Part shown: positions 1 through 64,000 of the stretch, one piece after another
How positions within the stretch are numbered: the stretch's first letter is position 1
Layout: each line of letters begins with the position of its first letter
The notes under the pieces: model-generated
Seen by the model: the letters and a program-made list of their open reading frames with translations, nothing else
Told to the model about the DNA's origin: nothing
Database searches by the model: none
Made by a program: the position numbers and the translations under genes
IMG/VR virus record: IMGVR_UViG_3300022554_000003
DNA length: 64,000 nt
Strand: one strand, 5' to 3'
DNA from: a virus

Positions 1-305
1 CTACTCCTACTATTACTCAAACAGTGACTCCAACTATTACTAGAACAGCTACTCCAACTATTACTAGAACAGCTACTCCTACTATTACTCAAACAGTGAC
101 TCCAACTATTACTAGAACAGCTACTCCGACTATAACTAGAACTATTACTTCTACTATAACTCAAACTATAACTCAAACTATTACTTCTACTATAACTCCT
201 ACGGCAACACCCACAGTGACGCTAACAATAACTTCAATACCAACTCCAGATGCAATACTACAACCAACAAATTTTAATTTATTGTTTCAATGGCTTTGGA
301 GATAG
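1..305 (+). CDS. Thr-rich tandem-repeat protein, C-terminal part (5' end lies outside the window)
   Basis: The frame is open from base 3 (TPTITQTV...), so the GTG at 24 in the ORF track is not a real start. Octapeptide TPTIT(R/Q)T(A/V) is repeated about 10 times. Stop TAG 303-305. Confidence 0.6.
   Translation, partial: TPTITQTVTPTITRTATPTITRTATPTITQTVTPTITRTATPTITRTITSTITQTITQTITSTITPTATPTVTLTITSIPTPDAILQPTNFNLLFQWLWR
3..242 (+). repeat. 24-bp in-frame tandem repeat (about 10 units) with a 72-bp higher-order unit
   Basis: Units ACTCCTACTATTACTCAAACAGTG / ACTCCAACTATTACTAGAACAGCT alternate. 3-74 is nearly repeated at 75-146, and later units degenerate. Confidence 0.9.
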
Positions 306-329
306 TTATTATTACATATTTAATATAAG
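303..329 (+). promoter_or_regulatory. Recurrent motif TAGTTATTATTACATATTTAATATAAG (candidate phage-specific promoter)
   Basis: One of five related copies (303, 6131, 20540, 56761, 57756), each 10-25 nt upstream of an SD and start codon. Confidence 0.35.
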
Positions 330-346
330 AAAAGGAGGCAGGACAA

Positions 347-1027
347 ATGAAAAAGTTTATATTAATGATTACAATGTTAACGACATCTATGGCAGTATAT
401 GCTGCTGATTTTGATTTGAGGCTTATATCGATAGATAATACAAAATATACCATAGCAATTCCAAGACGTGTTGGTGGTACTTCAAATTTTGCTGTTATTA
501 CGAACGATGGCAACACTGTAAACACTTCTTCAATGAACTCATTGATTGATGCAAAAACAGTGACAATCACCGTTAACTTTCCAAATAACCCATACTCAAA
601 AGTATTTTATGTTTGGGCAAAAGAAATTAATGCATTTCCTGCTTACGTAAGTGCTACACTTACTTTAACTGCAAAACCAGCTGCCCAGGAAGTTATGGTT
701 GATAGAGATGGATGGATATATGGCAACAAATACTATTTTAAATCTTGGCTTGCTAATACAGCAGTTGGGAATGATGTAGTAAATACAACATTTGTGAACT
801 TCATTTATTTAACTGAAATTGTGGTCGGTGGGTACGCAGCTGGAGATGTTCTTGTGAAAATAGATGGGGTAGCAATTCGTAGATACGCATATAGGTCTGA
901 TACGACAAGTGGGCAGATATTTTCAACAAAAATTCCAATTCCAATTGGTTCAATATTTGAAGTTGAGCTTGAAGGTGGGAGCGCTGGAAACCACTTTGTA
1001 TCAATATCTGCTGAAGTTGTAAAATAA
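347..1027 (+). CDS. Hypothetical secreted protein with N-terminal signal peptide
   Basis: SD AAAGGAGG upstream. N-terminus MKKFILMITMLTTSMAVYA|AD has the n-h-c signal-peptide pattern. No other motif recognised. Confidence 0.7.
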   Translation: MKKFILMITMLTTSMAVYAADFDLRLISIDNTKYTIAIPRRVGGTSNFAVITNDGNTVNTSSMNSLIDAKTVTITVNFPNNPYSKVFYVWAKEINAFPAYVSATLTLTAKPAAQEVMVDRDGWIYGNKYYFKSWLANTAVGNDVVNTTFVNFIYLTEIVVGGYAAGDVLVKIDGVAIRRYAYRSDTTSGQIFSTKIPIPIGSIFEVELEGGSAGNHFVSISAEVVK

Positions 1028-1037
1028 GGAGGATATT

Positions 1038-1427
1038 ATGGCAAATCAAATAATCAATACATCGATGGTTGAGATTTTTGACGAGAATAATGTCAGAATA
1101 GGATATTTGAAGAAAGAGCCAGTTCTTAATTATAACAACTCCAGACAAGATGTAATTCATATTAATGCTGCAACAGGAGTTTCGCCTGGTCCTTACACTC
1201 CAGTTTCAAAAACTCTTGACTTAATAAGTGACACAATTGAATATATTTCTCTTTATAGCTATGCACCAGTTAAAGTAAACATTAATGGAAGTGTTAATGC
1301 TATACCGGTGAATGGACAATTTACAATATGTGGTAGTACAATAAACGAAGTTGTTGTCACCAATGAGCTTCCAGCTGAAGTTAAACTTGATGTTATTCAA
1401 GGTGATGAAGTCATTTCAGGCAGTTAA
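1038..1427 (+). CDS. Hypothetical protein (virion module)
   Basis: SD AAGGAGG 6 nt upstream. Tightly packed with neighbours. Confidence 0.65.
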   Translation: MANQIINTSMVEIFDENNVRIGYLKKEPVLNYNNSRQDVIHINAATGVSPGPYTPVSKTLDLISDTIEYISLYSYAPVKVNINGSVNAIPVNGQFTICGSTINEVVVTNELPAEVKLDVIQGDEVISGS

Positions 1428-1438
1428 GGAGCTTTTAA

Positions 1439-1960
1439 ATGCCTATACCAGCAGAACAACCAGTTCCAGAAACAGGTCTAACAGCAACTGAAATAAGAAT
1501 TCTTCAGGCTGTAAGAAATGTTCTGCCAAAGCCTTTTTTGAATAAAGAGGCTTTTGGTGACATTGATGATATAGCAATGAATAGACGAATTCTTTCATAT
1601 GTTGACCTTGTAATTAATGATATGAATTGGACACAACCAGTAACTGGGTGGACAGTAAAAAATTTTCCAGCTGGAATGGACCAAACATTAGTTTTGGGAG
1701 TTAATGCATTTACTGCTTTATTTATGCAAATGAAATGGACACTTAACGATGTATCATACACTGATAATGGGTTTTCAATCGCATTTGATAGAGTGGAGAA
1801 GTTAAATAGAAGTTACGAGAACATGTTGAAGCTTTATAAAGAACAAGTTATTAACATTAAAAATTACTTATGGTCAAGGAACATGATAGTTCTTGGAAGT
1901 CCACGTTATCAAAATCAATTAGGGCAATTTGTAAGAGCAACTTTTGGAATGAGTTTTTAA
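1439..1960 (+). CDS. Hypothetical protein (virion module)
   Basis: SD AAGGAG upstream. 173 aa, no recognised motif. Confidence 0.65.
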   Translation: MPIPAEQPVPETGLTATEIRILQAVRNVLPKPFLNKEAFGDIDDIAMNRRILSYVDLVINDMNWTQPVTGWTVKNFPAGMDQTLVLGVNAFTALFMQMKWTLNDVSYTDNGFSIAFDRVEKLNRSYENMLKLYKEQVINIKNYLWSRNMIVLGSPRYQNQLGQFVRATFGMSF

Positions 1961-1977
1961 TTTTATAGGAGTATTTT

Positions 1978-2238
1978 ATGGATGAAAACAAAGTCAAAGC
2001 TATTGTATCTTATCTCGAAGGTGCTGAAAAAGAGTTAGCTCAACAATTTTCAAAGCATCGAGTTATAACAGCAAAAACATGTTTGGCAGCTGGGTTTGTG
2101 GAGAACGTTCTTAATGCCCCAATGCTTAGAGGTTTAATCAATCTTTTGGCTCCATTTGTAAAAAATCATAAAGTAAAAACTGCTATCAAAATGCTTCAAG
2201 AAGGGCTCGAAGAAGAAAAGAAGAAAAATATAAAATAA
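1978..2238 (+). CDS. Hypothetical protein
   Basis: SD TAGGAG upstream. 86 aa, helical and K/E-rich C-terminus. Confidence 0.6.
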   Translation: MDENKVKAIVSYLEGAEKELAQQFSKHRVITAKTCLAAGFVENVLNAPMLRGLINLLAPFVKNHKVKTAIKMLQEGLEEEKKKNIK

Positions 2239-2265
2239 TGTATTTAGTGATGTAGGAGGGAAGAT

Positions 2266-2508
2266 ATGAGTTTTGTAGAAATAATTTTAAAAAATCTTTC
2301 ATCAAAAAAGTTCTTTGCATGTTTGTTCAGTATTCTTGTCCTTGGAATAATGGGCATATGGTGTCTTTATAAACTTCCAGATAATTTAGCAACACAAGCA
2401 TTTGGTGGTGTAGTTTTTGCTATCACAGCAGTGTTCACTGCTTTTTGTACAGGTAATGTCATAGGAGACCATTATGGCAAAAGCAGTGCAGATAATGGGA
2501 GTAAATAA
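2266..2508 (+). CDS. Small membrane protein (2 predicted TM helices)
   Basis: SD GGAGGG upstream. Hydrophobic stretches FFACLFSILVLGIMGIWCLY and GGVVFAITAVFTAFCTGNVIG. Confidence 0.6.
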   Translation: MSFVEIILKNLSSKKFFACLFSILVLGIMGIWCLYKLPDNLATQAFGGVVFAITAVFTAFCTGNVIGDHYGKSSADNGSK

Positions 2509-3479
2509 TGGCAATAAAGAAAATTGATAGGACATCAATACAAGATGATGACAAACAAGAATATTTCGACCCAATGTGGGGTGGAGTTTATATTGGTGCT
2601 TTTGATATTGTGACTATCGAATGGGATGCAGAACCAAATGCTGATAGCTATAATGTTTATTTTAGTATGTTCCCATTATATAGGTATAAAGTTAATCGTG
2701 ACCGAATAACAACAAATCAACTGAAATTCAAATTGCCAATATATCCACAAAACATGCACTTTTATTTTTGGGTATCGAAGGTCGTTGGTGGGGTTGAGAC
2801 TTTTATAAACGAAAGCGGTGAAACATTCTATGATGTAAGCAAAAGAAATTTTATGGAAGAGACTGAAAGTCCTATTACTCCAAGTTTTGTATTTCCAGAG
2901 ACTGATAACATAAATAGCTCAATGAAGTATGTTATTACTGAACTTATTCCAGCTGAGGTAAAATTTGTTCTCGAAAATGATGGTACAACTTGCGATGTAT
3001 ATATGAGAAGATGGGGCAGTGATAGTCCATTTGGCATACCATGCGCTTGTACAGATAAAAGTGATGCTAATGCTGACTTTCGTGGAAGTGATAGATGTAA
3101 TCTTTGTTTTGGGACTGGCATTGTTGGAGGATATTATCCTCCTATAAAAATGACCATAAGATTTAATATGATGCCAGCAAAAGATTTTAAAGGTACTTTG
3201 GCTGGATTGAAGGTATCCCAGACATACGATGGATGGACGGTCCCAGATCCAATTTTAAGGGTTGGGGATATGATAGTAAGAAGACTTGATGGCGAACGAT
3301 ATGAGGTAAAAGAAGTGAAAGTTAGTGCTCCAAGAGATGTTGCGACAAGACAGGACATTAAGTTTGATTTGATACATTTGATGGATATAAGAAGAATTGT
3401 TTCTGTTGACACAATAAACGCGGCTTTGGCCAAGACAGCAGATTCAAGATATAACCCTCAAGGAAGGAGCAACTTCTAA
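2508..3479 (+). CDS. Hypothetical virion-associated protein with FN3-like N-terminal segment and Cys cluster
   Basis: TAATG overlap with the upstream gene. IEWDAEPNADSYNVYFS is FN3-like. CACTD...CNLCFGTG is a 4-Cys cluster. Confidence 0.65.
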   Translation: MAIKKIDRTSIQDDDKQEYFDPMWGGVYIGAFDIVTIEWDAEPNADSYNVYFSMFPLYRYKVNRDRITTNQLKFKLPIYPQNMHFYFWVSKVVGGVETFINESGETFYDVSKRNFMEETESPITPSFVFPETDNINSSMKYVITELIPAEVKFVLENDGTTCDVYMRRWGSDSPFGIPCACTDKSDANADFRGSDRCNLCFGTGIVGGYYPPIKMTIRFNMMPAKDFKGTLAGLKVSQTYDGWTVPDPILRVGDMIVRRLDGERYEVKEVKVSAPRDVATRQDIKFDLIHLMDIRRIVSVDTINAALAKTADSRYNPQGRSNF

Positions 3480-4141
3480 TGCCAAGTGGAGTATATGTAA
3501 GAAGTTTAAAAACTATAGAAAAATTATCAAAAATTTCTGAAATTACTAAGAACTCCAAAGGAAAGCATTGGAAATGGTCGGAAGATGCTAAATTAAAATT
3601 TTATCCATTTAGAAAAAAAATGATAGGAAAAGAAAATCCATTTTATGGTAAAAGGCATAGTGAAGATACTAAAAATAAAATGAGATTAGCTAAAGAAAAA
3701 AAACCTACAAAATATTGGTTTGGAAAACATAGGTCGTTAGATACAAAAAGAAAACTTTCAAATGCAATGAAAGAAAAACTTAAAAATCCAGATTTTGCAA
3801 AAAAAATAGCTCAAAACTTTTTAAATGGTAAACCAAAATTATTTGATACAAAGCCAGAAATTATAATGTACGAAGCCTTACTCAAAGAATGTTATTTGGT
3901 AATCAAACAGCATTATGTAAAGGACGTAGGGTTCTGTGACTTCTGTTTGCCAGAGCACAACATAATAATTGAAGTGGATGGAAACTATTGGCATAATTTA
4001 CCAAAACAAAAAAAGAAAGATGAATATAGAAACAACAAATTAAAAGAGCTTGGGTATAAAGTTATAAGATTTTGGGAAGATGAAATATATAATGATATGG
4101 ATAAATGTATTAAAACAATTAAGGAGAACAAACATGGCTAA
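3479..4141 (+). CDS. Free-standing homing endonuclease (NUMOD3 repeats + Vsr/DUF559-like PD-(D/E)xK nuclease domain)
   Basis: Three basic repeats (GKHWKWSEDAKLK, GKRHSEDTKNKMRLAK, GKHRSLDTKRKLSNAMK). C-terminal IIIEVDGNYWH...LGYKVIRFWEDEI is clearly paralogous to the endonuclease inside the DnaE intein at 47.1-47.8 kb. Confidence 0.75.
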   Translation: MPSGVYVRSLKTIEKLSKISEITKNSKGKHWKWSEDAKLKFYPFRKKMIGKENPFYGKRHSEDTKNKMRLAKEKKPTKYWFGKHRSLDTKRKLSNAMKEKLKNPDFAKKIAQNFLNGKPKLFDTKPEIIMYEALLKECYLVIKQHYVKDVGFCDFCLPEHNIIIEVDGNYWHNLPKQKKKDEYRNNKLKELGYKVIRFWEDEIYNDMDKCIKTIKENKHG

Positions 4142-4685
4142 CTTCGAGCTGGCAATTCCTAAAGTTCTTAATGTAGAAGGTGGATATGTAAATAATCCTA
4201 CTGACAAAGGTGGGGAAACGAATTTTGGAATCACAATTAAAAAAGCAAGAGAACATGGCTACAAAGGAGAAATGAAAGATTTAACTTTGGATTTTGTAAA
4301 GCAGATTTATAAAGAAGATTATTGGGATGTTTTGAAGCTCGATCAGATGAATAGTCAAATGCTTGCAGAGATTTTATTTGATTTTGGAGTGAATTGTGGT
4401 ACTGGGACTGCATGCAGGGCTGTTCAAAGAACGTTGAATCTTTTGAATAGAAATGCTATTAGCTGGCTTGATATGATAGTAGATGGGGTAATGGGCTCAA
4501 AAACAATGTCAATAATTAATAGTCTTTCCCCTGCTGACACACTATATACGGCGAAAGTTGTAATAGGACTACAATTTGAACGGTATGTAAAAATAGTAGA
4601 GGCTGACTCAACACAAGAAACTTTTTTTAGAGGATGGGTAAATCGTGTTGGAAAGCAACTACAAAAATTAAATGGAGTGGCGTGA
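4134..4685 (+). CDS. Endolysin, GH108-like lysozyme N-domain + PG_binding_3-like C-domain
   Basis: Start moved to ATG 4134 (SD AAGGAG 7 nt upstream). Motif VLNVEGGYVNNPTDKGGETNFGIT and C-terminal FFRGWVNRV. Confidence 0.8.
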   Translation: MANFELAIPKVLNVEGGYVNNPTDKGGETNFGITIKKAREHGYKGEMKDLTLDFVKQIYKEDYWDVLKLDQMNSQMLAEILFDFGVNCGTGTACRAVQRTLNLLNRNAISWLDMIVDGVMGSKTMSIINSLSPADTLYTAKVVIGLQFERYVKIVEADSTQETFFRGWVNRVGKQLQKLNGVA

Positions 4686-4822
4686 TGTTATATTTCATCT
4701 GTGGATTAATTGTTGGAGTTATTATTGGAGTTGTTATAGCACAAAAAAAGTCAGAAAAGCCAATGAGTTCAGTTACGGCAATGATAGCAAGTGACACGGT
4801 TAAAAGGGCGTTTTATAAATGA
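4685..4822 (+). CDS. Small single-TM protein next to the endolysin (holin/lysis accessory candidate)
   Basis: ATG 4685 overlaps the lysin stop (GTGATG). MLYFICGLIVGVIIGVVIAQKK is one TM helix followed by a charged tail. Confidence 0.45.
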   Translation: MLYFICGLIVGVIIGVVIAQKKSEKPMSSVTAMIASDTVKRAFYK

Positions 4823-5001
4823 AAGTAATAATTAAAAAAAATATAGTCAGCAGAATAACCGGGGATGTATTGCCAAAAGAAGCAGAATGTAAAGTTCAAG
4901 AAAAACATCAAAAAAAGTTCTTAGTATTTTACGACAATAAGAGTTGGTTTGTTGATAAAAAAGATGTTAAGTCGAAAGGAGATGGTGGCAATGTCAAGTG
5001 A
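4819..5001 (+). CDS. Hypothetical small protein
   Basis: ATGA overlap with the upstream ORF. 60 aa. Confidence 0.45.
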   Translation: MKVIIKKNIVSRITGDVLPKEAECKVQEKHQKKFLVFYDNKSWFVDKKDVKSKGDGGNVK

Positions 5002-5443
5002 TATAAAACTTTATAAAGAAAAAGAAAAAATTAAGATTCAGAGAGAGAAGATAAAGAATGCTAAAATGATTGGTGAAGTTATTAAAGTTTATTTAGATAA
5101 CTTTAAATATCTTATTACAATTATTGTCACTGTGCTCGTCACATTAGCAAATCTTGGGTGGATAACTTATGGAACTATGCACAAACCAAAGCTTGCAATG
5201 TTGGAATCTTCATCTAATATTGTTGGTAATGAGCTTGATGAAACAGTTGGGGCAGTTGTGGCATCTACATCAAATGTTGGAATGACAATACAAGATTTTC
5301 TTATTAACAGTGGTAAAGTTGGAGCTATATTGTTTAACATAGGATTAATAGTCCTTGCATTATATTTTAGAAAGAAAGACAAAGAAAAAAAAGCGAAGAA
5401 GGAAGCCGATGCTAAAAACCCAAATTCGAAAATTATTGCTTGA
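4991..5443 (+). CDS. Membrane protein with 2 TM helices and lysine-rich tail (holin candidate)
   Basis: Start moved to ATG 4991 (SD AAGGAG 9 nt upstream). TM segments ITIIVTVLVTLANLGWITYG and VGAILFNIGLIVLALYF. Confidence 0.5.
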   Translation: MSSDIKLYKEKEKIKIQREKIKNAKMIGEVIKVYLDNFKYLITIIVTVLVTLANLGWITYGTMHKPKLAMLESSSNIVGNELDETVGAVVASTSNVGMTIQDFLINSGKVGAILFNIGLIVLALYFRKKDKEKKAKKEADAKNPNSKIIA

Positions 5444-5651
5444 TGGAAAAACAGACGAAGAGATTGTGAGTGAGCTTTCTCCAGGCATAAATTTATCTCC
5501 ACAAAGAGATAAAGTTTTCTGGCAAAATCCTCCAAGAATAATGAAACCAACTTTATATTATAATAAATATCCTGGCTTTAAAAGATGGAAGGAGAAGGGT
5601 AGACATGGAGTCACAAGAGATAGAAACCAAGGGCACTATTACTCCACATAA
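5409..5651 (+). CDS. Hypothetical protein (uncertain)
   Basis: ATG 5409 with a GAAGGAAG box upstream. Overlaps both neighbours. LLLDGKTDEEIVSEL is weakly HTH-like. Confidence 0.3.
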   Translation: MLKTQIRKLLLDGKTDEEIVSELSPGINLSPQRDKVFWQNPPRIMKPTLYYNKYPGFKRWKEKGRHGVTRDRNQGHYYST

Positions 5652-5868
5652 AAAATGGCTTTACATTGCTAAAGTACTTACTGGATGTCAAAGTTGTGTA
5701 TATATAAGAAAAGAAATGAAAGAGTTATGCTGTCATCATCCAAAGTTTATGTTAGCACCACCTTTTAAGAAAGTTATAACAAAAGATAATGTTATGGCAG
5801 TTGAGATTCCAATATGGTGTCCATTACCGAATAAAAAGGAGGATTTATATGCCAGCTCCAACAGCTAA
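5605..5868 (+). CDS. Cys-rich small protein
   Basis: SD AAGGAG upstream. CQSC...CCHH...WCP suggests metal binding. Confidence 0.5.
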   Translation: MESQEIETKGTITPHKKWLYIAKVLTGCQSCVYIRKEMKELCCHHPKFMLAPPFKKVITKDNVMAVEIPIWCPLPNKKEDLYASSNS

Positions 5869-6133
5869 TGTAATTGCAGCAAATATAGAAGCAGCTTTTA
5901 TTGCTAATGGTTTGGTGAAATATGTATTTAATAACAGTGGGGTTCCAGTTCCAACAACAGAACTTACACCAGAGCAACAAAAGATGATAAAAGCTATAGC
6001 GGAAGGCATAAGTCTTACTTGGTCGCAGTGGCAACAAACACAAGTTGTTCAGGCTTTAAGTACTACTCCTGGGAGTCCTATAGCCCCAATCGTAGTTCCA
6101 ACGCCACCTGGATACTTGCCATATTTACCATAG
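5849..6133 (+). CDS. Hypothetical protein
   Basis: Start moved to ATG 5849 (SD AAAGGAGG 7 nt upstream). Confidence 0.6.
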   Translation: MPAPTANVIAANIEAAFIANGLVKYVFNNSGVPVPTTELTPEQQKMIKAIAEGISLTWSQWQQTQVVQALSTTPGSPIAPIVVPTPPGYLPYLP

Positions 6134-6157
6134 TTATTTTTTCATATTTAATAAATA
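6131..6157 (+). promoter_or_regulatory. Recurrent motif TAGTTATTTTTTCATATTTAATAAATA (candidate phage-specific promoter)
   Basis: Related to the copies at 303, 20540, 56761 and 57756. Its TAG is the stop codon of the upstream gene. Confidence 0.35.
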
Positions 6158-6176
6158 AAAGAGAACAATAGGAGCT

Positions 6177-6821
6177 ATGATGGTACAAGGACCAGTAGAA
6201 ACAATTAAGCCAGTTGTACAGGCAGGTCGTACTCCTTTAGAATTAAGGAGCCTTACATATTTGTATTTTTTCGGCATTAAAAAGGCTTTTGTTGATGCTT
6301 TAAGAGTTGGGTTTGGTCATGAAAGTACACCATTAAGATATAGATATTCTGATAACAGTGAAAAAACTCAAATTCATATTTATAGAAACTTTCCAAAACG
6401 AGTGGATAAACTTCCAGCATTGATAGTTGAATCTGAAGGTGGAGATGCTGGCATTTCGTTTCTTGGAGATGAGTTTCTTTCTGAAGTAGAAGAAAATGGA
6501 AAAGTTTATTATCGTTATGGTGGTATTCTTACACTTAACATAAATATACATATTATGGCAAAAAGTGTTGTTGATTTAGAACAGTTGATGTCTTATGTGT
6601 CTCTTTACATGCGTTATGTATTTCAGGAGAAATTCTTCGAAAACAATCTTACATTTAATAAAATAAACATTAAACCTGAAACTGTAGTTGATGTAGATGG
6701 CAGTGATGTTTATCAAGCAACAATTAGTACAAAGGTCACAACCAATTTTGAGAACAACATTGATAGAGACCTTGTATATCATGTGCAGCAAATGCAATTG
6801 AATATTGAGGCTGGTATATGA
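6177..6821 (+). CDS. Hypothetical protein; possible tail completion/terminator-type protein (positional guess)
   Basis: SD TAGGAG upstream. Lies just upstream of the sheath gene. No diagnostic motif. Confidence 0.6.
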   Translation: MMVQGPVETIKPVVQAGRTPLELRSLTYLYFFGIKKAFVDALRVGFGHESTPLRYRYSDNSEKTQIHIYRNFPKRVDKLPALIVESEGGDAGISFLGDEFLSEVEENGKVYYRYGGILTLNINIHIMAKSVVDLEQLMSYVSLYMRYVFQEKFFENNLTFNKINIKPETVVDVDGSDVYQATISTKVTTNFENNIDRDLVYHVQQMQLNIEAGI

Positions 6822-7048
6822 TAAAGTTTAAAGTTAAGGTAAGAATAAATGGTACAGTAAAGTATCACGGTAGAGAGCTTAGACATAATGAAATTGTAAA
6901 TGAATATGATACAGAACTTCTTCAACTTGTTGAGCAAAAATTAATAAAAGTTGAAAGAATAGAAATTGATGAAATAAAACAAGCAATGAAAGATGAAAAG
7001 AAAAAGAAAAATAAAGATTTTGGCATTAAACTGCCAGAATTAGATTAA
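6818..7048 (+). CDS. Hypothetical small protein
   Basis: ATGA overlap with the upstream gene. K-rich C-terminus. Confidence 0.55.
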   Translation: MIKFKVKVRINGTVKYHGRELRHNEIVNEYDTELLQLVEQKLIKVERIEIDEIKQAMKDEKKKKNKDFGIKLPELD

Positions 7049-7060
7049 AGGAGGTTTAAA

Positions 7061-8929
7061 ATGAACATTGCACCGTTGTACGTACAGCCAGGGGCTTATT
7101 TTAAAATTGAGGATGTTTCTGCTCCGTTGGTTTCTCCTGGGGCTTTTTATCCTTTATTTGTAGGTCTCGGAAGAAAGGAACTTGATGTGTTAAAGGTTCT
7201 TACAAGAGGAACAACAGTTAATGGGCAAGATTTACTTACAGACGATGAAATAGTAATATCTCTGTTGAGTGTAATTGACTCAACTGGAGTTGTGTATATC
7301 AATGGTACAGACTTCAAGTTGACAGAAACTGGTGGTTCTTACTATGTAGATTGGAATATGCCGCAAAGCATTGTCGGTTCAGAGGTTGGCCCATTTGATG
7401 TGACAGCAACAAACAACACTATAAAAATAAATATTGATGGAGAAGAACAAACTATTTCTCTTACAGCTGGGATTGGAAGAACAGCGGCTCAAATTGCAAC
7501 TGATATTAATAATATAATGAATCCACTTCTTAGTTATAATGTTGCATCTGATGATGGTACTGGGAAATTAAAGCTTACAGGAAAACTTCTTGTAATGATT
7601 GAAGGTGGTTCTTCTCTTTCACTGCTTGGGTTTACAAAAGGCCAAAAGATAGAATCAAAAGAACCAGTGGCTGGAACTAAGTTTACTGTTGGATATAAAA
7701 GACACAAGAAAACTACAGAATATGTTCAAAAGTTCTTCACAAGATTGGAAGATGTTTATGCTGAATATGGACCACTTCAACTTCCGAATGAAATAGCGGC
7801 TGGAACAGTGACGGCGGTTTCTACTGGTGCAAATTTGGTGGACTCAAGTGCAACATTTATTACTAATGGAGTTAGACCAGGTTATTATGTGAAGATAACA
7901 AATGGGACTGGCGAAGGACAAATCAGAGTTGTGCAGACTGTTGCGAGCGAAACGGAACTTACGTTCTATCCAAACTGGGATGAAAATCCTGACACAACTT
8001 CTGAATATGTTGTCAATGATATCGGAAACTATGATATCTCTTGGGCTTGTTTCTACGCGAATCAAGGTGGTGCTCAAGCATTTGTCACTAGTCAGACAAT
8101 CGATGACGTTGTTGATGATAACAATTGGAGAAAGGCAATACAAAATACTGAGCAGTTAGTAAATGGTCAGCAAGGATATTGCTTAGTTGTTCTCAAAGGT
8201 CTTGACTTTGGAGATTCACTCGTCGGCTACATCAAGAATTATGTAGCAAAAATGAACTCCACAGTTGTCAATCAAGAGCGAACAGCTTTAATTGGAGTTG
8301 CGTCAAATATAACTTTCAGTAATGTACTTCAGTTAATTTCTGGAATACAAGATGAAAGAATTGGAGTTGTTGTAAATCCATATGTTAAGAACGGTACTAA
8401 CATCTTCGGCACTGAATATCTCGCTGCTTATATAGCTGGAGTATTTACAAATCCAGATTACGATGCCGGTGAGCCAATATCAGGCAAAATAGTTTCAGCT
8501 TTTGATTACATCGATGACCCATATTTGATGAATGAAAAGAGGCTTATAGGTCAAAACGGAGGTATACTTGTTCAGCAAGATGGAGCAGTGCAGAAGATAG
8601 TTCACTTCTTGTCCACGGACACAACAAGTGTAGTTAAATCTGAACTTAAGGTTGCTAAACAGAAAGATTCGCTTAAAAAGTCTATAAGAAAGAATCTTCA
8701 GGCTTCAATAGTAAATACAAGGTCTCAAGATATAACAATACCAAGAACAGAATCAATTGTGAGAATGATTCTTGAGGACAAAGTAAGAATCACAGAGATA
8801 AATACTTTCAAGAAGTTAGGAGTTGCATTCGAACCAAATGACCCAAGGCAGCTAAATGTATCCTTTGAATTTAAACCAACATTTGATGTTGACTGGATAC
8901 TAGTGACCTTTGGAGCAACAATATCCTAA
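7061..8929 (+). CDS. Tail sheath protein
   Basis: 622 aa, strong SD. N-terminal QPGAYFKIEDVS resembles the sheath PGVY motif. Followed by the tube, chaperone and tape measure genes in canonical order. Confidence 0.7.
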   Translation: MNIAPLYVQPGAYFKIEDVSAPLVSPGAFYPLFVGLGRKELDVLKVLTRGTTVNGQDLLTDDEIVISLLSVIDSTGVVYINGTDFKLTETGGSYYVDWNMPQSIVGSEVGPFDVTATNNTIKINIDGEEQTISLTAGIGRTAAQIATDINNIMNPLLSYNVASDDGTGKLKLTGKLLVMIEGGSSLSLLGFTKGQKIESKEPVAGTKFTVGYKRHKKTTEYVQKFFTRLEDVYAEYGPLQLPNEIAAGTVTAVSTGANLVDSSATFITNGVRPGYYVKITNGTGEGQIRVVQTVASETELTFYPNWDENPDTTSEYVVNDIGNYDISWACFYANQGGAQAFVTSQTIDDVVDDNNWRKAIQNTEQLVNGQQGYCLVVLKGLDFGDSLVGYIKNYVAKMNSTVVNQERTALIGVASNITFSNVLQLISGIQDERIGVVVNPYVKNGTNIFGTEYLAAYIAGVFTNPDYDAGEPISGKIVSAFDYIDDPYLMNEKRLIGQNGGILVQQDGAVQKIVHFLSTDTTSVVKSELKVAKQKDSLKKSIRKNLQASIVNTRSQDITIPRTESIVRMILEDKVRITEINTFKKLGVAFEPNDPRQLNVSFEFKPTFDVDWILVTFGATIS

Positions 8930-8947
8930 TAAAGGAGGATTAAGACA

Positions 8948-9478
8948 ATGGCTGAATTAAAGAACACAATTACATTACCAGAAACTCTCGCAAGACTAAA
9001 AATAGGTGTAGCAATATTCGGTGCACTGTATGATGGTACCAAAGAACTTGGTAATGAAGATCTTATGAGCGTTCCTCTTGTACAAATAGGGGCAGTTCGT
9101 AAAGTCGATTATACTAATGATAGAGGTGATATTAAGTATTACAGGACTTTTGGTCTAGAGAAGAATGGGGAAATTGATGAAACATACCCATCACTTGCAG
9201 ATTATAAATTAAAATTTGATACTGTTGTATTGTACAAAAAAGATTTTTTTACACAGTTTGGTTATGACTCTTCAGACATAATGTATCAAAGCAAACCAGC
9301 GATAATTCAGCTTGTTATGAAAGCACCTGGAGATATTCCGAAGAAAACATTAACTTTTGCTGGTGTTTGGTTTCAAAATAACCCAATTAATTTTGATGCA
9401 GAGGCCGATGACTTACTCATTACAAAGGAAATCAACGCTGCTGCTTCTCGAGTTATACCAAGCAATCCAAAGATTTAA
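8948..9478 (+). CDS. Tail tube protein
   Basis: 176 aa directly after the sheath gene, strong SD. Call is based on position and size. Confidence 0.6.
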   Translation: MAELKNTITLPETLARLKIGVAIFGALYDGTKELGNEDLMSVPLVQIGAVRKVDYTNDRGDIKYYRTFGLEKNGEIDETYPSLADYKLKFDTVVLYKKDFFTQFGYDSSDIMYQSKPAIIQLVMKAPGDIPKKTLTFAGVWFQNNPINFDAEADDLLITKEINAAASRVIPSNPKI

Positions 9479-9519
9479 ATATTAGTTTTTAAAGAACCAA
9501 GAGCTGATTGGAGAGATAT

Positions 9520-10197
9520 ATGGCTAATCTTAAAAATACCATTACCATCCCTGAAACAAGAGCAGAGATGATTCAAAGCCATAGCTTTAAAACCTATATT
9601 TATCCTCAACTATTTAATTTGAGTAAAATTGGGAGTAGAGCTATATATGAAAATTTCTCTGACTTATTTGGGCAATCGGTAAAAATAGACAATCTTATCG
9701 GTGGTATATTAAATGTAAATAAAGACTTTGCTAAGACCGTAATGCAAAGAAGGGCACTTGGTCCTTTTTCATATGAAGCATATCAAACAATACCAACTGC
9801 ATTAGATTACAATTTAACACTGGATAAGGTTGTGTATTACAAACCAATTAACAAGAATGATGTCACTAAAGCTCTTGAGATTGAAGGAAATGGATTAATA
9901 AAGCAATTCGTTCCACTTATGCTTCAAGAAACTGTAAAAAACCCAGACGGCACTATTAAAGAAAGCACTTTTTATTATGATTGTTGGATAACAAAAGAGA
10001 ATGTTAATCTTGATTTACAAAGTGAAGATATGATAGTTATAAAAAAGCTTACAATAAAGCCAAACAGTATCATTACTTTACAGAATAGCAACGTTGGATA
10101 TGTGGAAGTTTTGGGTAATTTTCAAGCTGTTATGCAAGACATTATATCTAACCAAAATACATTTTTAAAAGATTTTAAAATACCATTTTTATCTTAG
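9520..10197 (+). CDS. Tail tube paralogue / tube-like protein
   Basis: Start moved to ATG 9520. N-terminus MANLKNTITIPETRA matches MAELKNTITLPETLA of the preceding gene. Confidence 0.55.
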   Translation: MANLKNTITIPETRAEMIQSHSFKTYIYPQLFNLSKIGSRAIYENFSDLFGQSVKIDNLIGGILNVNKDFAKTVMQRRALGPFSYEAYQTIPTALDYNLTLDKVVYYKPINKNDVTKALEIEGNGLIKQFVPLMLQETVKNPDGTIKESTFYYDCWITKENVNLDLQSEDMIVIKKLTIKPNSIITLQNSNVGYVEVLGNFQAVMQDIISNQNTFLKDFKIPFLS

Positions 10198-10207
10198 GAG
10201 GCAAGGT

Positions 10208-10654
10208 ATGGCAGAAAAACAGATTAGTTTGGACGAAATTCGTAGAAACATCATCGGGCAGGAAGAATTCACGTATGTTATCGAAAGAAAAAAGAAAGAA
10301 GGGGATAAAGAAGTTCCGGATGGTAATTCTGTTGTTATTAAGATGAAAGCTCTTACTGGTGAAGAGCGTTCTGTACTCGAAAATCTTTTAAAATCTAGAA
10401 TTCCTGAGATAAACAAAGATTTTCAAAAGTACACTGAAGAGATGAGATACCTTGTTCTTTCGAGGGCCATCACAAGCATTTCAATGCTTGTTGCAGAAGG
10501 TGGCAAAACAGAGGAAGTAAAGGTAAATATTGAGAATAAAGATGCGGTTGAGAAGTTTTTGAGAGGGCTAACTTACTATACTATACTTGCTTTGTATACA
10601 AAATATGAGGATTCTTCAAGTCAGATATTTGATGATTTAAAAAAAAAGGACTGA
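10208..10654 (+). CDS. Tail assembly chaperone (short, gpG-like product)
   Basis: Lies between the tube and tape measure genes. Ends just after the slippery run TTA AAA AAA AAG. Confidence 0.6.
   Translation: MAEKQISLDEIRRNIIGQEEFTYVIERKKKEGDKEVPDGNSVVIKMKALTGEERSVLENLLKSRIPEINKDFQKYTEEMRYLVLSRAITSISMLVAEGGKTEEVKVNIENKDAVEKFLRGLTYYTILALYTKYEDSSSQIFDDLKKKD
10642..10648 (+). promoter_or_regulatory. -1 programmed ribosomal frameshift heptamer A AAA AAG
   Basis: Classic X XXY YYZ site within a 9-A run, 4 nt before the chaperone stop. The -1 frame is open for 85 further codons. Confidence 0.55.
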
Positions 10655-10905
10655 TTGAACATCCTTATAGTAGAGAAAGTTGGTATATCTGCAAAAAATT
10701 TAGGTGTTTACCTACTGAAGATAGATATAAACAACTTACTCCGTTTCAAAGACTTTGGATATTAAATAATATGGAAAAAGATGCGGATGAAGAAAGACAG
10801 TTCTATGAAAGTTTATCAAACAGTGGCAAGAACACTATGACCTTTGGTAAAGACGAAGGTCCTGGATATGAAACAGTTGTAAGTGAGTTGAAAAAAATAA
10901 TGTAA
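10648..10905 (+). CDS. -1 frame extension of the tail chaperone (gpGT-like long product)
   Basis: No early ATG. The -1 frame reads GLIEHPYSRESWYICKKFRCLPTEDRYKQLTPFQRLWILNNMEKDADEERQFYESL... up to TAA 10903-10905, just before the tape measure start. Confidence 0.5.
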   Translation, partial: GLIEHPYSRESWYICKKFRCLPTEDRYKQLTPFQRLWILNNMEKDADEERQFYESLSNSGKNTMTFGKDEGPGYETVVSELKKIM

Positions 10906-10915
10906 GGAAAAGCAA

Positions 10916-12679
10916 ATGGCAGAAGGCGATGCAGCAAAAACAGCTAAAGAGTTAGCCGAAGTTGGACAACAATTAGATTTAGCTTTGTCTTCTAATAAGG
11001 ATAATTTTTACAAACTTATTTCTATAATGGAGACTCTCGGGCCAGAGATTGAAGCAAATAGTGAAGAACTCGAAAGGCTTGCTGAAAAATATGGAACTAC
11101 TGTCGATTCTATTAATAAAATAAAAACAGCAACAGATGAAAGTATAGAACGTAGATTGCTTGAAGGCAATCTTGTAAAAGCGAGGTCTCAGAAAGAACTT
11201 CAAATAATTGTCAATCAAATGGAACATCTCGAAAAATTAGAAAAAAGTGGTAAAATAAAATTATCAGAATTACAAAAAGCTATAATTCGAAGTCATAAAT
11301 TTGAGTTAGAACAGAACAAAATAAAAGTTAAGATTATGGCTGCTGAACATGGTGGATTGTGGAAAATGTTTTCTGCTAGAATGTTAGATGTTCAATCAAA
11401 GTTTCAAGAAGGGATGCATAAATTTTTTGGAATTTCTGTAAAAACAGATTCTGCTCTTTCAAAGACTGCCGGAAGTCTGACGTTAGTTGGAGTTGGTTTA
11501 ATGATAGCAATGTCGGCATTTCAGAAACTTACAAGAAGAATGGAAGAAGTTAGCAACGCGACATTAAGAGCCGGTGGATTTATGGGAAGAAGTTGGGCTG
11601 CTCAAGCTATATATGCACAATCATTTGGGATGCAGATGACAAAAGCAGCTGGTTTTGGGATGACATTTAATCAATTGATGGACGCTTTTAAAGATGCTGT
11701 TAATAATGGTGCCATTGCGCTTGCAAAAATGACTCTTGAACAAGAAAAAGCCTTAACTGGAACTTCACAAGATCAAGACCTTTTAATAAGTAAAACGATA
11801 CAAGCATCTGCTGAATTGCAAAAGATTGGGACTGCGATATTTGGTTCTACAGAGTTTATGCCACAGATTATAAAGAATGCGAAATATTTTAGATTAAATC
11901 TTACAAATGAAGTTCAAGCTATGTTAATGCAAATATACACAATTGCAAAAGATAGTGGAGTTTCGTCACAGTCTTTGATGAATGTTATAAGCGCTGCCGG
12001 AGAAAAGGCATTTATGACAGGGCAAAATATTATGGAGACTGTGAAGGCAATGAGTGCTATTGAAATTGCATTTAGTGAAGTCACAAAAAATGCAGCAGAA
12101 GCTGAGGCATTATTTGATGCACTTGGAAAGGCTGTAAGTGGGTTTGATACGATAAAATATATGGCTGTTATGAACACTAATGCTGCAAATATTGGAGAGC
12201 AATATGGAGAAGCATTAAAAAAAGGACCAATACAAGCATTAAGTGCTTATATCAATACACTTGCTGGGCAAATCGGTGGTCCTAACATTGCAGAAAAATT
12301 GGCTCTTGCAATGCCTGAAATTAGGCAAATGGGAGCAAGTGGAGTTGCTCTCATGAAGGCAATCACATCAAAAGGATTTCAAGATAGAATTGCTGGTGTT
12401 AAAACAGAAGAGGAATTTAAAGAAGCATTGTTATCGACCGGAAAAGTTTCTGAAGAAATCGCTGGTATAGGTGCTGCCGCTTTGGCTGGCAAAGATGTTC
12501 AGGAAAAAATATTAGATGTAATAACAAAATTACAGTCAGTCGTTCTTGATGGGTTTGCAACTTTGATTCGTATTCTTCCTGGGTTTAATAAAGAGGCTGA
12601 ACTTGGAAGATTTTTAAAGAATGCATCATTGGAAAATGCCAATAAAGGCACTAAAATGATTAAGGAGATTAAATACTAA
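10916..12679 (+). CDS. Tail tape measure protein
   Basis: 587 aa. Helical and Ala/Gly-rich with internal hydrophobic segments. Canonical position after the chaperone. Confidence 0.75.
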   Translation: MAEGDAAKTAKELAEVGQQLDLALSSNKDNFYKLISIMETLGPEIEANSEELERLAEKYGTTVDSINKIKTATDESIERRLLEGNLVKARSQKELQIIVNQMEHLEKLEKSGKIKLSELQKAIIRSHKFELEQNKIKVKIMAAEHGGLWKMFSARMLDVQSKFQEGMHKFFGISVKTDSALSKTAGSLTLVGVGLMIAMSAFQKLTRRMEEVSNATLRAGGFMGRSWAAQAIYAQSFGMQMTKAAGFGMTFNQLMDAFKDAVNNGAIALAKMTLEQEKALTGTSQDQDLLISKTIQASAELQKIGTAIFGSTEFMPQIIKNAKYFRLNLTNEVQAMLMQIYTIAKDSGVSSQSLMNVISAAGEKAFMTGQNIMETVKAMSAIEIAFSEVTKNAAEAEALFDALGKAVSGFDTIKYMAVMNTNAANIGEQYGEALKKGPIQALSAYINTLAGQIGGPNIAEKLALAMPEIRQMGASGVALMKAITSKGFQDRIAGVKTEEEFKEALLSTGKVSEEIAGIGAAALAGKDVQEKILDVITKLQSVVLDGFATLIRILPGFNKEAELGRFLKNASLENANKGTKMIKEIKY

Positions 12680-13221
12680 TGAGCTATCTTTTAAAAAACA
12701 GAGATTTAATATTATCTATAAGAGAGAAGAACGAGGAGACAGGCGAGTATGAGCAAGAGATAGGTAGAGCTGTATTTTTAGCTAAAACAATTAAGTATGA
12801 TATGAAGCCAAGTGGTTCTGAGTTTTTTGGCATTAAAAAAGCAGATACATCGCAGTGGTATTCTTCAGAAGTTGAGATAACCATATCTGGGGACTCATAT
12901 GTGTCTCCATTTGTCATACCAACACCAATTAATTCAGATGATACAATAAAAAATATTTATAATTTGTATAAGAGTAAGTTTTATGAAACAAATTTTACAT
13001 TATTTAAATATAAATTTTTCTTGGAAATAAAGAATATGCCTCTTGGTGAAAGTCTCTACAAAGGTATTATAACAAGTTTTACATGTGATGAATCTGATGA
13101 ACATCTTGGATTGGTAAAGTTTGATATCACATTTTTAGGAAAGCCAGAGCAACAAGACAAAGTAGAACAGGGAGTTGCTGGATATTTAAATGATTTATCT
13201 TTAAAAACGAGGTTATTATGA
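12679..13221 (+). CDS. Tail/baseplate protein (distal-tail-type position)
   Basis: TAATG overlap with the tape measure gene. 180 aa. Confidence 0.6.
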   Translation: MSYLLKNRDLILSIREKNEETGEYEQEIGRAVFLAKTIKYDMKPSGSEFFGIKKADTSQWYSSEVEITISGDSYVSPFVIPTPINSDDTIKNIYNLYKSKFYETNFTLFKYKFFLEIKNMPLGESLYKGIITSFTCDESDEHLGLVKFDITFLGKPEQQDKVEQGVAGYLNDLSLKTRLL

Positions 13222-16199
13222 ATATTGAAGCAAAGGTCTATAGACTTAATAGCCAAAATGCAGACATAAGAAAAATTTTGGAATATAACTTTTTTGATTA
13301 TGAGGACAGCGATTCAAGCTATACATTTTGGAGAAATGCCTTTACGGTCATTCAAATGCAAGGGCAACAGAAAACTGAACAACAAAGAAAAAGAGATTTA
13401 TATCTTGATTATTATACTAAAGCTTTAGATGATATGATAGACCTTGCGAAAGACGAAAATCAATTTTATATTGAGGAGTTTGACATATCAAAACAAATTG
13501 AAGGTTATGTCATCAACAAACAATTGAACGTTGTCTTTAAAGTTCAGAATATTGTATTTAAACAAACATCAGATTTTCTGATAAGAGATAATGATTTAGT
13601 AGTAATTAAAGAAGATGGCAAAGTAGTTTTAATAGGATTTGTTGTTTCAGTTTCTACTGAAATTAGTTATGGGGAATTCCCATCAAGAGATGCTTCAGTA
13701 GGGGATATAGGATATTTATATAACATAGCTCATACAGTTGCTGATAGGGCTGTTGCAAACTATGCAGTATCTGGAAGAGATACTAAAGATCTTGAAGAAA
13801 ATGTATTTTCGGATATATATAATAATTTCAATGTGTTTCAAATTATAAAGAGAATTCTTGTGAATTACATGTTTGCTGTAGAATCTAAATCGGATGTTGA
13901 AATAAACACTGTGAATTATTATTTTGATGCTAAAGCATTCAATGAATCTTTTGCAAAGTCAACAGATAAAAACCCAGCTTCATTTGCAATAATATTTGTG
14001 TTTTTAAGACTGATGCAAAAATATGGAGAGTATACTGGTTTTGGAGATTTTCAATGGGCAAAAGTCGAACATGGAGAACATAAAGCTTATAATGAAATGA
14101 TAACAAGTAATTTTGAATTATTTAGGCCATCTTTTAAAACTGCTGCCTCGGTTTTTGAAGATGTGATTAAGCAAGGGATGTATAACTTTTTCGTAGATGT
14201 TGATGGTAAATTTGTAGTTCGTCCACCGTTATATAATTACTATGGTCAATTACCAGAAGACAATGTAAAAGATTCAGCATTAATATTGACTAACAATGAA
14301 AATGGCGAACCAATATATGTATTGAATCCAGCATATAGTCACTATATTAAAGAAAGCGAGATATTATCTGAAAAACTTACTTTTGATAATGCTGACATAA
14401 AAACGAGAACTGATGCTCAGTTCGTATGGCCATTTGTAGGACAAGTAGATTGGAAGCCTACATTTTATATTGATGTAAAAGGTTTGGTCAAATATGGTTT
14501 TCGAAACGGAGAACCATATACAAATCCAAATGCTACATCATCTGAATTGGCAACGCTGCTTGCTGCGATGAACAATGTTATAGAAAATAGTATGACGAGA
14601 AAATTAGAGATTCAAGTAAAAACTCAAGATATTGATAGATTTAAAATAGGAGAAATGTACTATATAGAAAAGCCAATTGAAGGTGCGGTGAACTCCCTGG
14701 GTGAAAAAACTGGGTCATTTGGATATTTGATAGATGTTGAGCGTTCAGTTGAATATGGAAAATATCCTTTAACGAAGTTGACGTTCTCTTATTTGAGAAC
14801 AATGGAGATGGTAGAACCAAAAGCTGCAAGTAATAAGTCTGCTGGAAATATTGTTGATATTATAAATATTTATAGAAGATATGGAATATTTCAAAATATA
14901 GCAACTTCAAGATTAACGTCTGCTGAATACAAAAAAAAATCTAAGCAGCAAATAGATGCATTTTATGATAAGATAAAAGATAAAAAACTGATTCCAGCGT
15001 TTAAAGTATTACCATCAATTCTTGATTTTATAAAAATAACATATGAAGATACACAAATTGCTCAAAAAGCAAAAACAAGAAATACTCAAATACAAATAAA
15101 AGAGGCAGACTCAGCTCAGCTTGATAGCGATGGAACAACATACAAATCTTTTAAAGTGAAAATGCAAAGATTTTTCGATGTTAAAGTAAATAATGGAACT
15201 ATATATGAAGTTAACAGTAATCCTAAATTTTCTACATTTACAAATGCAACCGAAGCATTCAAGCAAAACATACAATATACAAAAAATTTGTATAAATCTT
15301 TCGCCGGTAAAACAATTAATCATCATGGATATCCGTTTAAGATATATGAAAATGATAATGTAAACTTGGATATATATAATATGGATACAGGGTATGACCA
15401 AATGTTAATAGGATTTGTCAAACAACTGCTTTTAAATAGAATTGTAGAATGTGATGCGGACATGAAGACTGTTTTTGAAGCAGCATTGAGAAATTATGAT
15501 GGTGGAATAACACCAAATTTAGTTTATATGCCAAATTCAGCTCTTAAAAAATTTGCTATTAATACATCTTTCTCTTGGGAAAACGACTTTGTTAGAATAA
15601 CAACCACAGATGTTGCTTCGCTTGTAAACTACAGATATTCTGCAGGCAGTGCTCCAAATAATCAAACAAGATTTATTTATAATAGTAATGGTTCATATAT
15701 AGTCCATCCACAGTTTTTTTTGACAATGGATATGTTGCAATTGAACATAATGCTTTCAAAAGCAAATACTGTAAGTGCTGAATCTATTGACAAAAAACTA
15801 AATAATACAAGTCAACATCTTTTGGAATCGCATCAACAAGGAAGGGCTATAGATATTCATATTCCAGCAAGAGGGGCAAATCCAGGTAAAGCTCAATTTT
15901 TATATCCATATAGAGAGTTCATGCCTTTGTCTGATGATAATGTTGTAAAAACTACAATTACATACAAATCTGCATTTTATGATTGGTTTGAAGGAATATT
16001 AATAAAGCATTTTGATGTTGTAAAAAGATATCCAATGATTCAATTCGATATATCTCCGTTAAACTTAAAAGATTCAACTGGTGCACCAATAACTATATAT
16101 TATGCTGATGTATATCATTTAGAAGTCTTAGGAGACAATTATCAACAGATAGCAAAAGAATTACTTAAAGTTGGTAATGCATCTTCTGGAATCATATAG
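13218..16199 (+). CDS. Large baseplate hub protein with C-terminal LAS/M15-like metallopeptidase motif
   Basis: 993 aa, ATGA overlap. ESHQQGRAIDIH resembles the SxHxxGxAxD zinc-ligand motif of VanY/M15 peptidases. A later YHLEV may supply the last His. Confidence 0.6.
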   Translation: MNIEAKVYRLNSQNADIRKILEYNFFDYEDSDSSYTFWRNAFTVIQMQGQQKTEQQRKRDLYLDYYTKALDDMIDLAKDENQFYIEEFDISKQIEGYVINKQLNVVFKVQNIVFKQTSDFLIRDNDLVVIKEDGKVVLIGFVVSVSTEISYGEFPSRDASVGDIGYLYNIAHTVADRAVANYAVSGRDTKDLEENVFSDIYNNFNVFQIIKRILVNYMFAVESKSDVEINTVNYYFDAKAFNESFAKSTDKNPASFAIIFVFLRLMQKYGEYTGFGDFQWAKVEHGEHKAYNEMITSNFELFRPSFKTAASVFEDVIKQGMYNFFVDVDGKFVVRPPLYNYYGQLPEDNVKDSALILTNNENGEPIYVLNPAYSHYIKESEILSEKLTFDNADIKTRTDAQFVWPFVGQVDWKPTFYIDVKGLVKYGFRNGEPYTNPNATSSELATLLAAMNNVIENSMTRKLEIQVKTQDIDRFKIGEMYYIEKPIEGAVNSLGEKTGSFGYLIDVERSVEYGKYPLTKLTFSYLRTMEMVEPKAASNKSAGNIVDIINIYRRYGIFQNIATSRLTSAEYKKKSKQQIDAFYDKIKDKKLIPAFKVLPSILDFIKITYEDTQIAQKAKTRNTQIQIKEADSAQLDSDGTTYKSFKVKMQRFFDVKVNNGTIYEVNSNPKFSTFTNATEAFKQNIQYTKNLYKSFAGKTINHHGYPFKIYENDNVNLDIYNMDTGYDQMLIGFVKQLLLNRIVECDADMKTVFEAALRNYDGGITPNLVYMPNSALKKFAINTSFSWENDFVRITTTDVASLVNYRYSAGSAPNNQTRFIYNSNGSYIVHPQFFLTMDMLQLNIMLSKANTVSAESIDKKLNNTSQHLLESHQQGRAIDIHIPARGANPGKAQFLYPYREFMPLSDDNVVKTTITYKSAFYDWFEGILIKHFDVVKRYPMIQFDISPLNLKDSTGAPITIYYADVYHLEVLGDNYQQIAKELLKVGNASSGII

Positions 16200-16207
16200 G
16201 TGGATAA

Positions 16208-16927
16208 ATGTTCAGTTTGGCAGAAATTAGGTCAATAAACGAAGCACTTAACAAAATCAAGATAAGGGACCTATACACTGGTGCCGTCTATGATGTTGAC
16301 TTGAATAATCATATTCATTTTCAAACAATGCCGTTGGTTAAAGACATAGTATTATACTACAATTATGATGATAAAATATTTAAGATCGTTAAAATATGGC
16401 AAATTGATACTGATCCACAAAAGCGAGCTGGGGAATATCTTCTTAAGAGTGGAGAGCTTCAACTACAAGGGATTTATGGACAGTACATTTATTTTGACAA
16501 TAATGGTGCTATTAAATTTGTTGATTCAACTATGCTTAATGAATTTGAACTAAATCTTAATGGGTATATAGCAACACTCAAAGAATATACATTAACAACT
16601 TATGATGGTGTTAGAGTAAATATAGATAAGGATATTAAGATTTTTAGAAGTGGTAAGGAAAGAATAACAGTCGATGAAAATGGAGAGGTAAAGCAAGATA
16701 CTGTATTTGAGGCAGTAATAAATGATGATGGTATAAAAGTTGTAAGTCCTAAAGTAGAATTGACAATAACGAAAGATGGAGTTATAACACTTAAAGGTGA
16801 GAAAATAAATTTTGGGAATCAATTATATGGTAATGTTGTGACATCTGGGCCAAATGGCTCATTTCCAATATGTCCAGTTACTGGTTCTCCAATACAAGGT
16901 AGTCTCAAAGTAAAGGCGGAGAAATAA
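16208..16927 (+). CDS. Baseplate central spike / gpV-Mu gp45-like protein (tentative)
   Basis: Lies between the hub and the gp25-like gene. C-terminal ICPVTGSPIQGS resembles spike-tip motifs. Confidence 0.45.
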   Translation: MFSLAEIRSINEALNKIKIRDLYTGAVYDVDLNNHIHFQTMPLVKDIVLYYNYDDKIFKIVKIWQIDTDPQKRAGEYLLKSGELQLQGIYGQYIYFDNNGAIKFVDSTMLNEFELNLNGYIATLKEYTLTTYDGVRVNIDKDIKIFRSGKERITVDENGEVKQDTVFEAVINDDGIKVVSPKVELTITKDGVITLKGEKINFGNQLYGNVVTSGPNGSFPICPVTGSPIQGSLKVKAEK

Positions 16928-16928
16928 T

Positions 16929-17414
16929 ATGGCACTTAAAATAGACCAAATCATCAACTTACGGGATTATTCAGACAAGGAGCAGTACGAATCTCCGGCA
17001 GATAGAAATATTATTGAAGTTATGAAGACGCAAGCTGCTACAATACAAAACAAACAAGATGTTATAAATGCACTCGAAGAGATGAAGAAAATCATTACAT
17101 CGAACAAAAATAATCTCGACAAGACTTTGCAGAACACAAAAGTAGCTCAAGGTTTTATCAAAAAGGAAGTTGATACTTTAGAGGAACCTAACACTTTGAA
17201 TGTGTTATACGCATCGGGGATAAGCTCTCAAATATTGTCTATATGCGCAGCTGAATATAATCAATACTATTCACGCATTCAAGAGTTGCAGTATAGACTT
17301 AATATACTAAGTTATAAAACCATATTTATAGAGCAGCAACAAAAGTTGGCAGATCAAAAGATTGATTTAATCAACAAATACATAATTGCTCTGAAAGAAT
17401 TGGAGGCTTCATAA
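16929..17414 (+). CDS. Hypothetical baseplate-module protein (coiled coil)
   Basis: 161 aa, SD upstream. Confidence 0.55.
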   Translation: MALKIDQIINLRDYSDKEQYESPADRNIIEVMKTQAATIQNKQDVINALEEMKKIITSNKNNLDKTLQNTKVAQGFIKKEVDTLEEPNTLNVLYASGISSQILSICAAEYNQYYSRIQELQYRLNILSYKTIFIEQQQKLADQKIDLINKYIIALKELEAS

Positions 17415-17833
17415 TGGGAAAAGATTTAGATTTGCTACAGTCGGAAGAAGGATTATTTTTTGGAACTTTCAATGATGTTATTATTAAAAATCATGATATG
17501 AAGTTAATTGAAGGAGCAGAAAAGATAGCGCAAGATATAGTCAAAATACTTCTTATAACTAAAGGCAGTCATTTGTTGTTCCCGAATTATGGAACATTGA
17601 TAGCGACATATATAAATGGAAGAAAGACTAAAACTGTCGATGAGAATATAATAAATGAGATTGTCTATGCTTTGACGTACGTAAAGCAGATGAATGGCAA
17701 TGAAGCAATTAATATAGACACAATACAAAGTGTGAAAGTAAATGATAACATTAATGGCTTTGTTATTGTTTTAAATATATTGTTAACAAACGGAGAGTTA
17801 TTAACAATTAAACGTCAATATGTGGAGGGTTAA
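17414..17833 (+). CDS. Baseplate wedge protein, gp25/gpW-like
   Basis: 139 aa. EKIAQDIVKILLITKGSHLLFPNYGTLI matches the GPW_gp25 pattern. Confidence 0.7.
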   Translation: MGKDLDLLQSEEGLFFGTFNDVIIKNHDMKLIEGAEKIAQDIVKILLITKGSHLLFPNYGTLIATYINGRKTKTVDENIINEIVYALTYVKQMNGNEAINIDTIQSVKVNDNINGFVIVLNILLTNGELLTIKRQYVEG

Positions 17834-17835
17834 TA

Positions 17836-19329
17836 ATGTCAATAATTGATGTGTTTACAGAGCTGAAAAACAATCTACTTGCGAACAGAAAGGATTTGGT
17901 GCTTAACCCAGGTAGTGCTATAGTTGATATATTTTTGACGCCAACTGCCTTCATAATCAACAAAAATAGAATATTGCTTGAATATCGCACAAGACTTCAA
18001 ACACTTACTGGAATAGAAGATTTGTTGACTGACGAAGAATTTATTTTACAGGTTGCGGAAGTGGAGAATAAAACAGAAAGCCAAGTGAAAGATGACATAT
18101 CCGGATTTATTGACCAATTTGGTGGAAACTATGGTTTGACAAGGAGAACTTCAATTGTTGCAACCGGATATGCTTACTTTGGAAGATTTGACCCACCAAC
18201 ATTTGATATTACAATTCCAGCTGGGACTCAAATAAAAACACTTGATGAAAAATATTATCAAACTACTGATACAGTTGTAATGACAGTACTTGGAAGTTGG
18301 TATGACCCTTCGTTAAATCTTCACGTAATCAAAGCTCCAATATCTGCTCTTTCTGATGGTATAGCTGGAAACACGGCATCTTCAACAATAAATGTTCTTA
18401 TATCTCAAATTCCTGGAATACAATTTGTCACAAACAAAGAAGCTATCACAAATGGAAGGAACGAAGAAACCGACAGCGAATTTATTGCAAGAATAAGAGA
18501 GAGATTGATGGGGACAAATTGGGCGACAAAATCTGGCATAAGAAATCTTATATTGGACAATTTCCCTTCGATTAAGGATGTTTACGTTGCTGATGCAAAT
18601 GACCCAATTATGACAAGAAACGATGGGCTTGGTGGCAAAGCTGATGTTTATCTTTTGGATGAAACATTATCTGCGACTGCGGCGGATGTTCCAATACAAT
18701 TTAATGCTCTTGGTCCAAATGGAGAAAAAGGTGTACTTTTACTTTCTCAACCAATAGACGACAGTGACCTTTCAGCTTGGTATGTAAACGGGGTAAATAT
18801 TTCTTTAACAGATTGGATTATTGTTAAAGATACAACATCAGTTCTTGCTCAATCAAACTTTGCAAGAAGTTATATATATTCTCCGACTGCAACTACGGTA
18901 CCGGCATCTATAGCTTATAAAAAGTTTCAGATAGTAAATGATGTGTACAACTTCTTTTTAAGTGGAGAATATTTTATGGTTGGTTCGATAACTGGTGCAA
19001 TTAATCCAGTTGATGTGACGATATTATTTAAAAAGGCTAATGTAAGAAAGTTAAATATTCAATTTATTCTTTATGTTGTTGCTGGTTATGATATTAACGC
19101 CGTTAAATCTCTTGTGACAACTGCAATAAATGATTATGTTAATGCATTATTACTTGGAGATAAAATAGCTCAATCAGATATAACTGGATTAGTTGAAGAT
19201 ATCGAAGGTGTAGATTTCATTGATTTCGCCGGCGGAGTCTTCGATCTTGATGCGTTCGGATTGCAATCAGTGTTGCAGCCTTCCGTAGTTGAATACATAA
19301 GGCTCAATACATTAGTAATCAATCCATAA
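17836..19329 (+). CDS. Baseplate J-like protein
   Basis: 497 aa, follows the gp25-like gene. ITNGRNEETDSEFIARIRERL matches the Baseplate_J signature region. Confidence 0.75.
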   Translation: MSIIDVFTELKNNLLANRKDLVLNPGSAIVDIFLTPTAFIINKNRILLEYRTRLQTLTGIEDLLTDEEFILQVAEVENKTESQVKDDISGFIDQFGGNYGLTRRTSIVATGYAYFGRFDPPTFDITIPAGTQIKTLDEKYYQTTDTVVMTVLGSWYDPSLNLHVIKAPISALSDGIAGNTASSTINVLISQIPGIQFVTNKEAITNGRNEETDSEFIARIRERLMGTNWATKSGIRNLILDNFPSIKDVYVADANDPIMTRNDGLGGKADVYLLDETLSATAADVPIQFNALGPNGEKGVLLLSQPIDDSDLSAWYVNGVNISLTDWIIVKDTTSVLAQSNFARSYIYSPTATTVPASIAYKKFQIVNDVYNFFLSGEYFMVGSITGAINPVDVTILFKKANVRKLNIQFILYVVAGYDINAVKSLVTTAINDYVNALLLGDKIAQSDITGLVEDIEGVDFIDFAGGVFDLDAFGLQSVLQPSVVEYIRLNTLVINP

Positions 19330-19339
19330 GGAGAGTACA

Positions 19340-20542
19340 ATGGGATTCTTTGCTTTTGATGGCAACAACATAATTTATACAGATATGATTCAAACCTTGC
19401 CAGATGGTAAGGTTTACTTCAAAGAGAAGAATATAATTCCATATATTGATTCTGTGACATTTGTTGAAAATTTTGGAGCAGCATCAGTAATTCCACCAGG
19501 AACAAACGTTGAAGTATATGTAGATGATGTATTGTATCAAGTTAAACAAACAATTTTGAATGCTGGCAACTCATTCATTTATTCCGAAATGAAGCCTCCA
19601 TATGGGAAATTTACTGTTAAGACAGTCATTAATGGAAAAGTATTTAATGAACAGATTTTTTACGCAATAAACATATTTGCCTTCTATGTCATAATAGCTA
19701 AAACATACAATTATGATTACACTGAATTGTTTAAATTATTCGGTAATTTGTTTTACAATACTACACAAAACTCAATTTTGGAAGATATGTATGGGTGGTA
19801 TTTTTACTTTAAGCAAGGGACAATGTTAACAGCTGATTACAGAAGGGCTCTTGTTGGAGACACAACTAATTATCTTGGAACTGTTAGAAGTTTTGTTAAT
19901 CATGCAATTACTCAATTTGGATTAGTCGAATTGATAAAATCTTTTGTAGGAGTCGCACCACTGATTTATGCATATAGAGAGTTCGATGGATTTTACATAC
20001 GAGAAGCTGGACTTCCACCTACTGGACCAAACATAGCTTGGCAATTACCAAGATATTGGATGGTGAACTTTGTGAGAGTTGACGGCACTACAGATTTAAC
20101 TACAGTTGATGTTAGTGGTTTAACTTTGGAATTGAAGATAAATAACTGCCAAATGATACATACATTTGCTCCATCAACAGTAGGTACTGCGGCTATTATC
20201 TCGGATTTAAAAAAGACGTTCAAAGGGTTTGTAATACAGAACGGAAATTATTTAAGACTTCAAGCCGTTTATGTAGAAGTTGTTGGAGGAACTGCTGTTG
20301 GAGCATTAGGATTAACAGTTGGAGTTTATACTGACAATGTACTTGAGGATGCGAATACAAAAAGAGCAATTCTTATGAGTAAGGAATTTAAGATATATAA
20401 CATAAGAATATGGATTCCTGTTTGGCCTTACGATGATGCTACAAAACAAATCTTAGAGAGACTTATACGTCATATTATACCAGTTAATGTAAAATATGAG
20501 ATATTGTATGGCACTGCCAGTATATGGTGTCCTATAAGATAG
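19340..20542 (+). CDS. Baseplate/tail-fibre-associated protein (gpI-like position)
   Basis: 400 aa directly after the baseplate J gene. Confidence 0.6.
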   Translation: MGFFAFDGNNIIYTDMIQTLPDGKVYFKEKNIIPYIDSVTFVENFGAASVIPPGTNVEVYVDDVLYQVKQTILNAGNSFIYSEMKPPYGKFTVKTVINGKVFNEQIFYAINIFAFYVIIAKTYNYDYTELFKLFGNLFYNTTQNSILEDMYGWYFYFKQGTMLTADYRRALVGDTTNYLGTVRSFVNHAITQFGLVELIKSFVGVAPLIYAYREFDGFYIREAGLPPTGPNIAWQLPRYWMVNFVRVDGTTDLTTVDVSGLTLELKINNCQMIHTFAPSTVGTAAIISDLKKTFKGFVIQNGNYLRLQAVYVEVVGGTAVGALGLTVGVYTDNVLEDANTKRAILMSKEFKIYNIRIWIPVWPYDDATKQILERLIRHIIPVNVKYEILYGTASIWCPIR

Positions 20543-20565
20543 TTATTTTTACGTATTTTATAAAA
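20540..20565 (+). promoter_or_regulatory. Recurrent motif TAGTTATTTTTACGTATTTTATAAAA (candidate phage-specific promoter)
   Basis: Near-identical core to the 57756 copy (TAGTTAATTTTACGTATTTATAAG). Confidence 0.35.
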
Positions 20566-20580
20566 AAAGAGGAAAAACAG

Positions 20581-20976
20581 ATGGCGGCACCACAAGCTCC
20601 AAGAAATCTATTTATAAACAGAAATGCTAATTATGCTATTGTTAAATGGAGTAAGGTAATTCAGGATATTTCAAATCCGCCACAGTATACTAATGTGATT
20701 AGATATTATGTTTATAAAACAAGTAATCCTGCTCTTTTAAACTGGGGAACACCACAGGCTATAATAACTACTGGCGATAAATATGCAGATAAAGATGTCT
20801 TTTGGATTGATTTTGCTCCTGGAAATTATCTCTATAGGGTTTGTGCCGAGAATGCAGATGGCATAGGTCCATGTGCTATTTCGTATGGTATTATAGGAAA
20901 CCCAGACGAAATCATTACTACAATACCTTGCAAATGGGATGTAGGTAAGTGGGATGAATGTGTTTGGGGACCATAA
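20581..20976 (+). CDS. FN3-like domain protein (tail/fibre accessory)
   Basis: Start moved to ATG 20581 (SD AAGAGG). APRNLFINRNANYAIVKWSKV...YYVYKT is FN3-like. Confidence 0.55.
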   Translation: MAAPQAPRNLFINRNANYAIVKWSKVIQDISNPPQYTNVIRYYVYKTSNPALLNWGTPQAIITTGDKYADKDVFWIDFAPGNYLYRVCAENADGIGPCAISYGIIGNPDEIITTIPCKWDVGKWDECVWGP

Positions 20977-20988
20977 GGAGGAAAATAT

Positions 20989-21297
20989 ATGGCAAATTTG
21001 AAAGATGATTTTGCACCAAATACAACAATTTTGTCTTCTGAGATTAATCAAAACTTTAACCGTTTGAACAATATGTTTAAGAGAGAAAACCTTACCGCTC
21101 AAGTGGATGGAATTAAAGTTCAATTTGCAACACCAGATAATTATGTTCCAGGAAGTCTTATGGTGTTTGTTGATGGATTAGCTGCAACTCCAGTCGAAGA
21201 CATTCAAGAAGATGGTGCCAACTTATTTACAACACTTTTTCCAGATCCACTTGAAGTTGGTGTTAAGTTGTTAGTCACATATATAAAAGAATTTTAA
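20989..21297 (+). CDS. Small beta-rich fibre-associated protein (paralogue of 23680..24114)
   Basis: Pattern DG..V.F......PGSLMVFVDG... is shared with the 144-aa ORF after the fibre gene. Confidence 0.55.
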   Translation: MANLKDDFAPNTTILSSEINQNFNRLNNMFKRENLTAQVDGIKVQFATPDNYVPGSLMVFVDGLAATPVEDIQEDGANLFTTLFPDPLEVGVKLLVTYIKEF

Positions 21298-21306
21298 GGA
21301 GGAATT

Positions 21307-23667
21307 ATGAAACCTAATGGTTTTAGCTTTTTTAATAAAGAAGATGGAATAATTGAAGACTTAAATACTGCGGCCTCACAACAGAGGCAATATCTTCAAA
21401 ACTATCTAAAAGGATTTATCACTCCAGGATTTGTTCCGGCTGACAATGACCTTGTTGGTTTTGATTTCAAAACAAGTGATTTTGTAATGTCTCAAGGTAC
21501 AGATATTCACCATCTTAATATGAGTGTTGTTGCAGATACTGTTATGGCCATAGATACGACTGGTCAAGTAATAACTGTTGATACCAACACTCCTTGGACG
21601 ATTGCTCCGACTCCAAGTCAGAGTTCTGGAAACTTAAATATTGACTTAAGTAATGGTGGAGCATTTTCGATAGTTCCACCATATGATAGATGGATATGGA
21701 TTAAATTTAAAGAAATAAGAAGTGAAACAGTAAATGACACAAGGGTTGATTATGATGGAGTAACGCAATATCCAGTGAAGAATATAGGGTATGAAATTAT
21801 TATTACAAATACTAATGTTAATCCTGACCCAACAGCGTTGTTTGTTGTTCACGTTAACGTTGATACTAATCAAACTTATTATACTGAACCAAGTATTGCA
21901 TTTCCAACTGACCCAATAAGATTAAAGGCAAGTGTAAAAGATAGTGCAGTTTGGGCATTACTTGAAAGTGTGACATTCAAACCTACTACTTATCAAGATG
22001 GTACAGCTGGGAATCCAAAAAGATATTCATTAAAAGACCATATTAATTCTGTTGGTACTGGAACGGTTTCTTCAAACAATCCACATGGAATAGCCCCAAA
22101 AGATATTCCAACATATGATTCGACACAATTAACGAATCAAGAATATGTTATAAGAAATGGATTTTTTTCTTCTGGACTTCCATCGTTCGATTCTTATGGG
22201 ACTATATTAAATTCTACTTCTTCAACAACAAAATATGTAAGAGTGGCAGCAACTACACCACCATTATTTTTTAATGGGCTAAAATATCCTATAAATTCTC
22301 TTCCACAATTTAATAGTAATTCTGGCTATTTAGAAATTCCTTTTGATGTTATAACATATCCTACATCTGGATATTACAAAGTTTGCATCCCAAATGGTGC
22401 AACAACACCTGTTTTCCAAGCATTCCCAGTATCATTTTTAGATTATAATGGACCATTGCTTTATGGTTTTGGGGATGATAATGAAATATTTTTAGGGTAT
22501 GTATATTGGGATACATCAATTCCAGAACTTCGAGAAACGAATAAAGCAAATAATGTAGATGGTACAAAACTTGCAGGATTTACAACAGTTGGGGTTTTGA
22601 ATAAAGCAGAAAATACATCTTTTGCAATAGCTGGTGCTACAAGTGGGAGAAATGTATTAATGTTGCCAGATGGTATTATTGACTTTGATACAAATGGTGT
22701 AGCAAGAAATATTCCAAAATGTTATTATACTTGGTATTCTGGAGGAGCTGGAACCGCAACAGCTACTGTTTCATACGATGGGACAATGATTCAAGTTACA
22801 GTAAATTGTACAAATCCAGGTGCCTTTTGGTTGTATTTTCCTCTTGCTGCAGGTCATGGTTGGGTTGGTATAATACCATTTTTTACTGCAAAATTTAGAT
22901 GGACATTGGGAATTAATTCAACAAATGTTTATAGGTGTGGTGTAAAATTGTATGATGTAATTCGCGATATGCCAGCAGACTCGAATAATCATCAAATAGT
23001 TGTTAAAAGCTTTAGTGCTTCTCAAATAGCTTTTTTTATAGTATGTCAAGCCCCTGGTACATATACATTTAATATATACGGATTAAGTGTTGTTGAAGGT
23101 GCTCAAATACCAAGTGGAGCATTGTTGCCAAATCATATTCCAGCATCACAAGTTGTTCTTAATACTAATTTTGCAAAATATGGGCCTACAGAGGTTGTTG
23201 AAGAGTTTAGACCTACAGTTGCCAATCAAAACATGGATCGAATTGTTTACTGGACCCCACAAACGCCAACTATGAAACAAACAAGCAATAATGTGCAAAG
23301 TTCTAATGCTAATTTTACTACATATGGTGCAGCCGATGATAACTTTAGTAATGTAATGATTGATAGCACAAAAATGAACAACATTGAAGTATGGCCAGTT
23401 CAAGGTTTAATGCGTGAGCTTTATGGTGGAGTATATGATTGTATATTTAATTATGACAGCTCAAAATATGAGCTTATAAGTGCCAACATGAATTGGATAT
23501 CTGGGGATTACAGTCCTGCAACACCTGATAGAGTAAAAGATTGGTTAAGATTTGCACCTGCTAGTTTTACATATTGTGTTATTTTAGCTGATAATAGCGG
23601 TGCTGCTATTTTAAATAAACACATATATTGCACTGGCACAATGATTATGAGAAGAAAAGTTGCATAG
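21307..23667 (+). CDS. Tail fibre / receptor-binding protein
   Basis: 786 aa, rich in Thr/Asn/Gly, downstream of the baseplate genes. Confidence 0.6.
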   Translation: MKPNGFSFFNKEDGIIEDLNTAASQQRQYLQNYLKGFITPGFVPADNDLVGFDFKTSDFVMSQGTDIHHLNMSVVADTVMAIDTTGQVITVDTNTPWTIAPTPSQSSGNLNIDLSNGGAFSIVPPYDRWIWIKFKEIRSETVNDTRVDYDGVTQYPVKNIGYEIIITNTNVNPDPTALFVVHVNVDTNQTYYTEPSIAFPTDPIRLKASVKDSAVWALLESVTFKPTTYQDGTAGNPKRYSLKDHINSVGTGTVSSNNPHGIAPKDIPTYDSTQLTNQEYVIRNGFFSSGLPSFDSYGTILNSTSSTTKYVRVAATTPPLFFNGLKYPINSLPQFNSNSGYLEIPFDVITYPTSGYYKVCIPNGATTPVFQAFPVSFLDYNGPLLYGFGDDNEIFLGYVYWDTSIPELRETNKANNVDGTKLAGFTTVGVLNKAENTSFAIAGATSGRNVLMLPDGIIDFDTNGVARNIPKCYYTWYSGGAGTATATVSYDGTMIQVTVNCTNPGAFWLYFPLAAGHGWVGIIPFFTAKFRWTLGINSTNVYRCGVKLYDVIRDMPADSNNHQIVVKSFSASQIAFFIVCQAPGTYTFNIYGLSVVEGAQIPSGALLPNHIPASQVVLNTNFAKYGPTEVVEEFRPTVANQNMDRIVYWTPQTPTMKQTSNNVQSSNANFTTYGAADDNFSNVMIDSTKMNNIEVWPVQGLMRELYGGVYDCIFNYDSSKYELISANMNWISGDYSPATPDRVKDWLRFAPASFTYCVILADNSGAAILNKHIYCTGTMIMRRKVA

Positions 23668-23679
23668 GAGGTATAACAA

Positions 23680-24114
23680 ATGCCTGGATTAAGAGCAAAG
23701 CTTAGAAACAGAGACCATGGAATTAACTCAATAACAAGCTTAAATATTGAGAACGACACAATACAAATAAGCGACATTAAAAAACTTGATACTGGTGATG
23801 GTACTGCAATAAATGCTGAGACATTACCTTATGAACATACATCATTAACTCCAACAATTCATGACAAAATAGCATCTATTGTCGGTGGCATTGATTGGGT
23901 TAAAGATGAGTTTATCGCCGATGGAGTAAGTGCTGTTTTTACGTTATCAAATACTTTGGATAATACTGCGCCATTTTTGGTTTTTTACAATGGACAACAG
24001 ATGAAAGAAGGTAGTGGAAATGATTTTGGGCTTAATATTCCACATACTGCAATTATTTTTAATTTTGTTCCTGTAATTAATACTCCAATTTATGTTTTAT
24101 ATCAGAAAATATAA
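23680..24114 (+). CDS. Small fibre-associated protein (paralogue of 20989..21297)
   Basis: DGVSAVFTLSNTLDNTAPFLVFYNGQQM...IYVLY parallels the 102-aa ORF. Confidence 0.55.
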   Translation: MPGLRAKLRNRDHGINSITSLNIENDTIQISDIKKLDTGDGTAINAETLPYEHTSLTPTIHDKIASIVGGIDWVKDEFIADGVSAVFTLSNTLDNTAPFLVFYNGQQMKEGSGNDFGLNIPHTAIIFNFVPVINTPIYVLYQKI

Positions 24115-24132
24115 CGCATTCTCGGAGGGGAC

Positions 24133-24633
24133 ATGACTAAAAAGAAAAGCTCAAAAAAGAAATCTTCGAGTTTCGAAGTTTCAAATATACATTTAGAAAT
24201 GTACAAAAATGTAGCAAATATTACGGAGACTCTTATTCATTTTAAAGATATTCTTAAGGCACTTATAGATATGGGGACAAAGACTTCTGCAGATATTCAA
24301 GTAATGAATGCTAAATGGGTTTCAATTAAAGACAAAGTTGATGATATGGCAGAGTGTGTTGATGAAATACAAAAGAACACTACAATGCTTTTAGCACAGC
24401 TTGATTTGAAGGAAAAAGAGAGATTTGTTGCAAAATTGACTGCGAGAAATAAGGAAAAGGAAAAGAAAAAATTCAATTGGGTTGATGTTTGGACATTTAT
24501 AATAAAAAATCCATGGTTAGCAATAACAATATTACTTACAATCGTTGGAATGGTATTGGTGGCAAATGGAGCCATTTCTGGTGAACTATTCTGGAAAGGA
24601 TTGATTGGAGAACATTTGCCAAAACCTAATTAA
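24133..24633 (+). CDS. Coiled-coil protein with C-terminal TM anchor (XhlA-like lysis-associated candidate)
   Basis: Central helical region plus WLAITILLTIVGMVLVANGAI. Position after the fibre genes matches PBSX-type lysis cassettes. Confidence 0.4.
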   Translation: MTKKKSSKKKSSSFEVSNIHLEMYKNVANITETLIHFKDILKALIDMGTKTSADIQVMNAKWVSIKDKVDDMAECVDEIQKNTTMLLAQLDLKEKERFVAKLTARNKEKEKKKFNWVDVWTFIIKNPWLAITILLTIVGMVLVANGAISGELFWKGLIGEHLPKPN

Positions 24634-24647
24634 ATCGAGGTCAGGCT

Positions 24648-24830
24648 ATGGCTGGTAAAAAGGTGATTGCAATGCAAACTTTAATTCCAATTTCGGTAAG
24701 TTCGGCTAAATTGAAGAAAGATTTTCAAAAAATGAGTGAAGGAACAAGAAAAATAGTTGATAAAATTCTTAAACAAAAAATTGAACACAATGTAGAAAGT
24801 AAATCAAATGGTAAGAAGGTGATTAAATGA
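24648..24830 (+). CDS. Hypothetical small protein
   Basis: SD GAGGT upstream. 60 aa. Confidence 0.45.
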   Translation: MAGKKVIAMQTLIPISVSSAKLKKDFQKMSEGTRKIVDKILKQKIEHNVESKSNGKKVIK

Positions 24831-25024
24831 AGTATAAATTTTTTGTTGTAGATGATGGTAGGCAAGCGGACAATATTCCACCTCTTGAGGTTGCAATTCA
24901 AATAATAGATAATGTTAAAGATGACAACACTGAAAAAATAAGACAAGTGCTGCAAGAATTTTATGCAGATGGATTTAACGTAAGGGTAATGACTGAAGAA
25001 GAGTTTAAAAAAAATGTGAGGTGA
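24827..25024 (+). CDS. Hypothetical small acidic protein
   Basis: ATGA overlap. 65 aa. Confidence 0.5.
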   Translation: MKYKFFVVDDGRQADNIPPLEVAIQIIDNVKDDNTEKIRQVLQEFYADGFNVRVMTEEEFKKNVR

Positions 25025-25031
25025 TATAATT

Positions 25032-26090
25032 ATGAATTTGCAAACAATACCAATTTTGGATTTAGCAGGAACGAAAAGATTTGCAATATTTTGTTGTGGT
25101 GGTGGGGCTGCTGGAGCATATCAAGCAGGATGGATGGTAGCACTATCACAAGCTGGTGTTGTTCAAGACGCAGACCTTATAGTCGGTACTTCAGTTGGTT
25201 CACTTAATGCAGCTTTGTTTGCGGAATTTGGAGCTGTATTACCACCTCCACCTGAAGGAATGCCAAAATTACCAGACCCTTTTATGACTGCCATTGAAGT
25301 ATGGGAATCTATTAATAAAAACTCTGATGTTTATAATGGAGACCTTGGGTGGCCACGTGTTATTGGTGGGGCTATAACTGGAGCAAAGTCAGTACTTGAT
25401 AGAAGTCCACTAAAGAATAAACTCAAAGATGTTTTTGGAGATCAGAATGTTGGAGATGTTGTCACAAACATAGAAACACATTTTGCAGTTTGTGTTGGAA
25501 ATCTTAATACAAAAAAACCAGAGTTTATAAACTCTTGGGACCCGCAGTATAAAGATGTAAAATTATTTGATGCTTTATGTGCTTCATCTGGGATTCCGAT
25601 AGCATTTGACGCAATAAATATACAACCTCTCGTACAACAAAGAAAATCACCACAATGGATGGTTGACGGTGGAGTTGCGGCAAATAATCCATTTGCAGTT
25701 CTTGCTAATTATAACAAAACATTCCCAGATAAAAAGATTGAGAAAGTTATGATTATGTATTGTTATCCAGATGATGTATCAGATTTAGGAGTCTCTCAAG
25801 GAGCACCGGATAATAAAAAATATGAAGCGTTTAGAGATGTTGGTATTGGAACACTTCCTCTTGTTATGAACGGTCAAGAAGTAATATTGGAACAATTTAT
25901 TGAACTACTTACTATGTATGGAGGGCCTGATGTAGTTGCTTGTGCTCCAAAAACGATTCCTTGTGATACATTGGATTTCACAAAACGTAAACAAGCAATG
26001 GATATGGGTTATGCTGATGCTATTATTGGAAAGGTTTTTTCTTATAAAGATAATTGTGAGATAAACATATTAGATTTTTTAAAACGATAG
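25032..26090 (+). CDS. Patatin-like phospholipase
   Basis: Oxyanion box CCGGGAAGAYQAG, nucleophile elbow GTSVG (GxSxG), catalytic Asp box MVDGGVAANNP (DGG). Confidence 0.8.
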   Translation: MNLQTIPILDLAGTKRFAIFCCGGGAAGAYQAGWMVALSQAGVVQDADLIVGTSVGSLNAALFAEFGAVLPPPPEGMPKLPDPFMTAIEVWESINKNSDVYNGDLGWPRVIGGAITGAKSVLDRSPLKNKLKDVFGDQNVGDVVTNIETHFAVCVGNLNTKKPEFINSWDPQYKDVKLFDALCASSGIPIAFDAINIQPLVQQRKSPQWMVDGGVAANNPFAVLANYNKTFPDKKIEKVMIMYCYPDDVSDLGVSQGAPDNKKYEAFRDVGIGTLPLVMNGQEVILEQFIELLTMYGGPDVVACAPKTIPCDTLDFTKRKQAMDMGYADAIIGKVFSYKDNCEINILDFLKR

Positions 26091-26101
26091 GAGGGAATAA
26101 A

Positions 26102-26332
26102 ATGGGATGGTGTGTAGATTGTGGAATTAAAACGAAAGGAAGAGCTCATCAGTGTAAATCATACAAAAAAAAGGAGAAGATTGAAGAGTGTAGAAAAGAT
26201 TATAAATACAAGGCTCCGCAAGCTCCATTAACTGCCAAGGAAAAGGAAAATATCGAAAAATTAAAATTAATTTACAATCCTGGATATGCATTAGAGAAGT
26301 ATTTTCAGGAGGTAATGAATTCTATAATATAG
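26102..26332 (+). CDS. Hypothetical small Cys-containing protein
   Basis: SD GGAGGG upstream. CVDCG...HQC. Confidence 0.5.
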   Translation: MGWCVDCGIKTKGRAHQCKSYKKKEKIEECRKDYKYKAPQAPLTAKEKENIEKLKLIYNPGYALEKYFQEVMNSII

Positions 26333-26344
26333 GTGAGGTGAGGT

Positions 26345-26614
26345 ATGGCATTTATTTTTAGAACGTATTACAAGAATGGAAGGAAATATGCTAAAATTAA
26401 TAAGGAGACTATTCTTGTAGAAACTTCGGTTCAGGATAGAATAAAGGAAATTTGTTTCAATAACTTCAAAAAGTTTCGTATTCAGTTCTACAAATCTCCT
26501 AAGGTAATGTTTATGCTTTACTTACCAAAAAACGAGAATACATCTCTTTTTGAAGAGAATTTGGAACAGGCGTTTGGTAGGTCTGTTTATTATGATATTA
26601 TAAGGACCAAATAA
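26345..26614 (+). CDS. Hypothetical protein
   Basis: SD GTGAGGTGAGG upstream. 89 aa. Confidence 0.5.
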   Translation: MAFIFRTYYKNGRKYAKINKETILVETSVQDRIKEICFNNFKKFRIQFYKSPKVMFMLYLPKNENTSLFEENLEQAFGRSVYYDIIRTK

Positions 26615-26684
26615 ATATATCAACCTTGGCCCAAAGAGAACGGTTTTTTGACCACTCTATGGTCATCTTAGAGTGTAATAAACG

Positions 26685-26939
26685 ATGTATACATTATTTT
26701 CGTACAAACATCCCCTACGCAGGCCACACGCCCGATATCGATTACCAGTACTGGGATATAATATTAAGATATTGAGAAAGAAATTGAAGTTGGAAAATAT
26801 GATGATAAGAAAAAAAAGAAATAAAGTTGAAAAATATGATGATAAGGATATTGCGTGCGTACGCAACTTCTCCTATCCTACAAATAGAAATTTTTCATCA
26901 TCATCATCATTTATTTTTCATCATCATCATCATCATTTA
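26685..26939. promoter_or_regulatory. Repeat- and palindrome-dense non-coding region (candidate replication origin or module-boundary control region)
   Basis: Perfect palindromes: ATGTATACAT (26685-94), CGATATCG (26733-40), CCAGTACTGG (26745-54), TGCGTACGCA (26856-65). Direct repeats AAGTTG(G/A)AAAATATGATGATAAG at 26787 and 26824. Opposite-sense TTTTTCATCATCATCAT(CAT)TTA at 26891 and 26914. Confidence 0.45.
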
Positions 26940-26956
26940 TTTTTTAGGTGATTTAT

Positions 26957-28435
26957 ATGATAAAATTGTATGTGGAACCAGTTTATACGAAAATTTATGG
27001 TCTTAAAGATGAACATTACGCGGAGATGCTCAGCGACCAGCTGTCGTATCGCAAGCAGGGTTATTTCTTTTCTAAGGCGTACCAAAATAAACTTTGGGAT
27101 GGAAGGCAAAGATTGCTTTGGGTGAATGAAGATGGTATTATGGAAACATACAGTGGGCTTGTTAAACGAATGACAATATTTTTTAATAAACAAGGTCTTA
27201 AATATAAAATTATAAAACGTTATGCACATCATGAAGTTAAAGTTGATGATGTTAAATTAGAAGGTCAACAACAAAGGAGTTATCAAGTTGAAGTTAATGA
27301 GGTTTGCAAGAAAAAGAAAAGAGGTATTATACAATCTCCAACTGGAAGTGGAAAGACTGAAATGTTTGTGAAGTTGACTGCTGACCTCAATCTTCCAACA
27401 TTGATAGTTGTGAATCGAACAGCATTGTTGGGACAACTTCAAGATAAAATTATAGAACGTATGGGATTGCGCAAAACGGAATTTAATACAATAGGAGGAA
27501 ACATCACATTTTACAAAAAAGAAAACACAATCACTATTGCGACATTTCAATCACTTCTTACAGGAAAGTGGAATCATATTTTACGAGATTGCAAGGTGAT
27601 TATATTTGATGAAACACATCATGTTGCAGCTAATGAACTTGGAAGAATTGCAAAAAAAGCAAATAATACATTATATCGTATTGGATTGAGTGCTACTCCA
27701 AAAAGAGAAGATGGGGCTGATATGATGATTGAGGCTCTGATTGGTCCAAAGATTTATCACAAGTCGATTTCTGAACTTATCAGAATGGGGTATTTGGCAA
27801 AGCCTTATATTTATTTTGTGAGAGTGAAGCATAATTCGAATGTGAAGTTAGCTTATCCAAGTCAATATAAGATTCTCGCTGAGAGCGATGAACGGAATGC
27901 TATTATTGCAAAAATTGCATATGAATTTGCAAAACGAAATAAGATTGTTCTTATATCCGTAATTCGACTTAATCACATAAACAGAATCCTCGAGCATCTT
28001 AAACGCATTGATGATATTGGATTTAATATTAAGGTCATAACGGGAAAAGATTCATCACAAGAAAAGATAAGGACAATAAAGAAGATGAATACAGGCGAAT
28101 TCAATATAGTAATCTCAACATTATTTGGGGAAGGAGTTGATGTACCAAACCTTAACGTGTTGATAAACGCAAGGGCAGCAAAGTCATTAATTGATGCAGT
28201 GCAACAAGTTGGAAGAGTTTTGAGACCAAAAGACGATGGTGAATCTCCATATGTTATTGATTTCTACGACTACAATCCTAAAGTTAAGGAATGGAATCAA
28301 AAGCATCCAGAGGATAAAAAGATAGATTATTTTCAAAGGTATGCAAAACGTAGAATTAAGGCTTATCAATCAGAACCAGAATTTGAAGTCACAGTTGTTG
28401 AAAGTGTTGACGAAATACTGAAGGAGATAGAATGA
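26957..28435 (+). CDS. SF2 DNA helicase (DExH, type III restriction Res / UvsW-like)
   Basis: SPTGSGKT (motif I), FDETHH (II), SATP (III), QQVGRVLR (VI). Start taken at ATG 26957 behind AGGTG. Confidence 0.85.
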   Translation: MIKLYVEPVYTKIYGLKDEHYAEMLSDQLSYRKQGYFFSKAYQNKLWDGRQRLLWVNEDGIMETYSGLVKRMTIFFNKQGLKYKIIKRYAHHEVKVDDVKLEGQQQRSYQVEVNEVCKKKKRGIIQSPTGSGKTEMFVKLTADLNLPTLIVVNRTALLGQLQDKIIERMGLRKTEFNTIGGNITFYKKENTITIATFQSLLTGKWNHILRDCKVIIFDETHHVAANELGRIAKKANNTLYRIGLSATPKREDGADMMIEALIGPKIYHKSISELIRMGYLAKPYIYFVRVKHNSNVKLAYPSQYKILAESDERNAIIAKIAYEFAKRNKIVLISVIRLNHINRILEHLKRIDDIGFNIKVITGKDSSQEKIRTIKKMNTGEFNIVISTLFGEGVDVPNLNVLINARAAKSLIDAVQQVGRVLRPKDDGESPYVIDFYDYNPKVKEWNQKHPEDKKIDYFQRYAKRRIKAYQSEPEFEVTVVESVDEILKEIE

Positions 28436-29331
28436 TTATTTTTTTGGAAGATTCAGATGGATTGCTTGTTTGTAAGTCAAAAGACTATAATCGTTGGACA
28501 ATATTAGCATCTATTGCGAGATATAAATATTTTTACGGCAAGGTAATAAGTATAGGCAATCAAGAAGAGTTGTTTAAAGGTTTTAGTCTTAAGAGTTATG
28601 ACAAACACAGAGATGAAATAAAGATAAGGTCAGTGGAGGTTTATACAAAAGTTAAAATTAAAGTTGACGATTGTTTGTTGGCAAAGCCTCAAAAGGAGAA
28701 GAAGGTTGATAGGCTTAATGGTCAAGTACTTCTTGATTTATTTTTGAAGTTGTACAACGAAGAATATGGGATTGTATATGTTATTAATAACGAAAATACA
28801 TACAAGAACAAATTTAGAAAGTTGATGGATAACTTTTATATGTCTGGTCTTTCTGATGCTCATATACGAGGTTTTATAAAAAGGGCTGTTCAGTTCGGCA
28901 ATCATAACGGGGACCCAATTTACATTGATTGGCTTTTTGATGATAAGGTCCTCAGCAACTATCTTCTTGTTGTGAAAGGATTAAAGGACATAACATCAGT
29001 TTGGCAATATCTTGATGTTAGTCTTTCAAACATTGAACGTAAAAAGATAAGATATTTGATGAATGTAAAAAGATTTAATGACCTTGAGGACACAGAAAAG
29101 GATATTACTATTAAACTTTATAAAAGATATGATAGAAAAATTTATGAACAACTGATTTCGCAATATAAACCAAAAAATAATTTTATAGCTAAAGTTAGAT
29201 TGTTTGAACTTCTTGCTGTTGAATATGGAACTTCAGTTGATGTTTTGTTGAAGCAAACAAAACATAGTAAGAAATATTTTTTCTATGATTACACTAAGGC
29301 ACAGATTAAGGAGGCAATGTATGAGGGCTGA
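28432..29331 (+). CDS. Hypothetical replication-module protein
   Basis: ATGA overlap with the helicase gene. 299 aa, no motif recognised. Confidence 0.6.
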   Translation: MIIFLEDSDGLLVCKSKDYNRWTILASIARYKYFYGKVISIGNQEELFKGFSLKSYDKHRDEIKIRSVEVYTKVKIKVDDCLLAKPQKEKKVDRLNGQVLLDLFLKLYNEEYGIVYVINNENTYKNKFRKLMDNFYMSGLSDAHIRGFIKRAVQFGNHNGDPIYIDWLFDDKVLSNYLLVVKGLKDITSVWQYLDVSLSNIERKKIRYLMNVKRFNDLEDTEKDITIKLYKRYDRKIYEQLISQYKPKNNFIAKVRLFELLAVEYGTSVDVLLKQTKHSKKYFFYDYTKAQIKEAMYEG

Positions 29332-29902
29332 AGTAATAGAATTGTTTTTTACTGATGATATGCGGATTAAATATCATGACATTAAACCTTACAAAGATTG
29401 TAAAAAATGTGAGCAAGGTTTAAAAATGGAAAGTGATACTATATGTGATTGTAGTCTTTCAACAATATTGGAATTGATTGCAGAGATTCCAGATCGGTAT
29501 AATGTTGACATAAAGCTTTCAAAATCTCTAAAAAAGCAAGTTGATGAGATTGACAAGTTTGTTGTAATAACTGGAGAGGATAAATATGCCAAGCTTTTGG
29601 CTTATTATTTGGCGAAGAAATTTATTGCTGATGGGAAGATTGTGAGGCATGTTGCTACGATAAACGGCTACAGAAATGACTCAAGAATAGTTGATGACAT
29701 TACTTCGATGAATAAAGCTGATGTTGTTATTTTTGAAGATATCTTCAAAAAGCAAGCAGCTCCAGAGTATAACTACGAAATCAAAAAACGTGTTGACAAA
29801 AATAAACCAATAATTTTCCTTGGTAAAACAGAATTAGTAGTTATGGACGATGACTTCTTGCAAATAGAGGTTGATAGTGCTGATATTACGGTGGTTAAAT
29901 AA
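29321..29902 (+). CDS. Hypothetical protein, possible helicase-loader-like (degenerate P-loop)
   Basis: Start moved to ATG 29321 (SD AAGGAGG). N-terminal CKKCEQG...CDC. Lies upstream of the DnaB-like gene. No intact Walker A seen. Confidence 0.5.
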   Translation: MRAEVIELFFTDDMRIKYHDIKPYKDCKKCEQGLKMESDTICDCSLSTILELIAEIPDRYNVDIKLSKSLKKQVDEIDKFVVITGEDKYAKLLAYYLAKKFIADGKIVRHVATINGYRNDSRIVDDITSMNKADVVIFEDIFKKQAAPEYNYEIKKRVDKNKPIIFLGKTELVVMDDDFLQIEVDSADITVVK

Positions 29903-29904
29903 TA

Positions 29905-30129
29905 ATGCAACACACAATAAAGATACAAGGTCGTGGTATTGGTAAAATTAAAGAAGCAGTTGACATAGCTTTGACTCTTATGAGAGAAAATTGTGCAAAA
30001 AATAAATTTCATATTATTGCTGAAAAGAAGAATCACAATGGATATATTTCTCTTTTTAAAAAGCAAGGTGTTGAAGTTGAAATTGTAGAACAAACTGAAA
30101 ATTACGTGGTGCTAAAATGCAAGAAATAA
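29905..30129 (+). CDS. Hypothetical small protein
   Basis: 74 aa, packed between neighbours. Confidence 0.5.
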   Translation: MQHTIKIQGRGIGKIKEAVDIALTLMRENCAKNKFHIIAEKKNHNGYISLFKKQGVEVEIVEQTENYVVLKCKK

Positions 30130-31418
30130 TGGAAAAAACAATTTGTTATCTTTTTAAAGAGGAGTATATAAAGGATTTTATTGAACATTCATACATTAAG
30201 TTTATTTCGGATGAACGTTTAAGGAAGTTCGCAGTATCTATTCTTAAGTTTTATAAAGAGTACGATAAAATTCCAACCATTGATGAGTACGAAAAGTTTG
30301 TTAAAGAACATGATTATCATGCGGATTTTTCGATTTTGTTTCAGAAGCTTAGCTCAAGAAACCCAGTGGAGAATTATCATTTTCTTATTGACCAACTTAA
30401 AAATGAATATACAAAAGAAAAGTTTATGGAAATTGTTGGAGATGTAGATTACAAAGATATAAATTTGAGCAAGATAAGTGCTAAGATAAACAAAGTTATT
30501 TCTGATATTGATACGACTTCAGAAACAAAAGGCCGTTTCATATATGAAGGTGTTGCTGATCGTTATCGTTTTGTAAAGAAGGGCGGGTTTAAAACTGGCA
30601 TTTCGTCTGGATTTCGAGTTTTTGATAAACACACTGGTGGATTTAACAAGAAGGAACTCTATCTTTTTGTAGGACGAAGTGGTGAAGGTAAAAGTAAAAT
30701 AATGTTTAACTTGGGCTACAACCTTGCGAAACAATATCTTTGGGGGATAAATTTTAGTTTGGAAATGTATCTTGAACAAGTTGAACGTATGTTTGACTCA
30801 AGAGAAGGTGGTATTGATGCTGATGCATTGAAATATGCAAGAGTTGATAGAGCAAAATATAAAGCTGTTCTTCAACAAATTAAAGACAATCAATATCCAC
30901 TTTATAATTTAGAACACACTGGTATGACAACACCAGATTTTTTTATAAATGAAGTTCGTAAATTTAAGAAGAAATACCCACTTGATTTTATTATCATAGA
31001 TTATCTTAGTTCTAACTTAGTTCAAAGTGGTCTTGGATTACCAACACATGAAGATCTTGGTATGATAACAAAAGAGCTCAAGAATCTTGCCAAGAGAGAA
31101 GATTTGATTGTTATAACTGCGGCTCAATCGAATAGAAAAAGTCTTGAACAAGCAGATGTTGGTTTGGAGAACATAGGTTATTCTGATATGATAAGCCATA
31201 ACTGCGACTTTGTTGCGTTTATTAAAAAAGGTAAGGTCGCTTCAGATATGATAAAACTTAAAATTGTAAAAAACAGAGAAGGTCCAAAAGATATTGATAT
31301 GAGCTTCTTAATGAAGTGGTCAACCAACACAATGGTTGATTCAATAGGAACTGTTGATGATGATGGTAAAGAAAAGAAAAAGTTTAAATCAAAGCTTAAG
31401 GAGGATGAAGATGATTAA
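30117..31418 (+). CDS. dnaB: Replicative DNA helicase, DnaB family
   Basis: Walker A GRSGEGKS, Walker B FIIIDYLS, ITAAQSNR arginine-finger region. 433 aa. Confidence 0.85.
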   Translation: MQEIMEKTICYLFKEEYIKDFIEHSYIKFISDERLRKFAVSILKFYKEYDKIPTIDEYEKFVKEHDYHADFSILFQKLSSRNPVENYHFLIDQLKNEYTKEKFMEIVGDVDYKDINLSKISAKINKVISDIDTTSETKGRFIYEGVADRYRFVKKGGFKTGISSGFRVFDKHTGGFNKKELYLFVGRSGEGKSKIMFNLGYNLAKQYLWGINFSLEMYLEQVERMFDSREGGIDADALKYARVDRAKYKAVLQQIKDNQYPLYNLEHTGMTTPDFFINEVRKFKKKYPLDFIIIDYLSSNLVQSGLGLPTHEDLGMITKELKNLAKREDLIVITAAQSNRKSLEQADVGLENIGYSDMISHNCDFVAFIKKGKVASDMIKLKIVKNREGPKDIDMSFLMKWSTNTMVDSIGTVDDDGKEKKKFKSKLKEDEDD

Positions 31419-31752
31419 GTTTCAAATTGTATTCAAAGCTTTTGTTGATAAGCTTTCAGAGTCTCAAAAAGTTGAGTTTTTGAATTTATGCAAAAAGTTT
31501 GACCAAAAGGGACTTAGTTTTATTATAGGTGGAGGGGTAAGAAAAGAGATGGTAAATATTTCTGATATAAAATTTGCTGGCGGAGTCGGGGCAAATCATG
31601 GAATTGTGCAACGACCAGTTTTTGTTCTTACTATTTCTGTTGACACAAAAAGTGTGCTATCACACGAGGAGTTCGAATCTGATTATGCCAATATACTTAC
31701 TTATATGAAGGAGTTTCTCGAAACATATACTATAGCAATAACTGAGACTTAA
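31411..31752 (+). CDS. Hypothetical protein
   Basis: Start moved to ATG 31411 (SD AAGGAGG). Confidence 0.55.
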   Translation: MIKFQIVFKAFVDKLSESQKVEFLNLCKKFDQKGLSFIIGGGVRKEMVNISDIKFAGGVGANHGIVQRPVFVLTISVDTKSVLSHEEFESDYANILTYMKEFLETYTIAITET

Positions 31753-31850
31753 GTCATTTTATTTTAATAGAAAAGTTTATATCAGGTGGAATATGTTAAT
31801 TAGAAAGAATATTTTGATGTTTATGTAGCTTGATAAACAGAAAATTTAAG

Positions 31851-31879
31851 TTTCCAGCGTTTTTTATTGAGTGTAGAAT
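31851..31879 (+). promoter_or_regulatory. Sigma70-like promoter TTTCCA-17-TAGAAT
   Basis: Lies in the 165-nt intergenic gap. Followed by the leader GAACTCAGGAGGTTG. Confidence 0.45.
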
Positions 31880-31917
31880 ACAATTAAAATCTAGAACTCA
31901 GGAGGTTGAAGATAACA

Positions 31918-32751
31918 ATGGTAGACGAAATGAACGAGTTGCAAAAGCTCAACTTTGATGTTGCAAAGGAACCAATTGCAATAGCAAGAACAGGTGAGGT
32001 AATAGATGGTAGATTTGCAATAGTAAGAAAAGACACAAAGACCACACTTGGTATTGTATCTAAGGATTATCGTATCATAAAGCACGGTGATGCAATGGCT
32101 AATCCAGCTAAGGTGCTTATTGGTGAAGGGTACGAAATAGTGACATCATATCAGAGTGATTGTGGAGCAAGAGTAATTTTAGAGCTTAGGTCAAAAGATA
32201 TAACAAAAATTAATGGTGACAACTATAAGACTAGACTATATTTGCTCAACAGTTATGATGGTTCTACCAGTTTACGTATGGAATTTGGCTTTTTCAGGCT
32301 GACTTGTCTTAATGGTGCAGGTTATAATGCTAAGGAAAAAGATGTGATATCAATAGCTCACATTGGCAATGACAAGCTTTTTGACAAAGACATTGTTTTA
32401 AACTTTCTTAACGTCAGAGAAAACTACATAAAGTCATTTGCAGAAATTGTTAAAAAGCTTGGCGATTACCGACTGACTAAAGATGAAGATGCAGTAAACG
32501 TTCTTGAAAAGCTTGAATTTGGCAAACGTACGATAAAGAATATTATAAACGAGTGGAAAAAGGATATTAACTATTCACCAACACTTTATGGTCTTTACAA
32601 TGGTATAACAAGCCTTTGGACAAGAAAGATAGAAAAACCTGATAAAAAGGAAAGAGGAGTTGGAAATCGTGTAATGCATGCGCAGTGGGTGACTAATATG
32701 GCAATTCACAAGATGTATGAACTTGCTATACCCAAAGGTAGAGTATTCTAG
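31918..32751 (+). CDS. DUF932-family phage/plasmid protein
   Basis: LLNSYDGSTSLRMEFGFFRLTCLNG and ISIAHIGN match the DUF932 core as I recall it. Confidence 0.6.
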   Translation: MVDEMNELQKLNFDVAKEPIAIARTGEVIDGRFAIVRKDTKTTLGIVSKDYRIIKHGDAMANPAKVLIGEGYEIVTSYQSDCGARVILELRSKDITKINGDNYKTRLYLLNSYDGSTSLRMEFGFFRLTCLNGAGYNAKEKDVISIAHIGNDKLFDKDIVLNFLNVRENYIKSFAEIVKKLGDYRLTKDEDAVNVLEKLEFGKRTIKNIINEWKKDINYSPTLYGLYNGITSLWTRKIEKPDKKERGVGNRVMHAQWVTNMAIHKMYELAIPKGRVF

Positions 32752-32752
32752 T

Positions 32753-33082
32753 ATGGAGAGGTTGATAAATATAAACATTCCTTTTAAACTTTCTTGGAGC
32801 TATATGAACAAAAAACCATATTACGAAATAGGAAAGACATACATTTATCCTCACACTGGAGAACATTGTATTTTAGTCGAAACCAAGACTAATGAAAAAT
32901 GCAATGATGACGGACAAGAATCTTGTGCTATATGTAAGGGTAAAATAAAGTTTAAAACTTCAAGCGGAAAAGAAATCATTACATGCCCATATACATACAA
33001 CGAAGTCAGTCGTGATTGGGTACCATATCTTCTTAAAATAGGAGAGGAACCTTTGCTTTCGTATCATGGAGATAAGAAATGA
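32753..33082 (+). CDS. Small zinc-ribbon-like protein
   Basis: C-x...CAICKG...TCP cysteines. Start at 32753 is uncertain. Confidence 0.45.
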   Translation: MERLININIPFKLSWSYMNKKPYYEIGKTYIYPHTGEHCILVETKTNEKCNDDGQESCAICKGKIKFKTSSGKEIITCPYTYNEVSRDWVPYLLKIGEEPLLSYHGDKK

Positions 33083-33963
33083 TAGTCGTTGATGGAATGT
33101 CGGATTTTTATCGTCATTACTGGAAGATACAACGAGTTGTAGGACCGAATGTTGCTGGATTTATGGGGATGATACGTGGTGTGTTTTCATACAAGAAACA
33201 AGATAAGGATGTTCGAATTGTTTGGGAGGGAAAATCGACCATTCGAAAGAATATTAATGTGCTTTATAAAGGTGATAGAAAAAGAATGCCTGACACATTT
33301 TACGAACAACTCAACGATACACAATCATTCCTTTCTCATTTTTTTAAACAGTATATGGTTGAGGAGTACGAATCTGATGACCTTTGTGCTACCATTGCTT
33401 ACAAAAGGAACCGCATTGGGAAAACTACAAAAATAATTTCTGGCGACGGAGATATACACCAAATTATCAACGAAAATATATCTGTATATAATCCGGCAAG
33501 AGATATTGAAGTAAATGTTGAAACATTTAAAGATGAATATGGACCAAATCTTTTATCTCATCATCTTCTTGGATTATGGGCTCTTGAAGGTGATGCAAGT
33601 GATAATATCATTGGAATCAAAGGACTCAAGAAACGGTCAGAGCTTGTAGCAGCATATTTTCCAGACTATGCATTGATATTAAGTGACATTGAATTTGAAG
33701 ATGTTGCTGAAAGATTTTATAAAGCTCTCATCGAAGACAAAAAAGGAATAATGACTCCAAAGGATAAAGCAAAAGTCATGGCAAACAAAAAATTGATTTA
33801 TGATAATATGAATCTTATAAGACTTCGTCTTGTACCAAAAGAATTCTACAAAAGAATAGAAACCAGAGATGACCCAAAGGCTTTAATTGAGAAGTACAAA
33901 TGTTTTAAATCTTTGATGAAATACTTGGAAGAGCCAAATGAAAATAAGCCAGCGACAGATTGA
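33079..33963 (+). CDS. 5'-3' exonuclease / flap endonuclease (PolA N-terminal, FEN family)
   Basis: YESDDLCATIA, ISGDGDIHQI and GDASDNIIGIKGLKKRS match the PIN and H3TH motifs. Confidence 0.8.
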   Translation: MIVVDGMSDFYRHYWKIQRVVGPNVAGFMGMIRGVFSYKKQDKDVRIVWEGKSTIRKNINVLYKGDRKRMPDTFYEQLNDTQSFLSHFFKQYMVEEYESDDLCATIAYKRNRIGKTTKIISGDGDIHQIINENISVYNPARDIEVNVETFKDEYGPNLLSHHLLGLWALEGDASDNIIGIKGLKKRSELVAAYFPDYALILSDIEFEDVAERFYKALIEDKKGIMTPKDKAKVMANKKLIYDNMNLIRLRLVPKEFYKRIETRDDPKALIEKYKCFKSLMKYLEEPNENKPATD

Positions 33964-34429
33964 CTATGTAAAATCAATTCCAATAAGGGATGTTCTTGCT
34001 TATTATGATGTGAAGATACCAGAAAGCAACATGATTCGTTGCATTAATCCACATCATGAAGATAGAACACCATCGATGTACATTTATGATGAGATAAATA
34101 TAGCAAAATGTTTTGGTAAATGTCACAAAGGCTATGATACAATAGAAATAGTTAGAGCGATTGAAGGTAAGGGATTTGAAGATGCAGTAATGTTTTTGTA
34201 CAATACATTCGCTGCAAAAATGCTTGTTGCGAAGAAAAAGCAGAAATTAAATCTTGAAATTTATCTTAAATTAAATAAAGAATTAAAACGTTTGTTCAAC
34301 ATAGTGAAGAACGATAAAAACATGAGAATAAAATTTGCTAAAGTAATGCAAACAATTGATTTACAACCAGAAAATAATGTGTTAATATTGAAGTTGTATA
34401 AAACACTTCTTAAGGAGATTATTCAATGA
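33938..34429 (+). CDS. Stand-alone DnaG-type CHC2 zinc-finger protein (primase zinc-binding domain)
   Basis: CINPHHEDRTPSMYIY...AKCFGKCHKGYDTIEIV is the zf-CHC2 pattern. No RNA polymerase or Toprim domain follows. Confidence 0.7.
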   Translation: MKISQRQIDYVKSIPIRDVLAYYDVKIPESNMIRCINPHHEDRTPSMYIYDEINIAKCFGKCHKGYDTIEIVRAIEGKGFEDAVMFLYNTFAAKMLVAKKKQKLNLEIYLKLNKELKRLFNIVKNDKNMRIKFAKVMQTIDLQPENNVLILKLYKTLLKEIIQ

Positions 34430-35526
34430 GAAACTTTATGGTTGGGAATAACTTTGATGAAAAACTTGTTGATGAGATAATAGAGCTCAATAATAGTGGG
34501 GCTGTTGAACAAATAAATACTCTCGCTGGGCAGAAAAATTTCAAAATAAAAGAGATGTATGGTAGTACAACATCAACATTTCCTCAATATACAGCAAGAC
34601 CTTTGTACCGCCTTCCTGATAAGTCAATTGAAGAGACGATGAGAATCAAAAAGAAACTTGAAGACAACGGCATAATGTTCAATCTCACAATGAATGGCCC
34701 AAACGTAGATAAGACAAAGTTTGATGCTGCTGGATTTGTTGAGTTCCTGCGAAAGTATGAAATAAAACGAATTACAGTCACATCAACACTTTTATTAGAA
34801 GTCCTTCAGCAATCTGACCTTGATATAGACATAGAGCTTTCAACAATCTATCACATCAGCTCAATATACCAAATGGAACTTCTTCTAAGGCGTTATCCAA
34901 AAATTAAAAAGGTATGCATGAACCTTCAGAAGAATAGGGATATGAATTTCTTAAGAGATTTCAGCAAGACATTTGGTCAATATATTGATGTTGAAGTAAT
35001 GGTAAATGAATTTTGTTTATTCCATTGTCCTAACAGAATGTCATGTTATATGAACCATCAAAATGTAAAGACAGTTGAAGAAAGTAAATTGTTCTCAAAT
35101 TATCCAATGAGAGACTGTATACATGCAAGAGCAACGGATTTTGCTGAATGGCTCAAAACAAGATTTATCCTTCCAGAATGGCTTGGATATTATGAAGATA
35201 TAGGAATCAATCATTTCAAAATAACCGGTCGAACATCGTCCACGGATTTTGTGCTTAAGGTCTTGAAAATTTATCTTGGAATGATACCAAACTACACTTT
35301 TGGAGAGCTTTGGTATCATCTTGAAAATATAGGTAATACAAGGGAAAATAAATTTACTCCAGATTTATTGAAGAAAATAGGACCAGAACATCTTACAGAA
35401 TATGAACAGTTTGTGTATGGTGAACAGCAAGAACTTGATGTTGATAACAACCATAATGCGATGTCTTATTACGAAGGCAAAATGAGATATTTTGCGGACA
35501 AAATTACAAGGATGGTAAGCAAATGA
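34426..35526 (+). CDS. U32-family (collagenase-like / Fe-S hydroxylase family) protein, tentative
   Basis: VEVMVNEFCLFHCPNRMSCYMN resembles the U32 signature E.F.hGa.C.sySG.C. INHFKITGRTSSTDFVLKVLKIYL resembles the VKIEGR...Y region. Judged by eye only. Confidence 0.45.
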   Translation: MRNFMVGNNFDEKLVDEIIELNNSGAVEQINTLAGQKNFKIKEMYGSTTSTFPQYTARPLYRLPDKSIEETMRIKKKLEDNGIMFNLTMNGPNVDKTKFDAAGFVEFLRKYEIKRITVTSTLLLEVLQQSDLDIDIELSTIYHISSIYQMELLLRRYPKIKKVCMNLQKNRDMNFLRDFSKTFGQYIDVEVMVNEFCLFHCPNRMSCYMNHQNVKTVEESKLFSNYPMRDCIHARATDFAEWLKTRFILPEWLGYYEDIGINHFKITGRTSSTDFVLKVLKIYLGMIPNYTFGELWYHLENIGNTRENKFTPDLLKKIGPEHLTEYEQFVYGEQQELDVDNNHNAMSYYEGKMRYFADKITRMVSK

Positions 35527-36752
35527 AGATATTATATTATCCACAAATCAGCTCTGTTGCAAATGGTAAGGCAGTACTGAATACTGAAGCTACATTTAAT
35601 ATCATGTTAACATTCATTAAGTGCATCAATGAAATGCACAATACTTTTGAATGGGTATTCCTTATTCCGAGCAAAAGCGAATTCAATAAGGAAATGCCAT
35701 CAAATGTTACGATGATTCCAATTGATATGTATTTGGACTCAAAAATTGGGAGATATGATTTTAATGCTCAAAAGGTTGAAGCAATAATCAAAGAACATAA
35801 ACCAGATATTATTATAAATAATAATCCTACGTTAACCAGAAATATAAGAATTCTTGCACCAAATACTCCAATCATACAGAAGAATGATTTTCAAGGACAT
35901 GGTTTACCTGAGAATATCAATTATCGCATTCGTCAGGTGGATGGAGTAATATCATCAGATGTTGCATTTGAAATCACTCAGGCCAACAAGGATTTGTTTA
36001 TTCGATATGCTGCGAATGAATTCAATAGTAAAATCATAAACATTCTTAAGAAAAAGATTCGAGTTATAAAGCAAGGAGCATATGCAAAAGAAATAAATGA
36101 ATGGAAGAAGAGGTTTACAGTAGAGAGGTTTAATGTGCCTTGGAAAATAGTATTTCCAGGACGAATAGGAACTACAAATTATAACCACTGGCATGATATG
36201 TTGGGTGCTATTACCACGGGACAGTTTGATACAAGAGAGTTTCAATTTATCTTCACAAATCCAACAAAAGAAAAAGGGAAGCAGATTTTGATTGAAAGAC
36301 TTCAGAAACAAAATATTAGCATTATCAAAGAAAATGACCACACAGATTTCACAGAGTTGGTGCTTGAACACGGTCAGTCAATATATTTATTCAAATATCC
36401 AGATGTAAGAGAAAAATACATTGAGCTTCTTTGCACATCAAATGTTGGAGTTCAATTGTTTGACAAAAACGAAGAGCCACACGGCGGAATAGCCTGTAGA
36501 GAAATGGCATGGTGTAATCTTAAGCTTATATTATCAGACACGTTTAGAGTTAATGGTTTTGTGAAAAAGAACTACAAATACATAGTTAATATGTCATCTT
36601 ATACAAATACAGTAAAAGACCTTATAAAAAAGATTAAAGCAATTGTTAAAGAAGATGGAAGTTTAGTTTATAATGTGGAGACAATGGAAGAAGGGGCTAA
36701 GATATTAAACGACACAATAATGGAGTTGCTAAATGTCAAGAAGACGAATTGA
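35523..36752 (+). CDS. GT-B fold glycosyltransferase (GT4-like)
   Basis: N-terminal MKILYYPQ...KPDIIINNNP and C-terminal EEPHGGIACREMAWCN resemble the E..G....EAMA motif. Confidence 0.55.
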   Translation: MKILYYPQISSVANGKAVLNTEATFNIMLTFIKCINEMHNTFEWVFLIPSKSEFNKEMPSNVTMIPIDMYLDSKIGRYDFNAQKVEAIIKEHKPDIIINNNPTLTRNIRILAPNTPIIQKNDFQGHGLPENINYRIRQVDGVISSDVAFEITQANKDLFIRYAANEFNSKIINILKKKIRVIKQGAYAKEINEWKKRFTVERFNVPWKIVFPGRIGTTNYNHWHDMLGAITTGQFDTREFQFIFTNPTKEKGKQILIERLQKQNISIIKENDHTDFTELVLEHGQSIYLFKYPDVREKYIELLCTSNVGVQLFDKNEEPHGGIACREMAWCNLKLILSDTFRVNGFVKKNYKYIVNMSSYTNTVKDLIKKIKAIVKEDGSLVYNVETMEEGAKILNDTIMELLNVKKTN

Positions 36753-37200
36753 ATCTGATAGGATGTATATGGACATAGCTTATACTGTGGCCAAACGTAG
36801 CTCTTGTCTTCGTAGACAAGTTGGTGCTGTTCTTGTTGTGAATAAACATATCGTATCTACTGGCTACAATGGTGCTCCAAGGGGAGTGAAAAGTTGTTTG
36901 GATAAGGGAGTTTGCATGAGAGAGGATGTTCAAAGTGGGACTAAGCTTGAATATTGTATGGCAGCTCATGCTGAAGCAAACGCAATTGCTCAGGCAGCTT
37001 TTCATGGAATACCAACAGAAGGAGCTACAATATATACTATATACAGTCCTTGTTCTTTTTGTGCTAAAATAATAATTAATGCTGGCATCAAAGAAGTAGT
37101 GTATGAAGAGGAATATACTGATGAACTTGGAATGATGTTATTGAAAGAAGCTGGAATTAGTATGAGGAAGATGGTTAAAAATGCAAAAGATGGTCAATGA
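36733..37200 (+). CDS. dCMP deaminase
   Basis: CMAAHAEANAI (HAE) and SPCSFCAKIIINAGIKEVVY (PCxxC). 155 aa. Confidence 0.85.
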   Translation: MSRRRIESDRMYMDIAYTVAKRSSCLRRQVGAVLVVNKHIVSTGYNGAPRGVKSCLDKGVCMREDVQSGTKLEYCMAAHAEANAIAQAAFHGIPTEGATIYTIYSPCSFCAKIIINAGIKEVVYEEEYTDELGMMLLKEAGISMRKMVKNAKDGQ

Positions 37201-38407
37201 TTGGAATCAAAAAATATTTGAGTGTGATAAAAATTGTTTGTCAGATAAACGCGGTGGTAATATAGGGAATATAGATTCGGAAATATTGTTCATTGCACAG
37301 ACACCAGGACAACAAAAACCAGAGACACCTAATGAAGACATAGTACCTTTTGGATTTTACAAAAAGAAAGAAGATAAGGTTAAAAGTGAAGTTGTTTTTC
37401 ATTGGATGATAGAGCTACTTGGATTGACTGAAAAAGATTTTTATTTAACAAATGTTGTTAAATGTGCTACAAATGAAGTGCCAAATTTAAAAGTTACAGA
37501 AATATGTGTAAACAAGTTTTTGTTGAATGAAATTAAAAGAATGAGGAATTTGAAGTATATAATATGTATGGGAGAACAAGCCAAAGCTTTTGTAGCTTAC
37601 TTTAAGGACCAATTCGATGCCAATGATAAGTACAAGTATTTTTTTATTTGGCATCCTTCATTTTTGAGCAGAAATGGTTTTGTGGATGACATAAACAGAA
37701 AATACGGCAACGAAACGATTTTTAATAACTATAGGAATAAAATTATATCCATAAAGGAGGTTTTTGATATGTCAGAAGAGAAAGGTGTTGTTGGTAAAGA
37801 TGTTGAATTGGGGAAGGTTTATAAAACAGTTGGAAGGGGTACAGTAGTAAAAATCACAAAAATTGAAAAAAAAGGTGACAAACTTGAAATTTTTGGAATA
37901 ACTCATCCAAAATTTAGTTTGGTCACTGTTCCACTTGATATGAGGCTTATTGAAGCGGAGAATCAGAAGGAATACGATTTTAGTGGTGCAGAAAGTGTGG
38001 CTGACGAAGTTAAAGAGGAAAAGAAAGAAGAAAAGAAAGCCGAAGCCAAGGAAGAAAAGGAAGAGAAAAAGGAACCGAAAGAAGAGAAGAAAGATAAAGA
38101 AGAAAAGAAGGAAGAAAAGAAAGAGAAAGCTGAAGGCAAAGGAACCCGCAAAGGTAAAATCGACCGCAAGGAAACCGAAGCTCTCTACAAAGCTGTCAAA
38201 GCTCATCTTGAAAAAGTTGGTGGTACCAAAGTCAATAAGAACTATGTCGTCTTCAAGATAGATGACATCAAGTGCAGGCTTTATGCTTATGACTGCATGG
38301 TACTCGCTGATAAGAAAATCAAGGACATCGAGCCTATGAAGAAGTTCGATGACTATGTGAAATACCCAGTTCAGGACCTCTTCAAGGTCATAGGCTACAA
38401 AGGGTAA
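37181..38407 (+). CDS. UDG-superfamily (family 4-like, 4-Cys) domain fused to a K/E-rich linker and an unknown C-terminal domain
   Basis: ECDKNC...ILFIAQTPGQQ...LTNVVKCA...EICV...WHPSFLSRN. The motif A position reads AQTPG rather than GEAPG. An in-frame internal SD and ATG lie at 37769. Confidence 0.6.
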   Translation: MQKMVNDWNQKIFECDKNCLSDKRGGNIGNIDSEILFIAQTPGQQKPETPNEDIVPFGFYKKKEDKVKSEVVFHWMIELLGLTEKDFYLTNVVKCATNEVPNLKVTEICVNKFLLNEIKRMRNLKYIICMGEQAKAFVAYFKDQFDANDKYKYFFIWHPSFLSRNGFVDDINRKYGNETIFNNYRNKIISIKEVFDMSEEKGVVGKDVELGKVYKTVGRGTVVKITKIEKKGDKLEIFGITHPKFSLVTVPLDMRLIEAENQKEYDFSGAESVADEVKEEKKEEKKAEAKEEKEEKKEPKEEKKDKEEKKEEKKEKAEGKGTRKGKIDRKETEALYKAVKAHLEKVGGTKVNKNYVVFKIDDIKCRLYAYDCMVLADKKIKDIEPMKKFDDYVKYPVQDLFKVIGYKG

Positions 38408-38410
38408 TTC

Positions 38411-38953
38411 ATGTTCATTATTATCGAAGGCATAGACGGCTCTGGGAAGAGTGGACTTATCGATGCACTGACTAGTTTTTACCCAAACTACAAGCGAGCT
38501 GACATTAGAGAACAATGGGCAAAGGTCGACGCAAAGAGTCAAACTTCTCGTAAAAAATTCTTTGTTGATTATTACCAACAACACAAGAATGACAACATTA
38601 TTGTTGATAGATTTCATCTTTCTGAAGCTGTCTATGACCTTACATTAAGAAATACTAAAACTGATATAGCGGACTTTGAAAAGAAAATCTTCGGCAATGA
38701 TGTATCTAATGTTATTCTCATAACAATAGATGTACACGAAGCTGTTGCCCAATCAAGAATAAAAAAGCGTGATGGCAAAGATGAAAAACAAGATTTGGCA
38801 AAGGAGCGTTCTATATTTCTTCGTTTGCATAATCAATCAATGATTCAACATAAGTTGCTCGTCTACAATGATAAGTTTGATATTCTTGTAAAAGAAGTGA
38901 AGGAGAAAATCGAAGATGTTTGTGGAATATCTGGAAAGGTTTTTACGAAGTAA
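38411..38953 (+). CDS. tmk: Thymidylate/dNMP kinase-like P-loop kinase
   Basis: MFIIIEGIDGSGKSGLIDAL P-loop and DRFHLSEAVY (Tmk DRY-like motif). Confidence 0.7.
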   Translation: MFIIIEGIDGSGKSGLIDALTSFYPNYKRADIREQWAKVDAKSQTSRKKFFVDYYQQHKNDNIIVDRFHLSEAVYDLTLRNTKTDIADFEKKIFGNDVSNVILITIDVHEAVAQSRIKKRDGKDEKQDLAKERSIFLRLHNQSMIQHKLLVYNDKFDILVKEVKEKIEDVCGISGKVFTK

Positions 38954-39203
38954 TTGTATCCGACCAGATAGGGTCCACGAGCGATATGTAAGTTTTTTAG
39001 GAAAGAATTGTATTATAAGAATTTGGTTTGATACAAGGGTACACATTTATCGCAATCAAAAATTGTATAAAAAGTTTTATTTTGACGAAAGACGTTTGAA
39101 GAGATATTTACCAAAACTGGAGGATAGATATGAACAAATTTCAACTAGCGGACGAGGAATTTCAACCATTGTTAAAACAAATGTTCGAACAAAACGCACT
39201 TGA
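38916..39203 (+). CDS. Possible small basic protein (doubtful)
   Basis: SD AAGGAG 10 nt upstream, but the ORF overlaps both neighbours (38 and 74 nt). Confidence 0.25.
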   Translation: MFVEYLERFLRSNCIRPDRVHERYVSFLGKNCIIRIWFDTRVHIYRNQKLYKKFYFDERRLKRYLPKLEDRYEQISTSGRGISTIVKTNVRTKRT

Positions 39204-39573
39204 AGGTCGTATCAATGTAGAACCGGAAAGGATAATAGTACTTCGTTCTAATGCAAGAAGTAAAACAAAAATAGCTTACATTAAACCAATTAAGGGCGAG
39301 TATGCATTACTGACAGAGAAAAAATATTTTATGGTCATAGTTAGTGATAACTTTGACCGCTTGGATAATGATGAACAGAAGTGGACTATACTTCATGAGT
39401 ATTGTCATTGCCGCTTGGATGCTGATGGCGAATATGTCACTGTAGACCACAACATCAAAGACTTTACATATTTACTGAAAGATGCCACTCATAATATTGA
39501 CCTCGTTGATGACTATAAATTTGTCAATAAGAACAACGAAAAAGCAACACCGAAAATACCAGCATTAGAATAA
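39130..39573 (+). CDS. Putative phage metallopeptidase-like protein (HExxH)
   Basis: ILHEYCHCRLD...VDHNIKDF. SD GGAGGA upstream. Confidence 0.45.
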   Translation: MNKFQLADEEFQPLLKQMFEQNALEGRINVEPERIIVLRSNARSKTKIAYIKPIKGEYALLTEKKYFMVIVSDNFDRLDNDEQKWTILHEYCHCRLDADGEYVTVDHNIKDFTYLLKDATHNIDLVDDYKFVNKNNEKATPKIPALE

Positions 39574-39639
39574 ACAAAACAGCATATAACATTAGATTGT
39601 AATGATTACAAAAAAATATACGAAACTTAAAAATATCAG

Positions 39640-39668
39640 TTTACAAACGTTGCCTTATAGTGTATAAT
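39640..39668 (+). promoter_or_regulatory. Sigma70-like promoter TTTACA-17-TATAAT
   Basis: Lies in the intergenic gap after 39573. Followed by the leader GAATTCAGGAGGTAG (39695-39709). Confidence 0.55.
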
Positions 39669-39713
39669 TATATTGTAAGATAAAAAAGAAATCAGAATTC
39701 AGGAGGTAGGAAG

Positions 39714-39938
39714 ATGAAAGCAATGGATTCAAAGATTCCCCCTCTTATATATGGAATGAAGGAGGTGCATGGACTTGAAAGAACTGTGGTTCCAAAAGCT
39801 GGAAGCAGCAATATTACTAAGGAGCGGCATACTAAAATCTGGAGAGCTCAAACAGCTTACTCTGAAGGATGCAAAAAAGAAATTGAATCCAAACGGAATA
39901 TACTTCCTAAATCTTCCAAAGGAGACAGACGAAAATAA
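39714..39938 (+). CDS. Possible small ORF (alternative to 39769..40038)
   Basis: Strong SD AGGAGGT, but it almost completely overlaps a second ORF in another frame whose sequence looks more protein-like. Confidence 0.3.
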   Translation: MKAMDSKIPPLIYGMKEVHGLERTVVPKAGSSNITKERHTKIWRAQTAYSEGCKKEIESKRNILPKSSKGDRRK

Positions 39939-40038
39939 AAAGTTAGACAAGCTCTGTTTGAATACTTTAAGGATAATTAAGAATAATGAAAGGTATATAG
40001 TATGCCGAGAGGAGGATTTTTTCAATGAAACTATATAG
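39769..40038 (+). CDS. Hypothetical small protein upstream of the methyltransferase
   Basis: SD GAAGGAGGTG 4 nt upstream. 14-nt overlap with the MTase start. Confidence 0.45.
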   Translation: MDLKELWFQKLEAAILLRSGILKSGELKQLTLKDAKKKLNPNGIYFLNLPKETDENKKLDKLCLNTLRIIKNNERYIVCREEDFFNETI

Positions 40039-41227
40039 AAAAAGTAAAAGAAAATATACCGATATTTACCTAGGTAATTGTTTAGACAAGTTAAAACAGA
40101 TGGAAGATAATAGTGTTGATGCAGTTATAACAGACCCACCTTATGGGTATCAGGGTCATAACTGGGATAAAAGTCTACCTGATAAAGAAGTATTTAAAGA
40201 ATGCTTCAGAGTGTTAAAACCAGGTGCGTTTATGTGTACTATGTCTGCACCCAGGACAGATGTATATTGGCGTATGTGCCAACGAATAGAGGAAGCAGGG
40301 TTTAAAGTAGATTTCACCCCTATTGTTTGGAGTTTTGCTACAGGGTTTCCAAAAGCGATTAATATAGGAAAGATGATAGATAAACGTAGAAGGGTTGAAA
40401 GGCAAGTAATAGGCAGAAACCCTAATAGTATAGAAAATTGTGACAAATCAAATACCATTTATGAAAGTGGAACAGTAGGCAAAACTGATTTTATAACCAA
40501 AGGTAATAGTGAATTTGGGGGTGCTTATGGTGGATTTCAACCGAAGCCTGCTGTTGAAATGATAATAGTGGCTATGAAACCCCTAGAAGAAAAAACTTAT
40601 GTTGACCAAGCATTAAAGAATGGTAAAGGTATAAGTTGGTTAGATAATTGCAGAATACCTTTTCAAAGTGAAAAAGGTAAGTGTAAAGAAGGGGATAATT
40701 TTGCCACAATAGAAGATAATAAATCAGTAGAAAGTAATCCGCAAGGTCGTTTCCCTGCTAATTTGTTAGTGAGTGATGATAGTTTAAATGATGGTAAGGT
40801 TTATAAGAGGCAACAAGGTGCAACAAAAGGAAATGAACCAAGAGGAGATGAAGGAAGTTATAGCAGATATTTTGATTTAGATAGATGGTATGAAACACAA
40901 TTTGCTATATTCCCCAAGGCAAGCAAGAGCGAAAAGAATAAAGGATGTGAAGCATTAAATAATAGACAGGTTTGCAGAACTAACAATGCTGGCGAATTTA
41001 AAAATATAGATAGACCCGTTGGTAATAATCACCCTACCGTAAAACCAATAAAACTGATGGCTTATCTTATTACAATGTTTAGTCGTAAGGGGGATATAAT
41101 ATTAGACCCCTTTATGGGTAGTGGGACTACGGGAGTGGCATCCGTTTTGTTAGAAAGAAAGTTTATAGGGTGTGAAATGAACAAAGGTTACGTAGAAATA
41201 GCCAAAGCAAGGTTGTTGAGTGTATGA
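40025..41227 (+). CDS. Orphan DNA methyltransferase, beta-class N6-adenine/N4-cytosine
   Basis: DAVITDPPYG (motif IV) lies N-terminal to DPFMGSGTTGVA (motif I). HPTVKP box present. No endonuclease partner seen. Confidence 0.85.
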   Translation: MKLYRKSKRKYTDIYLGNCLDKLKQMEDNSVDAVITDPPYGYQGHNWDKSLPDKEVFKECFRVLKPGAFMCTMSAPRTDVYWRMCQRIEEAGFKVDFTPIVWSFATGFPKAINIGKMIDKRRRVERQVIGRNPNSIENCDKSNTIYESGTVGKTDFITKGNSEFGGAYGGFQPKPAVEMIIVAMKPLEEKTYVDQALKNGKGISWLDNCRIPFQSEKGKCKEGDNFATIEDNKSVESNPQGRFPANLLVSDDSLNDGKVYKRQQGATKGNEPRGDEGSYSRYFDLDRWYETQFAIFPKASKSEKNKGCEALNNRQVCRTNNAGEFKNIDRPVGNNHPTVKPIKLMAYLITMFSRKGDIILDPFMGSGTTGVASVLLERKFIGCEMNKGYVEIAKARLLSV

Positions 41228-41364
41228 AAAATTTTTTCCCATATCTTTTAAGTATTTTGGATTTAGTAGCCTGTATAGGGTATATTTTTTGTAAGGATTA
41301 TGTAAGAGCCATCTATTGGGTGTCAGCAAGTATACTGACTTTTACAACTACTATAATGGAATGA
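41224..41364 (+). CDS. Small 2-TM membrane protein (46 aa, not in the ORF track)
   Basis: ATGA overlap with the MTase stop. MKNFFPYLLSILDLVACIGYIFCKDYVRAIYWVSASILTFTTTIME. Followed by a terminator. Confidence 0.4.
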   Translation: MKNFFPYLLSILDLVACIGYIFCKDYVRAIYWVSASILTFTTTIME

Positions 41365-41366
41365 AG

Positions 41367-41406
41367 GCGATTGTACTCTCAGGAGTACAGTCGCTTTCGG
41401 TTTTTT
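41367..41406 (+). terminator. Rho-independent terminator
   Basis: Stem GCGATTGTACTC / GAGTACAGTCGC (one G-U pair), 4-nt loop, then TTTCGGTTTTTT. Confidence 0.8.
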
Positions 41407-41525
41407 ATAACACACGAAAGGAGGGTGTAAGTGCAACACATTCAGCGATGCTGAATGAAACCAGAAATCAGGAAGTAGGTTGTTGAAAAAAAAGAAGTTA
41501 AACTATAACTCAGGAGGTAGTAAAC

Positions 41526-42296
41526 ATGGAAACAGCAATCTTAGAGAAAGCTTACGAGCAGTATGTCACAAAGAACAAGAGGTACATTGAGTCACATGGA
41601 CTTCAAGATGCAGTGCAGGATGCATTTCTTTATTTTATCGAGAGGAATGCCAAAGGTAAACTCGATTCAATCAACCAGTCGTTCATATCCCGTGGAGTGA
41701 AGTATGCCAAACTCAATGAACTTAAAAATCCAAATGCAAACGTTCTTAGTTTTGATGATGTTGTCAATACTGAAGATGACATCAGGATTGAAGACCTCAT
41801 CAGCGAACTGGATATGAAATTACAGAACGTCGATGTTGAAATCGAAATTGAAAAGCGCGTTGAAGAAATGGTCAAGCATGACAAACGCATTGCTGACATT
41901 ATATCATTTCACAAAGAAGGGTGGAATGGAAAGCAGTTGTCGGAAATGTTTGGTATATCAGAGACAGTTATCAGTCGCATTCTTAATTTTCAAATTAAAC
42001 AAGATAGAAAAGAAAAACGTAAACCAATTGACAAGTCCAAATTAAAAGAATTTCAGACGGTTGCAAAGAAATATGGCAAAATAAAAAAGACCTATATAAG
42101 GATTGGTGATATAGCTCTTATGAACGATGGCAGAATATACACAAAAAAGAACTACTTTAATGGTATACGAAGTGGTAATGAATTTTTGAGTTACATCGAT
42201 GTCATTACTCTCGAACAATTTGAGGAAATAGCATCAAAAATAAGGAAAAATGACAAAAACACAGTGAAGAGAAATTTGAGATTCAAACAAGGTTGA
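41526..42296 (+). CDS. Sigma-70-family-like transcription factor (regions 2 and 4) with C-terminal extension
   Basis: AVQDAFLYFIERN is region 2-like. GKQLSEMFGISETVISRILN is a region 4 HTH. Leader TAACTCAGGAGGTAG upstream. Confidence 0.5.
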   Translation: METAILEKAYEQYVTKNKRYIESHGLQDAVQDAFLYFIERNAKGKLDSINQSFISRGVKYAKLNELKNPNANVLSFDDVVNTEDDIRIEDLISELDMKLQNVDVEIEIEKRVEEMVKHDKRIADIISFHKEGWNGKQLSEMFGISETVISRILNFQIKQDRKEKRKPIDKSKLKEFQTVAKKYGKIKKTYIRIGDIALMNDGRIYTKKNYFNGIRSGNEFLSYIDVITLEQFEEIASKIRKNDKNTVKRNLRFKQG

Positions 42297-42467
42297 CAGG
42301 AGATAGTATTAATCTTGCGCTAGAATTTATTCCACCACAGTATAAAGGGAAGTATCTCGATGCGATTGTGTTAAATACAAAAAATGTTTACGCAGAGTAC
42401 GATAAGAAGAAATAGTTTTTTTTAAGTATTTTTAGAGATTATGAACAGTAACGAAAGGAGTATCTAT

Positions 42468-42818
42468 ATGCTAAAAGTATACATTACCAACTGGGGACCA
42501 CATATGAACGAGAGTCTTATGCAACTTGAAAAAGAAGGGTACCAGCTGATAAAGCTTACCGAAGGTAATGTAGATATCTTCGGAACCGATAGGCTAAGAT
42601 ATGATATCGAAAGACAATTCCGAGAGACTGGTATAACAAAGGATGATTTTTTACTTTTAAGTGGTAGCCCTGTAATTGGTGGAATATCTACTGCTTTGAT
42701 GATGTTGATGACAGGCAGAGTTAATTATATGATTTACGGGGCAAAATTAAAAGATTATACTAAAAGAGAGAATGTAATACAATATGAGCTTCCTAAGCAA
42801 TGTCGTCTCAAATTATAA
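42468..42818 (+). CDS. Hypothetical protein
   Basis: Start moved to ATG 42468 (SD AAAGGAG). Confidence 0.55.
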   Translation: MLKVYITNWGPHMNESLMQLEKEGYQLIKLTEGNVDIFGTDRLRYDIERQFRETGITKDDFLLLSGSPVIGGISTALMMLMTGRVNYMIYGAKLKDYTKRENVIQYELPKQCRLKL

Positions 42819-42825
42819 CACATAT

Positions 42826-42902
42826 TGCCGGGTCGCCAAACTGGTAAGGCATCAGGCTTTGGACTTGACATTGTGCTGGCTCGAGTCCAGCCTCGGCAAC
42901 CA
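42826..42902 (+). tRNA. tRNA-Gln (anticodon UUG), slightly atypical
   Basis: Hand fold: acceptor TGCCGGG/CTCGGCA (U1-A72, one G-U), D arm GCCA..GGC, anticodon stem TCAGG/CTTGA, loop CTTTGGA, T arm GCTGG/CCAGC, encoded CCA. Atypical features are a 6-nt variable region and C at position 54. Confidence 0.6.
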
Positions 42903-42914
42903 ATTAGGAGCACT

Positions 42915-43475
42915 ATGAGCAAAAAGAAAACATTACAAGAAATTAGAGCTGAGTTTAAGAAAAACGATTTTATTTCGGAGATTCGCAAAGAAATAGACGA
43001 ATTGCAAGATAGTATTAAAAGCAAACCATTTAATCCAGAGGAAACATCACTTAACAAATTGCATGAAATAATGGATGAGATTCAAGTTATTCAAACTAAA
43101 CTTGCGATTCTGAAGAAGAAAGCTTTGAGACAAGAAACTATATGTAAACTCTATGATTATGATGTAAAGCTTGCATATGGGGAGAAATATGATACATATC
43201 TCAATGACGCTGCAAAAACAAAAGTTGACGGGGAGAAAACATTAAAGGCGAATATGGAAGCGAATGCCAGAAAAAAGCTTAGAGATGATGGTATTGAAGC
43301 TTACAAAATAGAATCGGAGAAGAAAGAGATTCGTATAAAGGGTTATATAAAAGAGATAGATACATTTATGCTTGCATTGGAAGAAATAGACAATAAATGT
43401 AGTCGTAAAATATCGTTGATGCAATTACAAAATGAGCTTGGAGTTTTAGTGGATGTTAAATCTAAACAAAAATGA
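42915..43475 (+). CDS. Coiled-coil protein
   Basis: Start moved to ATG 42915 (SD TAGGAG), because the track start at 42825 overlaps the tRNA. Confidence 0.6.
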   Translation: MSKKKTLQEIRAEFKKNDFISEIRKEIDELQDSIKSKPFNPEETSLNKLHEIMDEIQVIQTKLAILKKKALRQETICKLYDYDVKLAYGEKYDTYLNDAAKTKVDGEKTLKANMEANARKKLRDDGIEAYKIESEKKEIRIKGYIKEIDTFMLALEEIDNKCSRKISLMQLQNELGVLVDVKSKQK

Positions 43476-43536
43476 AACAACAACTTAATTAATTTGTGTT
43501 TGTTTAAAAATAGTAATAATTAATTAGAAAGTATAT

Positions 43537-43845
43537 ATGGGTAGTATGAAAATGCAAAAATATAAAATCAAAACAAATAAACCTCCAGTTAGTGATATAT
43601 ATTTTGAGGTTGATATTGAACCAAGTCTTACTACACAAAAACATAAAGTTGTACTTTGTGATAAGCAAAAATTTAAAATTGTCGATATGTTTGATTTTAC
43701 TTTTTGGTTTGTAAGAATATTTGATAACATAAAGAAATTTGTTAATAAACTTTTGTTTAATATATTACATGGTAAGCAACAGCAGACAAATACAACAATA
43801 AATCAACAGAAGACAGAGATTTGTCGGAAGCATACAAAGTCATAA
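43537..43845 (+). CDS. Hypothetical protein (3' end uncertain)
   Basis: 102 aa. The last ~25 codons are low-complexity (QQQTNTTINQQ), and a better-looking frame runs 43776-43934. Confidence 0.35.
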   Translation: MGSMKMQKYKIKTNKPPVSDIYFEVDIEPSLTTQKHKVVLCDKQKFKIVDMFDFTFWFVRIFDNIKKFVNKLLFNILHGKQQQTNTTINQQKTEICRKHTKS

Positions 43846-43930
43846 AGAGATGTAAATCAAGTATTTTCGCACAAGAGAAACTCGGTGAAATACAAAAGCA
43901 TTACAACAAAACATTCAAGGAGGAAGTATT

Positions 43931-44569
43931 ATGAGTGGATTGAATCCAGAGAATAAATGTGTTCAATTAGTTGTTGAGGCTGCAAGGGTGCAGTACGATA
44001 AAGATGCATTGAACATAATGATGAATATGCAATACGAGCTCCAGAAGTTTTATGCAAAAAAAAGAGGTTCAATTACTCCAGACCACACCAATAAAGACCG
44101 TATCAAAGAGGCTCTCTATCATTTCAATTGTTATGTAGCCGAGATATGGGAACTACAGGAAAGAATTAATAATGGAATAAAATCAGAAGAAGATTGTATT
44201 GAGTTGAAATTTGAAGCGATAGATGCTTGGCATTTCTTTATGAATATGTTTTTGTACCTTGGTATAAGGAAATTTGATGAGGATCTTGATTTTTATTGGA
44301 CATCTGTTGGCGAACCATCAGATTATAGATTAACACTTAATTGTATAGTAACAGAATGGGGTCATGTTCTTGATGAATTACCTTATAAATATTGGAAGAC
44401 TTATGAGAATTATGATTTTAATGCAAAACGTGTGGAGAAGCTTATGGAGAGCATGCTGTGTTCATTTATATCGTTGTGCAAGTTTGTAAAAATAACAAAA
44501 GAGGAATTCTACTCATATTATATTGCCAAGAATAGGGAGAATTATGACAGGCAAAAGAGGGGTTATTGA
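43931..44569 (+). CDS. All-alpha NTP pyrophosphohydrolase (dimeric dUTPase/dCTPase, MazG-like)
   Basis: YVAEIWELQE, FEAIDAWHFFMNMF and YKYWKTY resemble dUTPase_2 motifs. Confidence 0.5.
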   Translation: MSGLNPENKCVQLVVEAARVQYDKDALNIMMNMQYELQKFYAKKRGSITPDHTNKDRIKEALYHFNCYVAEIWELQERINNGIKSEEDCIELKFEAIDAWHFFMNMFLYLGIRKFDEDLDFYWTSVGEPSDYRLTLNCIVTEWGHVLDELPYKYWKTYENYDFNAKRVEKLMESMLCSFISLCKFVKITKEEFYSYYIAKNRENYDRQKRGY

Positions 44570-47500
44570 TGTCGAATTACGTCAGCCTTCACAATCACGA
44601 TACATTCTCAGTTCTTGATGGAATGTATCGACCAATTAAGTATTTAGAGAAAGCAAAATTACTTGGAATGAAAGCATATGCTCAAACAAATCATGGCAAC
44701 ATGAGTGGTGCGTTTGAGTTCTATGATGCTGCAAAACGAGTCGGGATTAAACCAATCTTGGGTGTTGAAGCATATTTTGTCAATGACATGACAATCAAAA
44801 GTAAAGATGCAGAAAAGAACAAACATATAATTCTGCTTGCGAAGAATGAAGCTGGGTATAGGAAGCTTCTTAAAGCTCAATATGATGCTGTCAAAGTTGG
44901 TTTTTATTATAAACCAAGAATTGATTGGACTGTTCTTGAATATCTCAAGGGCGATGTTATAGTATCAAGTGCTTGTATTAGTGGAATTATAGCCCGATAT
45001 GTAGATAATGCTCTTAACAAAGGAAATGAAAGTGATAGAGACACTAGTGGTCAAATGGATATAGCCATTAAGAATGCAGAACGTCTCAAGAAAATGTTTG
45101 GTGATGACTTTTATTTTGAATATATTGCTCTAGAGCGAACAAAAGTTTATGGACCAGTTTGGAGTAAAATGCAGGAGATAGCCAAAAGCTTAAAGATTAA
45201 AAGTATAATAACAATTGACACTCATTATCTTTCAAGGGAAGATGCTGAGCTTCAAGATATAATACATAACGTTGACAATAATTTTACAATGGAAGATATT
45301 AAAAAAGGCAAAGGTTGGGTATTTGATGATAGAGATGTTTATCTTAAATCTTATGACGAAGTTAAATCAATTATGACCAAAGTATTTAATGAAGATATGG
45401 TAGACAAATTCCTGGAGAATACTTGTGAGATTGCGGACAAAATAGAAGAATTTAATATATATCCAAAAGGAGAAGTATTTCCAAAAACAAATTTTGATGA
45501 GACAAAAATTAAGACAATGTTGAAGAAGGCATTGGATACAAGAATTCCGCAGAAAAAGAGAGATAAATATGTTGCTCGTCTGAATTATGAATATAAAGTC
45601 ATAAAGCAACTTGGGTTCCTTGAATATTTTTGGATTGTTCAGGATATAGTTAACTGGGCAAAAAATAATGGTATTGAGGTTGGTGTAAGTCGTGGAAGTG
45701 CTGGTGGTTGTCTTATATCATATCTACTTGGCATAACTGAGATGGACCCAATTCGTTTTGGGCTTAGTTTTGAACGTTTCTTGAATCCAACAAGAAAAAA
45801 ACAACCTGATATCGATATAGACTTTCAGACTTCAAAACGTCAAGAAGTTTTGGCTTACATAAAGTCATACGGGGAAGAAAACACTTCACACATTCCAAAT
45901 TATGTAAACCTCACAACAAAATCAGCATTCAAGGACGTTGCTAAGGTTTATAACATTCCTTTTGCTGAGGCGAATTCTTTCAATGATAATCTTGAAGTGT
46001 ACGAAGCAGAAGGTAGAATTCCAAAAGAATTCAGACCATATTATGATAAGGCAAAGAGGCTTGAAGGAAATATTAGACATTTTGGTATTCATGCAACTGG
46101 TATAATAATGACTGATAAACCAATTTATTATTATTTGCCGGTTATATCATCGAAAGGAAATGTTATAGCAGCAATTGATGGAAAGACTTTGACTGGGAAA
46201 GGTTTTCTTAAGATTGACATATGTGGAATTGATGCTCTTGATATTATTCAATTGACAAAAAAATATATTAAAAAATATGAAAAGAAAGATGTTGATTTAT
46301 TAAATTTAGACCTTAAAGATGATAAGGTGCTTCAAATATTTCGTGATGGGGATACTGCGAATGTGTTTCAGTTCGAAACGCACAACTTTAGAGAACTTCT
46401 TAAAGAGGTAAATATAACCAAATTCAAAAATTTGATTGAGCTTAATGCTCTTAATCGACCAACTCCATTGTCAGTTGGCTATCATTTGGAGTATATTAAA
46501 AGGTCATGGGGTGGCGCTTACACTACTGCGAAATTACTTAAACCTCATTTAGAGTCTACATATGGATTACTTTTATATCAAGAACAAATTAACAATATTC
46601 TTGCGGATTGGCTTGATATATCTATAGGTGAGGCTGACAATATTAGAAGAGATATTGAAAAGCCTGATAAAGGTTTTATGATGGTAATGGAGCCATACAA
46701 AGAAAAGTTGTATAAAAAATATGGCAAAAAAGATGTTGACGAAGCATATGAAGAGTTGGCTCAAGCAGCTGGTTATGCCTTTAACAAATGTTTAACCGGA
46801 GATACAAAAATATATAAAAAATTTGGTGGTATGCGCAAGAAAGAAACTACTATTTTGGATTTGTATAATAATACAAAAATAACTACTAATGGAACTTTAA
46901 GATATAAAAGAAACAAAAATGTACCAATGCTTTATTCATATGATGTTAATAATAATAAATTTATTTTTAATACAGTGAAAAGTATTATAGACAATGGGAT
47001 ACAAGATGTTTATGAAATTGAATTATGTTGTGGCAAAAAAATAAAAGCTACAAAAAATCATAAATTTTTAACGAATAAAGGTTGGAAAACTGTTGAAGAA
47101 ATAAATAAAGATAAAACTTTGCAAATTGCGTATAGAGGTATAAGCGATACATGGAATAAAGGATTAACAAAAGATAATGATATCAGATTAAAGAAATTGT
47201 CTGAGAGAAGAATTAGGAATAGAAATTTTTTTAAGAAATTTGGTAATCAACCGCACAATAAAGGAAAAAATAAAAATAATTATTTACCTTTAAAAGCTGT
47301 ATCAGAAAAAGCAAAAGGCAGGGTATTTAGTTTGGATGCTATAGATAAAATGAAAGAATCTGCAAAAAAAAGAGAAAGAAAAGGAAACCCGGGGAAAAGA
47401 AGTGAAGAAGTAATAAATCGTATGAGGGCAACTACAGCAAAAATGCACGTGGAAGGTAAGTTTCCGAAAAAATTTACAAAACCACATATAATGTTAATTG

Positions 47501-47814
47501 ATGCTATGAAAAAAAATAGTATTTATGATGGATTTGAAAGCGAGGTTCTTGTTGGTTTTCATTCTATAGACATAGCAAATATAAAAAGAAAAATAGCAAT
47601 TCAAGTTGACGGTGATTATTACCACGTGAATCCAGAATGGATGAAAAAACGAAATAGAAAAAAAATAGATGCTATTCAAAAAAGAAATATTGGTCAAGAT
47701 AAGTCTTGTAATACTTATTTGAAAAATAAAAAATGGATTATTTTGAGATTTTGGGCAAGTGATATTGAAAATAACATTGATGTAGTTATTAAAAAAATAA
47801 AAGAGGTGTTATGA
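44566..47814 (+). CDS. dnaE: DNA polymerase III alpha (DnaE) N-extein fused to intein N-fragment and homing endonuclease
   Basis: PHP motif SLHNHDTFSVLDG, GVSRGSAGGCLISYLLGIT, PDIDIDF, GYAFNK. Then CLTGDTKIY (Hint block A) from 46789, TKNHKF (block B), NUMOD3-like repeats and a Vsr-like nuclease. Stop at 47812-47814. Confidence 0.85.
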   Translation: MMSNYVSLHNHDTFSVLDGMYRPIKYLEKAKLLGMKAYAQTNHGNMSGAFEFYDAAKRVGIKPILGVEAYFVNDMTIKSKDAEKNKHIILLAKNEAGYRKLLKAQYDAVKVGFYYKPRIDWTVLEYLKGDVIVSSACISGIIARYVDNALNKGNESDRDTSGQMDIAIKNAERLKKMFGDDFYFEYIALERTKVYGPVWSKMQEIAKSLKIKSIITIDTHYLSREDAELQDIIHNVDNNFTMEDIKKGKGWVFDDRDVYLKSYDEVKSIMTKVFNEDMVDKFLENTCEIADKIEEFNIYPKGEVFPKTNFDETKIKTMLKKALDTRIPQKKRDKYVARLNYEYKVIKQLGFLEYFWIVQDIVNWAKNNGIEVGVSRGSAGGCLISYLLGITEMDPIRFGLSFERFLNPTRKKQPDIDIDFQTSKRQEVLAYIKSYGEENTSHIPNYVNLTTKSAFKDVAKVYNIPFAEANSFNDNLEVYEAEGRIPKEFRPYYDKAKRLEGNIRHFGIHATGIIMTDKPIYYYLPVISSKGNVIAAIDGKTLTGKGFLKIDICGIDALDIIQLTKKYIKKYEKKDVDLLNLDLKDDKVLQIFRDGDTANVFQFETHNFRELLKEVNITKFKNLIELNALNRPTPLSVGYHLEYIKRSWGGAYTTAKLLKPHLESTYGLLLYQEQINNILADWLDISIGEADNIRRDIEKPDKGFMMVMEPYKEKLYKKYGKKDVDEAYEELAQAAGYAFNKCLTGDTKIYKKFGGMRKKETTILDLYNNTKITTNGTLRYKRNKNVPMLYSYDVNNNKFIFNTVKSIIDNGIQDVYEIELCCGKKIKATKNHKFLTNKGWKTVEEINKDKTLQIAYRGISDTWNKGLTKDNDIRLKKLSERRIRNRNFFKKFGNQPHNKGKNKNNYLPLKAVSEKAKGRVFSLDAIDKMKESAKKRERKGNPGKRSEEVINRMRATTAKMHVEGKFPKKFTKPHIMLIDAMKKNSIYDGFESEVLVGFHSIDIANIKRKIAIQVDGDYYHVNPEWMKKRNRKKIDAIQKRNIGQDKSCNTYLKNKKWIILRFWASDIENNIDVVIKKIKEVL

Positions 47815-47951
47815 TGGGATTTGGTAGTAAGGAAATAATAAAATATTCAAAAATAAAAAATATAAAACATATTGGCAAAGATAGAACTTTTGATATAGAA
47901 ATGATTGATGAACCAAGAAATTTTTTAGCAAACGATATTGTATCACATAAT
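46789..47951 (+). mobile_element. DnaE intein with Vsr-like homing endonuclease, encoded across two ORFs (frame break at 47811-47814)
   Basis: Cys1 at 46789. The C-terminal fragment ends ...NDIVSHN at 47951 and is followed by the Ser+1 extein SHSCAYAY. The joined exteins restore GYAFNK-SHSCAYA. Confidence 0.8.
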
Positions 47952-48470
47952 TCGCATAGTTGTGCCTATGCTTATGTTGCATTTCAAATGGCATATCTTA
48001 AATGTTATTATCGCAAGTATTTCAATTTGGCTGTGTTGAATTCGGAAGAAAAACAAGAAAAGATAGACCGCATTATTGATGATTGTGACAAACATGGAAT
48101 ACATATTAATGCATTTAACATAAATGAAATGAGTGTTCATTTTACTATCAACAAAGATGGTGAGATAAATGCTGGGGCAAGAATTGTCAAGGGGTTGGGA
48201 GAGAGAACTATAGAAACAATTATTAAAAATAAACCATATAAAAATTTTGAAGATTTTATGAACCGTGCAAAGTCAGAAACTCCTAAAGGTGGTTTTCGTA
48301 AGATTCCAAGTAACGTTATAAAGATATTGTATGACTATGATTTTTTTGAAAATGCTTGGGGAAAAACAGAAAATAGAAAAGTCGAGGAGTATTTAGATAG
48401 TATATCAGCGGCTAAGAATAAAAAGAAAGGTGGGAAAAATAGTGCAGGAAAAACCAAAGGTGAAAGTTGA
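47811..48470 (+). CDS. dnaE: Intein C-fragment (47 aa) fused to the DnaE C-extein
   Basis: Own SD AAAGAGGTG and ATGATG overlapping the upstream stop. FDIEMIDEPRNFLANDIVSHN|SHSCAYAYVAFQMAYLKCYY. Confidence 0.8.
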   Translation: MMGFGSKEIIKYSKIKNIKHIGKDRTFDIEMIDEPRNFLANDIVSHNSHSCAYAYVAFQMAYLKCYYRKYFNLAVLNSEEKQEKIDRIIDDCDKHGIHINAFNINEMSVHFTINKDGEINAGARIVKGLGERTIETIIKNKPYKNFEDFMNRAKSETPKGGFRKIPSNVIKILYDYDFFENAWGKTENRKVEEYLDSISAAKNKKKGGKNSAGKTKGES

Positions 48471-48648
48471 AAATGATATATTACTTTTTGAGACCAAAAG
48501 TATGAAGTTGGAATTAAAGAACAAGATTAATCTCAATGGGCTTATAGAATTTTTTATGGTGATATTTGCTGAAATGGTTATAGCAAAATATCGTTTGGAC
48601 AATAAAGAGACAACTAGAAAAATTAGGGATTTGGTTTCCCTGAATTGA
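48430..48648 (+). CDS. Possible small ORF (doubtful start)
   Basis: GTG start only. 41-nt overlap with the end of dnaE. Confidence 0.3.
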   Translation: MGKIVQEKPKVKVENDILLFETKSMKLELKNKINLNGLIEFFMVIFAEMVIAKYRLDNKETTRKIRDLVSLN

Positions 48649-48654
48649 GGGCAT

Positions 48655-49206
48655 ATGTCATTCTTAGATTTTTTTGATAAGATGGTTTATAAAGGAATTA
48701 AAATTACGAATAACATTTTTTTGAAAAAAGGTGAAAGTTTAAATATTTTTGGAGACTCATATGTTGGTAAGACTACAATGTGTTTTTATATTATTAAACA
48801 AAATCCAGAAAAATCTGTGGTGTATGTGAACTCAGAGCATTTATCTCCAAAATATCGCAAGAAACTTATTACGTTGGCTAAAGATATATATATATTGGAT
48901 TGTTTTAATATTGATTGGCTTGTGAGTATGCTTGAACAGTTGAAGTTTGATATTGTTGTTATTGATAGTTTGACTGCAATGAATTATATTGAGAATAAGA
49001 AGAAATTATCTGAGCTTTTTGACATTATTACAGAGAAGAAAATAAATATGATTCTTGTTTCGCAAATAAGGGAGTATAAAGGAAGAAAATATTACGAGCA
49101 TAGGAAGTTGTTGAATTTCTTCTCGTATAAAATGCACATAACTAAAAATAAAAAAGAAATGATATTGGATGATAAAATAAAAATTAAGTTCGACGAAATA
49201 TGGTAA
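48655..49206 (+). CDS. Small RecA-fold P-loop ATPase (RecA/KaiC-like paralogue)
   Basis: Walker A GDSYVGKTT, Walker B IVVIDSLTA. 183 aa. Confidence 0.5.
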   Translation: MSFLDFFDKMVYKGIKITNNIFLKKGESLNIFGDSYVGKTTMCFYIIKQNPEKSVVYVNSEHLSPKYRKKLITLAKDIYILDCFNIDWLVSMLEQLKFDIVVIDSLTAMNYIENKKKLSELFDIITEKKINMILVSQIREYKGRKYYEHRKLLNFFSYKMHITKNKKEMILDDKIKIKFDEIW

Positions 49207-49236
49207 TAAAAAAAATTAAGAAAGGAGGTAAGAGTC

Positions 49237-49851
49237 GTGGGTAAGAAATTAACAGTCAGGAAGAGGGTAATTGTAGATGAAGGAATCTATGCAGCAAAAG
49301 TAAAGAGCATAGAGAAGAAGGATGGCAAGTTCGGTGACTATTACCAAGTGTCGTTTAAGATAACTGATGAGGAATTTGAAGGTAAAACAGTCAACGGGAA
49401 CATGCCAGCAGAAGTAGAAGTAGGCAACAAGGCTTACAAATGGGTAAGTATTTTACTTGGACGTGAACTTGAGGTTGATGAAGAATTTGACCCGGAAGAT
49501 CTTGTTGGCAAGTCTTGTAAAATAGCTGTTGAACACAATTCAAATGATGAAGGGACATTTGCAAAAGTCACAGCACTTTACAAGAAGAAAAAGAAAGATG
49601 AAGACGAAGATGAAGAAGACGATGGTAATAAAAAGAAAAAATTCAAAGATGATGATGTTGACAGAAAGAAAAAGTCTAAAGATGAAGACGAAGAAGATGA
49701 CGAAGACGAAGATGAAGATGATGTGAAGAAGAAAAAGAAAGACGATGACGAAGAAGACGAAGATGAAGACGAAGATGAAGACGAAGATGAAGACAATGAT
49801 AAGAAAAAGAAAGATGAAGACGATGATGACGACGATGAAGAATTTAAGTAA
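49237..49851 (+). CDS. Protein with compact N-domain and long D/E-K tail (possible SSB-like, speculative)
   Basis: GTG start behind AAAGGAGGT. The ~110-aa N-domain is followed by ~95 aa of KKKK/DEDEDE ending DDDDDDEEFK, reminiscent of acidic SSB tails. Confidence 0.6.
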   Translation: MGKKLTVRKRVIVDEGIYAAKVKSIEKKDGKFGDYYQVSFKITDEEFEGKTVNGNMPAEVEVGNKAYKWVSILLGRELEVDEEFDPEDLVGKSCKIAVEHNSNDEGTFAKVTALYKKKKKDEDEDEEDDGNKKKKFKDDDVDRKKKSKDEDEEDDEDEDEDDVKKKKKDDDEEDEDEDEDEDEDEDNDKKKKDEDDDDDDEEFK

Positions 49852-49859
49852 TTGAGAGT

Positions 49860-49883
49860 AGGGGAGAGGATAACCTCTCCCCT
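49860..49883 (+). terminator. Perfect 10-bp GC-rich hairpin (terminator candidate, weak T tract)
   Basis: AGGGGAGAGG-ATAA-CCTCTCCCCT, followed by AATTCTT. Confidence 0.5.
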
Positions 49884-49903
49884 AATTCTTATGGAGACAA
49901 CAC

Positions 49904-50173
49904 ATGGTAGAAAAACTTGAAAATGTAAATATTGAAGTTGAAGTTGAACGTGAATACAATCTTGGTGGATTCCGTAATGCATTGAAGATTCGTAGAAAAA
50001 TAACTGGCCCAGCAAGTGTGATAAAAGAGAATATCAAAGAACTTGACACGATAGCTATGGATGTGGAAATACAGTTTGGTAATTCCATAGCGACATCAAG
50101 AAGAGAAATAAAAAAACTTGCTAAAGAGGTTTATGCGGAAGATGGAACAGTTAAGAGAAAAAAAGAGGAATAA
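49904..50173 (+). CDS. Hypothetical protein
   Basis: 89 aa. SD GGAGA upstream. Confidence 0.5.
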   Translation: MVEKLENVNIEVEVEREYNLGGFRNALKIRRKITGPASVIKENIKELDTIAMDVEIQFGNSIATSRREIKKLAKEVYAEDGTVKRKKEE

Positions 50174-51112
50174 ATGAAAGGTCTTGTAGTTGGAGACATG
50201 CACTTAGATGGAAAAGTTGGTACAAAACGTGTTGTCGACTTTTTTAATATAATCAAGAATAGCATTACAGATAATTTAGAGATTCAGAAAGAAACTGACT
50301 TTGTTGTCTTACTTGGGGATTATGGTATGACTCCATCAATGGATAATTCATATCGACAAGTTTTGAGTGAATTCATAGCATCTTTTGGAGATAAGCCAGT
50401 TATAGCTCTTTTGGGGCAACACGATAGAAATTTGGCTGGTCATATATTACAGCCAATTGCCCCTTTATGTAAGAATCTGACAGTTGTGGAGAGTGTACTG
50501 GAGTGGGAAGGGATGACTTTCATATCCCACAATAGAGATACTAAGCAATTGGAAAAAGACATCAAGGCGGCCAAACCTGGATTGGTATTTGGTCATTTTA
50601 ATATTAACGGTTATGAAACAGATTCAAAAGTGTTGGATTCTGCGATTCACGTTGATATGCCAGAACATAAGTTTATCTTAGGAGATATTCACAAAAGTCA
50701 AAAGCAAAAAAATGTTATATACGTAGGCAGTATTGCTCCAGTGGATTTAGGGCAATTGCAATATGATTTTGGAATAGGTTTAGTAGATTCGAAGGCTAAA
50801 GAATTTAAAAAAATTCCAATTGAATATACATTTAATGTTGTTAAACTTAACAGTGAAGATGATTTTGCAAAAATAAATGCAATGTCACGTATCATTATTA
50901 AAGTGAAAGACAAAAAGGAGAAAGCTGTTTGGAGAGCAAAGCTTCAAGACAAAGAATATCTTTCTCTTGAATTTGTTGAAGAAGGTGTTGAAATTAAGAA
51001 AGAAAAGCTCGAAGTTAATGTTAATTTTACTACTATGGTTTCAAAGTATTTAAAGATGATAGGTAAGGAGCATCTTGAACAAAAGATAAAAGAATATATG
51101 GAGAGGGTGTAG
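50174..51112 (+). CDS. sbcD: Mre11/SbcD-like nuclease (T4 gp47-like)
   Basis: Phosphoesterase motifs VVGDMHLDG, LLGDYG, GQHDR and GHFNINGY. Confidence 0.8.
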   Translation: MKGLVVGDMHLDGKVGTKRVVDFFNIIKNSITDNLEIQKETDFVVLLGDYGMTPSMDNSYRQVLSEFIASFGDKPVIALLGQHDRNLAGHILQPIAPLCKNLTVVESVLEWEGMTFISHNRDTKQLEKDIKAAKPGLVFGHFNINGYETDSKVLDSAIHVDMPEHKFILGDIHKSQKQKNVIYVGSIAPVDLGQLQYDFGIGLVDSKAKEFKKIPIEYTFNVVKLNSEDDFAKINAMSRIIIKVKDKKEKAVWRAKLQDKEYLSLEFVEEGVEIKKEKLEVNVNFTTMVSKYLKMIGKEHLEQKIKEYMERV

Positions 51113-51113
51113 A

Positions 51114-51671
51114 ATGAAGATAAACAATAATCCGATAAATTATATACAAGAGTTTGAAAAGAACAAGACGGAATTTGATATATATCAAGAACGTGGTGTA
51201 TTTAATATATCTTCAATGCGTTCATTATTAAAGAAAGTTAAAGATATACGTAAATGGTATTTCATTACCGGACCAATGAGAGATAAAGTGGGGCAAGGAT
51301 TTAGAATAGAATTCAGATATAATACTGGGACTTATCGCTTAATATTGTATGCGATGTTTGATATGGATTTGAAATATTATTGGAATAAACTTGATTGGAT
51401 GGCAGAACAACTTGGAATGCAGAAAGGAACAACGTATGAAAAATTAAAATATACAGAGTTTTATTTAGACTATGATGATTATACGTATTTGTGTTTAAAA
51501 GATTTGTTTTACGCTCCGAAGACTGAAGAAGAAAAAAAAATGTATAATGCAAAAAAGTTTGTTAAAGTTGACTCTATTTTTCCATGGGATAAGACGATTA
51601 CAAAAGATGCAAAGAGGCTTATGAAGAAAATGAAAGAGCTTATTGATAAGATTCATAAGGAGATTCGTTGA
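51114..51671 (+). CDS. Hypothetical protein between the Mre11 and Rad50 genes
   Basis: 185 aa. SD GAGAGGG upstream. Confidence 0.55.
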   Translation: MKINNNPINYIQEFEKNKTEFDIYQERGVFNISSMRSLLKKVKDIRKWYFITGPMRDKVGQGFRIEFRYNTGTYRLILYAMFDMDLKYYWNKLDWMAEQLGMQKGTTYEKLKYTEFYLDYDDYTYLCLKDLFYAPKTEEEKKMYNAKKFVKVDSIFPWDKTITKDAKRLMKKMKELIDKIHKEIR

Positions 51672-53498
51672 ATGAAAATTACATCACTTAAAGCTAAGAA
51701 TGTTTTTGTGTATGATAAACTTGTGTTGCCAATCGAGAACAAGGTATATTTGGTGCTTGGTAAAATAGATGGAGATTACGAAGGAAGCAACGGAGCAGGA
51801 AAATCTGCTTTGATTGACATATTGCTTTATGGACTTTATGGTAAGACATTAAGGAAAGGCATTACTGATATTTCAAGAGACCATTGTGGCAACATGAAGG
51901 TAAGAATTGATTTCGATGGTAAGACTATACAACGTGAAAAAGAAGATGGTACAAATGTTGTAAGATATTTTGAAGGTGACAAAGAGCAGATTGGTCTTAA
52001 GAAGGAACTTCAAAACTATATATCAGATACAATTGACTATGACCTCTTCAGAATGATTACTATCTTCACTCCAAAAAATAATTTCTTTGTATTGAACGAC
52101 ACAGAGAAAAAAGACCTTCTCATTACATTTACAAACAACAATAACATTGACACAATATATGAAATGGTCAAGGCTGATTATGATAAATTGAAGATGCTCA
52201 ATCTTGATGGAATGATAGAGAACTTCAAGAATAGTCTTAAACAGAAGGCAGATATTGACGAAGAATTCAAAAAGGTTTCTAGAAAGTGGGATAAATATGA
52301 AAAATACGAGAAGGGGATTACCAAATATCAAGAATATGTAAGGCTCAAAAAACAACCATTAGCCGATAAAGAAGAAGTTGAACAGGCAATTGAGAGGTTG
52401 AAAGAAAAAGGAAAGAAACTTAAGAATCTTGTTGCTAATATAAAAACATCAGATGAAAGTATGGAAAAACTTTTAAATGAGATGAATGAATATAAGAATC
52501 ATATTGATAAGGAACAATCAAGAATGAAAGAGTTTGAAGAGAAAATTGCTATGATAAAAGATGCCGGAAAGTGTCCAACGTGCAGACAAAGTTTGAAAGA
52601 TAAGGATAAGATTATTCAGGCATACAAAAATGATATTAGTGGTTGCAAGCAACAAATACAGAATGCAAAAGACCTTTATGATAGTACTAAGTTAAAATAT
52701 ATGGAAGCTAAAGAACAAAAGAAGGCTGATGATGAGTTAAAAATGGAGTTTAAAGAGGTTAAAGCTTCATTTGATGCAAAGAAAGCTGAGCTTGAGAAGA
52801 TAGAGAAACATTTGACTGACCTCAAAGAAAAATATGAGAAATATTTCGAATATAAAGATGCTGATATTACTCTTCAAGAGATAAACTCACTGAAGCTCAA
52901 ATATGTAGAGCTTAAAGCAAAGGTTGATAATTTCGCAGAACGTGAAGATGAGCTTAAAGAACTACAAAAGAGGAAATTGGAAGTAGATAAACAATTGGCA
53001 GATTTGGAAGATATAAAGAAGATTTTTAGCAAAGATGGATTAAAGCAATTTGTTATACAACAGATAACAGATTTTCTCGAAGAACGTATTAATGATATGA
53101 TAGATAAAGTATTTGATGATATGATAGTTAAAATAAGACTTGACTTTGCTGAAAAGCGCAACATGATGAATATAGATATTCATCGTAGGGATACTGTGTT
53201 TAATTATGAAGAGCTTTCAACTGGAGAGAAGAGAATTATTGAAATGATTTTTCAAATAGCACTTAACGACCTGTTCGAAACTGTCAATGGCGAATCAGTT
53301 AACATAATGATATTCGATGAGACATTTGATGCTATAGATAAAAGGAACATGCCTAAGATAAATGGTATGCTCAAGATTTTGGAAGAGCGAGATAAAATGA
53401 TTCTCATAATATCACACAGTGAAGATGTTAAAAAGTATTTTAAGAACTTTATTATAGTCAAACAAAATAATGGAGTATCTACTTTGGAGGTGCAGTAA
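51672..53498 (+). CDS. sbcC: Rad50/SbcC-like ATPase (T4 gp46-like)
   Basis: Walker A GSNGAGKS, long coiled coil with zinc hook CPTC, signature LSTGEKR, Walker B IMIFDE, ISHS. Confidence 0.85.
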   Translation: MKITSLKAKNVFVYDKLVLPIENKVYLVLGKIDGDYEGSNGAGKSALIDILLYGLYGKTLRKGITDISRDHCGNMKVRIDFDGKTIQREKEDGTNVVRYFEGDKEQIGLKKELQNYISDTIDYDLFRMITIFTPKNNFFVLNDTEKKDLLITFTNNNNIDTIYEMVKADYDKLKMLNLDGMIENFKNSLKQKADIDEEFKKVSRKWDKYEKYEKGITKYQEYVRLKKQPLADKEEVEQAIERLKEKGKKLKNLVANIKTSDESMEKLLNEMNEYKNHIDKEQSRMKEFEEKIAMIKDAGKCPTCRQSLKDKDKIIQAYKNDISGCKQQIQNAKDLYDSTKLKYMEAKEQKKADDELKMEFKEVKASFDAKKAELEKIEKHLTDLKEKYEKYFEYKDADITLQEINSLKLKYVELKAKVDNFAEREDELKELQKRKLEVDKQLADLEDIKKIFSKDGLKQFVIQQITDFLEERINDMIDKVFDDMIVKIRLDFAEKRNMMNIDIHRRDTVFNYEELSTGEKRIIEMIFQIALNDLFETVNGESVNIMIFDETFDAIDKRNMPKINGMLKILEERDKMILIISHSEDVKKYFKNFIIVKQNNGVSTLEVQ

Positions 53499-53803
53499 TG
53501 GTGATAGTTCCAGTAAACGATAGAGTAATAATAGAGCCGGATAAAAGAGAAGAAATTAAAAAGGGAGGTATTATTATTCCCGAAGGAGCAAGGGAGGCTC
53601 CACAAACTGGTAAGGTTATTGCTGTTGGACCGGGCAGAATTCTTTTTAATGGAGAAGTAAAGCCATTGATGGTAAAAGTTGGTGATAGAGTAATTTATTC
53701 CCGTTATGGTGGTGTCGAAGTGAAACTCAACGAGAAAGATGACAGCATGGTGCTCGTTCTTCAAGAGGACGACATTCTTGCAATAATAGGAGCAGATAAA
53801 TGA
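53498..53803 (+). CDS. groES: GroES/Cpn10 co-chaperonin homologue
   Basis: VPVNDRVIIEP...KKGGIIIPEGAREAPQTGKVIAVGPG...GDRVIYSRYGG...DDILAII aligns along the whole GroES length. Confidence 0.8.
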   Translation: MVIVPVNDRVIIEPDKREEIKKGGIIIPEGAREAPQTGKVIAVGPGRILFNGEVKPLMVKVGDRVIYSRYGGVEVKLNEKDDSMVLVLQEDDILAIIGADK

Positions 53804-54486
53804 TAGAGAAAAAATATTGTGCAGATTATGAAAGTAATGTTAGTTTTTTAGATGTAGAGATAGATGGTAATAGAATTAAATATCAAGAAACTGGGCAAAG
53901 TTTTTACAAGATTTATGTTTGGCAACAAGAACTCGTAAATAAAATGTTAAAGGAGTATGATGAGGTTATTCTTGAAATAGAATACATTGAGCTTGGTTAT
54001 ACTAAGGAAATAAAATTCACAAATTCAATTGATATTTACAAAGAGAGAGCTGTATCATCTCAATGTTATGATTGTCTTAAAAGAAAAGAATGTAAAGTAT
54101 ATCAAACTGCATTAAACACTGATTTTGTTATGAGTGTGGAGAACGATGAACAACTTTATAATTTATATTTACTTGTTGGTGCAAAAAAGGCTGCAATGGA
54201 AGCGGCAGAAGCTGGTATAAGAAAGATGTTGGATAAAAAAATAGAAGCCAGCGGGAATTCTTTACATTTGCAGAAATTGAATTTGAATCTTTTTACAGAA
54301 CAGACATATACAGACTCTTTTCCAATTGATGTAGCAATAAAAGAGAAGTTGCTAACTCCTAAGAACTGCAAAATTCTCATTGGACAGTTTAGAAAAGATG
54401 TAAAAGGAACGGAGCACGAAAAACTGTTAAAACGAGTTCCACATCAAAAAAAGTTGAATATAGGAAATATTCCTGAGTTGCTTTAA
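53800..54486 (+). CDS. Hypothetical protein
   Basis: ATGA overlap. 228 aa. CYDCLKRKECKVY cysteine group. Confidence 0.55.
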   Translation: MIEKKYCADYESNVSFLDVEIDGNRIKYQETGQSFYKIYVWQQELVNKMLKEYDEVILEIEYIELGYTKEIKFTNSIDIYKERAVSSQCYDCLKRKECKVYQTALNTDFVMSVENDEQLYNLYLLVGAKKAAMEAAEAGIRKMLDKKIEASGNSLHLQKLNLNLFTEQTYTDSFPIDVAIKEKLLTPKNCKILIGQFRKDVKGTEHEKLLKRVPHQKKLNIGNIPELL

Positions 54487-54492
54487 AATAAA

Positions 54493-54521
54493 TTTACAAA
54501 AATTTTTTTATGTGTTATAAT
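54493..54521 (+). promoter_or_regulatory. Sigma70-like promoter TTTACA-17-TATAAT with TGn extension
   Basis: TTTACA (54493-98), 17-nt spacer, TGT-TATAAT (54513-21). Confidence 0.6.
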
Positions 54522-54535
54522 TATGTACGAAAAGG

Positions 54536-54814
54536 TTGGTGGGAAACTTGCAAACTATTAATATAGACAAGATTCACAAAATTGCCAAGCCTATTTGGCA
54601 AAAACATTTCAGACATATGATGTCTTATGATGCGTATTTTGAGCAAATACTGAGATTTAATATTTTCCCGTATATGAAATTCAAAGGTCTTGATAAGAGA
54701 TTATTTTTACAATATAAGAGGAAGATAATTGATATGACAATGCGGACATTTGGGAAAACGAAGCCATTGGGGATAGGAAACGAATTCACCATGGACGACG
54801 ATTCTGGAAGTTGA
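54536..54814 (+). CDS. Hypothetical protein (non-ATG start, uncertain)
   Basis: TTG/GTG starts only. Lies close to the predicted transcription start. Confidence 0.4.
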   Translation: MVGNLQTINIDKIHKIAKPIWQKHFRHMMSYDAYFEQILRFNIFPYMKFKGLDKRLFLQYKRKIIDMTMRTFGKTKPLGIGNEFTMDDDSGS

Positions 54815-54818
54815 TGAC

Positions 54819-55616
54819 ATGAAGGGATATTGTTATTCGTGTAATAACAAGTATACCCTAAGGAAATGTGTCGCCATTCTTAATCGAAAAAAGATTCGAT
54901 ATAGAATTTATGACGAATATGTTATTACTGAAGTTCCAGTTGAAGACTTTCATGGCTCGAAATATTATATTAATTTTATAGGACAGACTGAGATAAGCAG
55001 ATTCACAAATGATGAGGTGATTCAAGAAACCGTTCGCAAGAATAGTATTGTAGGAAATGATTGCGAACTACGTAGAGGACGAGTAAAATTTGTTTTAATA
55101 CTGCCTAATCGGAGACGTTTTGAGTTTAAGAGAATCAAAAAATACGATTGGATATTCGACAAAATTTTTGTGGAGAAAAAGAAAGATTTTTTTGAGTTTA
55201 ATTTTAATCAAATTTATGTTGAAGGAGAAGATCGAGATTTGGAATCTATAAATTACAATAGTGGCAAAGATATTTTGGAAGGTGAAGAGGATCCTTTTGA
55301 TGTGGTATTTAATGAGGATGAAGTTCTTAAAGAAATGCAGCAAGAAGCAATAACAAATAATTCATTTGATGTTCAACCTATGGATTTGTGTGAGTATGAG
55401 ATGCTCGAATATAAAGAAACATTTCAGATTGATAAGGTTTTTAATGATATGACGGAGAATCAAGCTGCTATATTGGGTTTGACTTTATTAAAGGTATCGG
55501 CAAAAGCAATAAGCATTTTGATGAAGACAAGCCCAACATATATTTTACTTGAAAGAAAGAGAATAGTTAAAAAGATAAAGCGACTTTTAGAGAGGAAGAT
55601 TAAATATGGCACTTAA
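54819..55616 (+). CDS. Hypothetical protein with C-terminal sigma region 4/LuxR-like HTH
   Basis: MTENQAAILGLTLLKVSAKAISILMKTSPTYILLERKRIVKKIKRLL. Confidence 0.5.
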   Translation: MKGYCYSCNNKYTLRKCVAILNRKKIRYRIYDEYVITEVPVEDFHGSKYYINFIGQTEISRFTNDEVIQETVRKNSIVGNDCELRRGRVKFVLILPNRRRFEFKRIKKYDWIFDKIFVEKKKDFFEFNFNQIYVEGEDRDLESINYNSGKDILEGEEDPFDVVFNEDEVLKEMQQEAITNNSFDVQPMDLCEYEMLEYKETFQIDKVFNDMTENQAAILGLTLLKVSAKAISILMKTSPTYILLERKRIVKKIKRLLERKIKYGT

Positions 55617-56292
55617 AGAGATATACATGCTTCCACAAACACTTTTAGAAGATGTTGATTTGTGGTTGAAAAATGAAAATATTAATGCAAGAGATGTTAT
55701 GGGGATGATTAAAAAGAGGTATCAAGGTGACATAAAATTTACACTTAAAGAACTCAATGAATATATATCAGAACGAAGGAAATATATTAATGCTCCAACG
55801 TTAGATTCTATAGAAATTATTCCACTTCCAGCAAAATCCGCTATTGAAAAAGGTATTACTAGCGACCAATCGTTAGACAAAGATGCTTTTGTAAATGTGA
55901 GAGATAGAGCTCGATTGATGCATATGTTGAAGGAAAAGCTTGTGAGAAGAATGCATATTGTCGAGCAAGCACAAAAGATAGATGGTAAAGACTTTATTGA
56001 CCCATATATGGAATCTTTACTTATAAACTATACGAAAGTTCTTACTGATATTGTTGAGAAAGAAGTGAAGTTGCAATTAGAACTTGAAGAGAGCTCAAAG
56101 CTCGAAAAAATAATAAGCGAAAGATTGAATCTTGTTTTATTTTTGATTGGAAAAACAATTCAAAAGTTTATGGAAAAAGATATATTCACAAAATATAAAG
56201 ATAGTAAAGAAAGATATGAAGCATTTAAGAAAGAGATTAAGGAGGTATTTAAAAACTATGGCCTTGAAGACTTCAGTAAATTTAAAGGATGA
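55606..56292 (+). CDS. Hypothetical protein
   Basis: 228 aa, helical. SD GAGAGGAAG upstream. Confidence 0.55.
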   Translation: MALKEIYMLPQTLLEDVDLWLKNENINARDVMGMIKKRYQGDIKFTLKELNEYISERRKYINAPTLDSIEIIPLPAKSAIEKGITSDQSLDKDAFVNVRDRARLMHMLKEKLVRRMHIVEQAQKIDGKDFIDPYMESLLINYTKVLTDIVEKEVKLQLELEESSKLEKIISERLNLVLFLIGKTIQKFMEKDIFTKYKDSKERYEAFKKEIKEVFKNYGLEDFSKFKG

Positions 56293-56590
56293 CGAATTTA
56301 TAGTTCTTAGTTATTATGGAGATATGAAGCCACATACGTTATTTGCACAATTTCATCTTATAAAAATGGTTTACAGAAAAATGACACATAAAAAGTTCAT
56401 TAAGATAACGCGGAGATTTTTTATGAATGGTATTTTGACAAGCTATGGTGATGATTATTTTAAGATTCGTCTTTCGAATAGGAAGCACATTTTGACTAAA
56501 AAGGGAGATGAGCTTTTAAGAGAAGCATCTATATATAGAGGTGGGGATTATAATTATTATAAAAATTTTGCAAGAAGGGAGGCAAAATGA
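56258..56590 (+). CDS. Hypothetical protein
   Basis: Start moved to ATG 56258 (SD AAGGAGGT 11 nt upstream). Confidence 0.5.
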   Translation: MALKTSVNLKDDEFIVLSYYGDMKPHTLFAQFHLIKMVYRKMTHKKFIKITRRFFMNGILTSYGDDYFKIRLSNRKHILTKKGDELLREASIYRGGDYNYYKNFARREAK

Positions 56591-56763
56591 AGCAAACATA
56601 CTTAATTGAATTAGAAAATAAATATCCGGAGTATCAAAATGAGTTTAAAGTTGTGGTTATAGCAGAATCAAAAGAAGAAGCAGAACTTAAGGTTGAAAAT
56701 AAATATCCAAATTTCATGATAGAGAGTACAACAATTATAAGGAGTGCAGATATTATATTGTAG
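56587..56763 (+). CDS. Small ORF, 58 aa (not in the ORF track)
   Basis: ATGA overlap with the upstream stop. MKQTYLIELENKYPEYQNEFKVVVIAESKEEAELKVENKYPNFMIESTTIIRSADIIL, with an internal ENKYP repeat. Confidence 0.4.
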   Translation: MKQTYLIELENKYPEYQNEFKVVVIAESKEEAELKVENKYPNFMIESTTIIRSADIIL

Positions 56764-56784
56764 TTAATTTTATATATTTATAAG
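56761..56784 (+). promoter_or_regulatory. Recurrent motif TAGTTAATTTTATATATTTATAAG (candidate phage-specific promoter)
   Basis: Differs at 2 positions from the 57756 copy. Confidence 0.35.
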
Positions 56785-56792
56785 GAGAACTG

Positions 56793-57332
56793 ATGTTTAG
56801 ACTATTCGGAAAGGTAGACAGAGAGTATCCTATGGAAAACTTCATTTTAAAGGTTTTACATGAGAATAAATATGATGTGGAAGTAACGGCATCAATTGTT
56901 TATAACAAATATCCATTTGTTAAAAAGCATGACCTTAAAAAAGTAATTGCTGAACTTATCACAAAAAAACTTAACAATGAAAAGATTGGTGGTGTGTGGG
57001 TAAAGTTGAAAAATAAGTTTAAACTCGTTTCTAAAAATTATATGGATTTAGCTCATGATCCACGACCGGCTTGGGATAATTCAGCTAAAACACCAAGTGA
57101 TTTAGGGAGAGCGAATAGATTTGCAATTACTCCGCAAGGACAAGACTCAGACAGATATTCTGTTCCAAAACTTGATGAAGTGGAAAATATAGAAAAAATT
57201 GAATTAACATTTAATCAAATGAAAAACAAATTCCGAAATGCTTTGCCGGGTATAGGAGAGGACGAACTCGGAAGAATAGTAAAGAACGAGATGCAAAGAA
57301 TGGGATTTGATGTATCTCGTTTGGAATTGTAA
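56793..57332 (+). CDS. Hypothetical protein
   Basis: SD AAGGAG upstream. 179 aa. Confidence 0.55.
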   Translation: MFRLFGKVDREYPMENFILKVLHENKYDVEVTASIVYNKYPFVKKHDLKKVIAELITKKLNNEKIGGVWVKLKNKFKLVSKNYMDLAHDPRPAWDNSAKTPSDLGRANRFAITPQGQDSDRYSVPKLDEVENIEKIELTFNQMKNKFRNALPGIGEDELGRIVKNEMQRMGFDVSRLEL

Positions 57333-57391
57333 GGATTGGAATGGCGAAGTTAGGTTAGGTTTAAAATAAGTTAGGAAAGGAGGCGACCAAA

Positions 57392-57688
57392 ATGGTTGAA
57401 GAACTCGACAATGAAAAGCAGCCAGTTGTTTCAGAAGACAAGAATGCAAATCTTCCAACAGTTGGGTCAATGAAAGACAAAAAGCTTTTCCGTTGCAAGA
57501 ACTGTTCAACTGAAGCTGAAGGACAGGTATGGTGGTCGTGGAATGAGGCGCTTAAAGAGCCAACTACGAACACAGACCCGGAGAAAATTAGGACACTTTT
57601 GAAATGTCCTACGTGTAAAAGTTCTCTTGGTATACAAAGTCTTGAAGCTAAGGTTAATGTTGCAGCTCTACCACCGGAACTGCGGTAA
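57392..57688 (+). CDS. Zinc-ribbon protein
   Basis: CKNC...29 aa...CPTC. SD AAAGGAGG upstream. Confidence 0.55.
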   Translation: MVEELDNEKQPVVSEDKNANLPTVGSMKDKKLFRCKNCSTEAEGQVWWSWNEALKEPTTNTDPEKIRTLLKCPTCKSSLGIQSLEAKVNVAALPPELR

Positions 57689-57717
57689 GCAGAGTTAATA
57701 TGCGCATATAGTATATG

Positions 57718-57746
57718 GTGGGAGCTGATGATAAATCAGCTCCCAC
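57718..57746 (+). terminator. 12-bp perfect hairpin (terminator candidate, no T tract)
   Basis: GTGGGAGCTGAT-GATAA-ATCAGCTCCCAC. Preceded by the palindrome ATATGCGCATAT. Confidence 0.45.
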
Positions 57747-57755
57747 TTATAATTA

Positions 57756-57779
57756 TAGTTAATTTTACGTATTTATAAG
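57756..57779 (+). promoter_or_regulatory. Recurrent motif TAGTTAATTTTACGTATTTATAAG (candidate phage-specific promoter)
   Basis: Lies directly after the hairpin and 9 nt before ATG 57788. Confidence 0.35.
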
Positions 57780-57787
57780 AGGTACAT

Positions 57788-57997
57788 ATGAGAGCTTTCA
57801 AGAAAGAAATACAAGATACAAAGGACAACATAAAGCAAGCAACAAGAATTTTAGATGCTATGGCTCCTTTGACAGATAAAGAGAGATATTACTTGATAGA
57901 TGTTTTTATCAAGTCAAATATGGCAATAGAAAAACTCGAGAGAGAGGTGCAGAAATATGAAAACAAAATTACAGCAGAAAATAGAAAGTTTGTTTGA
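57788..57997 (+). CDS. Hypothetical small coiled-coil protein
   Basis: 69 aa. Confidence 0.5.
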   Translation: MRAFKKEIQDTKDNIKQATRILDAMAPLTDKERYYLIDVFIKSNMAIEKLEREVQKYENKITAENRKFV

Positions 57998-58331
57998 CCA
58001 ATATATAGATAAATTCGCAGCTTCCATTAAAGATGAGGAGTTTGATATTACAAATAATGTTGAAAAATTTTATGCATCGGAATTATTTAAAGATTTTAAT
58101 GATTTGGCATTGGCAAATCTTGTTGGTGCTCTTAAAGACATGGAAATAACAAGTGGTGATTTTGAAGAGCTTGTACAAAGCTTTAAACTTAATTATACGG
58201 AAGAACAAATAAATAAACTTATATCAGCAGTTGATCCACCAAAACCATCAACAAATCCACCACCTGGAAAGGTATGGATTAAAGAAAGAAAAAAAGATGG
58301 CACTGCTGAATGGGTCTTGGTTGACCAATAA
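57957..58331 (+). CDS. Hypothetical protein
   Basis: 124 aa. SD GAGGTG upstream. Confidence 0.5.
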   Translation: MKTKLQQKIESLFDQYIDKFAASIKDEEFDITNNVEKFYASELFKDFNDLALANLVGALKDMEITSGDFEELVQSFKLNYTEEQINKLISAVDPPKPSTNPPPGKVWIKERKKDGTAEWVLVDQ

Positions 58332-58341
58332 TAAGGGTTTT

Positions 58342-59394
58342 ATGAATAATATCGAGCAATTCAAAAGGCACATAGCGTTTGACCTTGACGGTACGGTCCT
58401 CGAAGAGACTGAGTGGTCAGAACTTGGTAAACCAATACCTGAAAATGTAGCATTCATAAGAGCACTTCACAAAGCTGGAGTTCCAGTAGCTATTTATACT
58501 GCAAGGATTTACCAAGATAAAAGTATGGAGGAAAAAACTGCGGCATATCTCGAAGAGATTGGCGTCCCATACAGTGAATTATCTTGCGAGAAAAAACCTT
58601 ATTATGTATTATTTGTCGACGATAGGGCGGAGAAAGTAGAACATAATAAACCATGGTCAGAGAAGAATAAAGAAAATATTTTGATGATGGTTGAACGATA
58701 CAAAATGAATGAATTTCCAATTGATGCTATATCAATGGATATTGATGTGTCTAAAACATATGATTCTGAGGTTTCAAAAATAGAAGTTATGGAGAATACA
58801 GATTCGACAGTAATGGCCGGGAAAATGAAGTTATCTACTTTTATTTCTCAAGGTCAATATGAATATGTTTATTTTGCAACTGGTGGTCAATTGATGTCAT
58901 TGAGTAAAGGTCAATTAACACAACCAATAATTGACGAGATCGTAAAAAAGCAACCATCTGTTATATGGCTTATAAAGAATAAAATGAAAAAAGTTTCTGA
59001 GTTTATGTCTTATTGGGAGCAAAAACAAATGGAGCCACAGATCACATATTTTGGGCATCCATCAGATTCTATGAGAAGAGTAGTTGTATTTTTGAAAGAT
59101 GGAGTGTTAGGAGAGTTTTTTGTTATCAGTGTCTATAATAAAGAGCAGTATATTGTTAAATTAAGCGATTTGATAAAGGTAAATCCAAACAAATTTATTA
59201 TAGCTTCTTTAGATGAAGAACTTGACGAGAAACTCAACAAAGATTTAACTGATGAAGATATTGCAAGAATTCTTGATAAGATAAAGAAAAAAAATTTGAA
59301 CATAAACGTATTGAAGCTTGCATGGCCAGAAATTAATACTCAAAAGAGTGACTTATTAAAGAAACTAAGGGAAGGCAAATCAAACATAGTATAA
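58342..59394 (+). CDS. HAD-superfamily phosphatase domain protein with unknown C-terminal domain
   Basis: Start moved to ATG 58342. HIAFDLDGTVLE is the DxDxT motif I. IYTAR and FVDDRA resemble motifs II and IV. Confidence 0.55.
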   Translation: MNNIEQFKRHIAFDLDGTVLEETEWSELGKPIPENVAFIRALHKAGVPVAIYTARIYQDKSMEEKTAAYLEEIGVPYSELSCEKKPYYVLFVDDRAEKVEHNKPWSEKNKENILMMVERYKMNEFPIDAISMDIDVSKTYDSEVSKIEVMENTDSTVMAGKMKLSTFISQGQYEYVYFATGGQLMSLSKGQLTQPIIDEIVKKQPSVIWLIKNKMKKVSEFMSYWEQKQMEPQITYFGHPSDSMRRVVVFLKDGVLGEFFVISVYNKEQYIVKLSDLIKVNPNKFIIASLDEELDEKLNKDLTDEDIARILDKIKKKNLNINVLKLAWPEINTQKSDLLKKLREGKSNIV

Positions 59395-59414
59395 ATGAAA
59401 TAAGGAGTTTGAAA

Positions 59415-59963
59415 GTGAAAGATAAAATTAAAACATTGGAAGAAGAAGAAAGTGAAAATAAAGAAGCTATAAAGAAGTACTATTTTAGAGTTTCTATGCC
59501 AAGTTCAGTTAATCACACTTATAATGTGTCATATTATGAAGGTAAACCAAGATTCTATATGAATCACAAAGCACTTGAGACAAAAAAAGTCTTGATGCAA
59601 GAGTTTAAGGCATATGCGATAAACAATAAATGCCCGAAGTTTAAAGATGCTGTTGTTATAGTTGAAATGGTATTTACAAATCTTAGAAAGGGTAGAGACC
59701 TCAACAATTTATACAAAACACTTTTTGACGCAATGGAAGAAGTTGGAATAATAGATAATGATGCAAATATCATTGAACGACCATTATACAAAGTTTTTGA
59801 TAAGAACTTGAAAGAATCTTTTGTTGAACTTTGGGTTTATGAAGCAAAAGGGGTACCATCGCAAAAAGATATAGATGAATATTTTTTCTGGGTGAATAAA
59901 CCTCAAATTCTTGCTGTAATGAAGACAAAGTTATCAAAAAGAAGAGGCGAAGATTCAGATTAG
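59415..59963 (+). CDS. rusA: RusA-like Holliday junction resolvase
   Basis: RKGRDLNNLYKTLFDAMEEVGIIDNDANIIE matches the RusA D.DN..K...D......DD motif. GTG 59415 is preferred over TTG 59409 because of SD spacing. Confidence 0.65.
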   Translation: MKDKIKTLEEEESENKEAIKKYYFRVSMPSSVNHTYNVSYYEGKPRFYMNHKALETKKVLMQEFKAYAINNKCPKFKDAVVIVEMVFTNLRKGRDLNNLYKTLFDAMEEVGIIDNDANIIERPLYKVFDKNLKESFVELWVYEAKGVPSQKDIDEYFFWVNKPQILAVMKTKLSKRRGEDSD

Positions 59964-60058
59964 GCACTTTGTTACAACTGGACATTTGGATTTGAGCAGA
60001 TATAGTTATTAAAATTAATTAAATTGATAAAGAATATTAAAAATTTTAATAAAAATAA

Positions 60059-60087
60059 TTGATATTTAAATAAATATATGATATAAT
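60059..60087 (+). promoter_or_regulatory. Consensus-like sigma70 promoter TTGATA-17-TGATATAAT
   Basis: The -10 box is part of an 11-bp inverted repeat TATAATCATCT-N7-AGATGATTATA (60082-60110) that ends at the start codon. Confidence 0.6.
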
Positions 60088-60110
60088 CATCTTAAAAGGA
60101 GATGATTATA

Positions 60111-60434
60111 ATGAAATCTAAAGAAGTATTAGAATTATTGCAAATAACAAGACCTACTCTTACAAAATACGTTAAAGAAGGATTAATAAAAGTAATACTA
60201 ATAGAAGAAAGTTATACAAGTGGAACATCATTTTTGGATAGGGAACTGCCTATAAAAGAAAATTATAATAAAGCAAGGCGAATTTACAGAGGATTATTTA
60301 AAGCAAATGACGGTAAATTGATTAATGCAGATTTAAATGCTTCTTATCAAATAATGAAAAAAGTATTTCCTGAAGCGTTTGCAAAGGGGATAGAGGGTGT
60401 GGGGTTACATCCAGTCAGAGTAAATGTAGCATAA
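60111..60434 (+). mobile_element. Internally deleted IS607/IS605-type remnant: HTH (MerR/excisionase-like) fused in frame to the C-terminal RuvC-III end of TnpB
   Basis: The N-terminus MKSKEVLELLQITRPTLTKYVKEGLIKV is an HTH. The rest (IEESYTSGTSFLD...RGLFKANDGKLINADLNASYQIMKKVFPEAFAKGIEGVGLHPVRV) matches the last ~80 aa of TnpB proteins as I recall them. Confidence 0.55.
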
Positions 60435-60597
60435 GCTATGTTGACTGATAAACAATTTTATTAAAATTTATAATAAGTTTTATTGATTTTAATAAAATTG
60501 ATAACCTAATATTCAGAAATCTTTTAATGTATCTTGTTTTTAGTTAGTGTAGTCAATCAGAATTAATAGGTAGATGTGTTATTATTTGGAGGATTAA

Positions 60598-60861
60598 ATG
60601 GAGAGCAAACTGCTTAAAGTTATACCAACGTTAGTTGATGGTGATTGGGTTGATGCTCATTATCTCAATGAACAGAAGACTGTCAAAATGAAAGTTTCAA
60701 AAAAAATACGTAAAGAGCTTCAAAATAACATAGGTAAAGCTATTAATATTCCTATGGATGAAGTTTTTCGTATGCAATACACTGGCGATTCATATATGAA
60801 AGTGCGTACAGCGAAGATTGTGTCATTGGACGAATTTGAAGAGGGTCACAATCCCTTTTAA
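60598..60861 (+). CDS. Hypothetical protein
   Basis: SD GGAGGA upstream. 87 aa. Confidence 0.5.
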   Translation: MESKLLKVIPTLVDGDWVDAHYLNEQKTVKMKVSKKIRKELQNNIGKAINIPMDEVFRMQYTGDSYMKVRTAKIVSLDEFEEGHNPF

Positions 60862-60975
60862 TCAGGGGAACCACTCTTACATGTGGCAATGCCAGAAACA
60901 TGGACACATGGAAAGTTTTGGGAAAATGAATTCGATGTTCTTACTCAGGCATAATTAGAATTTAGGAGGTTGGTA

Positions 60976-61098
60976 ATGAAATTAAAATTAAGACCAGCAA
61001 ATGTAGGGCAAGACGCAATGACAAAAGAAGAAAGACTAAGGCAACATGAAATAGCCCTCAAAAGGCTTGGAATTAAAAGGCCAAAAGTAAAAAAATAA
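60976..61098 (+). CDS. Small basic ORF, 40 aa (not in the ORF track)
   Basis: Strong SD TAGGAGGT 6 nt upstream. MKLKLRPANVGQDAMTKEERLRQHEIALKRLGIKRPKVKK. Confidence 0.4.
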   Translation: MKLKLRPANVGQDAMTKEERLRQHEIALKRLGIKRPKVKK

Positions 61099-61099
61099 A

Positions 61100-61175
61100 C
61101 GGAGCGTAGCGCAGTTGGTAGCGCATCTGGTTTGGGGCCAAAAAGTCACAGGTTCGAATCCTGTCGCTCCGACCA
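61100..61175 (+). tRNA. tRNA-Pro (anticodon UGG)
   Basis: Acceptor CGGAGCG/CGCTCCG, D arm GCGC/GCGC, anticodon loop TTTGGGG, T arm ACAGG-TTCGAAT-CCTGT, encoded CCA. One C-A mismatch in the anticodon stem. Confidence 0.75.
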
Positions 61176-61194
61176 TTTTTAAAGGAGAAGCGAC

Positions 61195-61389
61195 ATGAAT
61201 AATGATGCCATATTAAAACGAATTGCAGAACTTGAAGATGAGTTGAAGAATGTTCATGGAACTCCTTGTGAAGTTTACAGTAGGGTTGTTGGCTTCTTTC
61301 GTCCTGTGAAAGATTGGAACAAAGGCAAACAAGAAGAATATAAAGAACGTGTGTTATTTGATGTACCAAAAATGGACGGGGATATATGA
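61195..61389 (+). CDS. Stand-alone NrdD C-terminal glycyl-radical-domain-like mini-protein
   Basis: YSRVVGFFRPVKDWNKGKQEEYKERV parallels the class III RNR C-terminus R..CGYLG.....FN.GK..E...RV. SD AAAGGAG upstream. Confidence 0.5.
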   Translation: MNNDAILKRIAELEDELKNVHGTPCEVYSRVVGFFRPVKDWNKGKQEEYKERVLFDVPKMDGDI

Positions 61390-61655
61390 GAAAGATAATC
61401 TTATTTACTGTGCCTGGATGTGCTGCTTGTGAAGAGTTTAAACCAAGATTCACCAAAGTTATGACATCGAATAGTATACCCCATGAAATAGTTGATTTGA
61501 CTAAATCTACTCCTGAATTCAAACAAATAGCAAAAGCATTTGATGTATATGCTTTTCCAACAACTATAATATTGAATGAAGATAAAGGTCAAATGGTTGA
61601 AGGAAACGTAAGCGAAGATTATTTGAGGGCAGCTATCAAAAAATGTTTTGAATAA
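61386..61655 (+). CDS. Thioredoxin-fold protein (CxxC)
   Basis: ILFTVPGCAACEEF active-site-like CAAC and a cis-Pro region YAFPTTIIL. ATGA overlap with the upstream ORF. Confidence 0.6.
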   Translation: MRKIILFTVPGCAACEEFKPRFTKVMTSNSIPHEIVDLTKSTPEFKQIAKAFDVYAFPTTIILNEDKGQMVEGNVSEDYLRAAIKKCFE

Positions 61656-61730
61656 GTGCTATATTTGATAAGAGGCTTAAGCTAATGTCTTTTTGTAGTG
61701 TCATGCATTGGTTTACAGTATTAAATAAAT

Positions 61731-61807
61731 GGGTCCGTAGCTCAGTGGATTAGAGCAACCGCCTTCTAAGCGGTTGGTCGCAGGTTCGATTCCTGCTGGA
61801 CCCGCCA
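61731..61807 (+). tRNA. tRNA-Arg (anticodon UCU)
   Basis: Acceptor GGGTCCG/TGGACCC, D arm GCTC/GAGC, anticodon stem ACCGC/GCGGT, loop CTTCTAA, T arm GCAGG-TTCGATT-CCTGC, encoded CCA. Confidence 0.85.
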
Positions 61808-61841
61808 ATAAAGAAAATAATATGCACCATAATCTTTTTTG

Positions 61842-61850
61842 TGATATAAT
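61842..61850 (+). promoter_or_regulatory. Extended -10 element TGATATAAT
   Basis: Weak -35. Followed by the leader GAATTCAGGAGGTAG (61860-61874). Confidence 0.45.
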
Positions 61851-61876
61851 GCTACAAAAGAATTCAGGAGGTAGTT

Positions 61877-62359
61877 TTGAATATATTTTACTTAGATGAT
61901 GACATTCAAAAATGTGTTGAGTATCATTGTGATAAACATGTGGTGAAGATGATTGTTGAGTATGCGCAAATTCTTTCAACAACATCAACTCTTTATGGTT
62001 CAATAATTCAAGGTTATAAACCAACACATAAAAACCATCCATGTGTTTTGTGGTGTGCTCAATCTCAGGAAAATTGGTTATACCTTCGTAGTTTGGCATT
62101 AGCTTTATGCAATGAATACACTCATCGTTATGGAAAAGTTCACAAGACTGAAGCTGTTACAAAAAATCTTAAACTACCAATATTACCATCTATTGGCTTC
62201 AAAAAACCACCAAGGTGTATGCCTATTGAATTTAAAAAAGACTCTGTGAGTGATTCATACCGGGAATATTATGTAAAAGCAAAAGCAAAATTCTGCAGAT
62301 GGACTAATCGTCCAGTGCCAAAATGGTTTGAACAAAATGCTTATCAAAGAGTTTATTAA
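61877..62359 (+). CDS. Conserved hypothetical protein (His/Cys-rich; function not recognised)
   Basis: TTG start 4 nt after AGGAGGT. YHCDKHVVKMIVEYAQILS and HKNHPCVLWC look like a conserved family that I cannot name. Confidence 0.55.
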   Translation: MNIFYLDDDIQKCVEYHCDKHVVKMIVEYAQILSTTSTLYGSIIQGYKPTHKNHPCVLWCAQSQENWLYLRSLALALCNEYTHRYGKVHKTEAVTKNLKLPILPSIGFKKPPRCMPIEFKKDSVSDSYREYYVKAKAKFCRWTNRPVPKWFEQNAYQRVY

Positions 62360-63026
62360 AGCACAAAGATTTCTCATAAGTAATCATAATAAAGAGAGTT
62401 TGAAATACCTTTATAATCGTGGGTTTACTGATGAGACTATAAAAAAATTTGGAATAGGTTATAATGATGACTTTAAATTATTTAATACAACCGATATAAG
62501 GAATTGCATAACAGTTCCATATTATGATATGAGAAATAGAATTGTAGCATATTATTGTAGGTCAATAGACAAGGATGCGGATATGAAACATATGTCATCA
62601 TTAAATTATCCTTTGCTTTACGAGAAGGGTCGTATGTTCTACAATCTTAATCAAGTTATTCATGAATATTATAATGGTACAGTGTTTATAGTTGAAGGTC
62701 AATTGGATTGTATAAGTATGGACCAAATAGGATTTCATAACACTATAGCAATTTGTGGGAATAAAATGACGCAAATACAACACGAAATTATTTACAGATA
62801 TTTCAATAAAGTTTATTTTGTACTGGATAACGATGAACCAGGTAAAAATGTGATAAAATTTTGGGAAGATAAAGAAGATGCTATGCATAAATACAGAAAA
62901 AAATACAAGAACATGATTTTGTATAAAGTGCAAATAGCTAAAGATGGAATGAAGGACGTCAACGACCTTTTGATTGCTGGAGTAGATGTTAAAAAGTATT
63001 TTAAAAAGATTCGTGAGAGATTGTAA
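62328..63026 (+). CDS. dnaG: DnaG-type primase catalytic core (RNA polymerase/Toprim) lacking the zinc finger
   Basis: LYNRGFTDETIKKFGIGY, ITVPYYDMRNRIVAYYCR, Toprim VFIVEGQLDCISM and YFVLDNDEPGKN. Confidence 0.75.
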   Translation: MNKMLIKEFIKAQRFLISNHNKESLKYLYNRGFTDETIKKFGIGYNDDFKLFNTTDIRNCITVPYYDMRNRIVAYYCRSIDKDADMKHMSSLNYPLLYEKGRMFYNLNQVIHEYYNGTVFIVEGQLDCISMDQIGFHNTIAICGNKMTQIQHEIIYRYFNKVYFVLDNDEPGKNVIKFWEDKEDAMHKYRKKYKNMILYKVQIAKDGMKDVNDLLIAGVDVKKYFKKIRERL

Positions 63027-63298
63027 TGGATGAAGTTTTCACTGTTAAAGAACTGGCTTCGTATTTGAAGGTGAAACCTGTCACAATTTACAAGCTTTGT
63101 GGAAGAAAACAAATACCAGCAGTGAAGATAGCTTCATTTTGGAGATTTCAAAAACATTCAATAGACCAATGGATGGAGGATAAAAGTTATGGCAAAGAAA
63201 AAAGAAAAGAAGGAATCGAAAAAGAAAGAACAGAAGGAACAAAAGGAAGAGAAGAATATAAAAAAGGAACAAAAGGATTTCGATTCTACTTTGAATGA
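63026..63298 (+). CDS. Excisionase-family/MerR-like HTH protein with K/E-rich tail
   Basis: FTVKELASYLKVKPVTIYKLCGRKQIPAVKIASFWRFQKHSIDQWM. The tail overlaps the recA start. Confidence 0.6.
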   Translation: MDEVFTVKELASYLKVKPVTIYKLCGRKQIPAVKIASFWRFQKHSIDQWMEDKSYGKEKRKEGIEKERTEGTKGREEYKKGTKGFRFYFE

Positions 63299-64000
63299 AA
63301 TAAACAAACAATATGGAGCTGGTACTATTGTAAAATTGAGTGATATTCCAACTATAAATGTTGATGCAATTCCAACCGGGGCACTTTCACTTGATTTGGC
63401 AATTGGTGTTGGTGGAGTTCCAAGAGGAAGAATTGTAGAAATATTTGGACCAGAATCTTCCGGGAAATCTACTCTTTGCTTGTCAATAATAAAGAATTGT
63501 CAAAAACTTAATGGTAAAGTAGTTTATATTGATGCTGAGAATGCAATGGATGCAAATTATGCAGAGGCGATTGGTGTGGATGTAAAATCTCTTGGTATAG
63601 TTCAACCAGATAGTGGGGAACAAGCATTAGATATAATTGAGAAGTTTGTTAAAGCAAATGTTGTAGACCTTATTGTTGTGGATTCACTTGCAGCTCTTGT
63701 TCCTAAGGAAGAACTTGAAGGGCATATTGGTGATAGAAAGATGGCACCACAGGCAAGAATGATGTCCACAGCTTTAAGACGTCTTACTGGGGTAATTGGT
63801 AAATCTAAGGCTTGTGTTATTTTTATAAATCAGGTAAGAGATGCTGTTGGTGCATATAGTCCAAATAAAAACTATAAGCCAATAAGTACCCCTGGTGGAA
63901 GGGCACTGAAATTTTACGCTTCTGTTCGTATAGAAGTAAGAATAAAAGAACAAATTGAAGGTAGTGATGGTTCTAAAATAGGAAATGTTGTAAAAGCGAA
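63189..64000 (+). CDS. recA: RecA recombinase (3' end outside the window)
   Basis: Not in the ORF track because no stop is reached. ATG 63189 behind GGAGGA. K/E-rich N-terminus, then INKQYGAGTIVKL, Walker A GPESSGKST, VVDSLAAL and FINQVR. Confidence 0.85.
   Translation, partial: MAKKKEKKESKKKEQKEQKEEKNIKKEQKDFDSTLNEINKQYGAGTIVKLSDIPTINVDAIPTGALSLDLAIGVGGVPRGRIVEIFGPESSGKSTLCLSIIKNCQKLNGKVVYIDAENAMDANYAEAIGVDVKSLGIVQPDSGEQALDIIEKFVKANVVDLIVVDSLAALVPKEELEGHIGDRKMAPQARMMSTALRRLTGVIGKSKACVIFINQVRDAVGAYSPNKNYKPISTPGGRALKFYASVRIEVRIKEQIEGSDGSKIGNVVKA

Follow-up and report, generated by a model that had tools for sequence, protein, structure and literature searches.

Which enzyme would supply the base hydroxyl group for glycosylation in a phage that encodes a glycosyltransferase among genes for deoxynucleotide metabolism, when no ThyA or ThyX is detectable nearby? 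The question is raised by an operon in a stretch of viral DNA of 64 kb (IMG/VR record IMGVR_UViG_3300022554_000003; hereafter, the window), which belongs to a phage genome of approximately 100 kb. An earlier note on this DNA proposed that a U32-family Fe-S protein hydroxylates a pyrimidine that is then glycosylated.

Gene organization and the search for ThyA/ThyX

The five consecutive genes and the downstream pyrophosphohydrolase on which that proposal was based are all present on the plus strand (Table 1). The junctions from ORF1 to ORF5 are, in order, overlaps of 4, 20, and 20 nt and a gap of 3 nt. Database searches uphold the earlier assignments of ORF3 as a dCMP deaminase (Pfam dCMP_cyt_deam_1, E = 1.1e-23; PHROG 174, E = 1e-50), with HAE and PCxxC motifs in its sequence, of ORF5 as a Tmk-like kinase (Pfam Thymidylate_kin, E = 6.3e-8; PHROG 761, E = 1e-19), and of the downstream ORF as a dUTPase_2-like pyrophosphohydrolase (Pfam, E = 3.9e-11; PHROG 173, E = 1.3e-14). 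A pyrophosphohydrolase of this type occupies the equivalent place upstream of the DnaE gene in two related loci, L002 and L003. The DnaE call is based on the Pfam domains PHP, DNA_pol3_alpha, finger, Intein_splicing, and HHH_6.

Table 1. Coordinates of the operon and of neighboring genes in the 64-kb window
Feature	Coordinates	Strand	Length (aa)	Remark
5'-3' exonuclease	33079-33963			upstream part of the overlap chain
Primase Zn-ribbon ORF	33938-34429			upstream part of the overlap chain
ORF1, U32 family	34426-35526	+	366	
ORF2, glycosyltransferase	35523-36752	+	409	
ORF3, dCMP deaminase	36733-37200	+	155	
ORF4, UDG-like	37181-38407	+	408	
ORF5, Tmk-like dNMP kinase	38411-38953	+	180	candidate 5-hydroxy-dNMP kinase
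All-alpha NTP pyrophosphohydrolase (dUTPase_2-like)	43931-44569	+	212	candidate dCTPase/dUTPase excluding the canonical nucleotide
DnaE-type replicative polymerase	44566-48470	+		two ORFs split by an intein

As the earlier note had stated, no ThyA or ThyX is detectable across the 64 kb, and none was found in the 10 kb upstream (74 kb of the genome in total; the ThyA search used Pfam, tblastn, phmmer, and a 9-sequence ThyA HMM at E ≤ 10). Neither a T4-type dCMP hydroxymethylase (gp42, ThyA family) nor a ThyA-type 5hodCMP synthase with D169N/N177D was detected in the window and the 10 kb upstream. The wider-genome search that had been advised is thereby answered in part; positions of approximately 2,000 to 27,956 of the ENA contig (approximately 25 kb) lie outside the scan and might encode a synthase of the ThyA type. 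An essentially closed 48.9-kb genome with a U32 gene (L022) likewise yielded no ThyA; it has a short ThyX-like ORF that might be an alternative flavin enzyme and that is absent from all other U32 loci.

The U32 protein and its phage relatives

Pfam, hhalign, and fold searches agree with the earlier placement of ORF1 in the U32 family, of which it is a divergent member. ORF1 matches PF01136 (Peptidase_U32) with 29.7 bits (cut-off, 22.4) over only 37 residues (aa 258 to 294) and PHROG 5757 with an E-value of 1.9e-58, and has no match in NCBIfam. A profile of 44 clade sequences, which was used for hhalign and for cysteine conservation, aligns with E. coli UbiU/UbiV/RlhA/TrhP over 224 columns (probability = 98.2%, E = 5.9e-14). 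The AF2 model (pLDDT = 93.9, pTM = 0.92) is predicted to take the TIM-barrel-like U32 fold; its best Foldseek match in the PDB is the U32 peptidase Mk0906 (5D88; E = 1.9e-6, TM = 0.66 on the target), and the lower-ranked matches are generic TIM barrels. Cys197, Cys201, Cys207, and Cys231 are invariant across the 44 sequences, and the last three align with Cys169, Cys176, and Cys193 of UbiU, whereas the fourth Fe-S ligand, presumably Cys197, is off the canonical position. ORF1 lacks a C-terminal four-cysteine motif carried by most clade members.

The cellular members RlhA, TrhP, and UbiU/UbiV function in 23S rRNA modification (ho5C2501), tRNA modification (ho5U34), and anaerobic ubiquinone synthesis, respectively. 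For these, as for any other U32 protein, direct hydroxylation has yet to be reconstituted (PMC10990095). ORF1 shares with them a homologous catalytic domain, the conserved cysteine cluster, a KIEGR-like motif, and the predicted chemistry, i.e., O2-free C5 hydroxylation of a pyrimidine. On the other hand, it is a very divergent single domain of approximately 360 aa with a different spacing of the cysteine ligands and no evident partner subunit, and it is proposed to act on a deoxynucleotide or on DNA. ORF1 is a candidate O2-independent pyrimidine C5 hydroxylase and a putative [4Fe-4S] protein.

ORF1 is 37 to 38% identical to RB69-type gp50, and sequence comparison places it in the phage U32 clade that includes RB69 gp50. 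In approximately 30 phage loci, which span four polymerase types, the U32 gene occurs with Tmk-like kinases, gp46:47-type transferases, sugar-nucleotide enzymes, and dCMP deaminase. The kinase is present in most of these loci and adjoins the glycosyltransferase in the RB69, DLP3, RL38J1, and Lazarus clusters, with the same arrangement in phiR1-RT. The deaminase adjoins U32 in L002 to L006, L016 to L018, and L037, and is adjacent to or overlaps it in three different gene orders. Radical-SAM and methyltransferase partners are seen in L005, L016, and L030.

The window also encodes a tRNA-Pro(UGG); in E. coli, isoacceptors of this type bear cmo5U34, which derives from ho5U. This tRNA and the fact that the only nucleic-acid functions assigned to the family are on RNA (RlhA and TrhP; PMC6599085) would suit an auxiliary gene, unrelated to its neighbors, whose product forms ho5U34 in tRNA or ho5C in rRNA and tunes translation during infection. 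We regard such a role as highly improbable, since the clade is embedded among deoxynucleotide and DNA-glycosylation genes, and translationally coupled to them, across the loci described above, has none of the C-terminal extensions that RlhA and TrhP carry, and is placed by T-even phages inside the ara-5hoC cluster.

Lee et al. (NAR 2026, PMC13326640) described the arabinosyl-5-hydroxycytosine system for RB69-type Straboviridae and for the Acinetobacter phage DLP3. In the published RB69 cluster, gp50 is flanked by the UDP-arabinose genes on one side and the 5hodCMP synthase on the other and is tentatively listed as a 'sugar or heterocycle reductase', whereas experiments assign the role of hydroxylase to gp48 (PMC13326640); one GenBank record labels gp50 as a UDP-arabinose biosynthesis enzyme. 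Both labels fit an accessory U32 enzyme (a redox partner or a sugar/heterocycle reductase), with the 5-hydroxyl coming from a ThyA- or ThyX-type flavoenzyme encoded elsewhere. The gene positions are in line with this: a ThyA gene of the 5hodCMP-synthase type is the direct neighbor of U32 in L029, L030/31/33, and L037, and in RB69-type phages, L007, L019, L020, and L034 the two are no more than a few kilobases apart. The approximately 25 kb outside the scan and the ThyX-like ORF of L022 also leave room for such a flavoenzyme. An accessory role is nevertheless unlikely in our judgment, because gp48 alone yields 5hodC in E. coli, Acinetobacter phages make tri-arabinosyl-5hoC from the same cluster without U32, U32 exists without arabinose genes (the window, L005, and L016), ThyA was found neither in the 74 kb searched here nor in the closed genome, and the ThyX-like ORF is unique to one U32 locus.

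The ThyA homologues found near U32 (8 loci, at least 3 lineages) all carry N177D, L143D/E, and D169N or D169S, which by sequence are dCMP-specific signatures of the 5hodCMP-synthase type. In many loci, including L008, L024, and L025, U32 is accompanied by transferase and arabinose genes without ThyA, and loci with and without ThyA are intermixed in the U32 tree. Among cultured phages, the ThyA-type synthase occurs in those of Acinetobacter (57 records), Rhizobium (22 records), and enterobacteria; within this set, which comprises few independent lineages, U32 is confined to Enterobacterales phages and never occurs in Acinetobacter or Rhizobium phages. This host split, in which U32 is restricted to phages of facultative anaerobes, parallels by analogy the pairs of O2-dependent and O2-independent isofunctional enzymes of E. 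coli, i.e., TrhO/TrhP and UbiIHF/UbiUV (PMC6599085, PMC10990095). With slightly less than even confidence, we suggest that the RB69 gp50 clade may consist of C5 hydroxylases that act on deoxycytidylate or DNA cytosine, need no O2, and depend on prephenate, and that ThyA and U32 may form an aerobic/anaerobic isofunctional pair.

The glycosyltransferase and the UDG-like protein

The earlier GT-B call for ORF2 is not apparent from the protein alone, which has no match in Pfam, PHROG, NCBIfam, or PDB sequences, but is recovered at the level of its family: the family profile (A6) picks up GT-B chains from the PDB, and family members match Glyco_transf_4, Glycos_transf_1, and QTMAN_N. The profile also aligns with that of the gp46:47 family (A7) over 314 columns (hhalign probability = 99.3%, E = 1.8e-20). 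RB69 gp46:47 is the predicted first (base-proximal) sugar transferase onto 5hoC (PMC13326640). Judged from these profiles, ORF2 is a divergent GT-B (GT4-like) enzyme and a homologue, through remote homology only, of gp46:47 ('arabinosyltransferase 1') and the DLP3 gp79-type base-proximal transferases, which makes it a candidate DNA 5-hydroxycytosine O-glycosyltransferase. Its family adjoins U32 in L005/6, L016 to L018, L030/31/33, and L037.

The closest relatives of the window (L002 to L004) encode a direct gp46:47 homologue (E = 2e-16), a GT47-like glycosyltransferase, and, beside the transferases, a UDP-galactopyranose mutase (UGM; TIGR00031, E = 1.3e-73); other relatives carry A5P isomerase and AfhE. 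None of A5P isomerase, AfhE, and UGM was found in the window, which thus differs from glycosyl-5hoC systems with dedicated nucleotide-sugar biosynthesis, and ORF2 would therefore need a sugar donor from the host. A HAD domain at 58372-58635 has weak similarity to gp51.

ORF4 is a member of the UDG superfamily (Pfam UDG, E = 1.1e-14), and its motif A reads AQTPG, both as previously described; this motif aligns to GEGPG of Thermus thermophilus UDGA (1UI0). It departs from the family-4 motif A, GE[A/G]PG with a catalytic acidic residue, and scores 35 bits against the family-4 model TIGR00758, far under the cut-off of 125; motif B (HPSFLSRN) and VKC are kept. A family-4-like UDG domain (aa 1 to 190) is followed by a K/E-rich linker and a C-terminal domain that corresponds to separate ORFs in L002 to L004. 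The idea that this UDG paralogue was recruited as a base-modifying enzyme is disfavored, since relatives fuse the UDG to a DNA polymerase (DnaE in L016 to L018, PolB in L007) or place it beside one. We therefore read ORF4 as part of a replisome/repair module, probably one for surveillance of uracil or 5-hydroxyuracil.

Proposed pathway and its implications

The earlier comparison with the glucosyl-hydroxymethylcytosine system of T4 (gp56 dCTPase, gp42, gp1, cd, and alpha/beta-GT) stands for the overall strategy, in which dCTP is destroyed, dCMP is modified and phosphorylated, and the product is incorporated and glycosylated on DNA, while dCMP deaminase balances the dTMP supply. However, a ThyA-family hydroxymethylase was not found in the window, the transferase is of the RB69 type and unrelated to alpha/beta-GT, and the predicted linkage is an ether at the C5 hydroxyl, not via a hydroxymethyl group. 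The right comparison is with the glycosyl-5hoC systems of RB69, DLP3, and RL38J1 (PMC13326640), so the end product probably belongs to an already known modification class and the U32 route would be the new part. The window shares with RB69/DLP3 a gp50-type U32 (in RB69-type phages), a gp46:47-superfamily transferase, a neighboring Tmk-like kinase within the cluster (ORF5), genome-encoded dCMP deaminase and all-alpha NTP pyrophosphatase, and a pre-replicative logic, whereas the ThyA-type 5hodCMP synthase and the UDP-arabinose genes are not found in it and its replisome is DnaE-type, not T4-like. Rhizobium phage RL38J1 (Pootjesviridae), which has a galactosyl/glucosyl-5-hydroxycytosine system (PMC13326640), likewise clusters kinase, glycosyltransferase, and hydroxylase, and the mutase of the window's relatives, although absent from the window, is a further likeness; RL38J1 differs in that it uses a ThyA homologue with D169N, and no U32 is listed for it.

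The gene identities, homologies, and co-occurrence are observed, and from them we infer every chemical step. We give an even chance to the proposal that the operon is a glycosyl-5hoC module whose hydroxyl would be supplied by an O2-independent U32 hydroxylase replacing the flavin- and O2-dependent ThyA-type synthase. The pyrophosphohydrolase would convert dCTP to dCMP, and the U32 protein would hydroxylate C5 of dCMP, or alternatively of cytosine in DNA, without O2; if RlhA, TrhP, and UbiU/V are a guide, its oxygen donor would be prephenate. The Tmk-like kinase and a host NDP kinase would then yield 5ho-dCTP, a modified dNTP that the phage DnaE would have to accept and incorporate, and ORF2, by its homology to gp46:47, would transfer a sugar from a host nucleotide-sugar to the 5-hydroxyl in DNA. 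Part of the dCMP would be converted to dUMP by the deaminase for dTMP synthesis, as by T4 cd. The order of U32 hydroxylation and then glycosylation, as first proposed, survives all computational tests applied, on the evidence of gene content and homology, and is now better grounded because of the gp50 clade, the homology of the transferase to a base-proximal enzyme, and the genomes that have U32 only.

The deaminase could instead feed dUMP to U32, in which case the kinase would phosphorylate the resulting 5-hydroxy-dUMP and glycosylated 5-hydroxyuracil would replace thymine. The deaminase genes beside or overlapping U32, the Tmk-like and dUTPase_2-like character of the kinase and pyrophosphatase, the activity of TrhP on uridine (PMC6599085), and the fact that no phage thymidylate synthase was found in the window are in keeping with this. 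It is quite unlikely, however, given that all co-occurring ThyA homologues are dCMP-specific (N177D), that homology links the transferase families to the 5hoC transferase of RB69, that T4 and RB69 modify cytosine and yet carry dCMP deaminase and Tmk-like genes, and that a UDG-family enzyme in the operon is ill-suited to a uracil-derived genome base.

If a 5hoC module with a U32 hydroxylase is the correct reading, the U32 family would gain its first substrate that is a deoxynucleotide or DNA, and a phage enzyme that is small, has a single subunit, and takes a mononucleotide as substrate could offer a tractable test of the prephenate-as-oxygen-donor mechanism. Glycosylated 5-hydroxycytosine has been known only since 2025-26 and depends on an O2-requiring hydroxylase; for the question of how gut phages such as RB69 make 5hoC under anoxic conditions, the window and its relatives offer a concrete, testable answer. 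Phages of anaerobes, or of facultative anaerobes growing without oxygen, could then build 5-O-glycosylated cytosine, and the radical-SAM and methyltransferase partners in L005, L016, and L030 might permit other 5-O-substituted cytosines. The clade marks uncultured phages with DnaE, PolB, or PolA replisomes that probably contain diverse cytosines of this kind, which are relevant to restriction and CRISPR evasion, as targets of type IV restriction, and to enzymatic tools that handle modified DNA.

Gene cluster and its surroundings

The window has a G+C content of approximately 33% and is a one-strand phage segment. Its structural genes lie at 1-24.6 kb; the remainder, from 25 kb on, is a replication and nucleotide module. 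A 99,602-bp ENA metagenome contig (ERZ27245800 k141_663252) matches it with 100% identity over 9,654 nt, and megablast of the 11-kb region against phages gave no match. Look-ups by exact protein sequence of the U32 protein and of three ORFs close to the 3' end of the window returned no recorded copy, and two metagenome scans gave none either. All six ORFs claimed in the earlier note, five at 34426-38953 and one at 43931-44569, are present exactly at those coordinates. The translational coupling that it described is borne out by start/stop overlaps of 4, 20, and 20 nt, and the chain of overlaps extends upstream of ORF1 into a primase Zn-ribbon ORF and a 5'-3' exonuclease. Profile searches returned the families it had named for ORF3 (dCMP deaminase), ORF5 (thymidylate-kinase-like), and the downstream pyrophosphohydrolase (dUTPase_2).

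Features of the window and of related U32-clade loci (L numbers; L002 to L004 are the closest relatives of the window)
Sequence	Position	Feature	Remark
Window	24-305	ORF with Thr/Pro-rich tandem peptide repeat (TPTITRTA...)	Likely terminus of a structural or fibre protein truncated at the window edge
Window	3479-4141	DUF559/NUMOD3-type homing-endonuclease-like ORF	Within structural module; Pfam families from the identical gene in L010
Window	25032-26090	352-aa ORF with patatin-type motifs GGGxxG and GTSVGS	Between structural and replication modules
Window	34426-35526	ORF1, U32 protein	
Window	35523-36752	ORF2, glycosyltransferase	
Window	36733-37200	ORF3, dCMP deaminase	
Window	37181-38407	ORF4, UDG-like protein	
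Window	38411-38953	ORF5, Tmk-like kinase	
Window	40025-41227	N6/N4 DNA methyltransferase (PF01555)	Match spans aa 31-394 against a 221-position profile
Window	42826-42902	tRNA-Gln(UUG)	
Window	43931-44569	dUTPase_2-like ORF	
Window	44566-48470	DnaE polymerase in two ORFs	First stop overlaps second start at 47811-47814
Window	58231-59394	387-aa ORF	C-terminal ~250 aa without match
Window	58372-58635	N-terminal HAD-phosphatase domain of the 387-aa ORF	
Window	61100-61175	tRNA-Pro(UGG)	
Window	61731-61807	tRNA-Arg(UCU)	
L002	15655-16227	~185-aa ORF, counterpart of the ORF4 C-terminal domain	Downstream of UDP-galactopyranose mutase
L003	15700-16260	As in L002	As in L002
L005	11070-12778	Radical-SAM/SPASM enzyme and/or SAM methyltransferase	
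L016	6648-7586	As in L005	
L030	6439-7236	As in L005	
L022	9971-11074	U32 protein with extra C-terminal 4-Cys motif	
L022	14801-15400	156-aa ThyX-like ORF	Immediately downstream of DnaE
L029	8862-9914	ThyA homologue	Directly upstream of U32
L030	7224-8252	ThyA homologue	Directly upstream of U32

The methyltransferase near the cluster is a second, independent DNA-modification gene, and the span of its match relative to the profile length points to a large insert separating its catalytic motifs. The HAD domain weakly resembles (E 1e-5) the gp51/AfhF-type phosphatase that belongs to the RB69 arabinose pathway; the product might act in the modification pathway as a phosphatase of sugar phosphates or nucleotides. 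The first DnaE ORF ends in an intein N-part and a DUF559/Vsr-like endonuclease domain, and the second opens with an IntC-like segment that closes on ...VSHN|S; together the two parts may form an intein of the phage DnaE that is split in nature and splices in trans. The DnaE of L008 is also broken, into three ORFs. The patatin-type ORF of the window is phospholipase-like, and the L003 gene syntenic with it matches Pfam Patatin.

The U32 protein, the glycosyltransferase, and the UDG-like protein

The earlier note had read ORF1 as U32-like and had named profile and structure searches, including AlphaFold, as a check that could place it outside this family; ORF1 falls inside. Peptidase_U32 scores 29.7 bits (cut-off 22.4), confined to a 37-residue stretch, and PHROG 5757 matches with an E of 1.9e-58. 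With hhalign, a clade profile built from 44 aligned metagenomic homologues matches E. coli UbiU, UbiV, RlhA, and TrhP (98.2% probability, E 5.9e-14, 224 columns), and the FKITGRT motif of the phage clade is aligned with the canonical KIEGR. Cys169, Cys176, and Cys193 of UbiU align with Cys201, Cys207, and Cys231 of the ORF1 clade; these three and Cys197 are invariant in the 44-sequence alignment, and the presumed fourth ligand lies off the canonical position. The AlphaFold model (pLDDT 93.9, pTM 0.92) has as its best PDB match 5D88, which is to our knowledge the sole solved U32 structure, followed by generic TIM barrels, and its top match in a viral structure library is an RB69-like "peptidase". 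ORF1 is a divergent U32 protein. A true peptidase or prohead protease was rejected because ORF1 has a putative Fe-S cysteine motif, lies in a replication module, and shows no association with structural genes. That ORF1 is an RNA-modifying auxiliary gene would agree with the tRNA-Pro(UGG) encoded in the window, and we regard it as very improbable. Most clade members carry an extra C-terminal 4-Cys motif, CxxxxCGxxCxYC, that may be another Fe-S or Zn site; it is absent from the window protein, L002, L007/19/20, L034/37, and L025.

The GT-B assignment of ORF2 holds at the level of family profiles and is invisible in single-sequence searches: ORF2 alone has no match in Pfam, PHROG, NCBIfam, or PDB sequences, and BLAST and phmmer found no similarity of ORF2 or the kinase to the glycosyltransferase and kinase of phage phiR1-RT. 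An exhaustive HMMER search collected 56 remote homologues of ~400 aa. Among PDB chains, their profile matches GT-B/GT4 enzymes over the half that binds the nucleotide sugar, i.e., GlgA (E 3.5e-4), PglA-type enzymes, tetrahydrobiopterin glucosyltransferase, and WbaZ; individual members match Glyco_transf_4, Glycos_transf_1, and QTMAN_N. The same profile matches the "arabinosyltransferase 1" family of RB69 gp46:47 and phiR1-RT g046 (99.3% probability, E 1.8e-20, 314 columns), a link detectable with profiles only. The AF2 model from a three-sequence alignment (pLDDT 50) was too poor for a fold search. A cell-envelope enzyme, which the earlier note had listed as an outcome that would refute its proposal, was rejected because ORF2 is translationally coupled in a nucleotide-metabolism operon and homologous to the RB69 DNA-transferase family.

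ORF4 belongs to the UDG superfamily by profile search, as proposed, and its motif A reads AQTPG against GEGPG in Thermus thermophilus UDGA. Its suggested recruitment as a base-modifying enzyme was rejected: related phages carry the UDG as a fusion with DnaE (L016-18) or PolB (L007), and on this basis we take it for a module of the replisome or of repair, which may remove uracil or 5-hydroxyuracil, the deamination product. A long K/E-rich low-complexity linker joins the UDG-like part of ORF4 to its C-terminal domain, which is a separate ORF in L002 and L003.

U32 loci and the 5-hydroxycytosine system

Among cultured phages, tblastn found ORF1 relatives only in RB69-type Straboviridae (~38% identity), where the protein is gp50. 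In RB69 and the Acinetobacter phage DLP3, cytosine is replaced by arabinosylated 5-hydroxycytosine (5hoC); the 5hodCMP producer is the flavin-binding ThyA homologue RB69 gp48, which takes its oxygen from O2, and the pathway genes span gp45-gp55 (PMC13326640). gp50 sits within this cluster. In that paper it is a table entry only ("sugar or heterocycle reductase"), never discussed in the text, and the Discussion mentions two tRNA pyrimidine-hydroxylation pathways without tying them to gp50 (PMC13326640). No paper connecting U32 with phage DNA modification was found in the literature searched.

The gene neighbourhoods of ~30 U32-clade loci were gathered and then searched with phmmer. The closest relatives of the window (59-78% identity) have, in order, U32, dCMP deaminase, a direct gp46:47 homologue, UDG, a Tmk-like kinase, a GT47-like glycosyltransferase, and UDP-galactopyranose mutase (TIGR00031, E 1.3e-73), the last of which recalls the galactose-bearing 5hoC of RL38J1. 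Elsewhere U32 occurs with a gp46:47-like transferase and the UDP-arabinose genes A5P isomerase and AfhE (L008, L024, L025), with a KdsA-like enzyme and an epimerase (L008, L027), or with an ORF2-type transferase, a radical-SAM enzyme, and a methyltransferase (L005/6, L016-18, L030); the replisomes are of the DnaE, PolB, or PolA type. The radical-SAM/methyltransferase clusters, which belong to more distant phages, hint at other 5-O-substituted cytosines (e.g., methoxy-type) on the same hydroxyl.

A ThyA homologue lies beside or near U32 in eight loci from at least three lineages. All eight have N177D and L143D/E, and position 169 is Asn in six, Ser in two, and Asp in none; such signatures have been published for 5hodCMP synthases specific to dCMP. 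The U32 clade is thus tightly tied to a cytosine-5-hydroxylation pathway. The Ser169 pair (L029 and L030; E. coli numbering), both with N177D and L143D, is a variant of the published D169N signature. Uracil as the U32 target would suit the dCMP deaminase tightly adjacent to U32; on the other hand, the ThyA partners are dCMP-specific and the transferase is homologous to the RB69 5hoC type, and we consider this target improbable.

U32 without ThyA, oxygen, and the proposed pathway

The absence of ThyA and ThyX from the window, claimed earlier, was upheld by Pfam on all replication-module ORFs and by six-frame tblastn and phmmer; a nine-sequence ThyA HMM (E<=10) had no match in the window and the upstream 10 kb, together 74 kb of the ~100-kb source genome. 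It is unlikely, though less so than a uracil target, that U32 has an accessory role and the hydroxylase is encoded elsewhere in the genome. As a substitute test, a U32-bearing IMG/VR contig of 48,944 bp (IMGVR_UViG_3300045988_147269, L022) was assembled from four loci whose overlaps agree without a mismatch. Its UDP-galactopyranose mutase gene is split between the two ends, the halves tiling residues 3-171 and 180-353, so the contig is a closed genome except for ~15 nt. It encodes a Tmk-like kinase, a gp46:47-like transferase, U32, a GT47-like transferase, DnaE, dCMP deaminase, and the mutase, and ThyA is absent. Its ThyX-like ORF (Pfam Thy1, 29.6 bits against 24.8) is much shorter than normal ThyX, with RHK...STQR replacing the RHR...S motif; jackhmmer found it neither in the window nor at any other U32 locus examined, and it was dropped as a conserved alternative hydroxylase; it is most simply an ordinary dTMP-synthase candidate. 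When the U32 proteins are placed on a neighbour-joining tree, ThyA-positive and ThyA-negative loci are intermixed.

Among 50,697 cultured-phage records, 380 have the ThyA-type synthase, including 57 Acinetobacter and 22 Rhizobium phage records as well as Agrobacterium and Sinorhizobium phages. The gp50-type U32 occurs in 224, all Enterobacterales phages except for one marginal Synechococcus-phage match. The cluster of Acinetobacter phage Lazarus, syntenic with that of phiR1-RT, has no U32 gene, and DLP3 produces tri-arabinosyl-5hoC without U32 (PMC13326640); U32 is therefore not needed for arabinose activation or transfer. U32 is kept only where hosts can grow without oxygen, a correlation that is suggestive rather than statistical because the lineages are few. 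In E. coli, the pairs TrhO/TrhP and UbiIHF/UbiUV are a parallel to this distribution of the two types (PMC6599085, PMC10990095).

The earlier note had proposed a U32-to-transferase route as a possible novel DNA hypermodification pathway. The modification itself probably belongs to a known class and hence is not categorically new; the route, as a pre-replicative glycosyl-5-hydroxycytosine pathway in which a candidate U32 supplies the hydroxyl without O2, is the best-supported reading, and we give it an even chance. We infer every chemical step from gene content, homology, and distribution. The NTP pyrophosphatase would yield dCMP, which U32 would convert to 5hodCMP, acting on either the mononucleotide or DNA; the Tmk-like kinase and host NDK would form the triphosphate for incorporation by DnaE, and the ORF2 transferase would glycosylate the modified base on DNA with a sugar donor from the host. 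The dCMP deaminase would balance dTMP supply, as in T4. If this is true, the U32-based, ThyA-independent route would be a new variant, and the U32 family would gain its first role on deoxynucleotides or DNA; RB69 gp50 would acquire a function, and the prephenate-dependent hydroxylase chemistry, so far unproven, could be studied in a tractable system.

Follow-up and report, generated by a model that had tools for sequence, protein, structure and literature searches.

A probable trans-splicing split intein in the dnaE gene of an AT-rich tailed phage, with a homing endonuclease fused to its N-terminal half

Is a dnaE gene that is broken into two open reading frames inside an intein a functional split gene, a recoded gene, a decaying one, or simply an error of sequencing? 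The question is raised by the window analysed here, a stretch of 64,000 nucleotides from a virus (IMG/VR record IMGVR_UViG_3300022554_000003), in which DnaE (Pol III alpha) is encoded on the plus strand by ORF1 (44566..47814, 1082 aa), stopping at TGA 47812-47814, and by ORF2 (47811..48470, 219 aa), beginning ATGATG. A preliminary description had proposed that a DnaE intein is divided here at the boundary between its endonuclease and its C-terminal part, IntC; the reading frames, coordinates, motifs and SD sequence on which it relied all hold on rereading, and the same two-ORF split recurs in an independent strain as well as in divergent lineages. ORF1 has two candidate starts, TTG 44566 and ATG 44569, of which the latter, overlapping the stop of the dUTPase_2-like ORF upstream, is the likely one. 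In our assessment, the locus probably holds a functional, naturally split, translationally coupled, trans-splicing class-1 intein in the dnaE gene of an AT-rich tailed phage, with the homing endonuclease fused to the N-terminal part, IntN. The features of the locus are collected in Table 1.

Table 1. Features of the divided dnaE locus, with positions in the window and the evidence for each.
Feature	Coordinates	Strand	Evidence
N-extein: DnaE (Pol III alpha) residues 1-741	44566..46788	+	Pfam PF02811, PF07733, PF17657; TIGR00594
IntN, Hint N-terminal lobe, intein residues 1-117	46789..47139	+	TIGR01445, PF14890, phmmer, AF2
DNA-binding region of endonuclease, in frame with IntN	47140..47481	+	NUMOD3-like repeats
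Vsr-like (EDxHD family) nuclease core, intein residues 232-341, and TGA stop	47482..47814	+	DUF559, MTES_1575, TIGR00632
A7 homopolymer just upstream of junction	47791..47797	+	read from sequence
ORF2 coupling signals: SD AAAGAGGTG 47800-47808, ATG 47811, second ATG 47814	47800..47816	+	read from sequence
IntC, Hint C-terminal lobe, 47 aa	47811..47951	+	PF14890, TIGR01443, alignments, AF2
C-extein: DnaE residues 742-913, contains HhH domain	47952..48470	+	TIGR00594, PF14579

The two outer parts of the locus make up one DnaE. The N-extein comprises the PHP, NTPase/palm and fingers domains and closes with GYAFNK as its last motif, while the C-extein opens with the Ser+1 nucleophile in SHSCAYAY. 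TIGR00594 covers residues 5-742 of ORF1 with model positions 1-750 and residues 47-157 of ORF2 with positions 749-863. The C-extein can be aligned to E. coli Pol III alpha from S759 on, and the insertion point lies between the residues equivalent to K758|S759; at this site the sequence of the empty allele P0002 is GYAFNKSHSCAYAY. With the element taken out, the host DnaE sequence is continuous across the join, as had been claimed. The element itself is one contiguous DNA cassette of 1,163 bp (46789-47951) with a GC content of 25.8%, versus 33.0% for the exteins; its low GC and the existence of empty alleles form the signature of a mobile element, which we count in favour of the preferred reading.

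Profile alignment finds the Hint blocks in both ORFs. In IntN, Cys1 lies in CLTGD (46789-46803) and block B, TKNH, at 47050-47061; TIGR01445, for the intein N-terminal region, matches with an E value of 4e-9 (37.3 bits against a cut-off of 24.5), and a phmmer search with IntN returns structures of DnaB, DnaE and RecA inteins. In IntC, block F is TFDIEM (47886-47903), and block G, VSHN (47940-47951), has His as its penultimate residue and Asn as its last, directly before Ser+1. PF14890 is matched by ORF1 over its positions 10-126 and by ORF2 over 118-155, the ORF2 portion having an E value of 7e-5 and being, if taken alone, under the Pfam gathering score; TIGR01443, for the intein C-terminal region, scores 15.6 bits on IntC, which is exactly its cut-off. 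IntC can also be aligned to P0003-P0008 and to the C-terminus of the Ssp DnaB intein. Cys1, TxxH in block B, blocks F and G with His-Asn, and Ser+1 together match a class-1 intein, and the break sits between blocks B and F, where it directly follows the last helix of the endonuclease and precedes the first strand of IntC. An AF2 model was built on an artificially joined chain of IntN-endonuclease and IntC. Its pLDDT averages 88.3, dropping only at the join (residues 341-350), and is above 90 for IntN and 93-97 for IntC, which packs against IntN; Foldseek matches it to whole mini-inteins (1MI8, TMt 0.88; 6FRG, 0.80; NrdJ-1, 0.78; Ssp DnaE, 0.75). The N- and C-terminal lobes are thus confidently predicted to form a Hint fold together; since the chain was fused artificially, the model speaks for the compatibility of the halves, not for their association in trans. 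IntN and IntC are complementary in charge, yet this does not tell split and contiguous relatives apart.

The endonuclease belongs to the same polypeptide as IntN. The frame is open from Cys1 through the nuclease, and the IntN/NUMOD boundary has no stop, spacer or internal start codon. The NUMOD3-like repeats (WNKGLTK 47152-47172, HNKGK 47254-47268, GNPGKR 47383-47400) and the Vsr/DUF559-like core that had been placed on IntN are borne out by matches to TIGR00632 (Vsr, E 4e-6), DUF559 (E 4.6e-5) and MTES_1575, as well as by a family profile including the window domain, which matches 1CW0 (Vsr, E 3.5e-6), 1VSR, 3HRL and 3R3P (I-Bth0305I, E 1.3e-4); the pLDDT of the core is 95-98. Asp261 (SIDIA), His279 (DYYH) and Asp304 (GQDKS) are equivalent to D51, H69 and D97 of Vsr, and a Glu is also present in FESEV. 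The position of Vsr F62 is taken by Gln272 here and by Glu in 98 of the 139 relatives (70%), the others having F, Y, Q or L. Vsr itself carries Phe at this position. From WN.GLTK on, the NUMOD region can be aligned to free-standing endonucleases, namely that of locus L001 and those of about 100 proteins of 280-330 aa; the fused form lacks the N-terminal zinc-finger-like module present in the free-standing ones. In one sister lineage (L003-L008) the nuclease core has been deleted in frame, so that the endonuclease is dispensable and may be decaying. Given this loss and the Gln in place of a commonly conserved Glu, the odds that the window endonuclease is an active nuclease appear about even.

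At the junction, the two ORFs overlap by 4 nt in the sequence ATGA, where ATG 47811 lies over the TGA stop. The ORF2 frame is open from 47793, following TAA 47790-47792, and either one added A or a -1 slip at T_AAA_AAA would put ORF1 into it. Because a single extra A fuses the frames, a sequencing error was an alternative worth testing. The A7 run is identical in strain L002, which shows 11 differences from the window in 1839 nt and has an identical junction, and is missing from the junctions of other lineages. What every junction among the relatives does have is an SD followed by an ATG inside the overlap: AAGGAG(N5)ATGA in L003 and L013, and AAGGAG(N8)ATG with a 20-nt overlap in L010, the overlaps of L009 and L016 being 17 and 55 nt.

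At least four further lineages, 40-66% identical and represented by dozens of contigs, keep the order of IntN-endonuclease and then IntC, while the junction sequence, the length of the overlap (4, 17, 20 or 55 nt) and the relative frame differ from one to another; the split layout is thus found in at least five lineages, one of which is unrelated to the window clade. L003-L008 (P0004) have a 998-aa ORF and a 203-aa ORF that overlap by 4 nt in all six of the places shown, a layout read from at least 24 contigs, with the protein indexed in 42 blocks of the collection. In L013 and L014 (ATGA), L009 and L010-L012, one ORF encodes IntN-endonuclease and the next IntC-DnaE-C, the true ORF2 start of L010-L012 being ATG 5935 behind AAGGAG, and the unrelated lineage (L016-L018) has the same layout. 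Measured against ORF1, the frame of ORF2 is -1 for the window, L003 and L013 and +1 for L009 and L010; one indel or slip site cannot explain all these loci. In an exhaustive search, P0009, P0011, P0013 and P0033 all proved to carry the nuclease at the C-terminus of the protein. C1, TxxH, the Asp of block F and HN|S are conserved in all lineages. Between L013 and L003, dN/dS is 0.41 for IntN, 0.125 for NUMOD, 0.07 for IntC and 0.09 for the C-extein, and these are the only solid ratios, as dS is saturated in most inter-lineage pairs; the NUMOD region spans 0.125-0.37 overall, and the nuclease core gives 0.13-0.38 in other pairs. All segments have dN/dS below 1, and, as estimated from these substitution ratios, purifying selection is shown for the exteins and both intein halves.

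The comparative data bear directly on the other readings of the locus. If the window truly had A8 at 47791-47797, it would hold one contiguous intein with a nested endonuclease, like those of P0036, P0106, P0119 and P0124 at the same site, and the open ORF2 frame would be joined by that one letter. Strain L002, however, is independent and has the same A7 and junction, and four more lineages keep two ORFs with unrelated junctions that have no homopolymer, differ in overlap and frame, and each carry an SD and an ATG with a stop in the ORF2 frame just upstream. Since related phages share the two-ORF layout, it is a real variant of a known system; an error at the junction is largely refuted by these comparisons, and we hold it to be the least probable of the alternatives. 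A programmed -1 ribosomal frameshift or transcriptional slippage at T_AAA_AAA could also produce a contiguous, cis-splicing precursor, whose trans-frame peptide would contain ...VVIKKNKRGVMMGF..., with the two ORFs as a by-product. The slippery-like run does fall in the sole 18-nt stretch where a shift could work, near an SD-like element, but it is not conserved. No slippery heptamer occurs in L003 and L013 (both agacaGATAAAGGAGATTCTATGA), nor in L009, L010 or L016; the shift required in L009 and L010 is +1 rather than -1, and the ORF2 frame of L010 opens exactly at its ATG. What all lineages have kept instead is an SD and an ATG. Recoding as the main route is accordingly given a very small chance, although A7 would allow a frameshifted contiguous precursor in some amount, in the window lineage only.

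Two further alternatives accept the two ORFs and dispute what becomes of them. The intein halves might serve as mere dimerisation modules that hold two DnaE fragments together with no peptide bond, as phage genes broken by endonucleases can function as non-covalent complexes (Dassa 2009; Aeh1 NrdA, PMC3045599), and a bulky endonuclease on IntN might slow splicing. Yet Cys1, Thr88/His91, the block F Asp, His46/Asn47 and Ser+1 are kept in every lineage at 40-66% identity, selection on IntC is strict (dN/dS 0.07), and the break falls in the highly conserved, active-site-proximal FNKSHS, where 388 added residues would be hard to tolerate; this reading is improbable, if less so than the others. The locus might instead be a decaying pseudogene, left by the recent break of a contiguous intein, with DnaE non-functional and the phage dependent on another polymerase. 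The core deletion in L003-L008 and a polymorphic extra break in ORF1 of L008 speak for decay. Against it, the layout is common to lineages with exteins about 50% different and must therefore be old, dN/dS is far below 1 in the exteins and both intein halves, and the part of the ORFs of the 64-kb window that was scanned includes no further replicative polymerase. Decay is consequently rated below recoding and only just above a sequencing error.

The preferred reading is thus a split intein that splices in trans. We infer the splicing of the two products from the conserved catalytic residues and the dN/dS ratios. Since ORF2 has its own SD and an ATG inside the ATGA overlap, both products would come from one mRNA by coupled translation: DnaE(1-741)-IntN-NUMOD-Vsr-like endonuclease (1082 aa) and IntC(47 aa)-DnaE(742-913) (219 aa). 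IntN and IntC would then pair to complete the Hint fold, Cys1 would undergo the N-S acyl shift, Ser+1 would attack the thioester, and cyclisation of the terminal Asn would free the 913-aa DnaE and leave IntN-endonuclease bound to IntC as a two-chain by-product. The homing endonuclease probably exists in this two-chain form and would cut intein-less dnaE alleles in co-infection, repair then copying the whole cassette. The split at the protein level would therefore carry no cost to mobility at the DNA level.

Kinship to the 'fractured genes' of Dassa, London, Stoddard, Schueler-Furman and Pietrokovski (2009; PMC2677866), which include three DnaE loci, had been suggested, with the endonuclease still fused as the difference, and both parts stand. 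The likeness lies in a phage gene of DNA metabolism, in split-intein halves at one locus on one strand, and in a Vsr-like endonuclease with NUMOD repeats whose end overlaps the start of IntC, by 4 nt here and by 17, 20 and 55 nt in relatives; in 15 of the 26 published loci, the 3' end of the endonuclease overlaps the IntC ORF by 6-69 bp (PMC2677866). However, in all of those loci IntN ends in a stop, followed by a 27-51-nt non-coding spacer and a free-standing endonuclease gene (PMC2677866), so that the window endonuclease, a C-terminal domain of the IntN polypeptide, is a real difference. L001 is a locus of exactly the published type at the same dnaE site. The EDxHD homing endonuclease family has as its prototype I-Bth0305I (PDB 3R3P), which is free-standing and encoded by a group I intron (PMC3239194). 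The window domain resembles it in the N-terminal NUMOD-type DNA-binding region, the C-terminal Vsr-fold nuclease and the conserved Asp, His and Asp positions, and differs from it in being covalently joined to an intein half and in having Gln at the commonly acidic F62 position. The NrdA gene of phage Aeh1 is likewise an essential phage gene that a homing endonuclease, mobE, has broken into two by its insertion, and its halves come together again once translated; that case involves neither an intein nor peptide-bond formation (PMC3045599), whereas complete conserved Hint blocks flank the break in the window.

The cyanobacterial split DnaE intein (Ssp/Npu, dnaE-n/dnaE-c) shares with the window the host protein, class 1, a break in the endonuclease loop and a short IntC, and weak profile similarity to it is seen (PRK07373 on ORF2 residues 14-145, PRK09532 on the IntN region). 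Unlike the halves in the window, its halves occupy distant loci and have no endonuclease, and its +1 residue is Cys instead of Ser. Its site we take to be Y|CFNK, with the native C-extein CFN, four residues upstream of FNK|SHS. In the profile comparison the model span is 4 residues longer than the query span, which fits this offset, and, together with the placement at K758|S759, agrees with the earlier suggestion of a distinct insertion allele.

The same site holds several other states: empty alleles (P0002; 48 of 61 IMG/VR loci), mini-inteins, contiguous inteins with an HNH or Vsr-like endonuclease, the fully 'fractured' L001, a mirror layout with the endonuclease fused to IntC, and the core-deleted copy. 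The contiguous Vsr-type inteins (P0036, P0106, P0119, P0124), each one ORF, have the same order of Hint-N, NUMOD, Vsr-like core and Hint-C and the same Hint-N/endonuclease junction without the zinc-finger module; in the window, by contrast, a stop, an SD and an ATG lie between the last endonuclease helix and Hint-C. A 2025 survey lists Vsr-like endonucleases as reported with split inteins only (10.1101/2025.01.02.630785). The Hint parts of these contiguous inteins are only 27-32% identical to that of the window; in a rough tree they form a separate cluster, and the window's Hint part groups with mini-inteins and HNH-type inteins. An origin in which a free-standing endonuclease invaded an intein already present and became fused at its 5' end would thus fit no worse, and perhaps better, than the breaking of a contiguous one. 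The Dassa model has a step (IIIa) in which loss of the flanks places the endonuclease in frame, with no half-fused example shown (PMC2677866); our best reading is that the window represents this state, implied there though not observed. The preliminary description had called it a possible evolutionary intermediate. The term suits it as a description of type, given the empty, fractured, contiguous and mirror-fused alleles at the site, and not as a transient state: in the window's phage clade the half-fused form is, judging from an intein that has diverged about as much as the extein and from dN/dS below 1, old and stable. There is an even chance that it is a long-lived, selected two-chain 'bifunctional intein', whose endonuclease is expressed only within the DnaE-IntN precursor and works as an IntN-endonuclease·IntC complex after trans-splicing. 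At this one dnaE site, the endonuclease and the Hint halves seem to have been repeatedly joined and separated, in independent events. If this is true, the site would offer a natural allelic series for testing how endonucleases turn into intein domains and how split inteins arise.

The dnaE locus of the window consists of two overlapping open reading frames, and the preliminary description, which had seen here a DnaE intein broken into two separately translated pieces, proved accurate as to both ORFs, the stop, the two start codons and the upstream element AAAGAGGTG (first table). Profile search places the PHP, Pol III alpha and finger domains in ORF1, together with an intein N-terminal region (IntN) from residue 742 (TIGR01445, E 4e-9; PF14890) and, after it, a Vsr/DUF559-like nuclease (TIGR00632, E 4e-6; PF04480, E 4.6e-5). 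ORF2 contains the intein C-terminal blocks (IntC; PF14890 positions 118-155; TIGR01443 at cut-off) and the DnaE HhH domain, and both fragments thus align with intein profiles. The two frames overlap in gtgttATGAtggga. Since ORF1 covers positions 1-750 of the DnaE superfamily profile TIGR00594 and ORF2 positions 749-863, the polymerase is uninterrupted once the element is removed. The insertion point, FNK/SHS, lies between the equivalents of E. coli Pol III alpha K758 and S759, where the empty allele (P0002-type) reads TTTAACAAA before and TCGCATAGT after the site, and the GC content of the element is 25.8% versus 33.0% in the flanking exteins. The window is that of a tailed phage (baseplate J, UvsW-like and DnaB-like helicases, SbcCD, RecA-like ATPase), and no close relative of the locus was found by megablast or blastn among 50,697 GenBank phage records. 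Directly downstream of the RecA-like ATPase gene lies an ORF with an extreme low-complexity tract of Asp, Glu and Lys (KKKKDEDEDEEDD...) as its C-terminal half.

Coordinates of features in the window and in compared loci (L-numbers)
Sequence	Feature	Coordinates	Strand	Remark
Window	ORF1	44566-47814	+	1082 aa; TGA stop 47812-47814
Window	ORF2	47811-48470	+	219 aa; first ATG 47811, second ATG 47814
Window	A7 run	47791-47797		ORF2 frame open from 47793
Window	AAAGAGGTG	47800-47808		upstream of ORF2 ATG
Window	low-complexity ORF	49237-49851	+	204 aa
Window	free-standing Vsr-like/NUMOD3 endonuclease	3479-4141	+	220 aa
Window	ORF before this endonuclease	2508-3479		323 aa
Window	GH108 endolysin ORF	4080-4685
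L003	example with nuclease core deleted	5008-8004
L008	DnaE-N ORF called in two pieces	5009-5923; 5986-8004
L010	ORF with PHP-domain intein	1431-5954		1507 aa
L011	ORF without PHP-domain intein	17-3325		1102 aa
L015	C-fused locus	1-2728		IntN ends at 487
L015	endonuclease N-terminal part	523-918		after 35-nt spacer
L015	NUMOD region, nuclease core and IntC-DnaE-C (one frame)	866/908-2728
L016	PHP-domain ORF	4151-5014		287 aa
L016	next DnaE ORF	5001-8231		14-nt overlap

A sequencing error hiding a contiguous intein was considered, because a run of seven adenines lies just upstream of the junction and, with the ORF2 frame already open there, one added A would restore such an intein. This reading is rejected by the comparative data and is exceedingly improbable: in a second strain (L002, Logan assembly, SRR12976788) the nuclease tail, junction and IntC are identical to those of the window despite differences at 11 of 1839 positions, and other lineages have the same layout with other junctions and frames. 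The P0004 lineage (L003-L008; 53% identical) has a 998-aa DnaE-N-intein ORF and a 203-aa ORF with a 4-nt overlap at all six places shown, at least 24 contigs having been read, and its junction, caaataAAGGAGattctATGAag, is free of a homopolymer. L013 and L014 share the ATGA overlap of the window, the ORFs of L009 overlap by 17 nt, and in L010-L012 the ORF2 ATG stands behind AAGGAG, 20 nt inside ORF1. Even L016-L018 (P0033), an unrelated DnaE lineage whose Hint part is only 25% identical to that of the window, keep the two ORFs, with a 55-nt overlap. Recoding at the A-run would likewise join the two frames, and is very unlikely, as the frame of ORF2 relative to that of ORF1 varies, being -1 in some lineages and +1 in others, so that no shared indel or common slippery site explains them all. 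ORF2-related proteins are mostly ORFs of about 200 aa with IntC at the start; an exhaustive search with IntN and its homing endonuclease (IntN-HEN) gave full-length matches only to P0009, P0011 and P0013, in all three of which the nuclease is C-terminal, as it is in P0033, which matches the nuclease part. The N-fused relatives all come from metagenome protein collections; scans of IMG/VR gave no N-fused example, one returning only the fractured locus L001 and the other none of this kind. At one of the six P0004-type places (L008) the DnaE-N ORF is called in two pieces, possibly through an extra frameshift or an assembly error in that one sample.

Since the layout recurs in an independent strain and in several lineages, the earlier reading of a cis-encoded split intein with the endonuclease on IntN is supported, and the most likely account of its operation, which we hold with good confidence, is coupled translation, IntN/IntC association and class-1 trans-splicing. 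One mRNA would give two translationally coupled products, whose intein halves would associate and splice via Cys1, Ser+1 and Asn47 to give a DnaE of 913 aa. The endonuclease would then be present in the excised IntN-HEN·IntC complex and, if still active, could bring about homing of the entire cassette (1.16 kb) into empty alleles. Every lineage keeps Cys1, Thr and His of block B, the Asp of block F, the terminal His-Asn pair and Ser+1. In the only pair with unsaturated dS, L013 versus L003, which gives the sole reliable dN/dS values as distant pairs are compromised by saturation, the ratio is 0.41 for Hint-N, 0.125 for the NUMOD region, 0.07 for IntC and 0.09 for the C-extein; the nuclease core has 0.13-0.38 in other pairs, with dS near saturation. 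Decay of the gene to a pseudogene is, beside these values, highly improbable, and assembly of a non-covalent polymerase from the two products, with no splicing, is unlikely. Between lineages the intein (47-66% identity) and the extein (41-56%) have diverged about equally, from which the element appears to have co-diverged with dnaE and the layout to be old in this clade. The suggestion that the locus represents an intermediate state is accordingly upheld as to the state itself, but not as a transient one, for it has been stable in the clade of the window, and evolution may have run in either direction.

A chain in which IntN-HEN was joined artificially to IntC was modelled by AlphaFold with a 61-row alignment, giving a mean pLDDT of 88.3 (Hint-N lobe >90, nuclease core 95-98, IntC 93-97), with lower confidence in the flexible NUMOD linkers and across the artificial join; the single sequence gave an uninformative pLDDT of 33. 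By Foldseek, both lobes match whole mini-inteins (1MI8, TMt 0.88; 6FRG, 0.80; the NrdJ-1 split intein, 0.78; Ssp DnaE, 0.75). The prediction shows that a single Hint fold can accommodate both halves, and speaks to this compatibility, not to association in trans. Charge complementarity between a basic IntC strand and an acidic IntN strand is present; as a mark of trans-association it was discarded as non-discriminating, since contiguous relatives share it with opposite polarity.

About 100 of the best matches to IntN-HEN are free-standing proteins of 280-330 aa, which align from the WN.GLTK NUMOD motif on. A family profile built from 40 of these relatives and the window domain matches Vsr (1CW0, E 3.5e-6), DUF559 (3HRL) and I-Bth0305I (3R3P, E 1.3e-4), which makes the domain a member of the Vsr-like 'EDxHD' family (Dassa 2009; Taylor 2011); single-sequence phmmer of PDB detected the Hint part only. 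The residues that correspond to Vsr D51, H69 and D97 are all present, as Asp, His and Asp. At the Vsr F62 position, where an acidic residue is typical of the family (Glu in 98 of 139 relatives), the window has Gln and sister lineages Q, F or L, which is suggestive of reduced nuclease activity; as proof of a dead nuclease the change is not decisive, about 30% of the family being without Glu there. L003-L008 have lost the complete core of the nuclease, about 92 aa, by an in-frame deletion, and hence the nuclease is dispensable for host function; the NUMOD region, under the constraint measured against L013, the last seven residues (IKEIL in the tail) and the AAGGAG/ATGA junction are retained. Elsewhere in the window there is a second, free-standing Vsr-like/NUMOD3 endonuclease (DUF559, E 3e-13; NUMOD3, E 1e-8) with the canonical Glu (IIIEVDGNYWH), whose core shares only 33% identity with that of the intein-borne copy; it directly adjoins the stop of the preceding ORF and overlaps the endolysin ORF downstream by 62 nt, the 3'-overlap habit of fractured genes.

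Allelic states at FNK/SHS (L, loci; P, proteins compared)
State	Examples	Remark
Empty	P0002	48/61 IMG/VR DnaE loci
Mini-intein	L035, L037	136-138 aa
Contiguous, HNH-type endonuclease	L019, L020, L022, L023, L038, L040, L065	252-289 aa; L062 similar, at contig end
Contiguous, in-frame Vsr-like endonuclease	P0036, P0106, P0119, P0124
Fully fractured	L001
N-fused	window clade; L016-L018
C-fused (mirror)	L015
N-fused, nuclease core deleted	L003-L008

The same site is occupied in many ways (second table). Besides the empty alleles, the census of 61 IMG/VR phage DnaE loci (L019-L079) comprises 2 mini-inteins and 9-10 contiguous HNH-type inteins (CxxC...HH...CNSCHKK); the IntC of the latter is clearly homologous to that of the window, so that one Hint family at one site has carried at least two unrelated endonuclease types. 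In L001 a 97-aa IntN ends at a stop; after a gap of 62 nt come a free-standing endonuclease of 282 aa, two small ORFs and, last, IntC. In L015 the nuclease core runs into IntC after an internal frameshift. The state of both junctions thus varies among closely related lineages, L015 being a relative of L016. In a rough NJ tree built from the Hint parts, without support values, the clade of the window is separate from the Vsr-contiguous and the L016/L015/L001 clades and lies nearest to a mini-intein, which hints that inteins at this site acquired a Vsr-like endonuclease more than once. Other interruptions of DnaE were also seen. L010 and L012 have an extra LAGLIDADG-type intein in the PHP domain, absent from L011 (a presence/absence polymorphism), and the L016 PHP domain has its own ORF, so that three separate ORFs may code for the polymerase of that lineage. 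Another contiguous intein sits at the PDIDxDF motif (NR/CLKET...THN/SKMLDIDIDF) in P0009 (residues ~420-700) and at the N-terminus of P0011, a site at which the window DnaE is empty; its insert contains a PD-(D/E)xK-like motif (YTPDF...IELKG) and may represent an uncommon type of intein endonuclease.

The cyanobacterial DnaE intein, inserted four residues upstream, before CFNK, has its halves at separate loci and no endonuclease; the window locus, at K758/S759, with its halves together and an endonuclease present, is a different allele, as had been surmised. A 4-residue span difference in the PRK07373 match is consistent with the more upstream position of the cyanobacterial insertion, and CFNKSH gave no match in a full-text literature search.

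Fractured genes have a free-standing endonuclease gene behind IntN, separated from it by 27-51 nt of non-coding DNA, and in 15 loci its 3' end overlaps the IntC ORF by 6-69 bp (Dassa et al. 2009, PMC2677866). The window locus has the same 3' junction, endonuclease family and phage context, but its endonuclease is not free-standing; the kinship drawn earlier, with fusion to IntN as the difference, is borne out by this comparison. The half-fused state is not among the loci of that study, which proposed loss of the endonuclease gene's flanks, leading to in-frame placement (step IIIa; PMC2677866). According to a 2025 survey of actinophage inteins, Vsr-like endonucleases had so far been reported with split inteins only (10.1101/2025.01.02.630785), and in the literature searched, which lay largely outside subscription journals, a natural fusion of IntN with an endonuclease was not found described. 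The window locus is a variant within a known phenomenon, not a new category.

In genome annotation, such dnaE genes will be miscalled routinely as frameshifted pseudogenes. The locus is of interest to intein and homing-endonuclease workers. The clade offers several orthologous predicted natural split-intein pairs (Cys1/Ser+1) that would tolerate a cargo of about 220 aa on IntN, which are relevant to protein-ligation engineering. The passage from free-standing homing endonuclease to nested intein domain, and from contiguous to split intein, has so far been debated largely on the basis of end states; Dassa et al. (2009) contributed the fully fractured state and proposed flank loss as the route to in-frame integration. 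At a single insertion site, the window locus and the loci related to it now provide the half-steps that were missing, with the 5' junction fused and the 3' junction open (window clade, L016) or the mirror arrangement (L015), and with empty, mini and contiguous alleles for comparison, so that the direction and reversibility of the process become testable by phylogenetics and experiment.
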